Assembly: GCA_030704615.1 (NCBI GenBank)
Contig: CM060734.1
Location: forward strand, 21,452,001 to 21,516,000
DNA length: 64,000 nucleotides
Direction: 5' to 3'
Source: Takakia lepidozioides
Lineage: Eukaryota; Plantae; Bryophyta
In this document: in pieces, positions 1 to 64,000 of the stretch
Position numbering within the stretch: the stretch's first letter is position 1
Layout of the letters: the number at the start of each line of letters is the position of its first letter
Notes under the pieces: model-generated
Databases searched by the model: none
What the model saw: the letters and a program-made list of their open reading frames with translations, nothing else
What the model was told of the DNA's origin: nothing
Position numbers and translations under genes: made by a program

Positions 1-1135
1 CAGAGTCATCTTCTTCCAAGGGATCCTTGGAATCTTTGCTTCTGCTCTGATGAAATCCCAATTCCAATTTATTTGCAGTTCCTACTGCTTCAGCCAAAGT
101 GTTGTTAGGCATGACTGTAACCATGGTTATATATTCAGGACAAAGTCCGTTGATGAACCATGATTTTTGCAAATCATCCCCTGGTGCTTGAGGTAGCTTC
201 TTGATCAGAGTCTTCATTCTCTCCAGGTAGTCGACTACCAGTTCTTTCTTTTTCTGTCTCAGGTTCTGTAATCCTGTGAAGATTTCAGACGTGGATTTGT
301 TGGATCTATATCTTTCTTGAAACGCGGCTCTCATATCCGCCCAATTTGCAAAGTGATTTGCTGGAAAGGTTGCCAACCATTCAATGCCTTTCCTGGCCAT
401 TGAACAAGGAAATAATCGGATCTTTTCCTGGTCTGTTGCTTCATTGTAAATGGTGCACATGTTCTCAAATTGATTAAGATGGATATCTGGATCAGATTTC
501 CCATCATATAAAGGGAACGACGGTCTGGTTTTGCTCGCTGCTAAAGCCATTGGTGCAGCTGGTGCAACTGGTTGTCCAAACTGGGATGGTCCCGCTGCTG
601 CTGGCTGTGGTGGTGTTGGTGTTTGTCTTCCAAACAGTGATTCAAATCTAGGAGGACTTTGTCTCAATGATAGCCGTCTTCCAGCTGCTGTCCCAACTAA
701 GCTTAATGAATCTTTAAAAGTTTTGAGTGCAGTTCTGGTTATCCTTTCTAGAGAAGTAGGTTCACTTCTTTCACCTTCTTCACTCAGAATGTTCTCAAAT
801 CTTTCTTCTAATATTTTAGCAAAGCCTCGATTTGGACTTGTTACTGTAGAAGGTCCTTCAGATCTTTCTTGTGGTAACCATTCATCAAGTGCATTACTGG
901 CAACTTCTTCTGATGTCCCACTTCCCACCGATCCGATTTCCTGATCTTCTGGTTTATCACTGTCAATTTGTCTTGTTGTCTCACCTTGAATAATATTCAA
1001 GTTCTGTAATTTTGGGAACTCTTCTCTTAACCGAGCCTCCCTTTCTGCAGCATATTTCTCTATTCGTTCAGCTCTGTCTTGCTTAGCTTTTTCTTTAATC
1101 TCCTCATTCATTCCCACATCATATGCAGAATTCAT
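1..1135 (-). CDS. gag (Retrotrans_gag-like), family A, partial at window edge
   Basis: Open frame from ATG at 1135 to the window edge: ...FPLYDGKSDPDIHLNQFENMC...IRLFPCSMARKGIEWL...LQNLRQKKKE...WFINGL. Homologous to the family B gag at 30724-31881. Confidence 0.85.
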   Translation of the reverse strand, partial: MNSAYDVGMNEEIKEKAKQDRAERIEKYAAEREARLREEFPKLQNLNIIQGETTRQIDSDKPEDQEIGSVGSGTSEEVASNALDEWLPQERSEGPSTVTSPNRGFAKILEERFENILSEEGERSEPTSLERITRTALKTFKDSLSLVGTAAGRRLSLRQSPPRFESLFGRQTPTPPQPAAAGPSQFGQPVAPAAPMALAASKTRPSFPLYDGKSDPDIHLNQFENMCTIYNEATDQEKIRLFPCSMARKGIEWLATFPANHFANWADMRAAFQERYRSNKSTSEIFTGLQNLRQKKKELVVDYLERMKTLIKKLPQAPGDDLQKSWFINGLCPEYITMVTVMPNNTLAEAVGTANKLELGFHQSRSKDSKDPLEEDDS

Positions 1136-1149
1136 TTTCAGCACCCTTT

Positions 1150-1745
1150 AATCAGTCTTGGTATGTCAGTAAAGAAAATTTATAGTGGTCTCTACCATTT
1201 CTCCAAGATTTACCCTATCTTGCCAGAATCCGTATTACGACTTAATTTTATTTTTAACTGATTGATCACCAAACTTTTAATGGGCACAATAATACCATCT
1301 GTCTTTCTCAGTATATCTGACTTGCAACAAGTCTTTGGGTATCCAGTACTCCACTGCTTCTATGATCATGTGACAATATTCATAATTTGAACATCCTTCT
1401 CTGAAAATATAACTAGTGTAGCAAACTTTTCTAATTGGGATTAGAGTAATCAATAAAGCTAGACGAGACAACCATTCTTCACTTCTGATTCTACATTCCC
1501 AAGGTGCTCGTGTAAATACTGATCACTCATTCCTTCAATCCCCATTTGTCATCTTCTTTCGTAATTGAAAGAAAGATCTTCTGTTGTATTGTTATTGGTA
1601 AGCCATGAAATTTTTTCAGGAATGTTTTCCATTCTTTTGCTTCTGTCGACTCGTTCTTTTGTGATTTCAAGAAATCACTGAGTAACCATCCTTCCTTGAG
1701 TACACTTGAACTCAACATACTGTTAGTCCCCAGTATGGTCGCCAA
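1150..1745 (-). pseudogene. Extra 5' ORF of unknown function between PBS and gag (disrupted)
   Basis: ORF pieces 1527-1745 and 1277-1471 align by eye with ORF 32422-33000 (shared WGL, WLxxL, WIPKDxL motifs). Confidence 0.7.
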
Positions 1746-1746
1746 A

Positions 1747-2617
1747 TATTAACCGCTAGTTTATGACTTAGGCAAAACAGGCTAACAACATTACTGCCCA
1801 TTTCCTAAGACATGCAACAGAGGTTGTCCGACGGTATGCTTTCAGAAACGATTACGAAGTAATCGTTTTCAGGATAGCTAAGCTATGAACGTCGTATGAA
1901 GCCATATCACTACAGGCTGCTTAATCATATTGATTAAGCCTAATCTATAGTCTATTTGGCATAATAGGCCTTAGTCAAAAGGACTGAAGCCTCTTTGTTC
2001 AGATAAACAGATGGTAGTCAAGACAAAACAAGAATTATGCTGAGATGATACACATTCTCACCATCTCACGTTCTCTCATAATGCACATTATCTCCATCTC
2101 ACATTCACTCTACACAGAGATATTTTGAATAGCATGGCTTTACTTCAGAGTTCGTCACATCATCACAGAAGTATATCCTGAATACACACTGATCACTGAT
2201 ACTCATACTCATATTGCTCTCCCTCTAAGTTGCGTGCATCCTTTTTATACTATGCTCGAAAGAGCCGTTACAGTCTGCGATCGTTAATGACCGTTTGCCT
2301 AACTGCCTACGCAACCTAAAAGGTTTGCTAAAAAAGTGGCTCGTTGCAGTGGTCGTGAGCCATAGTAGTAAACGGTCCACTACTCCCTCTATTGGTTAAA
2401 GCCGATGCTAACGTGGCCGTGTGATATCGTGGTTCACGGCCCACGGTTACTACACTACCCACTACTGCTCCCGTGGTAATGTACCCTTGTCCCGCCATTT
2501 GCTAAGTACCGCGTACTTAGCCGTCTCTGCCTGTGGCCAGGTAGTGTACGTCCATCACTACCCGGTATGTCCCGTTGTGACCCTCGTTGTCTATCCCTCG
2601 TAGCATAGCCGTTATCA
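1747..2617 (-). repeat. LTR family A (5' LTR, about 871 bp)
   Basis: tattaaccgc...gccgttatca matches tgttaaccgc...gccgttatca at 43348-44220 (terminal TG mutated to TA here). PBS is adjacent. Confidence 0.92.
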
Positions 2618-2977
2618 GATGCGAAAATGGGGGAATGGTGGCAGGAGTGACCTTACGGGATGCAACGCCACTCCGCAAATTTCGGTTACGTACCATCGCA
2701 TAATTCAACTGCTTCCGGGGGCATTAGGGTTCACGGGTACAAAGGAAATACCGGAAATACAAAAGATTTTATTCAAGCAACAAACTAGAGGAGGCGCCTA
2801 TGGGTGCCGATTCTGCCATAGCGAGCGGTCATAGGGTGAGCCCGCAGAATCAGCACCCAGCGGCGCCTTCACTGGCGTTACCGATTTCTGATGAAGATTC
2901 AACTATTCACCATTATGCATATTTTAGTGTTGCTCATGGATCATCTCCACTAGGTATATCTGCAGATTGTTCACTGT

Positions 2978-4069
2978 TTGGAGAGTAAATTAGCTAAGAC
3001 AAATATGGGCGTGGTCTTTGCTGATATCAATAATCTTCCTGCGAAGTCAGCAATTAAAAAATTTGAGGTTCACATTGATGATGAGGAGGACCTCCACTTG
3101 CAATGGTTACGTGACAGTGAACTTGAGAGGCTATCTAGTGTGAGCAATCTGTTTCCGGTCGATGCTCCAGAATTAAAGGATGCTCATTTTAGCACTGACT
3201 CTGACGAAGCCTTCTTGCTAGAAGAGCCGACCTTAGGTGCTTGTGATGTTGTTGTTACTGACAAAGAGATCGACTATCTGCGACGTGGTTTTCATAAGCT
3301 TGATCAGAAGGAAGTTGATGAAGTGGCGAAAGGGGGGCGCATAAACTCCAGAGACATCAAAAAATGGGCCAGAAACCGCTTTGAGGCTTGGAGGAAAGTG
3401 ACGGGGACTGGAATACAATCAAAGTCAATTGAGGATCTCTTCGAGCAGCGCCTTCCTGAGCTTGTCAATATGCTGTCAGATTTCTTCTTACAGGTTAAAC
3501 GAACAGATGGAAAACCATATCCAGGAGAGACATTGGTCACACTGCTGCGGGCAATAGGACGACTAATTCGAGCTAGGTGTGAGCAACGTGCAGTGGAGAC
3601 TAGCAAATCCGCCGAAGAGTTTATCATTGTGAATGATGCTCGATTCAAGAAAGTTTGCCTAGCTTGCGTGACTTCAGTGAGGCGATCTGTTAAAGCTAGC
3701 ATTGGCAGAAAGAGAAAGGTGATTGTACCTTTGACATATGAGATGGGCAAAAAGATATTGGATCAGCCTATGATGTCTCGCACTGATCGACGAGGCTGTG
3801 TCATGAGAGTCGCTTACTATGTGATGCATAATTTCTGTAGTAGGGCTCAGAAAGAGCTTTACAACATCATGGATTTCTCTATTGCCAGTGATAATGTGAA
3901 TGGAAAACATGTCAGATTTGATGAGCGTGAGAGCAAGAACCACAAGATGAATTTGAAGCACTGTCAACCTGAGAAATTGCGCAGGACAGTGACTTGTAAC
4001 CATCTTGACGTTGTTGCGACCTTTGAAACCTACTTCGAGCATCTGCCACATTGGAACGACGAGCCCTGA
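2978..4069 (+). pseudogene. Crypton-type / DUF3504 (ZMYM/QRICH1-like) tyrosine recombinase, 3' truncated
   Basis: Motifs LSDFFLQVKRTDGKPYPGETLVTLLRAIGRLIR, PLTYE, YYVMHNFCSRAQKE (R...E of YR box I), FDERESKNH and DVVATFETYFEHLP follow the DUF3504 pattern. The ORF ends at the junction with an L1 fragment. Confidence 0.72.
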
Positions 4070-6660
4070 AAAAAATACGCCGTCATCTTCTCCCCCTTTA
4101 AAGACCAGTTTACTCCAGCCCGAATCCTCATGAAGTTTTCAGCATCTGCATTCAGGATGGCCAGGTTGCGCTTAGCTTCCATATAAGAGTCCATGGTGAC
4201 AGAGCCAGGTCTTCCACTTTCCAACCTTCGTTGACAATGTGACAAACACTTGAGGAGGGCTTTGCAATCGTAGGGGAAGAGAAACCAGGAGCAGAAGAGG
4301 CCCAATGTTGCTCAAGCGCCTGAAGATGATTTGGATTCTTCAGAATACTAGGATTGAGCTTGAAGTACCCACGACCTCTCGAATGCATCCCCGGTGGGTC
4401 AAGAGAGATTGTTACATGCACATAAGTCGGGAAGAATTGACCCTTGGGGCAAAGGTCTTGACCAGGTCAGAGGCACAACAATACAGTATATCTTGTCCAA
4501 ACAAGCCATGGAAAGCTGAGGTGGCTGCCTTAGATTTGACCATGTGAACTTTAGCCCTGCCTGTGTATCGGAACAGGAGTCAGTGAAGCCCACAGAGAAA
4601 CATAGCTGATCCCAAGCATTTTGCTCTTCATCAGAGAGAACAAAGGAAGAGTGATTAAGAAGGTCATTGAAGTTGTCAACCATGTTGAAATCCCCTGCCA
4701 TAATCCAATTTTGAACCTCAGGGAATCGCAAGATGTTGCTCCTGATTGAGTCCCACAAATGAGCTCTTTCCAGGGAAGAGTTGGGCGCATAGATATTGAT
4801 AAAAGCCGTTTGACCGTAGCAGGAAGTAGCATGGGTGAAGGCGCATTGCACCCGCCCTTGAACCCATATGAGAACTTCTCGAATTGAAGAGGATAAAGCC
4901 GGGGAAGCAAGGATTGCAATGCCTCCACGAGAGGATGCCACAGTCGGGTTCCACCACGCTGCATGCGAAGGCCAGAAAGTAGAACCAATGGAATTGATCT
5001 TGATGGCATCGAGCTTAGTTTCTTGCAGGAAAATGAGAGTAGACGAATTCTGCAAAGAGGATGCCCAGGATTTTATCCTTCTTCTTTTGGGCATAGAGGC
5101 ATCAGAACCTATGCCCCGTATATTCCACAAATAGAGAGACCAAGTCATGTAGGAAAAGAATCGCAGCCCATGAAACGGATTTCATGAAATGATGGCTGAC
5201 AGGGTCTGCCCATCCACTTTGGCAAGCATAAGGCTGAACAGAGCGAAAGGAGACCAGGAAACAGAAGGCAAGTCTCAAGGATGGAGAGGCAAACTTTGTG
5301 TTTCAGACTGAGGATATGGAGCAGATTCAAGAAGCAAGTGGAGCTGCCTGTCCACAGAGGTTTATTGGAGGTCCTTCCAAGAATCCACAGAAGACTATAA
5401 CAGTTCATAGCAGTGGATATGCTAAACCAGCATGAGGGAGGCAAGGAAAAGTTGCTATGAAGAATGCAAACCACAACTGAGCAGGGAGCCAAACGAGGAC
5501 CAAAGGATGCTGAGTCAAAGAAACAATGCAACTGAGAGCAAAAGATGGCAGCAGAGCTCACCGGAGAGGGGGAGACCATAGTTGCATCCGAGATCTTGAA
5601 TATCTTGTCGGAGGGGGGGGGATTCTGATTCAGTGGGTGCATTTCTCTGGGAATATAAGATTTGTTCCACTACGTTCATCCCTGCATTGTAGATGGCCGT
5701 TAGAAAAGATCTGTTCCCTATGTCTCCAAAATCCGAAGGGAGTTGCTTGCCTGACAGCCATGTCATAGAAGAGATAGAAGAATCTTTGAGGCAGAGCTCT
5801 GATATAATGACAGTAGGAAGGAGCTGGGTCCATAGAAAAATTGCCAGAAGAGCAGCGATGCAAGAAAGAGCCAAAGAGGATGGAAGTGTCCGAGGAAATC
5901 GAAAGATATGGCAAGAGAGAGAGGAAAATGTTATGGACTTTAGAGAGGAGGGTATCAATCTCTTTTCCTGGAGAGAGGGAATGTAGGTCTTCCGGAAAGA
6001 ACCAAGAGCCAGCAAAGGTATCACCACCCGTGGCCAAAAGAGCAGGGGAGCCTTCAAGGGAGCCATACTAGATGATTGGGGTATCATGTATAGCAACAGA
6101 AAGAGGCCCTTCCGGGGCAAAATCATCTGGAAGACCTAGACGTCTAAAGGATTTCAATCTGCTGCAGAATGCGCCGAGGTTGTCAGGCTCTCCTTCCGCC
6201 AAGATGAATTTTGCAGCTTCAGCTCTTGATCTGGCGAGATTGGATATAGGCGAGATAAGAACCTCTGTTGGGCTAAGAATATGAGAGGGGGAAGGGGAAG
6301 AGATCACCCGGGGCTTCTTGGGCGGACGGGCATCACTAAGGGATGCTTCTTCTCTGGCACGTTGAGGAGCCAAAGGAGATTGCAACCTTACTAGAGCAGC
6401 CGCCACCACATTGCCCTGAGCAGCAGCCACCGGAGAAAGCAGATTAGAACATTTAGTTTTCTTGTTCAAGGGGCAGTCCGCCTTGACGTGACCCTCCAAG
6501 TGACACATGTGACAAAGGATACTCGAGCTTTCTTCTATGATAGCAACAAAGATGAAAGAATTATCTAAAGTATGAAGTTTGAGAGATTCAGATGATGAAA
6601 CCTGTGAGACTTTATTTACAACATGTACAATGGTTGAACGTGCATATGATGTGAAGTTCC
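4067..6660 (-). mobile_element. L1-clade LINE fragment: ORF1 C-terminal part plus ORF2 APE endonuclease; RT missing
   Basis: ORF1 knuckle CHMCHLEGHVKADC (6068-6688). Endonuclease WNIRG...FLQETK...NIYAPN...AGDFN...FTWSN...LDKIY (4399-5148). Linker WSLKGEKMTAYFF ends at about 4067. Confidence 0.88.
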
Positions 6661-9600
6661 CAAAAAGGGGGGGAGGAACAAGAAACAAGAGAAGAAAACA
6701 AAAAGCTATAGTAAGCTACTCAGCTAGAGAAAAAAACAAAAGCTATAGTAAGCTACTCAACCAGCGACGAAAACAGAAGCTATAATAAACTACTCAAGCA
6801 GAGCGACCCTCCCAACCAACAGCCTGGAGGAGATCAGGCAAGGAGATAGGCAAAGTGTCATGCAGAGGCGGAAGACGAGATGACGCAGAGCTAGCCACAT
6901 CAGCCCGATGCAAAATAGAGATGGCTTGTGCTCTCTGCAAAGCAACTGAAACACGTTGTCGATAGTAGGCGACAAGGACGGAGGCATGTGGGATGCCAGT
7001 GGACCCGCTCTTGGCTGCATGATGTGCACATGTCTGCAGGAAATCCTCGAAGTGCCGGTGCAATGAGCCAAATATCTCGACCGCTAGTGGAAGAAATGTG
7101 TCGGTGGGGTGACGATCGCTGTAGTCGCGTTCCTTGGCCTGGGCTACTACAGTGGTTGTCGTGCCTGGTGTGGTAGCTGCGCGAGATAGCAGATCCGCTT
7201 GAGTGGGGTCGGCGAGAACGACATCTGCTAAGGTACGCAAACCATCTCTAGATAGGACGATGTCAACACGGCGGCGTGTAGAGTGGGATGTGAGCGTGGG
7301 TCGTAGATGTGGTTGCTCACGCAGTACATGATACCTTGTCTCCCGAGCAATAGATGTCACCGCATCGCGAACCATATCATGAGACGCAGTGCGCTCACCA
7401 CCACATGGACAGCGGAGGAGATGGATGGCAAGGTCATCGATGGGCTGAAGACAGACGCAGCGCTGAAGGCCCAATGCCGAAGGATGAGGCAAACCGAGTC
7501 GAAGGCGAAGCGCAGTAGTGAAAATAGGGGATGAGAGGCGAAAAGGTGCGATAGTGGGTCGTGCTGTCAACCATGCCCCTACTCCGGGTCCTGCGCATGA
7601 TAGAAGTCGGGCTCGATGCAACTTGGAAGAAGCACTTGAGAGCATGCCGGAAAAGGAATGACGGTGCACGCGCTCGGAAATGGACTCCTGAAGATGGTCG
7701 AGGCCTTGAGCAACCAACTGCTCAAATGGTGGTAGACATGTTCGCGCCGGTGCCGAAAGAAGATCTCGTGCAGAGCGGAGATGCTGCTGGAAGGGTAAAA
7801 TGCCACTGTTGACATGTGCAACGGCGTCCATAAGGATGGGACGATGGTCACAGAGAAATCGTGAAGCGAGGGCTGGCGCCACCAATGCCCAACTGCCGAG
7901 GAAAGCTAACGAGGCGGTAGTGACAGTGGACAAAAGACCCACACCACCGGAAGAGACGGGCAAGGTGGCTTGCTGTTGTGGCAAAAGTCCCTGAGCACCC
8001 TCCAGAGCTTCTGGTCCTAACAATCTCCCGAAGATAGTCATCATGGTATCAAACCCAGATAAGAGGTGTGGGAAATCTGGGCTGGGTGGAACAGTGCGCA
8101 AGAGATATGAGAGACGCTGAAGGAAATATTTGGTCAAGATTCCATATGCTACCTGTACATCTCCGAGCCTAGGAAGGAGATCGGCGTGGATGGCATCCTG
8201 GTGGAGTGCATCTTCCAAGAAGGACGTTGTGAACTGGGTGGTGCCAAAAGGGACTCCCAGGATTCTGATGCCATTGGGCGGAGCAATAAAGTGAGCAGGG
8301 AGGACAAAATCTGCAGGGAAACCGGACGGAGACCACACCGCACATTTGCAAGGTTGCACTGAAAGGCCCACGGCAGAGAGTTGGGTGACAAAATGATAGT
8401 AAGCTGAAAGTACCTGTGAGGCAGGGCCTACAATGTGCGTGTCGTCTGCCACCGACGGAAAAAGACAAGATGAGTGAACTTGTGCAGAAGCCGTGAGGGC
8501 GCGGACATGAGCCATGCCAAACAAAGGTCCTCCTAAAGGGTCGCCTTGGCGGGTCCCAATCTCGGACTGAATGATGGAGCACTCACCTAGGCGAGAATGA
8601 TGACTGTAGTATAGGGGAGTGGTGGATGCATAGAATAATCGAACAAATGGAATGAGCTGGTGGAAATCTCCTCCGGCTGAACGAAGCTCCTGAAAGATAG
8701 CCGCTCGTGACACAGTGTTGAAAGCGTTGGTGACGTCGACCTGGAGAACCACCCAATCCGGATGAAGATCAAGCGCTGCACGAATCCCCTGAACCACCGC
8801 CTCGCAACCGCCTGGAGTGGCGACCCCGAACTGGTGCGGAAAGAGGTGTCCGGAGAAGGCATCTCGAAACTGAAGACAAAGTGAGCGACTGACAAGGCGG
8901 TAAAGAACCTCTCCAACTGCAATAGGGCGGATGCCAGTACCTGAGGGTTTGCTCATAGCCAACAATCTGGAGGCCCCAAGGAGACGGGCCACTGGGGCAG
9001 GGATACGGCCAGCAGCAATAAAGGAGCAAATTTGAAATAGCTGAGAGAAGCCACTAGCAGAGTCCTGTGGAGAGAAACAGTCGCGTAAGTGCTCATACAG
9101 GAGACCGGAAGGACCTGCCGCTGCAAGATGGGGACTGCGCGTGAAGGCCTGAGTGAAGACCTCCCGATCTAGCTTGAGATCCTGGTCTGGCTCGAAGTCC
9201 TCAACAAAAAGCGGCAGAATATCCTGAGCTGATGGGTGAAGGGCTTCGAGGGCAGTGACAGTATCCGGTGATGGAGGCGCTGGTGAGGAAGGTGCTAAAG
9301 CCTTGGCCGCGCGTGAGTACTCGCCAACGCGGCCTAACATGAGACTATGACGAAGTTGTCTGTGGGCCGATGAGGGAGGCTGCGTGGAGGAAGCGGGAGG
9401 GGCGCGTGCCGCAAGGGCTAGTGCCTATAATTGATGCTCATCTTGCAAGCTCTCCCAATCTCCAGATAAAAAACGGCGAAGACGGATGCGCGTCTCTCTA
9501 TGCCCTGACTGACCGCCACGAGGGGGCAAAACCAAACACCACTAAGGAAATAACAAGAAAAGATACCATGCTGGTATATCATCAAGATCACGAGCCAGCC

Positions 9601-9737
9601 TGTCTAAGGGTAGACGGAGTGCCAGTTGGACCTCATGACGTAGTGCCACCGGAATTCTTGTATAAAGACGAGGCCTTGGCAGTCCTAGCTGAAATGCGCC
9701 CAGAACATCTAGCGTTGAAAGCCAATGCCAAGCAGAG
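6661..9737 (-). mobile_element. CRE-clade non-LTR retrotransposon (RT + restriction-like endonuclease), inserted in L1 and interrupted at its 5' side by the gypsy-DNMT LTR
   Basis: Single long ORF with CRE-type motifs. The frame continues upstream to 9737 (AWYLFLLFP*WCLVLPPRGG) with stops. The 3' UTR has a triplicated motif. Confidence 0.85.
6794..9340 (-). CDS. CRE-like reverse transcriptase - CCHC zinc finger - RLE endonuclease (848 aa open frame)
   Basis: RPIAVGE, HQFGVATPGGCE, DVTNAFN, GTRQGDPLGG, ADD (RT); CVC...HLLRC, RTASHD, RVD...DV, AKERDY, FLPLAVEIFG (RLE). Confidence 0.9.
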   Translation of the reverse strand: MLGRVGEYSRAAKALAPSSPAPPSPDTVTALEALHPSAQDILPLFVEDFEPDQDLKLDREVFTQAFTRSPHLAAAGPSGLLYEHLRDCFSPQDSASGFSQLFQICSFIAAGRIPAPVARLLGASRLLAMSKPSGTGIRPIAVGEVLYRLVSRSLCLQFRDAFSGHLFPHQFGVATPGGCEAVVQGIRAALDLHPDWVVLQVDVTNAFNTVSRAAIFQELRSAGGDFHQLIPFVRLFYASTTPLYYSHHSRLGECSIIQSEIGTRQGDPLGGPLFGMAHVRALTASAQVHSSCLFPSVADDTHIVGPASQVLSAYYHFVTQLSAVGLSVQPCKCAVWSPSGFPADFVLPAHFIAPPNGIRILGVPFGTTQFTTSFLEDALHQDAIHADLLPRLGDVQVAYGILTKYFLQRLSYLLRTVPPSPDFPHLLSGFDTMMTIFGRLLGPEALEGAQGLLPQQQATLPVSSGGVGLLSTVTTASLAFLGSWALVAPALASRFLCDHRPILMDAVAHVNSGILPFQQHLRSARDLLSAPARTCLPPFEQLVAQGLDHLQESISERVHRHSFSGMLSSASSKLHRARLLSCAGPGVGAWLTARPTIAPFRLSSPIFTTALRLRLGLPHPSALGLQRCVCLQPIDDLAIHLLRCPCGGERTASHDMVRDAVTSIARETRYHVLREQPHLRPTLTSHSTRRRVDIVLSRDGLRTLADVVLADPTQADLLSRAATTPGTTTTVVAQAKERDYSDRHPTDTFLPLAVEIFGSLHRHFEDFLQTCAHHAAKSGSTGIPHASVLVAYYRQRVSVALQRAQAISILHRADVASSASSRLPPLHDTLPISLPDLLQAVGWEGRSA

Positions 9738-10443
9738 TGTCGTGCGCATACATATCGCTACACAACTACATCGCTGTCCAAAACCACACAACACATGTGC
9801 ACACCACACACTAGTATACCACTAGTCTACCACTAGTCCAGCCACTAGTCCAACCACTAGGCTACAACTAGTCAGTCACTAGGCTGCCACTACGCTGCCC
9901 ACTATGGCAGTCACTAGTCCACACAATGATAAAGAGGAAGGATACAAGCACAAGCTCATGCGAGCTCACAAAGCTGAAGCATAAACTCATGCATATATAA
10001 CCTCATCACTCAAATACAAGTCAAGCCAAGTGCACCCCACGCCATGGGGAATCCACACTACGGCGCCATAGCTAGGCGCGGTGAGGCTCAACTCGAGAAA
10101 GATGAGCCTCCCACGCTTGCCGTGAAGATAACCACTCCAGGGCCTAAATCTGCCTTGACCCCTGGATTGACACTTGGGCCAATCCCAAATGTCAATATGT
10201 AAAAGATAGCTATTTCCTAGCTAGTTTCACACTAGTGGTAAAATAACTTGACAGCTGTCGTGCGCATACATATCGCTACACAACTACATCGCTGTCCAAA
10301 ACCACACAACACATGTGCACACCACACACTAGTATACCACTAGTCTACCACTAGTCCAGCCACTAGTCCAACCACTAGGCTACAACTAGTCAGTCACTAG
10401 GCTGCCACTACGCTGCCCACTATGGCAGTCACTAGTCCACACA
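9738..10443 (-). repeat. 3' LTR region containing two identical 188-bp TG..CA direct repeats (9738-9925, 10256-10443)
   Basis: tgtcgtgcgcata...ctagtccacaca is present twice, 330 bp apart. The repeat is rich in CACTAG units and the PPT is adjacent to 10443. Confidence 0.8.
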
Positions 10444-10703
10444 ATCGCCCCCCTAGCTGGTGCTTAGGTCCCTCTAAGTCCAGGTAGCCACAAGATGTGA
10501 TAGTGACCATAGCCTCACTAAGTCCTCCACCACTATCCCTACTACACTCAAACTCGATAGATCAAGAGGCCGGGTGCAAGAGTTGCCCCATCGTTAGTCG
10601 CCGTCTTGCAACCCGTGAACTTGAGCTTGGGATCTTATGTATTGACTCCTATGAGCTTGGCCTCCCATGTCTTGTTAGCTGCCTCCAGTCATGTCCACTG
10701 CCA

Positions 10704-10860
10704 CTATCCCAAGCAGTGTGGACACAACCAATCTCCGTCAGGCACCTTCTCAAGAGGTGGTGTCAAGCATCCCATATGCCAACCCCTTGAGCACGATCAC
10801 ACACCAGCATGGTGGCTGCCCCTTTGGCAGACCCACAGAGCATGCACCTCAAACCTGCAG
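10704..10860 (-). pseudogene. PHD finger at integrase C-terminus (1-nt frameshift near 10793)
   Basis: Restoring one base gives [49 protein letters not shown], a C4-H-C3 PHD consensus. Confidence 0.88.
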
Positions 10861-13678
10861 GTACCACTGCCAAGTTTGGGTCAACTCTGCCATCGACATT
10901 GGGAAGGTGACATGGCGCACAATTACGCACATGGTCTTTCCAAGTCATGCCATCCCGACCCTCTAAGATCAGGACCCCTGAGGGCAACACCTCTCGAACC
11001 CTCAGAATAACACGCCCTGCAGTAACATCCAGAGTCGTAGGAGCAGTCTGCTGCAAATAAACATAGTCACCAGGGCTAAACCTCCGAACCCCAGGACGAT
11101 ATCCTCCACCACGTATAGTGGCATACCTCAACGTATCACGGTGCTGTGCAATGGCAAGGTTCTCAAAAGCCATGGGCATGACTTTCTTGAACAACTCTGC
11201 ACGCTGATCACATGCACGTACCCACACGTCCGGATCGTCAAGGTTAAGGACTTGAGCAGTGTCCCTACGAATGGCTGCAGGCAAATCCGGCTCTCGGCCA
11301 AAGAGAAGGAAATATGGTGAGAAGGAGGCAAGTGATGCTTGTTTGCTGAACCTGTAGCCCATGGCTAACCAAGGAACCTGAAGATCCCAATCTCCTAGGT
11401 GTCCCTTCTGCAAGCCATACTTGCGCAAACCCCTCTTCACCGTCTGAACAACTCTCTCTGCTAAGCCATCGGCCTCAGGATGATCCCGAGAAGTGGTGCG
11501 GTGGTCTATCAAGGCTTTATCACACAAAGCCTGAAACTCCCCCAAGAACTCTCTCCCTTGGTCCGTGAGTACCTCAGCTGGAGCACCAAATCGGCTAAGC
11601 ACACGATCCAAGAATGCATACGCAGCCCCCTCACTAGCCTTGTCAGGCAATGGAACCAACTCAATCCACTTGGAGAAGTGCTCCACCATCACCAACACAT
11701 ATCTGTGGTGGCGCATAGTCAGTGGCAACGGTCCTGCGAAGTCAAGACTCCACCTGTAGCCCAATCCCATGATAGGTAAAGGATGCAACTGTGGTGTAGG
11801 GGCGTTGAATGAAGCACGCACCCTGTCACACACCATGCACCTAGCCACAAACTGTTGCACCTCTGTATGCATACCACGCCACCAATACTGCCCCTGCAGT
11901 AAACTGTGAGTGCGTCGCACTCCAAAATGCCCCAACTCCTCATGGGCATGCCGCACTAACCGTGCACGCTGTGTGGGGTGAGGCACAATCCTCACCCGAC
12001 CATCCTCCCACACTCGAAGTAGGTGTATCCCCTCCCACTTGAACCTCTTGGCTCGTTGCAGGATCCGATCCCTCTCCCTGGCAGTCACAATGGCTGCCGT
12101 GTCTCCCGTGCGGAGGTAGTCCAACACAGCCGAATCCTCATGTATATCTCTGGCACCACCTAGCTCATCACTAGCCTCAGGGTCCTCAGACACTCCGTCT
12201 ACAGTCATCCCTGTTGTAGGTCCAATCTGACCTCCCGATGCCAAGATACACAAAAATGCAGATGCGTGCCATCCCGGCACCATCTCCTCGTCCGTCTCAC
12301 CATGCCACCGAGCTCCAGTGTCATCCTGCTGGCTCATGCATGGATTGCGACTCAATCCATCCGCATCCCGATTGACCAAACCCGGTCGATGCACAACCTG
12401 AAAGTCATACTCCTGGAGTATAAGTGCCCACCGTGCAAGCTTCCCCGTAAGCTTGTCTGACTCCATCAACCACTTGAGTGGCTGGTGATCCGTGACAAGG
12501 GTGAAAAGATTGCCGTATAGATAGCACCTGAAGTGTGCCACGGCCCACACTGCAGCTAAGCACTCTCCCTCATATGAGCTGTACTTAGCCTCTGCAGCGT
12601 TGTTCGAGCGGCTAGCGTAAGCCACTACGAACTCTCTTCCCTCATCATCCACCTGTGTGAGCACCGCTCCAAGCCCCAGCATGCTCCAATCCGTATGCAG
12701 CTGAAAGGGACGCCCCCTGATAGGTCGTCTCAAGATAGGCGCCGAGGTCAACCTCGCCTTGAGCTCTTGAAAAGCTCGTTCCTGCTCATCTTCCCACTGC
12801 CACTCCTGGTCCACCTTGGTCAGCTTGGTTAGAGCCTTTGCAATGGTACTAAATCCCTTGACAAACCGTCTATAATAGTTTGCCAACCCCATGAAAGCTC
12901 GAACTCGGCTCACATCCGTGGGGCGTGGAATTTGTGCAATGGCCTCTACCTTAGTCTGCTGTACCCCCAATCCTCCAGGATATATCATGTGACCCAGATA
13001 CTCAATCTGGTTGTGGAAAAACTTGCACTTCCCCGGATGCAACTTCAATCCGTGCGCTCTCAAGCGCTCCAATACCACCTGAAGGTGTCTCTCATGCTCC
13101 TCCATCGTAACACTAAAGATGATGATGTCATCTATGTAGCACCGAGCAAAGTCCACCCCTGCTAGAATCCTATCCATGACTCTCTGAAACTCTGCAGGAG
13201 CATTCTTAAGCCCAAATGGTAAGAACCGCCACTGATATAGGCAATCCTTGCCGTGCTCATTGATCCCCCAGAATGCCGTCTTCTGCTTGTCCGCCTCCTT
13301 GATTGGCAACTGGTGATATCCGGATCGTAAATCCAAAGTGCTAAAGGCCTTAGCATGCCCGATGGCATCAAAGATCTCCTCTGGTGTTGGCATGGCATAC
13401 TTATCGGACTTGGTCTGACGATTTACAGGCCGGTAATCACCGCACATACGTCTCTCCGTCCAATTGCCATAGACATCCTTCTTGGCTGGCATCACTGTGG
13501 CTGAAGCATACTCTCCACCAGAGAGCTCCACCAAACCTGCCTCCCAGAGATCTTGAGTCCTCATCTGAATCAAAGACCTCTCCATGTCACTGTATCTATA
13601 GGGTCTCCGAAAGATTGGCGTGTCAGTGGCCAACTCAATACGGATCTCTTGACCCTTCAGTGCTCCCAAGTCCTTCAA
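10763..13678 (-). CDS. pol: RT - RNase H - integrase (GPY/F-like tail), 971 aa open
   Basis: [22 protein letters not shown] (RT); [21 protein letters not shown] (RH); HEELGH...CMVC, LDFAGP, TDQGREF, GLAER (INT). Confidence 0.95.
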
Positions 13679-14099
13679 ACTGAAGGCAAAGCAATTCCTG
13701 TAAGCCCTCAGGAACCGCCGTATACGTCGTCTCTCTCCTCCGGTGACAATGGGTCCAATGTCAGGCTCCCAATTGTCCTCCGTAACTACAACCTTAAGTC
13801 CAGTGGGCTTAGAGGTAGAGGACGCGTCCCGTGGTTGCTATGCTGCAACCTCTTGAGCAGTACTCCCTACCTGCTCAGTCAATGACAAGGCATCATCCTG
13901 CCCCATCATCTCATCCTTGAGGACCTCCTCAACCGAGAAGAATCCCCAACCTCATCCATCACAGCCGCCTTGGCTGCCAACTCCCTCTGAACCTCGAGCA
14001 CCTCCCACGTGTGCCATGGATGCATGCACCCCGTGGTCCTCACATGCTCGCCCCCACTCACTGCCTGTACCGTCTCGGTAGGCAGAGAGACCATTGAGG

Positions 14100-15100
14100 G
14101 AAGTGTACTCCGCACTCTGCGTTGCTCAGCTAGAGCCAAGCTGATAATCCAGGTCAAGCAATTGAGATCCATTGCTTGCCCCAACACTTGACGACGTGAT
14201 GCCTCAGAAAGAGACGACACCGCCGTGGTACCAGTGGTAAAACCCATTGCCCGCTCACGCTCGTCAGCATTAGGCTCCACTAACTGCTGCAAACTGAGCA
14301 TCCCACAGGAGGCCAGGTCCACTATCCCGGAAAGCATGCGATCCTGGGAAGCTGAGCAGTGTAGGTAATGCTGCTCGTGGTTGACCCACCTTGTTGACCA
14401 CTGCCAAAGGCGAACGGTCATCGTGTCTCACACGTTGAGACTGCCTCCCTGTGTCCAGAATGTTATCCACTGTGAGATGTGTTGCTGCCGCTGCACCCCA
14501 TCAAATGCACGCTTGAGCAGTGCGGGTGGCATCATGTTAGTCCACCATAGCCGTGGACGATGAGCCCGTGACCCCACTGTAGCTGCATCTAGCAACACTG
14601 CTGACCCAAGCCACGACCGGACTTGATGCACACTGGCCATCACCCTGGCCCGAGAATCGCCCATCAGTGGCACATTCTCCAAGATGTATGCTGGAGATAC
14701 AGCTTGATGAAGCTGCAAGTGGCGCAAAACCCGCACCATCTCCCAAAACAGACCCGACCTCGAGTCTCGCAATCCATTGCCATGCCCGGCTGATGAATGC
14801 CCTTGGCAGGGCCAACCTGCCACTACCAGATCAATGGAGCCAACCCGCTCCAAATCCTGCGCCCCCAGCAACGAAATGTCTGCTGGCAAGGCCTGCTGAT
14901 ATCCACGAATTGCAGACACCGACAACAACTCAGGGTACCGCTGCACCAACTGAGCAACATGGCGAAGTGAAACGCGTCGTGCAGTCTCATCCCTCTCCAC
15001 ATACAGGTAACGCCGAACTCGTACACCTGCCTGTAACACAGCAGCCAATCCGGTGCTGATCCCGCCAAACAAGTCCAGAAGACAAATGCCTTCATCCGGA
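14100..15100 (-). pseudogene. C5 cytosine DNA methyltransferase domain, DNMT3-like, within the retrotransposon polyprotein (two frameshifts near 14475 and 14280)
   Basis: Motif I LDLFGGISTG, motif II YVERD, motif IV DLVVAGWPCQ, RSGLFWE, motif VI LENV, motif VIII HRPRLWWTN, motif IX ERAMGF, motif X RRQVLGQAMD, all in unpermuted order. Confidence 0.93.
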
Positions 15101-15449
15101 GACTGCCACACAATAGGTGTGTGGTGTCCAATGGAGACAATTGAGGTGGTCCTGGTGCAATCCCCCACACTCTCCTCCTCTCCTGACGGTACAAAAGCCT
15201 CCACCCAGGCTTGTTGCACCCGTCGATCAGCATCCCGCTGCAAATCCTTGCTCGTGCCCCACAATGGAGTCTGAGCAACCATGGTAGGCAACTCCGCCAT
15301 ACCATACATGTCATCCTGCTCTCCCAGGAGGTGGTACATCCTCTGAATGAGCATTGCCCTCAAGCAACTCTCTAGGCCAACTCACTGCCGCTGTGAATGC
15401 TGCTAGTGTCGGCATCTTGCCTCGCTGGGCAACCGCAACTCCTCCTATG

Positions 15450-15835
15450 AACGTCACAGGGAGCTGCACACGGCCCCCTCCCCTGACTGCCATGCAGGCC
15501 TATAGGAAGCTGACTCCTCCCAAAAATCCAGGGTGAAGCCCATGGGGTACAACACTGCCCCACCAACACCAGGACATCGTATGAGACTGCGTCTGTCACA
15601 ATGGCCTTGGCTCGCATCACTGAGCCATCTGTAGGGTGATCCGGCCGTAGTCTGATAGCCAACTCACGCCGTGTCATGCCCCGAGCCTGCTCCGATCCTC
15701 CAGAGACGTCTGTATCTGGAAAGGACAAGGCTCCATATCCGCCTCCGTGAGGCCCAAGCCTGCAATAGCAGCTCTGCCCAGCATCAGTGGCTGAGCTCCC
15801 GAGTCCAACAAGACTCGCAGTGGCCGGTACCTCTT
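15450..15835 (-). pseudogene. Retropepsin aspartic protease of the gypsy-DNMT element (frameshifted)
   Basis: Alternate frame reads RPLRVLLDSGAQPLMLG (DSG at about 15797-15805), followed by ...SYDVLV(L)G. Confidence 0.8.
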
Positions 15836-16699
15836 GCCTGCCGGTCCACTCTCAAACAGAAAATGCCATCCTGGTTGTCTAACATGACAACTCCAGGTGT
15901 CACCATGGCGCGCTCAATGGCTGGCCTAGCTGGCAGCTCCATCAACCTGGCAGCTGCAGCTTGCCATGGCGCCGCCGTGGCAGTCTTGACCCTCAAATCC
16001 GAGGATCCCTCCGGCACTACACCTCCCACTATCTCCGCAGAAGATGAAGTAACCTCCCCACTCTCACAGAGTGTAGCTGCCAGCCTGAACACCTCAGCTG
16101 GTCTTACCCCCGGCGTCGCAATCATGGTAGCCGAGAACAATGGAGCCTGGCACACAGATGTGGCCGCTCCTAGCAGCACACTAGCTGCCGTAGCCTTGGC
16201 AACACTAGGTAGTGGTGCTACCCGTGTAGCTCTCCCCAATGGCATAGTAACCTCCGCCTCGGTAACAGTCGGGCGAGAACTAGGTGCCATGGATGGCGTC
16301 GACACTGTCTCCGCCAATGTGAATGACTGAGGAAGCCTAGCCTGACGGCTTGCCTCCCCACGCTGTGGATCCAACTCCACCTCTGCACCTCGTGGCTCAG
16401 GAACTCGTGCTGCTCCTCGAGTCACGGCTGCAGCAGACTCCACCTGCACTAGTGGTAGTGCTGCTCCACACATGAATCCCATGCCTCCCATATCTCCTCC
16501 CTCAGGAGCAGGAGGTGGACCATCCGGCCTTAGAGCCGGTACACCTGAGCTGTAGCCATGGCAGCGAGCCTCTGCTCTAGCTGCTGAAGCCGGTTGGCCA
16601 TGCCTTGGTCAACACCCTGACCTCCGCGTCCTTGGCCACGTTGAGCTTGCCCTTGGCCTGCACCTCGTGGCTGGCCACCTCGTCCTCTCTGGGCTGCTC

Positions 16700-18019
16700 C
16701 ACCTCGCCCCCGGCCACCATTGTTCCCTTGGAACTGGCCTGGCGCAACTCAGGATGCAAACCATAACACTGGGCCTCTCCATGCCCGTGTTTGCCACAAT
16801 GCCACACACTGCAACTGTGCAGGCTGTGCATGTGCCGGCCCTTTGCCTCCCTCTGGGCAATCCTTCTTGACATGGGGTCCTCCACATGTCCAGCACACCA
16901 CATCCGCCCGTTGTTGGCCAGCAAATGAAGGGAGAGACCCCTGCATCTGAGGTCCTCTCTGCCCTTCCCTGAGCTTCACCTGAGCCCCCTTGTTGCCTTG
17001 AGCACGTTGAGGTAGTGGTTGGCTAGGAGCACCACTACCCCGTGGTGTCTCCTTAGCAAATCCCACCATGACCACTCGTTCCTCCACCATGTTGAGCTCT
17101 ATCCGCTCTGCCAGCAAAAACACATTTGCTAAGGTGGGTTGGGCCGCTTGTAGGAGAGTTGCATCCCGCACCCTTCTCCTCAGCTCCTTGTCCAATATCC
17201 CATACCAGAATTGGACTGCCTGAGCTTCCGTAACCCCTTGGGTTACATTTATCAAGCGCCTCATGCGAGTGAAAGCCTCCCTCAAGCTCTCGGTCGGCTT
17301 CCGTTGGAACTCTTGCAAGCTCCGCAACTTCTCTGTCCTCACCCCTTGGTAGTTCCCTCTCAACTCTTCGAAGAACTCCACAACAGGGTTGAGGCAGGCA
17401 CGGGTGCTAGTGCTGGTGCGTGGTAGTGGCTTGGGTGGACGTCGTAGCTACTGTACACCAGTCCCACTGCTACTTGCTGAAGCTGCCGGTGCAGCGGCAG
17501 GTGTAGCCACTGCCCTCGTGGCTCTAGTGCCCCTAGTGATGGAGACATAGTCGGGTGACCAGTACATCCTCCACTCCTCGATCTCAACCTCATGCCCCCG
17601 CCTGAACTCATGGTAATCATCCATAGGCGGCCCCTCAAGGTGCTGAAACAGCCCTTTCCATGCCATGAACGGCGTAAATAGTTGTGGATTGCGCATTTGC
17701 TGCAAATCACACCAACTATCAAACTCTTGGATAAAATCATCCAACTCGATGGTGCCCACCGCCCCAGAGTACCTTCGTGGCCCCTTGGTAGCTCCATACA
17801 TCTCCTCCATTGTGTCCCACAACAATGGCAAGAAAGAAACACTTGCACCGCCGGTATGAGTCCTCCTGATTCACAATCCGAATCAGAACCTTCCGTGGAA
17901 GACACAGGAGGTGAAGGTGGCCTAAACCGCACACCTCGTCTCGTGTACCCACTAGTATCGCTAGTGCTCGAACCGGCACTGTCCCCAGCAACTAGTGGCA
18001 CCTCCGTGTTGACACTCAA
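16700..18019 (-). pseudogene. gag of the gypsy-DNMT element with two zinc knuckles (disrupted)
   Basis: LDDFIQEFDSW, EFQRKPTESLREAFTRM, CWTCGGPHVKKDC and CGKHGHGEAQC across ORFs 17448-17831, 16749-17381 and 16577-16924. Confidence 0.8.
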
Positions 18020-18719
18020 CCGGTCATGAACATGTCCCTAACCCCCTCTCCACAAGGTAACCGGGGTAGAGAACCTGTTGCGGCTTATGGTTTGGAATAC
18101 TAAGTTCCTAACATAGCCTACACCTGTACCTGCATCCACCGCAAGCACTCCTATGGTTGGCTGGTCACACCTCCAACCTCAACACAGGAGAAACAATGAT
18201 GGTCTGGCTGGTCATCACCCAGCCTCACCATCGACAGCAGCTCTAGACTGGCCGGTGATCAAATCCGACCAATCACCTATAAAAACAAGCGCCCACACAA
18301 AACTAGCATGGCGCACAGTCAAGCATGCAGGTATGGAGGGGATCCAAACACAAGAAATCAGATCGACAACTCCCCCACACCAAAAACAACTCCACGGTGT
18401 TGCTCCTGCAAGGACACCCCAGCCCAAACCGGACTGACTCTTGCCTCCACCTACGGAAAGGTCTTGGCCTAATGAGAGGGTGGAAACTACGAGGAAGAGA
18501 AGCTAAAGCAATGCCTAACCCCAGCATGCTCTATCCCCAACACTCTTGCCTCTCCTCTCTATCCTCACTTGCATGACCATGGGAATATCATGAAGATACT
18601 CCTCAAACCGCCCTCCACGAGCTTCAAAAAATTCGGCCTTCCAGACCACATGCCAGTCCTTAGGCAGACCCACCAGTGCCTCCACGAGTCAGCACAGGCC
18701 GTCCACAGGTCAACACGGG

Positions 18720-19242
18720 GCCACCACAGACCAGCACAGGCCCACACAGCTCACTGGTCAGGCCGTCACAGTCCCACAGGCCACTGGGCACAGCCTGTCG
18801 CAGCCCCCCTCACAGCCTGGTCACAGCCTCAAAGGCCCTCAGGCTCACGGCGTCAAAGCCCTCAACAGCCCCCCTAACAGCCCAAAGGCCTCAGGCACGT
18901 GCATATCACAGCCACTTCACAGCCCGTCACAGCCCCAAAGGCCAGCGGCACGGCCTGTCACAGCCCCTCCCAGCCCCGTCACAGCCCAAAGGCCTCAGGC
19001 ACGGCGGTTTGTCACAGCCCCTCAACAGCCCCTCACAAGCCCCCAAAGGCCAGGGACGGCCTGTCACAGCCCCTCACAAGCCCCCGTTCACAGCCTCACA
19101 GGGCACAGGGAAAGATAGTCACAAGCCATCACAGCCCCCATTTCAAAGCTGTCACAGCTTTGCCACAGCCCATCCACAGCCCATCACAGCCTCAAAGGCC
19201 AGGACACGGCCTTTTTTGTCACAGCCCCTCAAGCCCCCCTCA
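18720..19242. repeat. Degenerate (GT)CACAGCC short tandem array in the 5' untranslated region of the gypsy-DNMT element
   Basis: Many cacagcc/tcacagcc units up to the N gap. Confidence 0.85.
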
Positions 19243-19742
19243 NNNNNNNNNNNNNNNNNNNNNNNNNNNNNNNNNNNNNNNNNNNNNNNNNNNNNNNNNN
19301 NNNNNNNNNNNNNNNNNNNNNNNNNNNNNNNNNNNNNNNNNNNNNNNNNNNNNNNNNNNNNNNNNNNNNNNNNNNNNNNNNNNNNNNNNNNNNNNNNNNN
19401 NNNNNNNNNNNNNNNNNNNNNNNNNNNNNNNNNNNNNNNNNNNNNNNNNNNNNNNNNNNNNNNNNNNNNNNNNNNNNNNNNNNNNNNNNNNNNNNNNNNN
19501 NNNNNNNNNNNNNNNNNNNNNNNNNNNNNNNNNNNNNNNNNNNNNNNNNNNNNNNNNNNNNNNNNNNNNNNNNNNNNNNNNNNNNNNNNNNNNNNNNNNN
19601 NNNNNNNNNNNNNNNNNNNNNNNNNNNNNNNNNNNNNNNNNNNNNNNNNNNNNNNNNNNNNNNNNNNNNNNNNNNNNNNNNNNNNNNNNNNNNNNNNNNN
19701 NNNNNNNNNNNNNNNNNNNNNNNNNNNNNNNNNNNNNNNNNN
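19243..19742. other. Assembly gap (500 N)
   Basis: Run of exactly 500 N. Sequences on the two sides do not continue each other. Confidence 1.
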
Positions 19743-20619
19743 TGGTGTATCTTAGATCGCCATAAGACCATGGTCCAAATCTCAAGTATATGTGTCATAG
19801 AGCTGTTGAGGCATATCTATGTTCAAAAACATTAGGTTTTTTTTATGAGAATAATTACCTCAACAATAGTTTTTGAGGGAGGTAAAAACAATTGTTCATT
19901 ATATTGTTATCTTTATTACCTCAACAATAGTTTTTGAGGGAGGTCAAAAACAATTGTTCAGTATGTTTTTTTTTTTTTGGTTATTTTTCAATAGTGAAGT
20001 GGTTTGGATGATAAAGTGAATAAAAATGAATAAGGTGGCTGCAAGGGGGACGAAAGGGTGACTATGGAGGAGGATGAAATTAAAAAGCGTGATAAGTCGA
20101 ATGAAAATGTGAGTTATTCACTGTGGGGGGATGAAAAGGCAGTTAGTGGTTCACTTGGTAATTCTACTTTCGTTTCCACGATCCCGACAACCATTGGTGA
20201 TTCATATTGGACTGATTGCATTTTGTACTAACTTTTTGTTTGTGTACATAGAGACTTTATGTTGCAATGGGCAAGGTCCTTGGATCGGGGTTCAAATCCT
20301 CCATTAAGTGCAAATTGTATGAAATTAGATTTTTGTACTTCTGAATGGTGCTGAGTATCATCAACCTATTTTGTGGTGTTCACCAAAAAACTCTATTTTG
20401 TTTCCATATTGGTAGCCTTTAACATGCTATGTCAATTTTAGATTGTTTGCCTTATTGTCTCTACTATGTTTTGGATTCATTCGCCTAACACTCATTCAAC
20501 ATCTCCTACAATCGCCACTTATTTTGAATCGGCATTTTCTACCATAGCCACACATGCTCCACTTAGGTTCCCATGGCTGCCACTCGCGCCACAATGCAAA
20601 TAGTATAAAAGAAACGTTG

Positions 20620-20835
20620 GCGACCACTCACAAATCAGGCCCCTTAATTACAGTGAGTGGAGAAAATAACCTTTTTCATAGTAGACTTGCCATGAGGAGC
20701 CAAGCACAAGGCTCTAGGAACACCGCCCAAGGGAAGAGGGAGAAGATTATACCACACCCGACAAGGTAGCAGGATTTTGAACCGAGAATTACCTGGGTGG
20801 CACTCAGTGCTCTATCCAACTGAGCCACCCACTCG
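20620..20835 (-). mobile_element. tRNA-derived SINE-like element; second partial copy at about 20880-21017
   Basis: Minus strand reads gggtggctcagttggatagagc (A box)...ggttcaaaatcc (B box). The downstream body (taccttgtcgggtgtggta...gaaaaaggttatttt) is repeated at 20910-21017. Confidence 0.65.
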
Positions 20836-21029
20836 TGTTATAAGTTTATAAAAGAGAAATGAATTCCTGGGACTAGCTAGCGACTGCTCACACTTTAGGT
20901 CCCTTAATTAGAAAATAACCTTTTTCGAAGTAACCTAGGCGTTGAGCACAAGGCTAATGGGGCGACTACGTGAGGAGGGGAAGGAAGAGAGATCGTACCA
21001 CACCCAACAAGGTAGCATGTGTTTTGGTT

Positions 21030-22126
21030 TTGAAAGGAAAATACATTTGGAATACATCTGTTGACATTTGGAAAAAACATAGAGCCACTAAGGTGGCAGC
21101 CTTTCCCTAGAAGATTGTGAATAGAATTCTTCCAGTTGCTACCCTGTTCTCTAACTCTCCTTCTGAATGTGTTTCCTGTAATCTTCATGCACCGGAGGAT
21201 TTGGAACACTACTTGGTTCTTTGCCCTTTTGCCAGGGCTGTATGGGATAAGGCCCTATTCCTTTACTCCAACTGGTCTGCTAATATGTGCTTCTCTCCTT
21301 CTATTATGCTATTAAATATTAAGGAGGGAACCATCTTTTGCTCTTGTCGGGTTTGGGAGTCTATCAAGGGTATCATACTATGGCACATCTGGAAAATGAG
21401 GTGTACAATTGTATTTCAGAGGGTGAGGCCATGTTTTCAGAGGGTTTTGTACTTGGCTCACTCAGACTTGATGTCTAGGGCTCGTAAAGCGTGGTCTGTT
21501 CTGGTTTCAACTCTTTCAAAGTGTAGCAGCTCTAGGAGAAACCAGCTGCTTGCCGCCTTCGACAAATCATGGGGGAAAAAGATACATTTTCTGCAGAAGG
21601 ATTTCAGACTCTCAGGTCGCATGGGAGGACTCCCTCCCTACCTATTGGAAGCTCAATTAGCTCGAAGCTTTCCCCATTGGAAGCCGAAGACTCGGAGGTC
21701 AAGTACTGAAGACACAAGCGTAGCATTAGAAAGGGCAAATCAAAAGCCCAACTCTCTTTTGATGCTCCGAAACGTAAAAGGGGCAGTTCCTAGCTTCTGG
21801 CTGCTTGCTTAGTTGTTATCTTCGTTGCTAGCTGAAGGCCTCTGCTTCTGTTGCCTAACTCCGATTCTCGGTCATTTCCTTCTTCTCCTCTTTAAGTATT
21901 GCATCTGTTGTAGCTTATGGTTTTATAAGCTTGGTGTTTAGATGTAGCCTTCTTAGTCTTCTTCTAAGCTTTTCGCCTTCCTGTTGTTAGGCTCAGAGTG
22001 GAACCTCATTACTCAGCCTTCATGGCAAATGTAAGGTTATTTTTTCCTTACCCCCTTTTTTAATAAAGTTTTCAGGGCTACAATCCCCCTGTTCTCTTAT
22101 TTTATTATTTATTTATTTAAAAAAAC
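21030..22126 (+). mobile_element. 5'-truncated L1 LINE (zf-RVT C-terminus, 3' UTR, A-rich tail)
   Basis: CVSC...EDLEHYLVLCPFARAVW and LWHIWKMRC..VF in ORF 21117-21812; aataaa then a (tatt)n-A tail at about 22060-22126. Confidence 0.85.
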
Positions 22127-25100
22127 CTGGGAGCGTGTGGAGGTAGGATTCCTCCTCACCTGATTATTCGGCCTGGATGAACGGATGTAGGATGTAGCTT
22201 GGATTAACTTACGCTTTATATAATGAGGATGAGCTGGATACAGCTTAGGGTTTAAATATAGATCTATCTTATTCTAATAGCTAGTTTAGGATCAGATTAG
22301 GATGGAACTAGATGATGTGGCCTCTTTCTATGGTTATGGTGGAACGACATCTGGCTACCTTGTGTGTATGCGCCATGTGGCCTTGGGATTAGATTATGCC
22401 CTAGTACTATTTAAACCGGAGTGTCGTGGCAAACGGGGTGGTGGATTTGATCTCAACAGTGTACGGGTGTGGCGTTGACTAGTGTACTTGAGTGCTTGCA
22501 TGAATGTGGTGTTGAGGCAGTGGATGTTAGAGTTCGTTGTGTCCTCTATGTGAGATTCCGTCCTCTTGGCCAGGCATGCGTTATAGACTACATTCCCGCT
22601 TTATCAATCTAAGCCGGTAGAGGAAGGGGGATAACCCCCTGGCGCCGGAATCGTGGTGGAGATGCGGGGTAACAAAATTTGTTAGCAGGGAATGTATGTT
22701 GTACGAGGCACCTGAACGTCAATAGATTGCGGTGGCAGTGTGCATGATTAGAAGGACGGAAGAAGGCAAAATGGCGCTCAGTGTGTGCAGTGTTGAGAAG
22801 AGCGCGAGTCTTTCTGTCTGTGCTTTCGTGCAATCTGTGAACTTTACGATTTTGAGTCATGGCGTCCAACTCTGAGCATGGGTGGTTTGATCCTGAGCAG
22901 TTCCCGTTCCCTCTCGCCGGTCAGACGCGCGACTTGGAGGCAGTGTACATTCACAAGCTCCTCCGCAACTTGCAGTCCGAGCATTGTGTCTACGTTGATT
23001 ATCCCGAAGGAGAGCCCCTCCCGTGCCCTAAGTTGCCACTGGATACACCATCCGAGTTCTGGGCGCAAACTTTTGAGGAGACTGCCCATAAGGAGGCCGC
23101 CAAAGAAGTTCACACCAGGGCGGAGCGCCGTGAACAAGGGCGCCGCATTCACAAGTCTCTGTAGGGAGCCTATGCTGCACGACCGTTGCTTAAGCTGCAT
23201 TCCAAAGAGATCGCTCTTCAAATTCCACTTGCAAATGCCAAGGAACAGCTACACAGGGGAGAATCACTCAGTTGGGTTGTGCTTGGCATTCCTCAATTTT
23301 CTGTGAGCCGTGGGTTGGGCATAGAGCTTGAAAGCTTTCTGCCGCCCAACAAACCGAGCCCTTTGTGGTTGTGGGAACTGGTGAAAGGCGGATCTGCCAT
23401 CGTGCTTGTTAATCTACAACCTAGGATTCCACCGGTTCCAACCCGGGACCCCACCTGGGAAGAGCTTATTTCTGGCATTGCTTCTAACAATTTCCCGTAT
23501 TGTTCCAGTGACATTGTTGTATTTCCAAGGATTTGTTTTCGCCAAGAAAGTGTTGGTCTGTGCAAACCCGCCTCCGGGGAGAGCTATCCCATTCACACCC
23601 TCCTGATTAAAGAGAAGGTCATCCCGTGCATTGTCCGAGTTACTTTCTAGCTCAAGAACGAGAAGGCGCAATTCCTTGGTGAAGGCGTGTACCTGCTATA
23701 TAAGCACCGCTACATCACTTCCCACTATGTGTCTGGGTGGGAATCGTATCTCAGTGCCCCTTCCAACAAGTAGTTGTGTTTCATTACTTCATGCAACTAC
23801 AAGAGATCCTGGCTTTTTTTACATCACGGTAGTTCACACCTGACTTTTCTTACACATAATCTTACATCCCTATAAAATCTCGTTGTTGTAGATTGAGCCA
23901 GTGTAAGAAAAGCCGCTTTGTGTAGACTAGTATACACCAAGCTCACACCTTCTGTGGTCAATGGTCGTTGACCGAGAAGGTGTCGAACAGGCTTATCTCA
24001 CACCAGTGTGAGAATGAGTCATATAGTGTAAGTTAATCGACACAATGGGGGTCAACTATGTAATGTGGCATGCTAACTAGACATGGTATGAGAAAGGTTA
24101 CTGGGCTTATCTTACACTAGTGTGGATTATGCCACATTGGTTGGACACATCGATTAAGGGACTCAGAGGTGGCATGCTGATTAGACATGGTATGAAAAAG
24201 GTTACTGGGCTTATTTTACACCAGTGTGGATTATGCCACATTGGTAGGACACGTGGATAAAGGGACTCAGGTCAACTATATGACTATGCGTATTAACCAA
24301 GGCTTGTCTCACAGTAGTGTGGAGTAAGTCACACTGTCGGTACACGTAGATATGTGAGAATGACAGGTGGCAAGTAGAGATAATTTAGCTCATATGAGCA
24401 AGTATGGATGATTTAGCTCATATCTGTGCAGTGCAAGAGACATGGGAGAGGTGGGGCAAGAGACATGCCTAGTCTAGCACCTTTCGGACAATATTGTAGA
24501 GAGGTCGTGGGCCTCGTGAAGTATCTCGAATGTGTGAGAAATCATGTTGCATGACTGTGACGGTATATATAACTATGACTAGACGTGTCACACTCTTTAT
24601 ATTTCAAAGTTGTTATGTGTATATACAATCAAACCACTTATGTTGTGCATGTGTGTAATAGGTGTGTTGGTTAGTGTATAGTGATTTAATGATGCTATAA
24701 TGAGGAGGTCTTAGGTTCAAGTGTCTATTGTCCAGTAATGTGTGGGATGGTGTGCGGTCAACCGTTGACCTGGGATGGGGCGGGGTCAATGGTAAACGCA
24801 TGACGTTCTTGCTGTTGCTAACACGACCAACGGCACGCGGCCTGACAGTGTTGCCTTGCCAGCGTCGCCACTCCCTGAGCCAACTGCTTGTATTCCGGCC
24901 CTTGTTGTTTCATTGGGTTCTCCTGGTAGTAATGATTATGATAATCTAGATGAGGCAGAGGCGTGGTCGCCAAGGTTTGAGAAATCTGACAGCTCTCTAG
25001 ATAGTTGTGATCCGGAGTACTATAATTTTGACAACTTTGTTGATCCTAAACCTGAGTATTTTGAGAGTAGGCAGCAGGCAGCAGAGTTAGAAAGGGATAT

Positions 25101-27260
25101 CGAGTTGTCGCAAGAAGTGGATGATATGTTGTGTGAGATATGTGATGAGGATCAGCTTTCGTTTGAGAGTATAGAAAGGGCTGTCGTGGGTGACCTTGCT
25201 GCATTAATCAGTCATCACGAAGCCCTGTTCACAAGACCTTTGCTTGAGCCTGGTGCGGTGGTGTCTAGGGCCAGACAACTTGCTAGGACAGAATTTGAGT
25301 TACGTAATGAAGAACGTTTGCCGTCTAGAACAATTAAGTCGCATTTCCTGCATCACCAATTGACCTAGTTAGAAGTGGGTTTGTATTTGCCTCTCTCTGG
25401 TGTTCGAAGTGGGGAGCTTCATCAGGGCCCTGGTTTGGTGGGGCGAAGGTGGTTGTCGTTGATGTTACAAGGCACGGGGGCTCTGATCTTGAGGGCGTTA
25501 CGGTTTCAGCTCCGACCTTGCGCCTTGGCGCCTACTTATTCACAGTTGGTTGATGGTTTGAAGGGTGGGGCCTTGACAGTGCAGTCATCTGATCTAATAG
25601 TCTTGGGTGTGGGTACTACTTTTGCTTCACAGCGGGTGGTTCGCCCGAGTGCGTTTGAGAGCTTGAATGACTATTCGAACTCGGCTGTGCTTTTGCGCAC
25701 GTGAAGAGATGGTGACACTGCCCGCGTAGGTTTTTGGCTTAAGGAAGCTTACGGCTGGGAGTGGCTGGCATTGGGAGTCTACGAGCTGCAGTCACACAAG
25801 GTGCTGAAGGTTGTGTATTGTTCCACTTGGGTTCCAGAGGTCAGCTCCCCGAGCGCTCGGCCCACTCTCCATATCCCTGCTGCTTAAAGGTTAACTTTCC
25901 AATCTACTTTCATTTCTTGCATGCTAGGTGATTCTAGAACTACTTGGCTGAGATCAGGAAGGCAGAGGTCCATGAATAGTTCAGGGGAGCCGCTGGCCGA
26001 AGGTGTAGTAGAAATGAACGAGGGATAGGACAACCTGCAGGCAGGTAATTTCGGGGCCAATGATGATGAATTTTTGAACGATGGTACGTTGACACCGGTC
26101 GTAGAGTCCCCAGCTGGTATTGCGTTGGTAGATGAGGGTTCTGGGATAGCCAACCCCGAGGGTCTCTCTGTTTATGTTCAAGGTGATGAAGCCATGATGG
26201 CTAGACAAACCAAGCCTACGCTGGCTCGGGAATTGATCGGTCTACCCTCCCATCCTGTTCATATTCAGGGGGTAGACAGGTCTGGTTCGGATGTTTGGGC
26301 TACTATGAGCGGTATGCCGACCCCAGTGACGAGTACGATGCATGTACCTGTGATTAGTCTCCCTAATCCCACTCTTGGGGGAGGGACTAGTTCTTTGAAT
26401 TCAAGGCAAGAGGTCAATCATCTACCAACCCTACCTCTCTTGTACCAACTCAAGTTGTTTTATCTACTAACTTTAAGGCCTTGCATTGTCCTCTGAGCAG
26501 ACGAGCTGCTGACCAGCAGATCAATCCCCTTGTGGCTCATTGTCACATCCATGAGCTAAGCTTTCCTTGCGTGATTGATACAGGATGCACCATATCTGCC
26601 ATACCTTTGAGTGTAGTAAGAGTCCTTAGTCTTAAGCTATGCCCTGCTTCAGGAATTGAGGTTTTGATTGCTGATGGGTCAAGATATGAGCCTTTGGGAC
26701 TAGTTACTGTGCCCATCAGGATTCACAAGAAAGAGGTGGTGATAACCTGCATAGTTACAATTGGGGAACAATTCCTGCTAGGCCTTGACTGGATGACTGG
26801 AGCTGGTGCCACCATCAGCCTGGCAAACTATTCCCTTCACTTTAGCAATGGTGAAGGACATGAGATTATGGTCCCCTTGAAAGCAGTGAAAATCAAGGCT
26901 GGGTCTGCTACGGCCAATCTATCCAGAGTCCAGGCCATGGTCAAAGAGGTACAACAAAACTATCATTCCAACCTCTATTGGAATGATTTTTACAAATTTC
27001 AGCCTGATCTTCAACTCTTATATCAATGGCATGTTCCTAGTGCTGGTGGTAAAATAGGGATGCCCATAGCTGTTCCATGGAATTCCACCCTAATTCGTGC
27101 ACCTCTCAACGTAACCATCCCTGCCATGACCCAGAAAGTGGTCAAATATGGCATGGCCTTCCTCTGTCCAGCTGCTCACTTCTTGGAAGTTGAAGGATAG
27201 AGGAGACTGACTGCCCTTAAGCATTGCCTGGTGGCCACATGTGTTATAGATAGGGACCCA
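22127..27260 (+). mobile_element. Unclassified decayed element family D, copy 1: orphan ORFs plus aspartic protease and dUTPase-like start
   Basis: ORF 22859-23650 (one in-frame stop), long frame 24856-26496 with stops, protease VIDTGC...LLGLDWM (26481-27200), then NVTIPAMTQKVVKYGMAFLCP. Paralogous to 52453-53316. Boundaries are approximate. Confidence 0.6.
24065..24270. repeat. About 104-bp tandem duplication, with related ggctt-cac-agtgtg motifs at about 23990 and 24301
   Basis: gtggcatgct...gggactcag is present twice in tandem. Confidence 0.85.
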
Positions 27261-27671
27261 ATTGTAGTGATTGGGGCGCGCGGTTGGTTCAAGGTTATCT
27301 TCCTCGTCAAAGAGGGTTCGAGGTGAACCCTTGCTCAAGGTGATGCCAAAAGCGGCATCATGAGCGGTTGCAAACAATGTTGTTGCAGTAAGGCGATTCG
27401 ATCCTCGGGGAGGATCGTTCCTTGGCCTTGAAGTAGGCCAAGAAGAGTGCACTGGGAGGAGCTTGAGAGGCTGCACCCTTGGCCGAGACTTGGAGGAAGT
27501 CGGCCGAACTAGCTAGTGGAGAGTAGAGTCAAGTGTGGGGTTTGGTTCTTTGCCATGGGACGTCATGGTACGGAAACAAACTCCTTGATGTGGGACGCCA
27601 CAACTTGGATGTTCGTTTCCACAAAATGGACAAGACAATGAGGACATCGACTCCCTGTTGGTAGGGGTGTG

Positions 27672-28398
27672 TGTCGCGGCCCTTTGCCTTGAGGGCAGGG
27701 GGTCAGGACACAAGAGGGGCTGCCCCTGTGGTGGGGGCAGTGGCAGCGATAGGTATGGGGGGCTGAAGCACCCTTGAGTGCCCAAGACACTCAAAGAGGC
27801 GGAGGCGCTCACTAGGTGGAGCCCCGCACACCGGGTTGCGGTGGGGGTGGCTCCACAAGGGGTGGTGGTAGCTTAGCGGGACTTAGTGGGGGTGGCATAG
27901 GACTCACCTTGGGGCGGAGACCTCGTGGTGGGAGTCGTGGGGAGTCTTGGGACTCATCACGGTCCATAGGGGCCGTGGTGGGTGGGCCAAGACTCACCGC
28001 GACTCATCACCGGGAGTTGAGGGTGTTCGTGGTGGTTCGCCATAAAATGGCATGGTTGTTTGTGAAACCCCCGCGGACAGCTACAGATGTATATATATAG
28101 GGAATAGTAACCCCAAGAACGGTGCAAGCCCGTTGGTGACCAAAAACTAGTGAGTAAGCGAGCGAGCCGGAAAGCGACCAAAGAGTGGGGAGCTGTTCCG
28201 GACTGCCAACTACCAAAGGGAATTCCGCTGGTTCCAAATCGTTGGAGGGTTCTTTGGGAGATCAAAGGGGGACCGTTATGCCCCTGTGAGTAGCCGGAGC
28301 TCCAAGTTGGCATGGCGGCCAGGTTGGGAGTTAGGCGCGCGCATCAAGCGAGTATCTATGACTTGAGGGGGGAGCTTACCGAAGTGAGGTGCGCGACA
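27672..28398 (+). repeat. Solo LTR, family C (727 bp)
   Basis: tgtcgcggccc...ggtgcgcgaca is the reverse complement of the LTR at 51727-52452. No PBS or PPT is adjacent. Confidence 0.92.
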
Positions 28399-31300
28399 AT
28401 GTGTCCTTGAAGTACCCCTGAGTTCACACAGAAAGTACATTTTTCTGGATTCAGACTCAGACCTCTCATTCTGCATCTGGCCAAACATAATTCCAACTTC
28501 TGCAAGTGCTCATTCTTAGAGCTGTACACACTGAAGTCATCTAAGAACACTTGCATGAAATCATCCAGATACTCGTGGAAGGATTCACTTATCACTCTCT
28601 GAAAAGTTGCTGGTGCATTACAAAGTCCAAAAGGCATGACTTTGTATGCATAAGCACCCCAGTCTGTGATGAAAGCTGTCTTTCCCTAGTCTTCTTCCGC
28701 AACTTGCACTTGGTTATATCCACTGAAGCCATCCATGAATGAGTACATCTCATGGCCTGCCACAGTGTCCAGTACCACTTTTGTGAATGGCAAGAGAAAG
28801 GGATCTTTATTTGTACAAGCATTCAACTTCTTATAGTTCACACAAACTCTCAGTTTGCTATTCTTCTTGGGAACTATCACAATGGGTGACAACCAAGTTG
28901 TATAATCTATTGGGTATATGAACTTAGCCTCAGCCAACTTCTTGATCTCTTCCCCAACCTTCTGTGAATAGTTGGGATTCATCCTGTACCTTGCCTGTTT
29001 AATTGGTACTGACCCTGGTTCCAGTTCAATCTTATGCTGGAAAATCTCAAGGGGTATCCCATGTAAATACATCCTTGTATTTGATAAACAGGCTCTTAGC
29101 CTCCTCAAAGAACTCTGGCTCCAAGTCAGCTCCTACTTTCACCATTCTGGGTTCCTCCTCAGTTCCCACATTCACGTCTCTCACCTGCTCTTCAGCTGTG
29201 ATTGTCCATCCAGCCACTACTTCATCCTGTAAACTCACAGTGGCTGGTTTATCTAGGATTTCCATTTCTCCCTCTCTTTCCTCATAGAAATGTGGTGGGT
29301 AACTACTTGTTTCCCCCTCAATTGGTGTTGCTGTCACTACACCACAACAGATACCTTTAAAACAACTTAGGCCTCCCAGTTGCATTTCTGCAACCTGCTC
29401 CCACTCTGGGTGCGCAGCAAACAGGGTAGCTTCCTGCTCCTCATCAAGTCCTCCCCTCCAATCATACTCTCTGACTCCACGAGGTCTTCTGGTAGCAGGT
29501 AGCCTACTAGATTTCCTAGTGGTGACTTGTATCTTGTGCTTCCCATCATGCACAATCAGTAACTGGGAATTCCAGTCATGGAATACCCTGGCCTGTTTCA
29601 GCCATGGTCGACCCAGCAATAAGGAATAAGCTTCCATGACATCATCCATTTTCAACACAGTCACTGTGATCTTAAAAATCATCTCTTGGATCTGTATCTT
29701 TACTCCTCTTATCAAGCCTAAAGGCTGTACACTCCTTTGATCTGCCATTGTTACTGTAAATGGGGCTGGTTTCATGTTACTCAGACCAAGTTTCCGCCTT
29801 AATTGGTCTGTCATAATATTCACTCCCGAACGTCCATCTATCAGTACATCGGTCAAGTCTGTGCTCCCAATTTTCAATTGGATTACTGGCATAGAATCAT
29901 CAAAGTCCGTGACTATTTCTCGCCCTTCAGGCCTCACATTATAACTTGTCACCTTGCTATTCAGGTCTGTGTTTTCTGTCACATGAGCAATCTGATTAAT
30001 TGCTTGATACAGCCTGTGCCTACAATGAGGTGCCACAGCCAATAGCTGTCCAATGGTAATCTCAACTTTGGTCTGGCATATTACTTCAACCAAAATCCCT
30101 TCACTACTCTGCACTTGTGCAGCTTCTTTCTTCACTTCATCTTCACCCTCTCCATCTTCTCTATCAGAGTCAGAAGTATCTGCCATAGGGATATCAGTAT
30201 TCTTCTGCATTTCCCTTATGGTGTCAGTCACTTCCCTGTGTAGTTCCTTCTCATCTCTCCAAGCCTCATCATCTTCAGTCACATCATTGCCATCCTCATT
30301 ACCATCTTCTTCCTCATCCACTGGAGGTGTTAGTTTAGCTTTGCTTCTGGTTACTATCATTGTACTTACTTCTGGTACAAAACATGGCCTAACCATGTGA
30401 GCTGCCACCACTGGGCCCTCATTCACAGGAGCTCTCATCTCATTCTAGTGTCTAATCCAGAATGGACAGGTTGCTTTACGATGTCCTGCCTGATTACAAT
30501 AGTAACACAGTTCTTCACCATTGGGTCATCGCCCTTGGTCTGCTCTGGGATTATTTCTATAATCCTGATTCTCTGGCTGGTAATTTCCCCTGGAATTACC
30601 CTGATGGTTGCCTCTGGGATTTCCTTGGTAATTCCCTCTTGGATTACCTCTCCCCGTCATACCATTAATATATCCATCAGGCCTACCATAGTGGTCCTGA
30701 TCATTGTTTCTTCTTGGCTGGGGCTACACTTGATGCACCCTCACTTGCCTAGGTTCTCTTGCAGTTGTCCTTCTGTTGTAATAACAATTCTCAATAGAAT
30801 GGTGATCCATTTTATAGATAGTACAGTGTTTCTCCTTCATGTGACATTCAGCTGTGGTATGGCCTTTATTCTGGCATTTTGCACACCAAACACCCTTCCT
30901 CCAATGTGTTGCAGCCTCTGTGGCATACTTCTTCAAGATCTCCTCCAGTCTTTTCTCATAGTTTTCCCTCTTCAACTTCTCCTTTTTCTTACTATTCCTT
31001 TTGAGCTCTTGCTCTTCTTCTTCATTTGACTCATCCTCAGAGTCCTCATCATCCCTTTTATCTATTCTGAGCATTCTCAATTGCTCAATCATGTTGGCTG
31101 TTTCAAATGCCTCCTCCACTGTATTATGGGGTAACATATCCATTTTCTTTTGCAACTCTGGTCTTAGTCCACTCACAAACCAGGTCTTCTGTAACCCTGG
31201 CGCTGGTACAGCAGCCAGCTTTTTCATCATTAACTCCATCTTTTCCATGTATTCCTCAACAGTTTCATGCTTCTTTTGCCTTAACTGTTGTAAACTTCCA

Positions 31301-32421
31301 TACACTTCATCCTTAGTTTTGTTTGTCCTGAACCTGTTTTGGAATGCCGTACTAAGGCCATTCCAGGTTAGGAAATGATTATCTGGAAATCTTGCATACC
31401 ATTCACCTTCTTTCTTGATAAGTGAACAAGGAAACAGTCTCATCTTGACATCATCTCCACTCTCATTGTTCACAATACACATGTGCTCAAATTGGCTAAT
31501 GTGTACATCAGGATCCCCTTTCCCTACATATATTGGAAAATGTGGTTTTGCCCGTGTTGGAGGTACCGCCATCTGTGGCCCTACACCCTGCCCTCTGGCA
31601 GGTGCTGGTCCTCTTGTTGGTGCTGGTCCTTGAGCACTCCCTGCTACTGGCCCCTCTATACTCACAGTATTCCCAGCTCCAGTTGCACTACTTCCCACAC
31701 TCCCTGTCCCCCTAGAGCCAGATCCAAGCACTACTTCCCACACTCCCTGTCCCCCTAGAGCCAGATCCAAGCTTCCCGCCTGATCACCCTGAGCCGACAC
31801 CTTCGTTGGCCTGTGATTCAAGTGCTCCACTTGATCCAGGTCCAACGGGTTGGGATGTCCTGGTTGTAGTTTCAACCTCAACTGTTGGGTCTACTTCTTC
31901 ATACTCCTCATCTTCCAAATTCTTCTCTCTGTTTTCATCTTCCAAGTTCTTTTCTTGGATTTCTTCTTCCTCACTCATGTAACTCAACTGGAGTGGTGTG
32001 GGAGAGTCTGAACTCTCCGTTGGTTCTGTCACATCTTCCTCTCCATCTTTATCTTGTAATTCAGAAACTGGAGTTCCTGCCTTTGGTGTCCCATGCCAAC
32101 TCTTATCAAAGATTTCAATCAAATCCTTGATCCAGGGATGTACCTCAGATCTCTCCCCTCGTGGTTGATCTTCTTCTTGTACCAAATCCCTTAATCTTTC
32201 TTGTAAAGAATAAGAAGGAGTGGCATCCAACTCTGGTTCCTCCGGTATGGGTGATGTACTCTTCAATCTTAATGGTGTGAGAGGTCCAGACGATTCTCCT
32301 ATGTCTATTCCTCTCTCCCAAAGATATGGATAATTAGCTTTCAAATAACTTTCTCTTTTTGCTGAATATCTGTGAAGTCTAGCTTCTCTTTCATCACTCA
32401 TGTCCCATGTCTTTCATATCT

Positions 32422-33000
32422 TCAATGAGGCAATAACCAAAACTCTCTTCTATAGTATCTCTCGTATATGCCTGGGTTTCTTTCAAGCTTCAATGCACCC
32501 TTGGCTATACTAAAAGTCTCTGTTACCATATAACCATATGGCAAGCACGTCTGAAAAGCTGTTCTTGGTGTCAATTTGATCCACAGGATATCCTTAGGAA
32601 TCCAATTCTTTACCAGTACCAACTCTTCATGCATATGAGTGTAAACATTCACTTTCCGTTCCTCCCAGCCTTCAAACTCCACTCGTTTTATGGATAGCAA
32701 CGCTATCACATAAACCAGCGTTGGTAACCAACTTGCTCTCCCTCTACAGGCCACTTGATAAATCTTTATCACTCCTTTCTCCAGACCCCACTCAGGATCT
32801 GCATCATGCACTCTCTTAAGAATGTTTTCTTTGCAACCGTCTGGCAATTCCAAGAATCTCTGAAAGAATTGCTTAGACAACCTTTCTTTCTCAGTTCCAT
32901 AGGGAATTTGATTCACATCAAATTCTTTAATTCTCCAACCACCATGATCCCACCAGATGCTTGTCACATCTGGTTGTTTTTGACCCAGTATGATTGCCAA
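32422..33000 (-). CDS. Extra 5' ORF (192 codons) of unknown function, family B
   Basis: Uninterrupted frame that opens at the PBS (TTG, not ATG). Homologous to 1150-1745. Confidence 0.65.
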   Translation of the reverse strand: MAIILGQKQPDVTSIWWDHGGWRIKEFDVNQIPYGTEKERLSKQFFQRFLELPDGCKENILKRVHDADPEWGLEKGVIKIYQVACRGRASWLPTLVYVIALLSIKRVEFEGWEERKVNVYTHMHEELVLVKNWIPKDILWIKLTPRTAFQTCLPYGYMVTETFSIAKGALKLERNPGIYERYYRREFWLLPH

Positions 33001-33001
33001 A

Positions 33002-33802
33002 TGTCGAGCGGCTTTTATTCACCCATCCCTTCACTATCCGAGGAGGGAACTCCAAGATAGAAGAGTTGGATATCTCTAAGCACTCAACCTGCTCAGAACA
33101 ATCAGTCATGACCTATATCTAGTGTATCATGGTAGTGCTTCTTGTTTGTATTCCTTCTTGCCTTCATATCAACAATCTACCAAGTTCTGATTGCTCAACC
33201 ATTCATTCCACAGCTTCACTCAGTTCTCTCTACACTCCGCCTGATCTCCTTTGCTCATGATCAAGAAGTGCTCCCCGAAAAGTGATCCCATTCCTGTTGC
33301 TGCTCTGCCTAATCTACCTGCAAGCTGTTCTAACCGCTTAACTAACTAACTGTCACCCCTGAAGTAACACGTTCCCTCTGTAAATGTTGTTCCCACACAG
33401 TCGTTCCCTGCTAGTGATAACCATTCCCTATGTACGCTATGACGGGCTGTGCCAAGTTGTGTCGGGCTGTGACTGTGCCAAGCTATGACTGGCTGTGTCG
33501 GATTGTGTCGGCTGTAACTGGCTGTGTAAAGCTGTGTCGGGCAGTGTCGTGCTGTGTCGGGCTATGACTGGCTGTGCGAAGCTGTGCCGAGCTGTGATAG
33601 ACTGTGACTAACTGTGATTGACTGTGATTGACTGTGTAAGGCTGTGTCGGAGTGTGTAAGCCTGTCTACCACCCCTAAAGCCTGTGTCTGTCACCCCTAA
33701 GGCCTCTGTTGGTCTAAGTCTACCATCCGTAAGTCTGCACAAAAATTAAGGGTACCCCACAGAGCCCATAAAAGTGTCTAAGTCCTAGACAGCCCTCTAA
33801 CA
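33002..33802 (-). repeat. LTR family B (about 801 bp) with internal GCTGTG/CACAGC array
   Basis: TG..CA ends. Its termini are the reverse complement of those of 49617-50558. Confidence 0.9.
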
Positions 33803-34164
33803 GCAGGGTGACGAATTTCCGAGCACTTCTGTGGAATTCTGTTTGGGTGAGGCCTGCCATTGGACAACAATGGATACTTGTTGTGCAAGATAGACCTGGA
33901 AGACGAAATGTTCATCTCTTCATCATGAGATGTTGCTGCGGCGAGTTCTTGAGGTCTTACTACCATAACTATACTGCACCTCCACAATATTTGCTCCCGG
34001 ATAGGGCTCTTGAGTTGTTCACTCACTCTTCTGGGCCAAGGAATATATTGTTGACACTAAGGGAGAATCTGAACAGGTTTGTCCTGGATGTTTGCGCATT
34101 TCACAACGCTGTGGAGGAGCTCCCACCTGGCTTCCAATATCTGCATGTTTTCACGAACCTGACC

Positions 34165-35375
34165 TGTCGCGGCCCTTTTCCTTGAGGGCAGGGGGGGTCG
34201 GGAGGGGCTGCCCCTGTGGTAGGGGCAGTGGCAACAATAGGTACGGGGGCTGAAGCACCCTTGAGTGCCCAAGGCACTGAAGGAGGTGAAGGCGCTCACT
34301 AGGTGGAGCCCCGCACACCGGGTTGCGGTGGGGGTGGTTCCACTAGGGGTGGTGGTAGCTTAGTGGGTCTTAGTGGGTCTTAGTGGGGGTGGCATATGAC
34401 TCACCATGGGGCGGAGACCTTGTGGTGGGAGTCGTGGGGAGTCTTGGGACTCATCACGGTCCATTGGGGCCGTGGTGAGTGGGCCAAGACTCACCGCGAC
34501 TCATCACCGGGAGTCAAGGGTCTTCGTGGTGGTTCGCCATAAAAGGACGGTGTTGTTTGTGAAACCCCCGTGGACAGTCACAGAAGTATATATATGGAGT
34601 AGTAACCCCGAGAACTGTGCAAGCCTATTGGTGACAAAAAACTAGTGAGTAAGTGTCGCACACCTCACTTCGGTAAGCTCCCCTTCAAGTCATAGTAACT
34701 CGCTTTGATGCGCGCGCTAACTCCCCAACTGGCCGCCGGGCCAACTCGGAGCTTCGGCTGCTCACCGGGACATAATGGTCCCCCTTTGCTTCTCCAACAG
34801 ACCCTCCACCAATTTGGGCCTAGTGGAAATTCCTTTTGGTAGATGGCAGTCTGGAATAGCTCCCCACTCCTTGGTCGCTTTCTGGCTCGCACGCTTACTC
34901 ACTAGTTTTTGGTCACCAACGGGCTTGCACCATTCTCGGGGTTACTACTCCCTATATATACTTCTGTGACTGCGCGGGGGTTCCGCAAACAACACCATCC
35001 TTTTATGGCGAACCACCACGAAGACCCTCGATTCCCGGTGACGAGTCGCGGTGAGTCTTGGCCCACCCACCACGACCCCATTGGACCGTGATGAGTCCCA
35101 AGACTCCCCACGACTCCCACCACAAGGTCTCCGCCCCATGGTGAGTCCTATGCCACCCCCACTAAGACCCACTAAACTACCACCACCCCTCGTGGAACCA
35201 CCCCCACCGCAACCCGGTGTGCGGGGCTCCACTTAGTGAGCACCTCCGCCTCCTTGAGTGCCTTGGGCATTCAAGGGTGCTTCAGCCCCTGCATCTATTG
35301 TTGCCACTGCCCCCACCACAGGGGCAGCCCCCCTTGTGTCCCGACCCCCTGCCCTCAAGGCAAAGGGCCGCGACA
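34165..35375. repeat. Two family C LTRs in inverted orientation (partial 34165-34653; full 34654-35375)
   Basis: The first copy begins tgtcgcggccc and is cut at ...gtgagtaag by a full copy tgtcgcacacc...gccgcgaca in the opposite orientation. Confidence 0.9.
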
Positions 35376-36214
35376 CACAAATGCTTGGCAACACTGACAA
35401 GAATCCAAACCTATTAGAACAAGGGAATGGATCTTTGCCCGTGATTTCAGACCTGCTACTGATGTGATGAGTGCTTCTTCCACTCGATTCCCAGGTCTTG
35501 AGCATCTGGACTTCGGACGGGGCCCCGCTTTTGCCAACAATCAGATTTTTACACCGCTTCCTGATCCATTTTACACCGCTTCACAAAGATGGCACCGTAA
35601 GGATAATCTTCAAACTGCCCCACGATGTTGCCAAGAGACTGACACAAGATGCAGACTTCACGTCTTGTGTATCGACTGTCACCAACGTTACACTCGCATA
35701 GCGATAACACACTTCCATCTTTGACCATCACAGAAACAAAAGAGTTATCAAACGTCGGCAGCTTTAAAGCCGGCACAACGATCCCAGAACACTTCTTGGG
35801 TTGATAGATGGTCAGGGGAGGGAGCATTCAAGCATTCTTTGAATTTGCAATACGTACTCACGTTGCCTCGAGCAACACTATCCTGTGCGCTCGTGATCAC
35901 CAACACTGGTGTCCTCCCAATAGCTGTAGTGGGGGCGATTCAAACACATATGGCAGTAAGCACGGTTGAGGGAGCATTTGTTGTAGGCTTGCAAGGTTGC
36001 AAGTATGGATCAAGTCCCTTTAGCCCTGCATTGAGTCTTCCAGGTTTTGACCCAGAGATTCCAGAGCTGATAGAGATGAGGGGCAAACAAAGTTTCTTCT
36101 ATAACTAGCAGCAGCTCTGGGGCAACAAAGAGGCAAAAGGAAAGGCCGCCCATGCAAGGCAGACAAAGGGTGAAGGAGGAATCAAAGTAGAGAGGCAGGA
36201 GTACGCTGCTATCC

Positions 36215-36330
36215 AATAGCCATCCCATAGTCATATCCCCCCTGGGGAATAGCCGTTTCTCCCTAGGGAATAGCCATTTCCCTTGTAGAGTAAGGCCCCG
36301 AATAGCCATTTCCCCCTGGGAATAGCCTGT
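36215..36330. repeat. Short tandem motif AATAGCCATTTCCCCCTGGG (about 5 degenerate copies)
   Basis: Repeated aatagcc...ccctggg units visible directly. Confidence 0.7.
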
Positions 36331-36989
36331 TATCTTAGAATTATTAATTTGTACATATAGACATAATGACCACAACTTCAATTTTTCGCCGATGGATGAG
36401 AACGAAAATGTCGTGTCTCCTTCCAAAACTTTAGAGAATGCCATGTGTGCCCCAGCCATAGATGCTCTGGACTGTCAGTATAATGAGATGAAATGCCAAG
36501 TGAGTATCTAAGTGCCCAAAGCAACAACTCTCTCAGCAGCTCTCACTAGAAGCATTCGTGTCTTTTCGGAATCGACTGGGTGTCCGCCAACCACTCCGGG
36601 AACCACTTGGCAGTAAGCAGGACTACAAGAGAGTTGAAACGGACAATGTGGGCCCACGGGGGCATTTCAGACGGGGGGCAGAAGTGGGGTCAACGACTCC
36701 GGAGTCGTAGCAAAAATCCAGGCTATTTAATTAATTACGTAAATACATAAAATTTGAAAAAGCGGAAATTATAAGTGGTTCTAATTACTGCACATGCGAC
36801 TAGAAATTAGGGTTCATAATTCGATTAATGGAATAAAGATATTTATTCATTAAAGTGAATATATAGTCGACTCAACGACTCCATGAACCACTGCGCATTG
36901 ATTGCACCCGTGATTGGGTGTCACATTTGCTGACGTGTGTTTCACAAGAACAGGCAAACAAAATCTGGCCTTTGGGGGCTTGCATATTT

Positions 36990-39900
36990 TAATATGTACT
37001 GCCTCCACCTGGAAGTGACATGGAAGGTCCATGGTGACATCGTGAAAGCTGGAATTGTAGGGTTTGATATTCTGAACACCGCCCTGGTGGACATGTATGC
37101 CGAATGCGGGAGCATTGAAGATGCGAAGGTAGTGTTCGACTGTGGCTCAACGAGATGTGGTGTCGTGGAGTGCGATGATCGCATTGGCAGCAAGGCAAGG
37201 ATGTATTCATGATTTGTGCAGAGGTAGTGATAGCTGAAGGAGCAGGATAGAGTGTGGGTCCATATTCATCCAAGAGGGTCGGATTTCAAGCTCCATATTA
37301 CCTATGGATCCCTGTGGAAGGATAGCTACAAGAAACCTCCATGGGTAGATGGTTAGCTGGAAGCGGCAGCTGTAGCGGCACAGTTGATAAAATTAGGCAC
37401 CTCAACCATGACCACAGCTTCTGGAAGAGGATCAAGCGAGGGAGTCCACAATGCCTCTTCTGGCACTTATGGGCGTATGAAGATGCTTTATGAGGCAGGC
37501 AGACTGAAAGAGGCTCTACAAACTTTAAGCCAAAGAGGCATTTCAGCAGATGTAGATACGTATGTGTGTCTCTTGCATAAGTGCATCAAGATGAAAGGCC
37601 TAGAAGTTGGAAAGCAGGCGCACAATGACATTATCCAAAGTGGATTCACGCCGAACGTTTTTCTACTCAACAACCTTGTCAACATGTATGTTAAGGGGAG
37701 CATCATGGATGATCATCAAGTGTTCAACACAGAATGCCTCAACGATCTTTGATCACGTGGAATATAATGTTGGCAGGATTACCAAGCATGGGCGTGGTAC
37801 GAATGCTTTGGAGACCTGTGAGCAAATGATGCGCGAAGGGGTGAAGCCCAACCACATCGCGTTTGTATGTGTTTGCACTGCATGTGCAAGCCTGGAAAAG
37901 GGGAACGAGGTCCATGGTGACATCGGTCAAAGCTGAAATTGCACCAGATGTCATTCTGAACGCTGCCCTGACCTGGACATGAATGCCAAATGTGGATGCA
38001 TTGAGGATGCAAAGGGAGTTTTCGACACTATGGCTAAACGAGATGTGGTGTTGTGGAGTGCGATGCTTGCAGGGTATGCACAACAGGGACGTGGGATGGA
38101 TGCTTTGGAGACCTATGATCAAATGATGGGGGAGGGGGTGAAGCTCGGCCACTTTGTGTGCATGAATTGTACCAAATGTCATTCTGAACACTGCCCTGGC
38201 AACTCTGGAAAAGGGGAAAGAGGTCCATGGTGACATCTTCAGAGCTGGAATTGTACCAAATGTCATTCTGAACCATACCCTGGTGGAAATGTATGCAAAA
38301 TGTGGGTGCATCGAGCCTGGACAAAGGCAAAGAGGTGCATGGGGTATCATCAAAGCTGGAATTGTACCAAATGTCATTATGAACACTGCCCGAGCAGCTC
38401 TGGAAAAGGGGAAAGAGGTCCATGGCGACATCTTCAGAGCTGGAATTGTACCAAATGTCATTCTGAACCATATCCTGGTGGACATGTATGCAAAATGTGG
38501 GTGCATTGAGCCTTTGACAAGGGCAAAGAGGTACATGGGGTATCATCAAAGCTGGAATTGTACCAAATGTCATTCTGAACCATACCCTGGTGGACATGTA
38601 TGCAAAATGTGGGTGCATCTAGGATGCAAAGGGAGTGTTCGACACTATGGTTGAACGAGATGTGGTGTCGTGGAGTGCGATGCTTGCAGGGTATGCACGG
38701 CAGGGACGTGGGATGGAGGCTTTGGAGACCTATGAGCAAAGGATGGGGGAAGCACATCATGGTTGTGTGCATTTGCAATGCTTGTGCAAGCCTGGCAGCC
38801 CTGGAGAAGGGCAAGAGGTGCATGGGGATATCATCAAAGCTGGAATTGTGCCAAATGTCAATCTGAACACTGCCCTGGCAGCTTTGGAAATGGGGAAAGA
38901 GGTGCATGGCGACATCTTCAGAGCTGGAATTTTACCAGATGACATTCTGAACAATACCCTGGTGGACATGTTTGCAAAATGTGGGTGCATCTAGGATGCA
39001 AAGGGAGTGTTCGACACTATGGCTGAACGACATGTGGTGTCGTGGAGTGCGATATGATGTGCTTGCAGGGTATGCACAGCAGGGATGTGGAATGGAGGCT
39101 TTGGAGAGCTATGAGCAAATGATGGGGGAAGCACATCATGTTTGTGTGCATTTGCAATGCTTGAGCAAGCCTGGCAGCCGGCCTGGAGAAGGGCAAAGAG
39201 GTGCATGGGGATATCATAAAAGTTGGAATTGTACAAAATGTCAATATGAACACTGCCCTGGTAGCTTTGGAAAAGGGGAAAGAGGCCCACATGGCGACAT
39301 CTTCAGAGGCTGGAATTGTACCAAGGTGAATGCTTGTCAGATTACTAGATGCAAAGAGGTGCATGGTTGCATCGCCAAAGGCAGCAGCTGCAGCGGCACA
39401 GTTGATAAAGTCAGGCACCTCAACCATGACCACAGCTTCTGGAAGAGGATCAAGAGAGGGAGTCCACAATGCCTCTTCTGGCACTTATGGGCATGTGAAG
39501 ATGCTTTGTGAGGCAGGCAGACTGAAAGAGGCTCTACTAACTTTAAACCAAGGAGGCATTTCAGCAGATTCAGATACGTATGTCTGTCTCTTGCATAAGT
39601 GCATCAAGATGAAAGGCCTTGAAGCTAGAAAGCAGGTGCACACTCACATGCACGCCAAATATTTTTCTACTCAACACCCTTGTCAACATGTATGTTATGT
39701 GCGGGCGCATCATGGATGCTCACCAAGTGTTCAACAGAATGCCTCAACGATCTTTCATCATGTGGAACACGATGCTTGCAGGGTGTGCACAGTAGGGGCG
39801 TGGTATGGAGGCCTTGGAGAATGTGGTGAGGGCACCTTCTTCTTCGACCTATTTCAGCCTGTTTTTCCCTCTCATCAGACTCGGCCCTGAATTTATATAT

Positions 39901-42900
39901 TGAGTTGTCAAGGACAATGTGGTGAGGGCACCTTCTTCTTTGACCTATTTCAGCCTGTTTTGCCCTCTCATCAGACTCGGCCCTGAGATGCACATTGAAT
40001 TCTGTAAGTTAGCTCGTTGGGTGGATCTGTGGTGGTTTTGAATGACTATGACAAGTAACTGCCGATGTGGCAGCAGGAAAGTATCCAAAACAGATAACAG
40101 AGATGAGGAGAAGGTGTGGAATGAATACTTTGTTGACCCCAGTGAATGGTGGAACAACTGAGGCAAAAAGTTGAATGCCTATTAGATGACAAAGAGTAGC
40201 AGACGCAATTCAGCATAGGAACTAGTGTGATTGGGTGTTTCCTAGGTTGTCATTGTCAGCTGCTAGCAGCAAGGGCAAAGATGAATGCATGATTTGTGCA
40301 GAGGCATGGATAGCTGAAGGAGAAGGGATAGAGTGTGGGTCCAGATTCATCCAAGAGGGCCGGACTTCAAGCTCCAGATTACCTGTGATTCCATGTGGTC
40401 AATAGCTACAAGAAACCTAAATGGGTAGATGGTCAACTAAAGGCAACAACTGCAGCGGCACAGTTGATAAAATCAGGCATGTCCTCAACCATGACCGCAT
40501 CTTCTGAAAGAGGATCAAGAGAGGGAGTCCACAATGCCTTTTCTGCGGGGCATGTGAAGATGCTTTGTGAGGCAAGCATACTGACAAAGGCTCTAGGTCT
40601 GGAAGCTGGAATTAGGTGCACACTCACATTATCCAAAGTGGATTCATGCCAAATGTTTTTTCTACTCAACACCCTTGTCAACATGTATGTTAAGTGCGGG
40701 AGCATCATGGATGCTTGCCAAGATTTCTACAGAATCCCTCAACGATCTTTGATCATGTGGAATATAATGTTGGCAGGATTTACCAAGCATGGGTGTGGTA
40801 GGAATGCTTTGGCGACCTATGAGCAAATGTTGCGCAAAGGGGTGAAGCCCAACCACATCACGCTTGCGCATGTTTGCAATGCATGTGCAAGCCTGGGACC
40901 TCTGGAAAAGGGGAAAGAGGTCCATGGTGACATCGTCAAAGCTGGAATTGTACCAGATGTCATCCTGAACACTCCCCTGGTGGACGTCTATGCCAAATGT
41001 GGGTGCATTAAGGATGCGAAGGGAGTTTTCAACACTATGGCTGAACCAAATGTGGTGTCATGGAACGCGATGCTTGCAGGGTATGCACAGCAGGGACATG
41101 GTATGGAGGCTTTGGAGACCTATGATCAAATGATGGGGGAAGGGGGGCACCTTCTTCAATAGCACAACGACTACGAGTGGGACGTAGATGGTCAACTAGA
41201 AACAGCAATGGCAGCAGCACAATTGATAGAACAAGGCCCACTGCTAATGAAGGTACCTTCTTCAACATATTTCACCCTGAATTCCCCTGCTATCAGAGTC
41301 GTCCATAAATTTTCATGTTGAATTCTACAAGTTAGCTCGTTGGTGGAACTATGGTAGTGTTGGAGTGATTTTGACATGTTACTGCCAATGTGGTCGACAG
41401 GAAAGTATTGAAAAACAGATAATAGAGATGTGGAGAAGCTCTGGAATGAATACGGATCCGACCCTAGTCAATGGTGGAACAATCCAGGCAAAAAGGTGAA
41501 TGCCTGTTGGAAGCAGACGCAAGTCAACACATGAACTAGTGTGATAAGTAGGGTTGGGGTGTTTGCTGGAACAATTCTAGGGTGTTATTGTCAGCTGCTA
41601 GCATCAAGGCAAGGATGTATGCATGATTTGTGCAGAGGCATGGATAGTTGAAGGAGCAGGGAGCAGTGTGGGTCTAGATTCATCCAAGAGGGCCGGATTT
41701 CAAGCTCCAGATTGCCTACAATTCCCTGTGGAAGCAGCACACACCTCGCACACACAAGAGGTCATCTTGGGTGCATGGTCAGTCAAATCTTCCATGGGTC
41801 ATGACACAACTTCGAGGACAATATGGTGAGGGCACCTTCGACCTATTTCAGCCTATTTTGCCCTCTCATCAGACCCAGCCCTGAATTTACATATTGAATG
41901 CTGTAAGTTAGCTCGTTAGGTGGATGTGGGGTGGTTTGGAGTGACTTTGACAAGTCACTGCTGATGTGGCAGCAAGAAAGTACCCAAAAATAGATAACAA
42001 GATGAAGAGAAGCTTTGGGATGAACACTTTCCGACCCCAGTCAGGGGGGCGACAATGGAGACAAAAAGGTGAGTGATTGTTCGACTACAGAGAGAAGCAG
42101 CTGCAATTCAGAATTGGAACTACTGTTAAGTCCTAGGTTGGGGTGTTTTCTGGAAGAACTTCACGCCGTCATTGTCAGCTGCTAGCAGGAAGGCTGAGGG
42201 ATGTATTCATGATCTGTACACGGGCAGGGATAGCTGAGGGACCAGGGATAGAGGTCCAGATTCATGTTCAGGTTCAGGCTGAGGGATCAATAGCTACAAG
42301 AAATCAGCTGGAGTAGATGGTCAATTGTTGCAAGTGGAAACAATAGCGGCAACACAATTGATAGAATGAGGTGCTGCTAATGAAGGCACCTTCCTCAACA
42401 CATTTCCGCCTGTTTTTCCAAATAGGGTTGGGGTGTAAGAACAAATCTAGGCTGTCATCATCAGCTGCTAGCTGCAAGGCAATGATATATGCATGATTTG
42501 TGCAGAGGCATGGATAGTTGAAGGAGCAGGGATAGAGTGTGGGTGCAGATTCACCCAAGAGGGCCGGGCTTCAAGCCCCAGATTGACTCTATAGCTACAA
42601 CAAACCTGCATGGGTAGATGGTCAACTGGCAGCAGCGGCACAATTTATAAAATCAGACACTGCTAATGAAGGCATCTACTTCAACACATTTCACCTTGTT
42701 TTTCCCTCTTATCAGAATCGGCCCTAAATTTCCATGTTTCATTCTACAAGTTAGCTGGTTGAGTGAATCTAGTTTGGAGTGACTTTAACATGATACTGCT
42801 AATGTGACAACAAGAAAGTATCAAAAAACAAGTAACAGAGATGATGAGACGTTGTGGAATGAATACTGTTCTGCCCCAGTCAATGATGGGACAACCGAGG

Positions 42901-43190
42901 CAAAAAGGTGAATGCCTATTACATTTCATAGACTACAGATGCATTTAGCATAGGAACTAGTGTGAGAAGCTGAGTTGGATGTTTCCTAGAATAAATCTAG
43001 GTCGTCATTGTCAGCTACTAGCAGCAAGGCAAGGATGAATGCATGATTTGTGCAGAGGCATGTGTAGCTGAAGGAGAAAAGAGAGTGTGGGTCCAGATTC
43101 ATCCAAGAGGGCCAGATTTCAAGCACAAGATTACCTATGATTCCCTGTGGATCAATAGCTACAAGAAACCTGCATGGGTAGATGGTCTAT
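36990..43190 (+). pseudogene. Tandem cluster of decayed PLS-class PPR genes with N-terminal intron-split PDF (OSB-type) motif
   Basis: PPR motifs LVDMYAKCGCIEDA, DVVSWSAMLAGYAQQG, ACASLAALEKGKEVH at 37020-39820 and 40540-41160. Repeated exon pairs WNEYFVDPSEWWNN.GKK|GT...AG|IHPRGPDFKHKITYDSLW...PAWVDG. Many stops and frameshifts. Confidence 0.85.
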
Positions 43191-43347
43191 TCCGTGGACT
43201 CAATCTGTCACTGAGTCTTGCATTATGAGGATCACAATTGCTTGGCAGCTTACCTGCACGAGGCCTTGACCCTTAGGCAATCCCCAGAGCAGCAGTAGCT
43301 TTGGGTTGCTTTTTTACTTTGCTTTTTACGCCAAAGTAAAAAAGCAA

Positions 43348-44220
43348 TGTTAACCGCTGGTTTATGACTTAGACAAAACAGGCTAGTAACACTACTGCCC
43401 ATTTCCTAAGACATGCAACAGAGGTTGTCCGATGGTATGCTTTCAGAAACGATTACAAAGTGATCGTTTTAAGGATAGCTAAACCATGAACTTTGGATGA
43501 AGCCATATCCCTGCAGGCTGCTTAATCATATTGATTAAGCCCAATCTACAGTCTCTTAAGCATAAAAGATCTTAGTCGAAAGGACTGAAGCCTCTTGGTT
43601 CCTACAAGCAGATGGTAGTCAAGAGAAAACAAGAACTATTCTGAGATGATATACATTCTCACCATCTCACGTTCTCTCATAATGCACATTCCCTCCATCT
43701 CACATTCACTCTACACAGAGATACTTCGAATAGCATGGCTTTACTTCAGAGCTCATCACATCATTGCAGAATCACTCTGAGTCCCTCTAAATACACATTG
43801 ATCACTGATACTCATACTGCACACCCTCTAAGTTGCGTGCAGTCTTTTTATACTATGCTCGAAAGAGCCGTTACAGCCTGCGGTCGTTAATGACCGTTTG
43901 CCTAACTGCCTACGCAACCTAAAAGGTTTGCTAAAAAGTGGCTCGTTGTAGTGGTCGTGAGCCATAGTGGTAAACGGTCCACTACTCCCTCTATTGGTTA
44001 AAGCCGATGCTAACGTGACCGTGTGATATCGTGGTTCACGGCTCACGGTTACTACACTACCCACTACTGCTCTCGTGGTAATGTACCCTTGTCCCACCAT
44101 TGGCTAAGTACCGCGTACTTAGCCGTCTCTGCCTGTGGCTCAGGTAGTGTACGTCCATCACTACCCGGTATGTCCCGTTGTGACCCTCGTTGTCTGTCCC
44201 TCGTAGCATAGCCGTTATCA
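43348..44220 (-). repeat. LTR family A (3' LTR, 873 bp)
   Basis: TG..CA ends; matches 1747-2617; PPT adjacent. Confidence 0.93.
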
Positions 44221-44268
44221 TTTATCCCCCCCCCCCCCCTCTTTTGAAATTGTGTCCGCACAATTTCG

Positions 44269-47200
44269 TCAGTTCCTGTACTTGTTGTATCTCTTGGGGA
44301 TGTAAGGTGGTGGCATGCCTGTCTGCGAGGTAGGAAGTGCGTCCCAGGATTGTCGTGGTGGCAGCTTCTTGTTCCTGTTATCGTCACTGTCTGGTTGCTC
44401 CTCTGGTTCGTGAGTAGGCCAGCTTTCTTCATCAGGGTGTTCTGCTATCCCGTCCCCACGTACCATATCGATTTTGTTGGTCAAGGTTTTGCGGTAGGTT
44501 TGCAGCTCCTCCTTGGTCCAGGGTATAATGTGTTTTGTTGCCCTGCTGCCCATTAACCAGTTAACAGCTTGGACCCCTGTTTCTCTGAAAGGGTTGTCTC
44601 TGTCCAATACCAATGGTGAAAAGTGGTCCTTCACCTGGCGCCATGCTTCAGCATACAGTGGCCTATTCATATATGTTGAAGTGCCTATGACTCTCTCTGG
44701 TGGCTGGAATTCGGGTAATTCCCAGTGAGTATCTTTTTCAATACTCTCATAGCGCTGCCAGCTTCCCCTCATTGTCACAAACATGTGGTACAAGTAACTG
44801 CCAATATAAAAACTTGGGCATCCCATCACAATGGTTATTGCCGGGGTAGGATTAATCTTCAATTGCCCCACTGCCCACATGTAAGCTACCAGCTCCTTGT
44901 ATTCCATAGGAGTTTGGCGCCAGAATTCAACCAATTCTGCCCCTGACCATGTCTCCTCCTTAGCCAGTGGTCTCATCCTATATCTTAGAGGAATAAGAGT
45001 TTGATTGAGCAGATGCAATTGACCCAATGATTTGCAGGGAGTTAAGGTTTTGAAAACCTTCTCCAGTATTTCTGGGATTTGGTGGGCTGGTACTACCATC
45101 ATTTTAAAGTATTCCTCTGAATACTTTAACCACTCCCCATCCTGCTTGCATGGCATGATTTGGAAATCATCCACTGCTACTGAAGTTGATGCTACCAGGA
45201 CACTTGGTAGTGTTATAGGGTTTACCTCTTGAGTAGATGGCCCTACTATGGCCTATACCAGTGTCTGTTGGCTTGGTGGTGGTTGTGTTGGTGGTGGTGT
45301 TGTTGTTGTTGATTATATTGGTGTCTCTCGTTCGTGATCTTGCTCCTCTTGATCCTCTTCGTCCATGAGTTCCTCTTGTTCTGGAATTGGTGGCAGGAAC
45401 TCCTCATGAATGTCTGTCACCAATTTTGCCAACTGGCACTTCATCTGCCTCACCATTGCCCTGTTGAGTTTCTTCATCTCCAATTTACTCCCTTCATTCA
45501 ACCAGACTCTGGCTTAGGCTGCGTCTGCTGCATCCAACTCTGCTTGCAGTGTCAGCTTCTCCAGCTGCTGCTTCCATTCTTGTTCATTGCCCATGGCAAT
45601 GTCTCTTTCTGTGGTGGCGGTAAACAGCCTGCTCTCAGCATTCTCCCTTTGCTTCAGCAGTGTAGTGTTGTTGTTGAGCCACTTAGTTCCCTGATCTCTG
45701 GCAGTCCTCAGTTGCCCCTTGAGTGTCTCTACCTGCTGCTTTAATGTTTGCACCTTGCCCTGTGAGTGTTTCCACCTCTGTCTCTGTTTTCCGAGATCTC
45801 TCTCGCTCTGCATCGAGGTCGGCTTGGACATGGCGTGTTTTGTCTCTCTGTCTTTCCCACTTTTGCTCCCACTCATCTCTGCGTTGTGCCAATGTGTTGT
45901 ATTGGCGGACTAAGGTCGACTTTTGATCTTCTAATGCTGCAATTGTAACCTCATGGTTACATACTGTTCTTGCAGTGGCCAATTCCCTCTGGTGCTTCTC
46001 TTTGATGTGGTCTAAGATCATGTTCAGGTTTTTCGGGCTGATGTAATCCTTGGCCATGTCCATACAAACTGTCAGTTGCCCCAATGCTTGTATTGCCTGC
46101 AAAATGACATTTTGTGGTGCTTCCTCCAACCCTGTGTCCCATGCTGTTGTATCTAAAACTTGTTGTGCTAGTAGTAATTCCAAATTGGAATTTCTGTCTT
46201 GCTGCTGCTCACTCGGTGCCTCTTGCACCATCTGCTTTTGCTGCTGATCGGGTGCCTGTTGCACTATCTGCTGTTGCTGCTGGTCGGATGCTTGTTGCAC
46301 TATCTGCTGTTGCTGCGCCACTATGTCTCCCTCCTCTGATTGCGTGGCCTCTATGTGTACTGCTTGCTGTGCTTCGGTGTTGCCATGGCTAATTTCCATG
46401 GGCGTTGCTTTGTTGGTCTGTGGTTTGTTCCCTCCTTCTGGCTGTTGATTCTCCCCTTCTCTCTGTACTGGGGAATCAGCCGTCGAGTTGATGATGTCCT
46501 CTGCTGCTGCACTTGTGGTTGCTTCGTTGATCCGGGCTCTCTTTGCAAGTCCGCCCTCTTCTTCTTCCTGACATGTTGCCGTCTCACTTCCTTCTTCCTC
46601 CATTGTGTCTACCCGTTGCATGATTCCCAACGTTGCTTGCTCTTCAGCTGTTAGGTGTACAGTGTGTCGAATCATCTGGAGTAACAATGGAGTTGCCATG
46701 GTAACAGTCGCTTCCTTCTTCTTCTTTGTCAACTTGGTCAGTTCTTGAGTTAACTTCTTCAATAAGAAGCTTGCCCAATTCACGATTTGCCCATTGAAGC
46801 AAATCAACACTTGGTCGATTAGCTCCTTGGTACAGTAGCTATGGTTTTGCCTGAGGCAAAGCAATGTGCTAAGTAATGGGGCTATCTTCCTGAAGCCATG
46901 GTTTTTGTTGTGGCTGCATGTGTAGCCTTCATCTGCTTGGTTGAGATTCTCAAACAAATATGCAAGTACAAACCTTGGAGGTTTGCCGGTGTGCGGTGGT
47001 ACGTCCAGACTGGGAAGGTAAAAATACTTCCGCCAAGTACTTCTCTGTCAGCAGGATGTGCGTGTCGTGGACATTTGTGCTCCGAGTGCTGGTGTTGTAA
47101 TTCTCCAAGAACTCCCTGCATAGCTCGTCGTGCTTCAGGTTCCAGTCCAGCATGGTGATGAAGTATCGCAGGCCAAGACTGTCCAACGTCTCCTGTGTCT

Positions 47201-47291
47201 TTGTGTCTTGCTCAATCTTCCGCAACGCTGGGCTGATTTTGAAATTGACTTGCGCATAAGAACTTGGTGCCTTCCGCTTGGTGCCTGCCAT
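44269..47291 (-). pseudogene. Extra sense-strand 3' ORF(s) of family A: Athila/Transposase_32-like N-terminus, Q-rich and coiled-coil middle, unknown C-terminal domain
   Basis: ORFs 46950-47291 (LCREFLENY...ILLTEKYLAEVFLP), 45683-46957, 45514-45876, 45313-45501 and 44269-45174 are colinear between INT and PPT. Confidence 0.6.
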
Positions 47292-49616
47292 TTCTCTTAG
47301 TCTCTTGGAGCACCAATTCCTGTATCACAAGAAGTATGAAGCACACTGGAAGTTGTGTATACAGCAATTTCCAGTTTGCGGAAGAGAAGGTGAGGATTTC
47401 GCTCCTGGGTTTAAGTAGGGGTTCCTCTCTGTAGGTTTCTCCTCTAACTTCTCTCGAGGTTCTCGTGGAGGTAATTCTGTCCTGCTGGTTGCCTAGGTTT
47501 AAAGCGTAGTTAGCTTTAATTGCTGGGCCCAGGCTTACCAAGAAGCATTTAGCCTCAGGTAACGGTTTTGAGAAAACTTCATCCCTTTTGTGCTTGATTT
47601 TCTTCCGTTGGTTTTTTCTTCGTGATTTGTTTTGTTTAAAACTGATGGTCGTTGATGATTGTCCAGTTTCGGTCAGTTTATGTTCATCCCTCTGAGTTGT
47701 GGTCATCCACTTTGGTATGTGGTCCGTTTTTAGATGGGCGGCGTTAATCATGTATAAGGGCTTTGTCATGTATTCCTTGGTAGCCTTTTAACTTGTTAAT
47801 ATTAATTCGTCCCACGAATTCTTGTTCCAAGGTTTGCAAATCAACAGTTCCATTGTCATGTACCCTTTTGATTTGAAATGGTCCCATCCATGGCATTTTC
47901 AATTTTCCGCCCAGTTTGATCTTCTTGATTTTTGGTAACCATAATACAATATCCCCGTCCTGGAAAGATTTCTCTTTCCCTTCGGATATTCTTTTCCTTT
48001 GTTGTTCTTGGATCCGTGCCATATTATCTGCAGCATCTGCTCGAACTTCTTCCAGATGGAATAATTCATATTCCCTGACTTGTAATGATTCTTTTAAGCC
48101 CCATCATTCATGAGTTCCGGTTCGTAGTGTGGGTATTATACATTCAATGGGTAATAGTGCATCTGCTCCATACACCAGTTGAAATGGTGTATGCTTCGTG
48201 GTCACCTTGTATGATGTCCTGAATGCCCATAGTGCTGTGTTCAATTTGGTGTCCCAATCTGTACGATTGGCATTTACTATCTTGGTTAAGATAGTGCATA
48301 ATATTTTGTTGGTAGATTCGGCCTGACTGTTTCCTTGAGGATAGTAAGCAGTACTCTTGTGATGTACAATCATGAACTCTTCCGTCAAGCATTTTATAGC
48401 ATCATTTTATGAAGTGTGATCCCTAATCACTGACGAATTCCAGTGGGCAACCAAATCGTGTGATGATGTTTTCATATAAGAATTTGGCTGTTGATCTGGA
48501 AGTGTTGTCTCTTAGTGCCTTGGCCTCTACCCATTTGGTAGTGTAGTCAGTGGCTGTGAGGATGTATTGGTTTTGTGTGTACCTTGCTGGAGGTTTAATG
48601 GGTCCCATGAAGTATAGCCCCCAGCGCTGAAATGGTTCTGTTGGTAGTATTGGGTGCAGAGTCCCCTTCCCCGTTCGTTCTACTGGTCCCATCCTCTGGC
48701 AGACATCACACTGTTGACAGTGTTCATAAGTATCTCCAAATATAGTAGGCCACCTATAGCCTGCTAGTAATATTTTCTTTGCTGTCAGGTCCAAACTGAA
48801 GTGTCCACTTGCAATTCCTTCGTGTAGTTCTTGCATTACTGTTTTGGCTTGGTCTTTGTTTATACATCTTCTCATTATGGAGTCAATTCCTCTTTTGTAC
48901 AGAATCCCTTTGATTAATGTGTATGGCTTGCTTTTCATTGAAAGCTTCCTCTTGTCATCTTTGGTGTAACCTTCAGGAAATTTCCCTGTGTTCAGATAGT
49001 ATTTGATTGGCCATTGCCAATCATCATGATCTTGATCCTGAATATCTTCTGATTCTTCTTTGGTGACTATATAAGCTCCAATACTGATATTGGCCAATTC
49101 TTGATTGTTTGTTTCTTTGTTTTCCTTGTCATATTCTTCTTCTGGATCTGGCTCTTCTTCAATAATAAGTCCTTCATCAAGAGGTTCATCTTCATCGGAT
49201 GAATCTTCTTCTTCATCCGTGTCGTCCATAAGTTTGAGAGCATCTGGAAGGTCATAGTCTCCTTGAAACATTCCCAAAGCATTTATAGGATCTGTCTCTT
49301 CATCTGGTGCTTCTGGTTGAACAACAAACAGAAATGCATCGGGAAGTTGATCCTCTACCCCCGTGGCTGGTTCTCCTGTAGTAATCCTTGACAGATGATC
49401 TGCTGTAACATGTAATCTCCCTGGTTTATGAACAACTTCAAAGTCATACTCATGAAGAAGTAATAACCATCGAGCAACCCTGCCACTAGCTAGTGGTTGA
49501 TTTGCTAGATGAACTAGAGCCTGATGATCAACAATAAAGCGATTGCCAAGTAAATAATGCCGAAATTTTTGAACAGCATAAATCATTGCCAATGCTTCCC
49601 TTTCTGTGGTGCTATA

Positions 49617-50578
49617 TGTTAGAAGGCTGCTTGGGACTTAGACACTTTTACGGGATCTGTGGGGTACCCTTAATTTTTGCACAGACTGAGACCAACAGGA
49701 GCCTTAGGGGTGACAGCAGCGCACTTTAGGTGGGGGTTACACAGTCCGTCACAGCCAACACAGCCCGACACAGCCAGACACAGTCGTCACAGCCAATCAC
49801 AGCCCGACACAGCCCGTCACAGCTCGACACAGCCGCCACAGCTTCGCACAGCCCTACACAGCCCGACACAACCAGTCACAGTCCGCCACAGCCTTACACA
49901 GCCAGTCACAGCTTCGCACTGCTGGGGAACAGTTATCAATAGCAGGGAACGACTGTGAGGGAACGACATCTGCAAAAAGAACGTGTACTACAGGGATGAC
50001 GGTTAGTTAGGAAAGCGGTTAGAACAGCTTGTAGGGGGATAAAGTCAAGAAGGGGGACTTCTGGGGGGACTTCTGAAAGGACTTCGGGGAAGAGGATCAC
50101 GACTTGGAAATGAAGCGGAGAGCGGATCTTTGAGCGGAAAGAGGGTGAGCACGGAGTAGGAGGAGAACGATATGTTGATACTTGCTGAATGCAAGAAGTA
50201 GAGTTGTAATGTAGAGCAGAATAGAGACACCATGGCTTCAGCTTGATACTTGATAGATATTAATCTGATACATACTTCATACTCACACTGTGTAGAGAGA
50301 CCTGAGTGAAGCTGTGGAATGAATGGATGGAACTTGATAGATTTCTGAAGCAAACTGATACTTAATTGCAGATAGTAAGGTAACTCGTTAACATGAATGC
50401 GGGAAGGAGTACAAATAGGAAACACCCCCATGATACACTAGCTGTAGGTCATGACTGATTGTTCTGAGCGGGCTGAGTGCTTAGAGATTTCCAACTCTTC
50501 TATCTTGGAGTTCCCACCTCGGATAGCGAAGGGATGGGTGAGTAAAAGCCGCGCGACATTTGGCGACCATACTGGGGA
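49617..50578 (+). mobile_element. LTR family B (49617-50558) plus PBS; internal region deleted
   Basis: tgttagaagg...ccgcgcgaca followed by tttggcgaccatactgggg. It abuts family A RNase H on its left. Confidence 0.9.
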
Positions 50579-50595
50579 ACTGGGTCATGAACAAT

Positions 50596-52452
50596 TGTCG
50601 GGGATTCGTACACTTCTTGGACATGTGCCCGGGCTCCCCGCAATTAAAGCACACTCCATCGAAGGTCGCCTTCTGTCCGCCATAAGCCGCCGCACCTGGT
50701 TTCCTTTTCGGGGCACCGGATGTCGTCTTGACGTGTGAGGGCCATCCCTTCGATTTCCATGTGCCATTGTCGCCGCGTGGCCTATCCCACTTCTTTTCCG
50801 GTCGAAAGGAGTCACCTTCCCGCCGGACGTTCTTGTGGTTCAGCTCCGTACAGCCTTGTCTTTCGCCCCTAGGGACATCCGAGAAACATTCAGCCCTTTC
50901 AATTGCCTCGTTCAAAGTCTTAGGTGGCTTCTCCTCCAACTTCCGTCTGGCCCATGGGACCAGTCCCGCCACAAAGTTGAAGACCATTTCTGGTTCTGCC
51001 ATGTCCGCAACTTCGAGCAACAGCACATTGAAAGCCTGAACATATCCCCGAATGTCATCCGTTTGCTTCAAATTCCTCATCTTGTCCCGGGCGAGCCAGG
51101 ACGCGTTGAGGGGCACAAACTGTCTCTTCATGAGTTCCTTGAACCCACTCTAGTTCAAGGTCTCCGGGTTTGGTCCTCAGTTGTGAAGGAATTTCTGCCA
51201 CCATTGTTGAGCATAGCCCCTCAAATAGGTGGGAGCCACTTCCACCCGATCCTCGTCATCCAACTTGGCCACCCGGAAGTACTGCTCTAGCTCCAAGAGC
51301 CAGGTGTTGAGTACCTTCCGATTTCGGACGCCCTCGAAGGTGCCGGGTTCCTTAGGCTTCACCTTAAACTTTGCCTTAGTGGAAGTGACATTAGTCGCCT
51401 TCAACACGTCTTTCAACGTCCCACCAAACTGCGCCAACAACCCTTCCCAAAAGACTGCTGGCATGGGAGGCATCTGTTGGTCTGTCGGAGCTCTCAGGGA
51501 TTCCTCGGGCTCCGACTCCTCAGATTCCTCCCGTCCTTGAGCGGCCTCGCTTCCAAAGGCATGCATCGCTTCCTCAAATGGCCGCTTTGGTGACACGTCG
51601 CCCCCATCGGGCTCACCAGGATCATCATCTTTCGGGCCGTTCCGCTTTCGCTTTGGCTTGCCCGACCCCATGATGAGGCCGATCCCAAGGACAATCGCAT
51701 ACTGAACTCTAAGCTCTGATACCAAGTGTCGCGCACCTCACTTCGGTAAGCTCCCCTTCAAGTCATAGTTACTCGCTTGATGCGCGCGCCTAACTCCCAC
51801 ACTGGCCACCGGGCCAACTCGGAGCTTCGGCTGCTCACCGGGGCATAACGGTCCCCCTTTACTCCTCCACTAGACCCTCTCCCAATTTGGGCCTAGTGGA
51901 AATTCCCTTTGGTCGATGGCAGTCCGGAATAGCTCCCCACACCTTGGTCGCTTTCCGGCTCGCACGCTTACTCACTAGTTTTTGGACACCAACGGGCTTG
52001 CACCGTTCTCGGGGTTACTACTCCCTATATATACTTCTGCGACTGTCCGTGGGGGTTTCACAAACAACACCACCATTTTATGGCGAACCTCCACGAAAAC
52101 CCTTGATTCCCGGTGATGAGTCGCGGTGAGTCTTGGCCCACCCACCACGGTCCCCTTGGACTGTGATGAGTCCCAAGACTCCCCACGACTCCCACCACAA
52201 GGTCTCCGCCCCCATGGTGAGTCCTATGCCACCCCCACTAAGTCCCACTAAGCTACCACCACCCCTTGTGGAGCCACCCCCACCGCAACCCGGTGTGCGG
52301 GGCTCCACCTAGTGAGTGCCTCCGCCTCCTCGAGTGCTTTGGGCACTCGAGGTTGCTTCAGCCCCCCGTACCTATTGTTGCCACCGCCCCCCACCACAGG
52401 GGCAGCCCCTCTGTGACCCGACCCCCTGCCCTCAAGGCAAAGGGCCGCGACA
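50596..52452 (-). mobile_element. Ty3/gypsy family C (chromovirus-like gag): 5' LTR 51727-52452, tRNA-iMet PBS, gag truncated after the zinc knuckle
   Basis: PBS TGGTATCAGAGC at 51713-51724; gag KPKEPGTFEG...WLLELEQYF...LKQTDDIRGYV...CFNCGEPGHMSKKC. Confidence 0.9.
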
Positions 52453-53316
52453 CTGGTTGTACCATGTCTACTATCCCACTCAGCACAATCATGATTCTGG
52501 ATTAAAGATAGGTTCTGCCAAGGGTCTTGAGGTTACTATTGCTGATGGCACGGCGTATGTGCCTATGGGGTTGGTCACTCTGCCCATTCGTGTCAGTGGA
52601 AAAAATGTTGTGCTAACTTGTATTGTCACCATGGGGGAGCAGATGTTGCTTGGCCTTGATTGGATGAAGGGTGCATAGGCCAGCCTAGACATCATGAACA
52701 ATATCATGTGGTTACACAATGGGGAAGGTCAGCCTTACAAAGTAAGTCTGAACAATGTCACCCTTGCTGCTGGCACCTCCATGGCCAACTATTCTCGATT
52801 GAAGCTTGAAGTTGACCAGATGAGGGAGAACGTGGGCCTGCATTACAATTGGGCCAGGTTTAGTCAATTCTTAGCCCAGAGGGTTGTCTCTATCAATGGC
52901 AGTTTCCATCCCCTGGTAAGAAGGCTGGTCCTCCTCTATCTGTGGCAAAAAACACCATGCTTGTTCGTTCTCCCATTGACTTTATCATTCCTGCTTTTTC
53001 CCAACGTTTGGTACCTTCTGGACTGGCTTTTGCTTGCCCACAAGGTCATGAAGGATGGAGAAAACTTACATTGCAAAAGCACTGCCTTATTGCATCTGGT
53101 GTCCTTGATAGAGGTTTCAAGGGACAGGTCAGATTGCTGGTGGCTAACCCTGAGCGCATCAATATCATTATTAGGAAGGGCCAAGTCCTAGCTAGACTAA
53201 TTGCCTTACCCTTGTCTGAATTGGCCTTTGTTCAGAAGGGCCTCAGCTTTCATGATATTGGCTTGGTGGATTCCCCCATTGATCAGCTGCAGGCCTTTGC
53301 TGCACATAAGCACTAG
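52453..53316 (+). pseudogene. Family D copy 2: aspartic protease plus dUTPase-like domain, ending in a stop with no RT
   Basis: (D)TGCTMSTIPLS...LLGLDWM, then FIIPAFSQRLVPSGLAFACPQG...ASGVLDRGFKGQVRLLVAN...IRKGQVLARLIALP. Confidence 0.7.
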
Positions 53317-54798
53317 AAGAAAAAACGGGTTTTTCCACAGCTTTTTCCACACTTTTTGCTATGGAATGTGCCCAGTCCACACCTGCCGTGGGTGTAAGGA
53401 ACAACTAGTGCTTTCGGACACCCCGTGGACGGCCTGGCTCTCGGATGGCCCTGTGGAAAAATCCATACTGGGTTTTTCCACATGTTGCATGTGGGTGTGA
53501 AAAAAGCCATTCAGTGTGAAATCTGTTTTCACACCTTGTGCAAGTTTCAGGGCCACGTGTGCTTTGGCAAACACCGCCACGTGCATCTGGGGTAACACGT
53601 GTATTTTTGTGAGGACGACACGTGTATGCGTATGAATAGACGAAGTACATTTATGTAGAGATGACATCTGGCATGCATATAGGGGTCTACGCATGGCTTC
53701 ACGATGTGAACCCATAGTGTCGTGGAATCCACATATATGGACACGTGGCGTAATTCTGTAGCAACTCATGGTAGTGGGTGTGGAGTATTCTACTGCCTAT
53801 GCTGTAGCTCATTTCACATAACTGTGGAGGGTACCACAGGCAACCTATGGTTAATTTCACATATCTATGACGACATGGTGACATCATGGTGTGCATAATT
53901 CCACAGGCATCGTGATCAAATAACACAGTGTTTCTCAGCTCATGTGAAAACCATTGGGCGGGGCATTGAACACAGTTGGTGTTGGACATTGCATGTTGGG
54001 AGATTCGAATCTATACAGGTGTTCGGGTAACTGTGAGCGCCATGTGTTTTCTGATTAGAACTCTGGTACTTCTTGATATTTCTTGCGCGTGTGCTGAGTT
54101 ACTCATTCTGTGAGGGAAATGCAGTGTTTTCAACTTATGCACACACTTCAGAATTCAGGATTTTGGATTTCGACTGATTGGATTTGCTGGGCCATCAGCT
54201 CCCCGCCCGTTCATCACGTTGATTCTGGCCATGGTTTGGCTTCTAAGAGCTGTCCATGCCTCTCTTGGTGCGCTCCCTTCCTCCCTCTCCTTTCTCCTGG
54301 AACTCCCTAAATGGCCCCTGGAAGTTTAGGAATAAGTACCCCACAGGGTCTGTGTACTAAAGGATATGTCATAACCGGGGTTCCCGTTTTCCTGCATCCT
54401 GCCGTCTTGATCAATTTCTCTCCTTTGTCTTTATGTCATTTGGGTATCTTATACAGTACCTTCTTCACTATGTTCTGGGGAAAGAAGCTGTAGAGAACAA
54501 TCTCATTGCAAGGGTAACTTCCAGGGGTGTTGGATGGGAATATGCATGGGTTCTGAGGTTGAGTTAATCCTTGTCTGGGGTCCCACTAAAGCATACTTAT
54601 TTAGCAATTCCAGCACCAGAGAACTGGCTGGCATTTGCTCCCTAAGATCTGAGAAGGGGATCAACTGGAATGATTGGTCCTGTTGAGATGATATTTGTCT
54701 GCTTCGGATGCCACACTTCTGGCATGATACCCTTTCATTTTCAGGCACCTGTTCTTGGCAGGATTGTACTCTGTCGAGAAGATTGTTGTCATATACTA

Positions 54799-57700
54799 AT
54801 GAAGTGAGATGCACTTCAGTGGCTGCAGTTCCATCAACATACTATTTCACGTTGCCAGGCACCTACACAGTGGGACGAAAAGGTGAATAGTCTTTTCATT
54901 ATGGTGAAAAAGTAATCAGAATGAGCGGTAGTCAGGCTGTAGAATATCACCTTGCTGGTGGATTTGCACTTTGGTTTACTATTACCTTATGTGTAAATAC
55001 ACTGGCACGGAAGATGTGGCAAGAATTTAAAAAAAGAAATGGGTGTGCAAAAAGACCTTTACCCGATCCTTTTTCCATCAGTGTTATTGGCATAATTGGG
55101 GGATCCATGGTGATGATGAAAACGTGCGAAGGTGCAGATTGTAGCATCACAATTCTCTCTGACAAGTCCATATCTCGTGTACATGCGCACCTTATTATTG
55201 AGGCAGCTACCACACCAGACAGAGATGTGGAGGAGATTGCACAAATACTGCGCATGCCATTGAGAGTCAAGGACCTCTCCAAATTTGGAACATATGTCAA
55301 CAAGGAAATGGGCTCTCAGCCTGTGGTCTCCACACCTGGTTCTGAAGCTATACTAAAGGAAGGCGACCTAAAACCTTTGGGGCCAACAAGACTACTTTCA
55401 GGTTGGTTTTCCAGAGTAACCTTGGGCCTCCTCCCATGTGTTGCATGACATGTGCAATGCTAGTGCATTTTTGGCCTCTACTTGACTTTCTGCTCTCAAC
55501 CTTTGTGTCATTCAAAGGATAGCAGTAACGTTGGAGGATGTGCAAATTCTGAGGCTTTCTGTACCACTCCTTTTTTTTTGCAGGGTAGAATTTGTTCCCT
55601 TGTATCTGTGTCCTTCCCCAGCTAACCAAAGCAAAAGAGACGAGGCCATCAAGGCTGTGGCTGCCATTGGTGAGAGTCCTGTGGCCAGTGCATCTACGGA
55701 TGCAATCATGGAGGAGATGGATGCTGAAGACCTTCATGATACTGCCGCCATGGACCCTCCAAAGGTAGGGCTGGTTGGAACCGTAATTTTTGTGAGAGAG
55801 AGATACATTGGGCATGTGTTCCGTGGGCATGCAGACAGAGCTCCAATTCTCACCAACAATGAGTTGCATGTGCTGGTAGGACTTGACCTTGAGGCCCGGG
55901 GCAAGGACATAGGCAGGATATTCAAGGGCGGACGATGTTGTTATTCTTGTGTTTTCCTCACTGTTATCCTCTTTCTGCATCCATATGTGCTTGTCTCGAA
56001 GGGTTACCCGCAGTTCTCATTAACTTTTTATTTAAAGCTGTTTATTGCAATTTGTTATTAGGTTTAGCTGGAAAGCTTGTGTGCTTGGACTGGTAGATCA
56101 GACCAGTACAGGTTGTGCAGTGTCTGCTTTGCTGTCCTCCAGATTGCACGTGAAAGTATGTGAGAATCACAAAGTTGAACTTGACTAGCTAGCTCAGTGC
56201 ATTTATTACTGCTATAATCATGTGGAACATTGCAGGGGCTTATGCTGTTGAAAAGTGGAAAGAGGATTGCACACATGTGCTGGTGGAGGATGATTCAGCT
56301 GTAAATGAGGCAGTCACCTCAAGCAAGCCTGTGGTCCAGCTAGATTGGCTCCAGGTCCATTTCCTTGCCTTCTCCATAGAGTTCCATGTGCTTGAGCTCT
56401 TGACAACTCGAGAAGGATATTGCGTGGGCGACTGCGTCATGTCAATGTATGTTGATCTATGGTAAGCAATGATTTGTGGTTGCTCCTGTACACGAGCATT
56501 ACATTACTGTTTGCTAGTTTCATACCCTGGTAGTTGTGAAACACAGAACCAGCTCCAGAAGGATGTAATACCAGAGGTATGCACAAAGGGGTAGGTCTTA
56601 GTCAACTGCATCTCCAGGGCATCTCCAGGTGCCTGTGGTTGTTAACATCAAGGAAGTTTGTAGGGTGGAGGCTGCTCCCATGTTTACATTGTACATCACC
56701 GAGTTGAGTCTCGACTTCCGTCGATGCTATCTGAGTCTTCCTCTTGGTTGTCAGGCTATTGTTGCTCAAAGCTCCCCAAGCAATGATCTCCCTTCTTTGT
56801 CCAGGTGAGATGCAAACTCCACACTAACGTAGTTTGGTTTTCGCCACACTCCCGTCACGTCGACACTGATGTCATTGACAATGATGGCAGTATGAACATG
56901 GGGCAATTCTGGTTCTTCTCATTGAAGCTGGTGGTGGATGTGTGGAATTAATTTCCAGCAAATCCAACAGCCCTCATGCAGGCAGGCACTGCCACATATT
57001 GCGCTTGATACTGTTTGTCTGTGCTGCATACGCAATATGGCCCGCTTTAGCTGTGATTGGTTTTACAGGCCTCTGTTTTACCTGGCAATATAGTATAGCT
57101 TACCAGCTCTACCTTTTCAACCTAACTTAATCTTTACCAAACACAGGGAGTCCTGAGGGTTATTCCAGTATCCTACGGAGCTTGAATTATAGGGTGCTTT
57201 GAACTTGCTTTTCTCAAGCAGGTGAAGGATCAGGTCAGCAGCTGGTAGTGCAGCCAAGGGATGGCCGGAGTGCAGAAGGCATGAGGGCAGTTGGACACCT
57301 GCCGCGCACTGCTGAAGAGAAGGTCGTGGTGGCAGTGCTTACAGGCCACCTTGATGTGGTGGCATTGCAACTTCCTGCCAGCCAGTACGTCAGTACTCTT
57401 TTGAGTCCCCTGAAGCATTAATTCACACACCTGATGAAGATTTCTAAGGTTGTGGTGGAAAGAATGGTTGGCAACCTTTCCAGCCAATAGGGAAAGTTGT
57501 GACTAGCGCCTTGTGCCTCGTGGTTGGTCAAGCTGGCCACAGCAGCTTTTCTTTGTGGTTCTTTGAACTATAGGCTTGGCAACTTTTTACATGAGCATGT
57601 GCATGGCCTTGTAAAGATGGTTAATGCAGCTGAACTCCACATTGAGCACAACAAGCTGCTGCACTTACGCCAGCCCCTTTGCAACAGCAAGCCTCCAGGC

Positions 57701-58000
57701 AATCTATTACTGGTCATCTCTCTTCACCCGGTTCTTTGGAGGGTAGTCAAATGTCAGGCAGAAACACAGTGAGAGGTGCAGCTGTGAGAAAGGCCAAGCA
57801 AGAGCAGTCCAGGGAAGGATTGACGAGGTCACCAGATCTTAGGCCATTTGCTGGAAGGGAGGGGCGCTTTCTGACAGTGTCAACCTCCCAGGCTGGCATC
57901 AAGCAAGAGGCAAGCAACCTTGCTGAAGATGTTAGTGAAACAGTTAAGGCAGACATTGTCTACAGCACTCCGTGCTGTATTTGCTCGGTAGAGTGTTCCT
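54799..58000 (+). pseudogene. NBS1: Nibrin/NBS1 homolog (FHA + BRCT), multi-exon, apparently disrupted
   Basis: YYFTLPGTYTVGRK|..DCSITILSDKSISRVHA...VKDLSKFGTYVN (FHA); exon VEFVPL...AAIG; exon CTHVLVE...KPVVQLDWLQ (BRCT); DIVYS near 57955. Frameshift at about 55370 and a damaged start. Confidence 0.8.
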
Positions 58001-59119
58001 GCCGATAATGTGTATTGCTGCAGTGTCAGTTGGTCTGATTGCACACAGTTGAGCATTACATCATTGAGTTCTTGTGTCTTCATTGCCTTTAACACCATGA
58101 ACAAGATGCTGTTGCAAATAGACGATTTGTAACACCGTACACTGACCATTGTCATCTGGGATGCAGAGCTGTGCTTACTGGAATTTTATCGTTCGTCCTT
58201 CACCACTTAAAAGAGTCACATTCCTATGTCAGTAGCTACAGTAAAGCTCAATCTTGCAAAATGTGGTTAATAATACAGAGAGCAGTGGAAATTATTTACC
58301 AAAATCATTATACAACTAGAGTCCAAGACTCAAAAGGTCATTTGCTGCATGCTTGTGTTGCAAACCTGGCTGCAAGGGTAAGTCATCTCTGCAATGACTG
58401 TGGGCACACATCCTGTACTATGTACTGATTGCAACTACTAAGAAGACGAATATGAGTAAGGAGTTGAAAGACAAGGGCAGCACCCAGATAAAATCTGATT
58501 GCATCTTGCCTGCTTGCAGCTAAAGCAATTTAGTTACGGTAGAAGTGTGAGATCATGCTCATTGCATTGCTGGCATGACAGCTATGACACAGCTTGACAA
58601 ACCATCAATTTCTATCCACACAAGCCTTTCACTTACAACCACACAGCTGGGTTACATGTAAAAAGCAACCAAAAAAACAACTCCCACTTACTTTAGAGAG
58701 AATGTCAAAAACTAAATGCAGACATTATCCTAAGGGCCTGAATTAAGACTGTACTACCATATGGTGGCAATGCCAGGCTACAAATGAAATGCCATACTAA
58801 GGAGCAAAGTGAGTACTGAAGGACCTCTCCTCTAGTAGTATCCCCTGACAAATTTACTAGCAAAACTGGAGTAGAATCAATTCAAAAACAGCTTGTCAAT
58901 TTTCGTCTCAAAGGGAGAATCCAAAGGGATACTCTCCCAACTACACAGAGTACTGAATACACTATCTATACATGGGGTTCTGTCTTGTCAGTTGACCCCT
59001 TTAATCTCCTCTTAATTGCTATGTTACACCAACAAAGTGAGGTGGAATATAGAGTTCATGAACTCCTTGTAATGAGAAGACTTTGTCCTATCAGTCTTGT
59101 TGCTGCTGTTGTTGACCCT

Positions 59120-60451
59120 TTACTTCTTAAGGTCCAGTATAAGCGCCTTGGTGATCTCCACTGCAAGAAGGGCATTCTTCATGGCGAATTCTACATACTC
59201 CTTTGAGAAAAGGACATCCTCGTAGCTTTTCAGAATCACACTGATGGCTGTCTCTTTTAGGGATGTGGCAGAGGTGAGAGTTGCCAGCTCCAGAATCTCC
59301 AAGACATTTGAAGGACAGACAGTGCTTGCTATAAAAGCCTCACATACCTTACTCAACACCTGGATGTCATACTTGTCTGCAGCTATCAAGAGTGCATGAC
59401 CATGCTCTGCCATGGCGTCTGCAGGAATTTCAGCACAGTACAAGAACTCAAGCAAGTATTTCAATTGATCGTGGCTCAGCTCCTGTATATGAACTGGTCC
59501 TGTGTGCACTTCCTTCATCTGGTCCGCCTCAAACATTGCTTTGAATACAGATGATTTTGCTGCCTTTAGCCATACGTTTGCACCATTCCAATCCATGTGG
59601 TAAGACAATCAAGAACTATAATCAATACCGGATGTAGGAGCTGCTGAAATGCATATACACAGCACTTGGGGGAAAAGAGATTCTGGTCGAAAACCATAAG
59701 ATGTCCTTCTGCGTTGGTTATTGTAATGACGCTACACAATTATATCCTTTGCTATCTTACAACCCAATCAGTTCAAAAACCATAACCGATTCTTTCACCC
59801 TCATGGTTTTCCTGGGGTGGTCAACATCAAGGGGTGGAGAAATTATAGGGATCATAAACAGTTTAAGCTTTGCAAAAGCTCACAATGTCATATAAGGGGC
59901 AAATCGTGTACATCCGCTAAATATGCACTCAGATTTGCTTGCGTAGCCCTACGGCGGCGTACCGCCTGCTGGAATGAACACTACCGTGCGAGGGAGGGAG
60001 GGAGGGAGGGAGGGAGGGAGGAGGAGAAGGGGTTGGAGAAAATGCAGCAGATTGTCTTTCAATTTGAGGGAGGCTACTACATATGGGCAAGGGGAGGTTT
60101 GCTGACCATGACAACGCGGTGCGCATGAATGGACAGGCCATCGTTGGTTACAAGCTCGACATCGGAATGCATCCCATCTCGAAACGCTTCCACCAACGAC
60201 TCAAGAAACTCCAGCTTCTCCGTCGCTTCCACTTCCATCCCCTCCAGTTGCTGAATCTGCTTGAAAGCATGCGTGAGGCCCTGAGGCACAAGTTCCTTGG
60301 ATTTATCACACTCTCCATCATCGCGGCACACTTGCTCAAGCTTCCTGCTCAGATCCAGTATAGATCGGGCACCCTCATAACAGCTCATGCATATGGTGTT
60401 GCGTGGTGGCCGGTACGAGTTCCCGATGGCACTGCACAGACAGCAATCCAT
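59120..60451 (-). CDS. BTB/POZ domain protein, At3g56230-like; exons 60451-60107 and 59563-59120 (about 262 aa)
   Basis: MDCCLC...RPPRNTICMSCYEGAR N-terminus; SDVELV...IHAHRVVM|AAKSSVFKAMF...LLEFLY...LLIAADKYDI. A GT-AG phase-0 intron joins the frames cleanly. Confidence 0.92.
59990..60025. repeat. (GAGG)n microsatellite in the BTB intron
   Basis: gagggagggagggagggaggg visible directly. Confidence 0.9.
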
Positions 60452-63400
60452 GGCATTCCCTCACAACCTTCCCACAAACTAAACGTCAAATCTTTGCCCT
60501 CTCTAACTTTCCGGCACCTTTCTTTTCGCTCCTTCTCTCGCTGTCTTGAAGCCTCCCCGAACAATGGAAGCGTCCAATGCACACCACAAGCTCTCCCCAG
60601 CTTCGTCACTGCATTCCACGATTCATCTGCAAAATTCCTCCACCTTCGTCCCCATTCACCACCGCAACAACAACATTACATGAGATCCTCCACCTCAATT
60701 GCCTCCCACTCACTCTTATTCTGCACACAATCCCTCAGATCCACCATCGTCTCAACCAATCGCCCGCTCCCCGCGTTGCTCCTTATTGCAAAGAAATGTG
60801 CGGGGTTTGACGAGCCATGGCTCTCAACAAGCGAACACGAAAGCAAGCCACTCCTCAGCTCGCGGCAGCCTAACTAACCCCCATTACTTACGCTAACCCA
60901 CGCCTTCCTTACTCAACTGTACAGTTGGAGGTCCGTTTGCGGGAAATATCAAACTATCTGGATGAAAGTCGATGGATTCCACGCTCCGAGTTCTTCTATC
61001 ATCGTGGGAACTTGGCATAGGGAACTTTGGGGCGGAGAGGAAGGCACAGCGGCTTAGTGCTGACGCTTCGCAAGACTGCGAGCATCCGGATATGGGAGCT
61101 GGAGCTTGCAACAATGGAGTGGATAGAGGTTCACAAACTGCCCGGTGCGTCGAATTTTTGGAGCCTTTGTCACCTTTCACGCTGTGTGTCTGTTTGGGCC
61201 TTAGTGATCTGGTTTGTCTAACGACCAACTGTTGCTGCTGCTGTTGTATCAAGCAGTTGCCACAAATTGGCATGCTATACATGAGAGAGAGAATGTACTC
61301 ATAAAACGTTTGCTGTGGGTTGTGGCCATAGCCCCGCGTCCAGTTTGGACCGAACAAAGGGGAACATACAGTACATACCTTTGTGAGGGGCTTGCTCCAG
61401 CAGTGGGACTTACCTGAAATGTAGAGAGAGAGATGGAGAGAGAGCTCATTCAAGTCTGGTGCATGCACTAAATGGAAAAACCCAGGGACTTCCAAGAATA
61501 GTGAATGTGGAGTTTTGTGGTTTCAACTAACTTTTTCTCTATTGAAGGATGTTCTGAGCTTCAGGAATAGAGTCGGGGTTGCGAAAATACGTCTCACTCA
61601 TTTTCCAAGTGCATGACTTCAACTGATGAAATGCAGGCTGTGCATACTGCGTGGGAAAATCTTTGGATCCTGGAAGTGGGCTCCTTCACAAGTGCCCTAC
61701 TTTGTCTGCACCACAAAGAAGTATCAGCACCAGATTAACACTAGTTGCCCTGAATGAAGGAGTGAGTACAAGAGGGATTTAGGTGAAGACAAAGATGTAC
61801 TGGTGTTTGTAGTGCAAACTAAATAGACAGTGGGGGGGAGATGGAAAATGCCACCAACATAACAGATGGATAACTTATGCTGCAAGCGGGGTGATTTGCA
61901 GTATGGTGTGAAAAATATGCGTGATGACCTCCTTCAAAGACACATGCTTTATCGAAATTGCCCCTGCTGAGCTGAAGACCAAACGAGGTTTGCTACTGGT
62001 GCCTTCTTCATGGGCTGTTCTAATGGCAGGCACTCTCTTCACTGGCATAAGGGGCCACCACAGTCATTCTTGAATGACAATCATATGGCGAACTTTGCAA
62101 CCAGCCTACTTAGGGCTTTTGTCCTAATATGCCATGCCCGCAAAGAACATGCTTTAGGGTGTACAATTTGTGTTCTCATTTTCTAAAATACACATCCAAT
62201 TAGCCCAACCAATCTATTTCAACTTCATTTTTTTTTATGTGTGTACTCGGAGATTCATGGAGATTCATGCAGAGCTTTACCTCACCTTCTGGGCAGAGGT
62301 CCACTACAATTCAATTTACCCAATAGGAGGTAATTTTCTCTTTGGGCTTCCTCTCTCAGTAGTACTGGATTCATCGAGATCTACTAGTGCACTGGACTGG
62401 ATTGTATAGAGATGGGTGAATTCTCCAGCCATTGCTGAGTGACTGAATCAAAGAAAATGCATTGGAACAGCAGTCTGCTGTGGAACAGTTGTTTAGATCT
62501 ATTTTATGGGTTACAAGTTTAAGCTCATGCAAGTTCCATCCTACTAAAAGTGTTCTCAGGCTCAAAGGTAGGCCAGTCCAACTCCCACCTCCTTCCTTCT
62601 AAAGACAATGGCTATGTGAATGTTGACAACTACTCAAGTCAGGAGCCCACACGGGCAGGCCCTCCATCTAGGGAATGAGGTTTGTAGTTCTCTCTTTGTC
62701 TGTCTTTAGCAAATTATTGAGCCTAACACACACTTGCTCTTTCACCCAGAATTACCAGGATATTTGGAGGATGACTATGCCTGGGGCGCTCCTGACACGA
62801 ATCTCTAGTGAATGCTCCTTCCTTGTTTCTGCAAAGACGGAAGCTGATTACTTGCACCCTGCTGGCCAGAATTTCAGGAGGGAGTTATTTTGTGCAGATC
62901 CTTTGTTTTTGTGCTGTGTCAATGCTGCTGACAACACATAGTTCCATGCATTTTGGAAATCGAACGAAGAGCAGATTCAGTCTAAAGGGAAGTTGAAATG
63001 AATGCATGTCATACACATGTAAACTTAATGTCTGTCTACCAACATGTATACTAGGTCTATCAAATGGCACACATACATGTGTTGGTGAGCATTTCTTTGA
63101 GTTGGGTTTGCAAACAGGGCAACCTGGTAGGGACTTGTCTACGTAGTGTACAGCAAGTGTCTGTCAGTGTTGTGAGTTCCTTTGGAAATCGTTCCAGGTC
63201 TAGTGTTGCACAGCAGTTTTGTGGAAACTTTGTAGTGAGCCCTCTGCAAGTCGCATGAAGGAAGTGTGCTTTGGAGTAGTCTAGTAGAACTCACATGAGG
63301 ATTTTATGGTTGCGTGTTTTGGCAGCACTCAAATGGCCCCAGATGCGGTAGATCTTAATAGCAGATATAGTGTAAATTTCTGTTACTATCATCTTGTGGC

Positions 63401-63631
63401 CATTGACCCATGGGGCAGAAATAGAGTCAAGAACAGAGGAGATAGAGAGAGAATGTGGGCAGGTGGATGAGTGCACTAGCAGATAAGGGCCTTTTGGTCT
63501 TGCTCAGTGTTCTAAATGGAGTTGTTTTTCTGGTAGACAATCAGATCGTAGCCTTTCTAATGCTTAAGAATCTGGCTTATAGGAGGTCTAATTTCTTGTG
63601 GATTGTCTCCAGTAGGACAAGGTCTTCCTAG

Positions 63632-63892
63632 TTAGAAAAGGTTCAACTGGTCATGTTGTAAAATGAGGTCATCTACAAACAGCTGTTTCCAGCGGAAGAA
63701 GAACCAAGTCACCACCGCAAACAGTCCAATGGCTCGCAACTTGATGATCACATCATGCTCCATAAGTTGTTCCATGTGGAAGAAAGTTGCCAGTGACCGT
63801 ACAGTGTTCCCTCCACAGTACCCAGGTCTGCATCTGCAAATGATTAATGTGTTGATTTTATGTGCTACAGATGGGATGATCTGTGTATACAA
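63632..63892 (-). pseudogene. Possible membrane-protein exon fragment (weak MscS-like/MSL1 resemblance)
   Basis: IGLFAVVTWFFFRWKQLFV resembles the WFxxRWK transmembrane segment of plant MSL1. No conserved MscS core was found. Confidence 0.25.
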
Positions 63893-64000
63893 GCAACTTG
63901 GATAGCTATTAGTTACAGGTCAGGCATGCATCACTTCAAGCTCCAATATCTGTGGCTTGACTGTGCTACTAGAACGAACACTTGGGTGTCTCGAAATACA

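What the first reader, a model, noticed from the sequence alone, without database searches (positions are those of the whole stretch)
14100..15100. Land-plant Ty3/gypsy retrotransposon encoding its own DNMT3-like cytosine methyltransferase between protease and RT
Seen: C5-MTase motifs I (LDLFGGISTG), IV (GWPCQ), VI (ENV), VIII (RPRLWW), IX (ERAMGF) and X (RQVLGQ) lie in unpermuted DNMT3-like order. They are intronless, on the same strand, and positioned between the DSG protease (about 15800) and RT (from about 13700) of one LTR element. Known: DNMT-bearing retrotransposons have been reported in dinoflagellates and in the charophyte alga Klebsormidium; I do not know of them as a characterised feature of land plants, which the flanking genes suggest this host is. 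Inference: the enzyme would be cleaved from the polyprotein, packaged in the particle, and could methylate the new cDNA, or act as a mobile source of de novo methylation. This copy has two frameshifts in the domain but keeps the catalytic residues.
Basis: partly seen in the sequence, partly recalled or inferred. Interest (0 to 1): 0.92.

Follow-up and report, generated by a model that had tools for sequence, protein, structure and literature searches.

The report
Moss retrotransposon with its own DNMT3
A broken copy of a repeated jumping gene in a bryophyte (likely a moss) carries a DNMT3-like DNA methyltransferase at the end of its capsid-protease gene; this kind of element was described in one green alga, occurs across mosses and liverworts, and likely makes the enzyme in bulk and integrates by cutting open a circular DNA copy.

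Summary
Observation confirmed. A DNMT3-like domain (PF00145 E 3e-13; DNMT3A is the best sequence, profile and fold match) lies between protease and RT of a Ty3/gypsy element in a bryophyte, likely an early-branching moss. It is no one-off: relatives occur in Marchantia, Calypogeia, Sphagnum, Closterium, Tetraselmis and Klebsormidium, under purifying selection. It belongs to the KnitGypsy-Dnmt3 lineage (de Mendoza 2018). This scan already noted such elements in other moss DNA.

(1) The enzyme ends the gag-protease ORF. A conserved in-frame stop (32 of 34 relatives; TMV-type leaky context here) separates it from RT-RH-INT, so it is likely made at Gag level. (2) There is no LTR pair. The layout is A-internal-B-A-B with 4-bp target duplications, and the element's two ends are the halves of a palindromic B|A junction, which suggests that integrase opens a circle. 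(3) A PHD finger ends the integrase.

This copy is dead. Methylation activity is untested; the Klebsormidium enzyme showed none in yeast (inconclusive). I found no land-plant report in ten literature searches. Marchantia makes the function testable.

The parts
9738..9927 (-). Repeat B2, the 3' terminus of the element (ends GACA)
   Evidence: 190/190 identical to B1. Contig depth steps at 9737/9738 and 49 contigs run on into unlike flanks there.
9928..10253 (-). Repeat A2 (begins TGTCA); the same sequence forms the 5' end of other copies
   Evidence: 19 contigs run on into unlike flanks behind 10253. In complete relative L041, A1 and A2 match 313/339.
10250..10259 (-). Palindromic B1|A2 junction GACA-GC-TGTC, predicted integrase attachment site
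   Evidence: Same junction in L006, L018 and L041; 2-nt spacer varies in L044 and L047. Its two halves are the element's termini.
10256..10445 (-). Repeat B1
10446..10459 (-). Polypurine-tract-like run directly upstream of B1
   Evidence: Near-identical in the window and in 5 of 5 Sphagnum-type loci listed; its role is inferred.
10707..10846 (-). PHD finger at the integrase C-terminus, frame break near 10796
   Evidence: PF00628 E 4.8e-7. The relative's PHD best matches CHD4, DPF2/3, PHF12, ATXR5 and KDM5B PHDs.
10763..13837 (-). ORF2: RT - RNase H - integrase, open for 1024 aa
   Evidence: RVT_1, RT_RNaseH, Integrase_H2C2 and rve in Ty3/gypsy order
13832..13840 (-). Stop codon with TAG-CAA-CCA context between ORF1 and ORF2, predicted leaky
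   Evidence: A stop at the matching place in 32 of 34 relatives. The context fits the CAR-YYA consensus (PMC2754532, passages).
14110..15099 (-). DNMT3-like C5-cytosine methyltransferase domain, last domain of ORF1; broken near 14480 and 14285
15567..15845 (-). Aspartic protease (LDSG at 15808-15797), with frame breaks
   Evidence: Asp_protease_2 E 0.013, below cut-off; aligns to the protease region of Marchantia P0005
16548..17810 (-). Gag with zinc knuckles, with stops and frame breaks
   Evidence: Retrotrans_gag E 0.0014, below cut-off; 54% identical to Marchantia P0005 residues 1-415
17811..19242 (-). 5' leader with degenerate tandem repeats; the A1 repeat and primer site would lie in or beyond the N gap
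   Evidence: Tandem arrays at 18679-19191; gap at 19243-19742; in L041, A1 begins about 1.5 kb before gag

Best explanation
This is a dead copy of an old green-plant Ty3/gypsy lineage (the KnitGypsy-Dnmt3 kind) whose DNMT3-like domain ends the Gag-protease ORF, so the enzyme is likely made at Gag level and likely packaged, and it would methylate cytosines of the element's own new DNA before it integrates. Shown: the domain and its position, the conserved stop before RT-RH-INT-PHD, purifying selection, A-internal-B-A-B repeats, 4-bp target duplications, and termini that are the two halves of the palindromic B|A junction. Inferred: the stop is read through at low rate to give Pol; reverse transcription is self-primed and treats B+GC+A as the LTR unit, from the purine tract before B to the primer site after A; the product closes into a circle and integrase cuts the CA|GC-TG junction to give A-internal-B-A-B; the PHD finger reads histone H3 at the target. 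The likely benefit of methylation is that new copies arrive already marked like host heterochromatin, or that the long-lived cDNA is protected.
For: Identity: the family profile ranks DNMT3A (E 2e-26) and DNMT3B (1e-23) above DRM (4e-13), HhaI (5e-9) and DNMT2 (2e-5). An AlphaFold model of relative P0013 (pLDDT 85) best matches DNMT3A/B/C, E 1e-19, TM 0.80 by target. Catalytic Cys is kept in 125 of 126 domains, Glu in 126, the two Arg in 121 and 122. Selection: window against 48-49 JGI loci gives DNMT pN/pS 0.20-0.28 with saturated synonymous sites, like gag 0.27 and PR 0.22. Position: ORF1 proteins of 1250-1430 aa end after the DNMT and ORF2 proteins are separate. The stop is at the same place in 32 of 34 loci, and DNMT and RT are in one frame in 23 of 34. 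Repeats: exact 4-bp TSD in 5 of 6 elements with both ends; host copies end at 9738 and 10253. Precedent: foamy-virus integrase cleaves palindromic LTR-LTR circle junctions (PMC1180852, abstract); SymbioDIRS-Dnmt3 methylates CG de novo (PMC5890265).
Against: No activity data exist, and KnitGypsy-Dnmt3 gave no methylation in yeast (called inconclusive by the authors). Within the Sphagnum family the DNMT is more relaxed (pN/pS 0.56-0.60) than RT, RH and INT (0.39-0.42), and 40 of 49 copies have a stop in the N-part. Only 2 of the 32 relatives have the exact CAR-YYA context; 30 read CAA-CCC, and most have an in-frame ATG right after, so re-initiation is possible. P0481 has everything in one ORF, so the stop is not universal. 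A symmetric two-junction circle predicts A-B-A-internal-B insertions, and none was seen among 19 5' ends at 14 distinct sites. The self-priming match beat shuffles in only 5 of 14 ends, and the window's own primer site is in the gap. The element is no more CpG-depleted than its surroundings (o/e 0.40-0.65 against 0.36-0.78).
Confidence: 0.5

Rival explanations
1. The DNMT acts on host chromatin or on existing copies rather than on new cDNA, as self-silencing that limits the element's burden or as a mobile source of de novo methylation, possibly aimed by the PHD finger.
For: ORF1 position implies an abundant product that could enter the nucleus. The PHD resembles CHD4, ATXR5, KDM5 and BHC80 PHDs, which I recall as readers of unmethylated H3K4, as is the ADD domain of DNMT3. 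De Mendoza raised the self-limiting idea.
Against: The PHD is on the integrase, in the other ORF. Klebsormidium has an ordinary plant-like methylome despite these elements.
Confidence: 0.17
2. The DNMT serves the replication chemistry: it methylates one of the two identical junction palindromes and so decides which one integrase may cut, in the manner of restriction-modification.
For: The junction holds symmetric CAG/CTG sites and a conserved CG four bases before it in the window and in Sphagnum. The missing A-B-A-internal-B form needs some asymmetry.
Against: No direct data. The spacer varies in 2 of 5 loci. Repeat structure was not seen for the algal RH-DNMT-INT group. Distance from the circle junction could give the asymmetry without methylation.
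Confidence: 0.1
3. The domain is kept for a non-DNA role: RNA methylation or nucleic-acid binding inside the particle.
For: No DNA methylation by the Klebsormidium domain in yeast. Gag-level abundance would suit a structural role. In 52 of 126 family domains the motif IV Pro is Glu.
Against: All catalytic residues are near-invariant. The closest folds are DNA-acting DNMT3s, far ahead of DNMT2.
Confidence: 0.13
4. The DNMT inference holds, but the repeats work as in DIRS/Ngaro elements: the RNA runs into B2 and the internal junction templates end repair, without an LTR-type two-junction circle.
For: De Mendoza describes the KnitGypsy repeats as DIRS-like. Such a route could explain why only A-internal-B-A-B is seen.
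Against: A purine tract before B1, a primer-like site after A1, a DDE integrase, TG..CA ends and 4-bp TSDs are LTR-type features. No tyrosine recombinase was found in the element ORFs scanned.
Confidence: 0.3
5. One-off capture of a host DNMT3, a mis-join, or contamination.
For: The assembly has a gap at the 5' end and many frame breaks, some of which may be assembly errors.
Against: 62 independent metagenome loci; PR lies upstream in 39 of 45 and pol domains downstream in 37 of 42. All four runs cover the DNMT about as deeply as RT and INT. No DUF3444 of plant host DNMT3 was found in four family proteins.
Confidence: 0.01

Closest known systems
KnitGypsy-Dnmt3 of Klebsormidium nitens (de Mendoza et al. 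2018, PMC5890265; parts 1, 3 and 4 of 7 read, text supplements searched, figures not held)
   Same: Intronless unpermuted DNMT3-like domain in a Ty3/gypsy element; purifying selection; DIRS-like A-coding-B-A-B repeats by the legends of Figs 1e and 4c; same gag-PR-DNMT order in KFL_013780020 (37% identity over the N-part); one RT clade, 100/100.
   Different: The host is a land plant. The paper places the DNMT in the Pol ORF and, in what I read, says nothing of a stop before RT, a PHD finger (0 hits), target duplications, the palindromic junction or self-priming.
SymbioDIRS-Dnmt3 of Symbiodinium (PMC5890265)
   Same: DNMT3-type domain in a retrotransposon with split direct repeats; shown to methylate CG de novo in yeast.
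   Different: It uses a tyrosine recombinase and has the DNMT in the RT ORF; here a DDE integrase makes 4-bp TSDs.
Plant host DNMT3 (PpDNMT3a/b; Yaari et al. 2019, PMC6453930, passages)
   Same: Unpermuted DNMT3-type catalytic domain in non-flowering streptophytes.
   Different: Host genes carry a C-terminal DUF3444; none was found in four family proteins. No host DNMT3 sequence was available for a tree.
PHD-bearing chlorophyte Gypsy elements (Gypsy-7a_cRei; bioRxiv 10.1101/2022.06.16.496473, passages)
   Same: Ty3/gypsy polyprotein with a PHD finger.
   Different: Described with ordinary LTRs and no DNMT in the passages read; its sequence was not compared.
EpiLTRs and DAM-LTRs (bioRxiv 10.64898/2026.05.21.726589, passages; supplements closed)
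   Same: LTR retrotransposons pairing a DNA methyltransferase with a chromatin reader.
   Different: Their DNMT is sister to DNMT4 and paired with DAM and a chromodomain; the authors call it distinct from streptophyte Gypsy-DNMT3.
Foamy virus integrase cleavage of 2-LTR circle junctions (PMC1180852, abstract only)
   Same: A retroviral-type integrase cutting a palindromic LTR-LTR junction to give processed ends.
   Different: There the junction is made from the cDNA ends; here a copy of the attachment palindrome is encoded inside the element, and cleavage is only inferred.

Membership tests
DNMT3-type C5-cytosine methyltransferase | Motifs I-X in unpermuted order with catalytic Cys, Glu and Arg | tested here: met
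DNMT3-type C5-cytosine methyltransferase | Closer to DNMT3 than to DRM, DNMT2 or bacterial MTases by sequence and fold | tested here: met
   Profile and Foldseek on relative P0013. The ESM Atlas first hits were phage C5-MTase clusters at 0.95, a less specific signal.
DNMT3-type C5-cytosine methyltransferase | Groups with host DNMT3 in a tree with DNMT1, DRM and bacterial outgroups | not tested
   No host DNMT3 or outgroup sequences were fetched; the tree holds family members only.
DNMT3-type C5-cytosine methyltransferase | De novo cytosine methylation activity | not testable with these tools
   Needs an assay; this copy is broken.
Ty3/gypsy retrotransposon | gag, PR, RT, RH, DDE integrase in RT-RH-INT order | tested here: met
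Ty3/gypsy retrotransposon | TG..CA termini and short target-site duplication | tested here: met
   In relatives, exact 4-bp TSD in 5 of 6; host termini mapped; the window's own TSD cannot be read.
Canonical LTR element | Two full direct LTRs flanking the internal region | tested here: not met
   A-internal-B-A-B in L041; no 5' A preceded by B in 19 loci
Canonical LTR element | tRNA primer-binding site after the 5' repeat | tested here: inconclusive
   No TGG-type site by eye; the sequence after A1 is complementary to A itself (16 nt in 2 of 14 ends, above shuffles in 5 of 14). Not compared with tRNA sequences.
KnitGypsy-Dnmt3 lineage | DNMT3 domain within a Gypsy coding region | tested here: met
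KnitGypsy-Dnmt3 lineage | DIRS-like split direct repeats | tested here: met
   the Klebsormidium layout is taken from figure legends
KnitGypsy-Dnmt3 lineage | Shared ancestry of RT and DNMT with the Klebsormidium elements | tested here: met
   RT-RH clade 100/100 against six outgroup rows, streptophyte subclade only 88/90. Klebsormidium P0272 falls in the DNMT-before-RT group, FastTree 0.96, midpoint root.
KnitGypsy-Dnmt3 lineage | Purifying selection on the DNMT | tested here: met
   pN/pS 0.20-0.28 between families, 0.56-0.60 among Sphagnum-type copies
DIRS / tyrosine-recombinase retrotransposon | Tyrosine recombinase, no DDE integrase | tested here: not met
   rve and H2C2 present; no recombinase in the element ORFs scanned (not every frame was scanned)
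Chromovirus | Chromodomain after integrase | tested here: not met
   PHD finger instead
Plant host DNMT3 gene | C-terminal DUF3444, stand-alone gene | tested here: not met

The most novel reading that the evidence does not exclude
An unrecognised class of green-plant retrotransposon, widespread in mosses and liverworts including Marchantia and invisible to LTR-pair finders, that must integrate from a circle: integrase opens an internally encoded palindrome, and a Gag-level DNMT3 methylates the cDNA first, perhaps choosing which of two junctions is cut.
Probability: 0.3. Interest if true: 0.85.

Novelty: new member of a known kind. Interest (0 to 1): 0.62.

Why it matters
Why retrotransposons carry the enzyme that silences them has been open since 2018, partly because the known hosts are hard to manipulate. 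The same lineage has many annotated loci in Marchantia polymorpha, some with all catalytic residues, and met1 mutants there de-repress transposons, so the question becomes directly testable. The split repeats with a DDE integrase offer a natural case for integration from a circle. They also explain why surveys that require an LTR pair would miss the family. Counts of DNMT genes in bryophytes can be inflated by these elements.

Tried and rejected
No whole genome is held for this window, so no genome-wide copy census was possible. IMG/VR scan: 14 stretches matched a pattern, none was a relative. Sequencing runs: no RNA holder listed; this is no evidence on expression. Contig depth was not used as a copy number. 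The window's own A1, primer site and TSD could not be read: they fall in or beyond the gap, the listed loose ends did not show the primer site, and the empty-site continuation is not in the window. Rfam: 0 matches in 9000-21000. CpG depletion does not single the element out. ESM Atlas gave only generic C5-MTase clusters. Twelve alternative or antisense ORFs in the element had no Pfam match. The incongruence between the element tree and the host tree was not tested with test_one_clade, so no horizontal transfer or donor is claimed. Single-B 3' ends (L017, L023, L027, L029, L031, L059) were not taken as proof of one-junction circles: L027 and L047 share a flank but differ as B against B-A-B, so B-B recombination or assembly collapse can explain them. 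Our-findings look-ups by sequence, by place and for 'split direct repeats/readthrough' returned nothing.

Full report
Observation. Pfam PF00145 matches at E 2.9e-13 and the best solved relative is DNMT3A. A profile of 62 family members ranks DNMT3A (2e-26) and DNMT3B (1e-23) above DRM (4e-13), HhaI (5e-9) and DNMT2 (2e-5). A model of the natural relative P0013 (pLDDT 85) superposes best on DNMT3A/B/C. The window copy has two breaks in the domain, near 14480 and 14285, and more in gag, protease, the linkers and the PHD, so it cannot make the enzyme. Some breaks may be assembly errors, since B1 and B2 are still 190/190 identical.

Host. The window holds PPR, FHA (nibrin-like, my reading) and BTB genes. 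The BTB exon is 88% identical to a cluster holding Sphagnum proteins, 82% to Marchantia paleacea, 80% to Ceratodon and 56-57% to gymnosperms. In a tree it branches as sister to the other mosses with weak support, 82/94. The host is a bryophyte, likely an early-branching moss.

Not a one-off. Of 40 proteins found with the DNMT query, 20 are Marchantia polymorpha models (from several assemblies, so not 20 loci), 2 Calypogeia and 2 Sphagnum. 625 clusters at 50% identity match at E 1e-10 or better. A metagenome scan gave 62 loci from 143 candidates; one matches a Sphagnum fallax model at 100% over 141 aa. PR lies upstream in 39 of 45 loci with enough sequence and pol domains downstream in 37 of 42. 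Several loci are the same insertion seen in different assemblies. Thirteen of 17 listed runs hold part of the element. In four runs laid, the DNMT is covered about as deeply as RT and INT. In run X2, 49 contigs leave the 3' terminus and 19 leave the 5' terminus into unlike flanks.

Selection. Against the JGI loci, synonymous sites are saturated (pS 0.71-0.96) while pN is 0.16-0.21 in the DNMT: pN/pS 0.20-0.28, like gag (0.27) and PR (0.22), a little above RT, RH and INT (0.14-0.20). Among Sphagnum-type copies, which are mostly dead (40 of 49 with a stop in the N-part), the ratio is 0.56-0.60 for the DNMT against 0.39-0.42 for pol and 0.47-0.50 for gag and PR. Across 126 domains the catalytic Cys, Glu and two Arg are kept in 125, 126, 121 and 122.

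Lineage. The pol relatives (120 listed of 5543) form an RT-RH-INT-PHD group with members named from Calypogeia, Riccia, Marchantia, Coleochaete, Closterium, Klebsormidium, Tetraselmis and Tetrabaena. The DNMT sits in two places: before RT (bryophytes, Closterium, Klebsormidium, Tetraselmis) or between RNase H and integrase (45 of 149 representatives examined, mostly unnamed). RT and DNMT trees both largely separate these two architectures (FastTree, no outside DNMT outgroup). In an IQ-TREE run of 34 chosen rows the group is 100/100 against six outgroups, and the window joins the bryophyte elements at 98/95. Klebsormidium KFL_013780020 is gag-knuckle-PR-DNMT, 37% identical over the N-part, numbered next to RT-RH-INT KFL_013780010. 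This is the KnitGypsy-Dnmt3 lineage. Sphagnum-type loci group with Marchantia (98/93) rather than with the window; this may reflect old paralogy or transfer and was not tested.

First correction: two ORFs. Bryophyte-type relatives are annotated as gag-PR-DNMT proteins of 1250-1430 aa and separate RT-RH-INT-PHD proteins of 1030-1090 aa. In 32 of 34 loci with both domains a stop lies 177 nt before the RT core, and DNMT and RT share one frame in 23 of 34. The window has TAG-CAA-CCA at 13840, which fits the CAR-YYA readthrough consensus of TMV, about 10% in vivo (PMC2754532, passages). Only 2 of the 32 relatives match it exactly; 30 read CAA-CCC, most followed by an in-frame ATG, so re-initiation is an alternative. 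Either way the DNMT would be made with Gag, likely in excess over RT and integrase (inference). One distant member, P0481, has a single ORF.

Second correction: split repeats. The window ends B1-GC-A-B2. L041 is complete: A1-coding-B1-GC-A2-B2, 9127 bp, A copies 313/339 and B copies 106/113 identical. Five of six elements with both ends have an exact 4-bp TSD and the sixth matches 3 of 4. The termini, TGTCA and GACA, are the two halves of the internal junction GACA-GC-TGTC. That junction and a purine tract before B1 are shared between the window and Sphagnum, while the rest of A and B aligns only in short patches. After A1 the relatives carry a sequence complementary to A at position 164-171, 26 nt below a TATA-like box. 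The match is 16 nt in 2 of 14 ends and beats 200 shuffles in 5 of 14, which suggests Tf1-type self-priming (known in plants for Tcn1 and TAR; PMC6317226, passages).

Mechanism, inferred. With priming after A and before B, reverse transcription would treat B+GC+A as its LTR. A-internal-B-A-B then follows if the cDNA closes into a circle and integrase cuts the palindrome after CA on each strand, leaving the usual recessed CA ends. Foamy-virus integrase cleaves such palindromic junctions (PMC1180852, abstract). Against this, the mirror product A-B-A-internal-B was not seen among 19 5' ends at 14 sites, so an asymmetry is unexplained and a DIRS-like route stays open. A co-packaged DNMT would most simply methylate this cDNA. 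That step is untested, and the Klebsormidium domain was inactive in yeast, which the authors call inconclusive.

Third addition: a PHD finger ends the integrase (PF00628 E 4.8e-7). The relative's PHD best matches CHD4, DPF2/3, PHF12, ATXR5 and KDM5B. That several of these read unmethylated H3K4 is recalled, not tested.

What is known. De Mendoza 2018 (PMC5890265; parts 1, 3 and 4 of 7 read, three text supplements searched, figures not held) reports the Klebsormidium element and its DIRS-like repeats. Sarre 2025 (PMC12344493; section 5, passages, supplement legends) and a 2026 preprint (10.64898/2026.05.21.726589; passages, supplements closed) refer to DNMT3 retrotransposons of 'streptophytes'; their tree figures, which I could not see, may include bryophyte sequences. 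Ten library searches (six of them aimed at land-plant DNMT elements or split repeats) showed no land-plant report in the listings. Passages of Yaari 2019, a Marchantia met1 preprint and the Neumann 2019 classification (0 hits for PHD, methyltransferase or Marchantia) do not mention it. The Neumann survey required LTR pairs of 95% identity, which these elements lack. The library misses most subscription papers. Earlier notes of this scan describe the same kind of element in other moss DNA; none was returned for split repeats or readthrough.

Verdict. A real feature and a new member of a known kind: the land-plant range is probably unpublished but already seen in this scan. The expression layout and the junction-based integration model are the additions here. 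Interest 0.62.

Noticed in passing
window 6794-9424 (-): An open 876-aa RT ORF (RVT_1 E 6.5e-12) of a non-LTR element; its C-terminus looks by eye like a restriction-type endonuclease (CRE-like, recalled). The DNMT element's 3' flank is itself repeated, and other copies run on without the insertion.
   Followed up: partly
window 37000-43200 (+): Tandem cluster of PPR genes (PPR E 6e-24), PLS-type by eye, with frame breaks and a repeated WWxNR-like module.
   Followed up: no
window 54891-56500 (+): FHA-domain gene (E 2e-5), likely nibrin/NBS1 by my reading.
   Followed up: partly
window 59120-60460 (-): Two-exon BTB/POZ gene of the At3g56230 type, used to place the host.
   Followed up: yes
P0033, P0035, P0165 and about 45 other representatives: A large, mostly unnamed group (one member named from Tetrabaena) with the DNMT between RNase H and integrase; many family domains have Glu in place of the motif IV Pro but keep Cys. 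Repeat structure unknown.
   Followed up: partly
P0042 (Coleochaete scutata transcriptome protein): Full RT-RH-INT-PHD ORF, 70% identical to the window and closer to bryophyte elements than Klebsormidium's are; real or contaminant not checked.
   Followed up: no
P0346 (cluster of P0044): A family member is annotated as 'uncultured Synechococcales cyanobacterium', likely plant or algal DNA mis-binned as bacterial.
   Followed up: no
L012 13156-13444: A rearranged copy whose A|B junction retains a piece of the post-A primer-like sequence, as imperfect circle junctions would; single case.
   Followed up: partly
window 26391-33018 and 44272-51737: Other decayed retrotransposon fragments (aspartic protease; RNase H and integrase zinc finger).
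   Followed up: no
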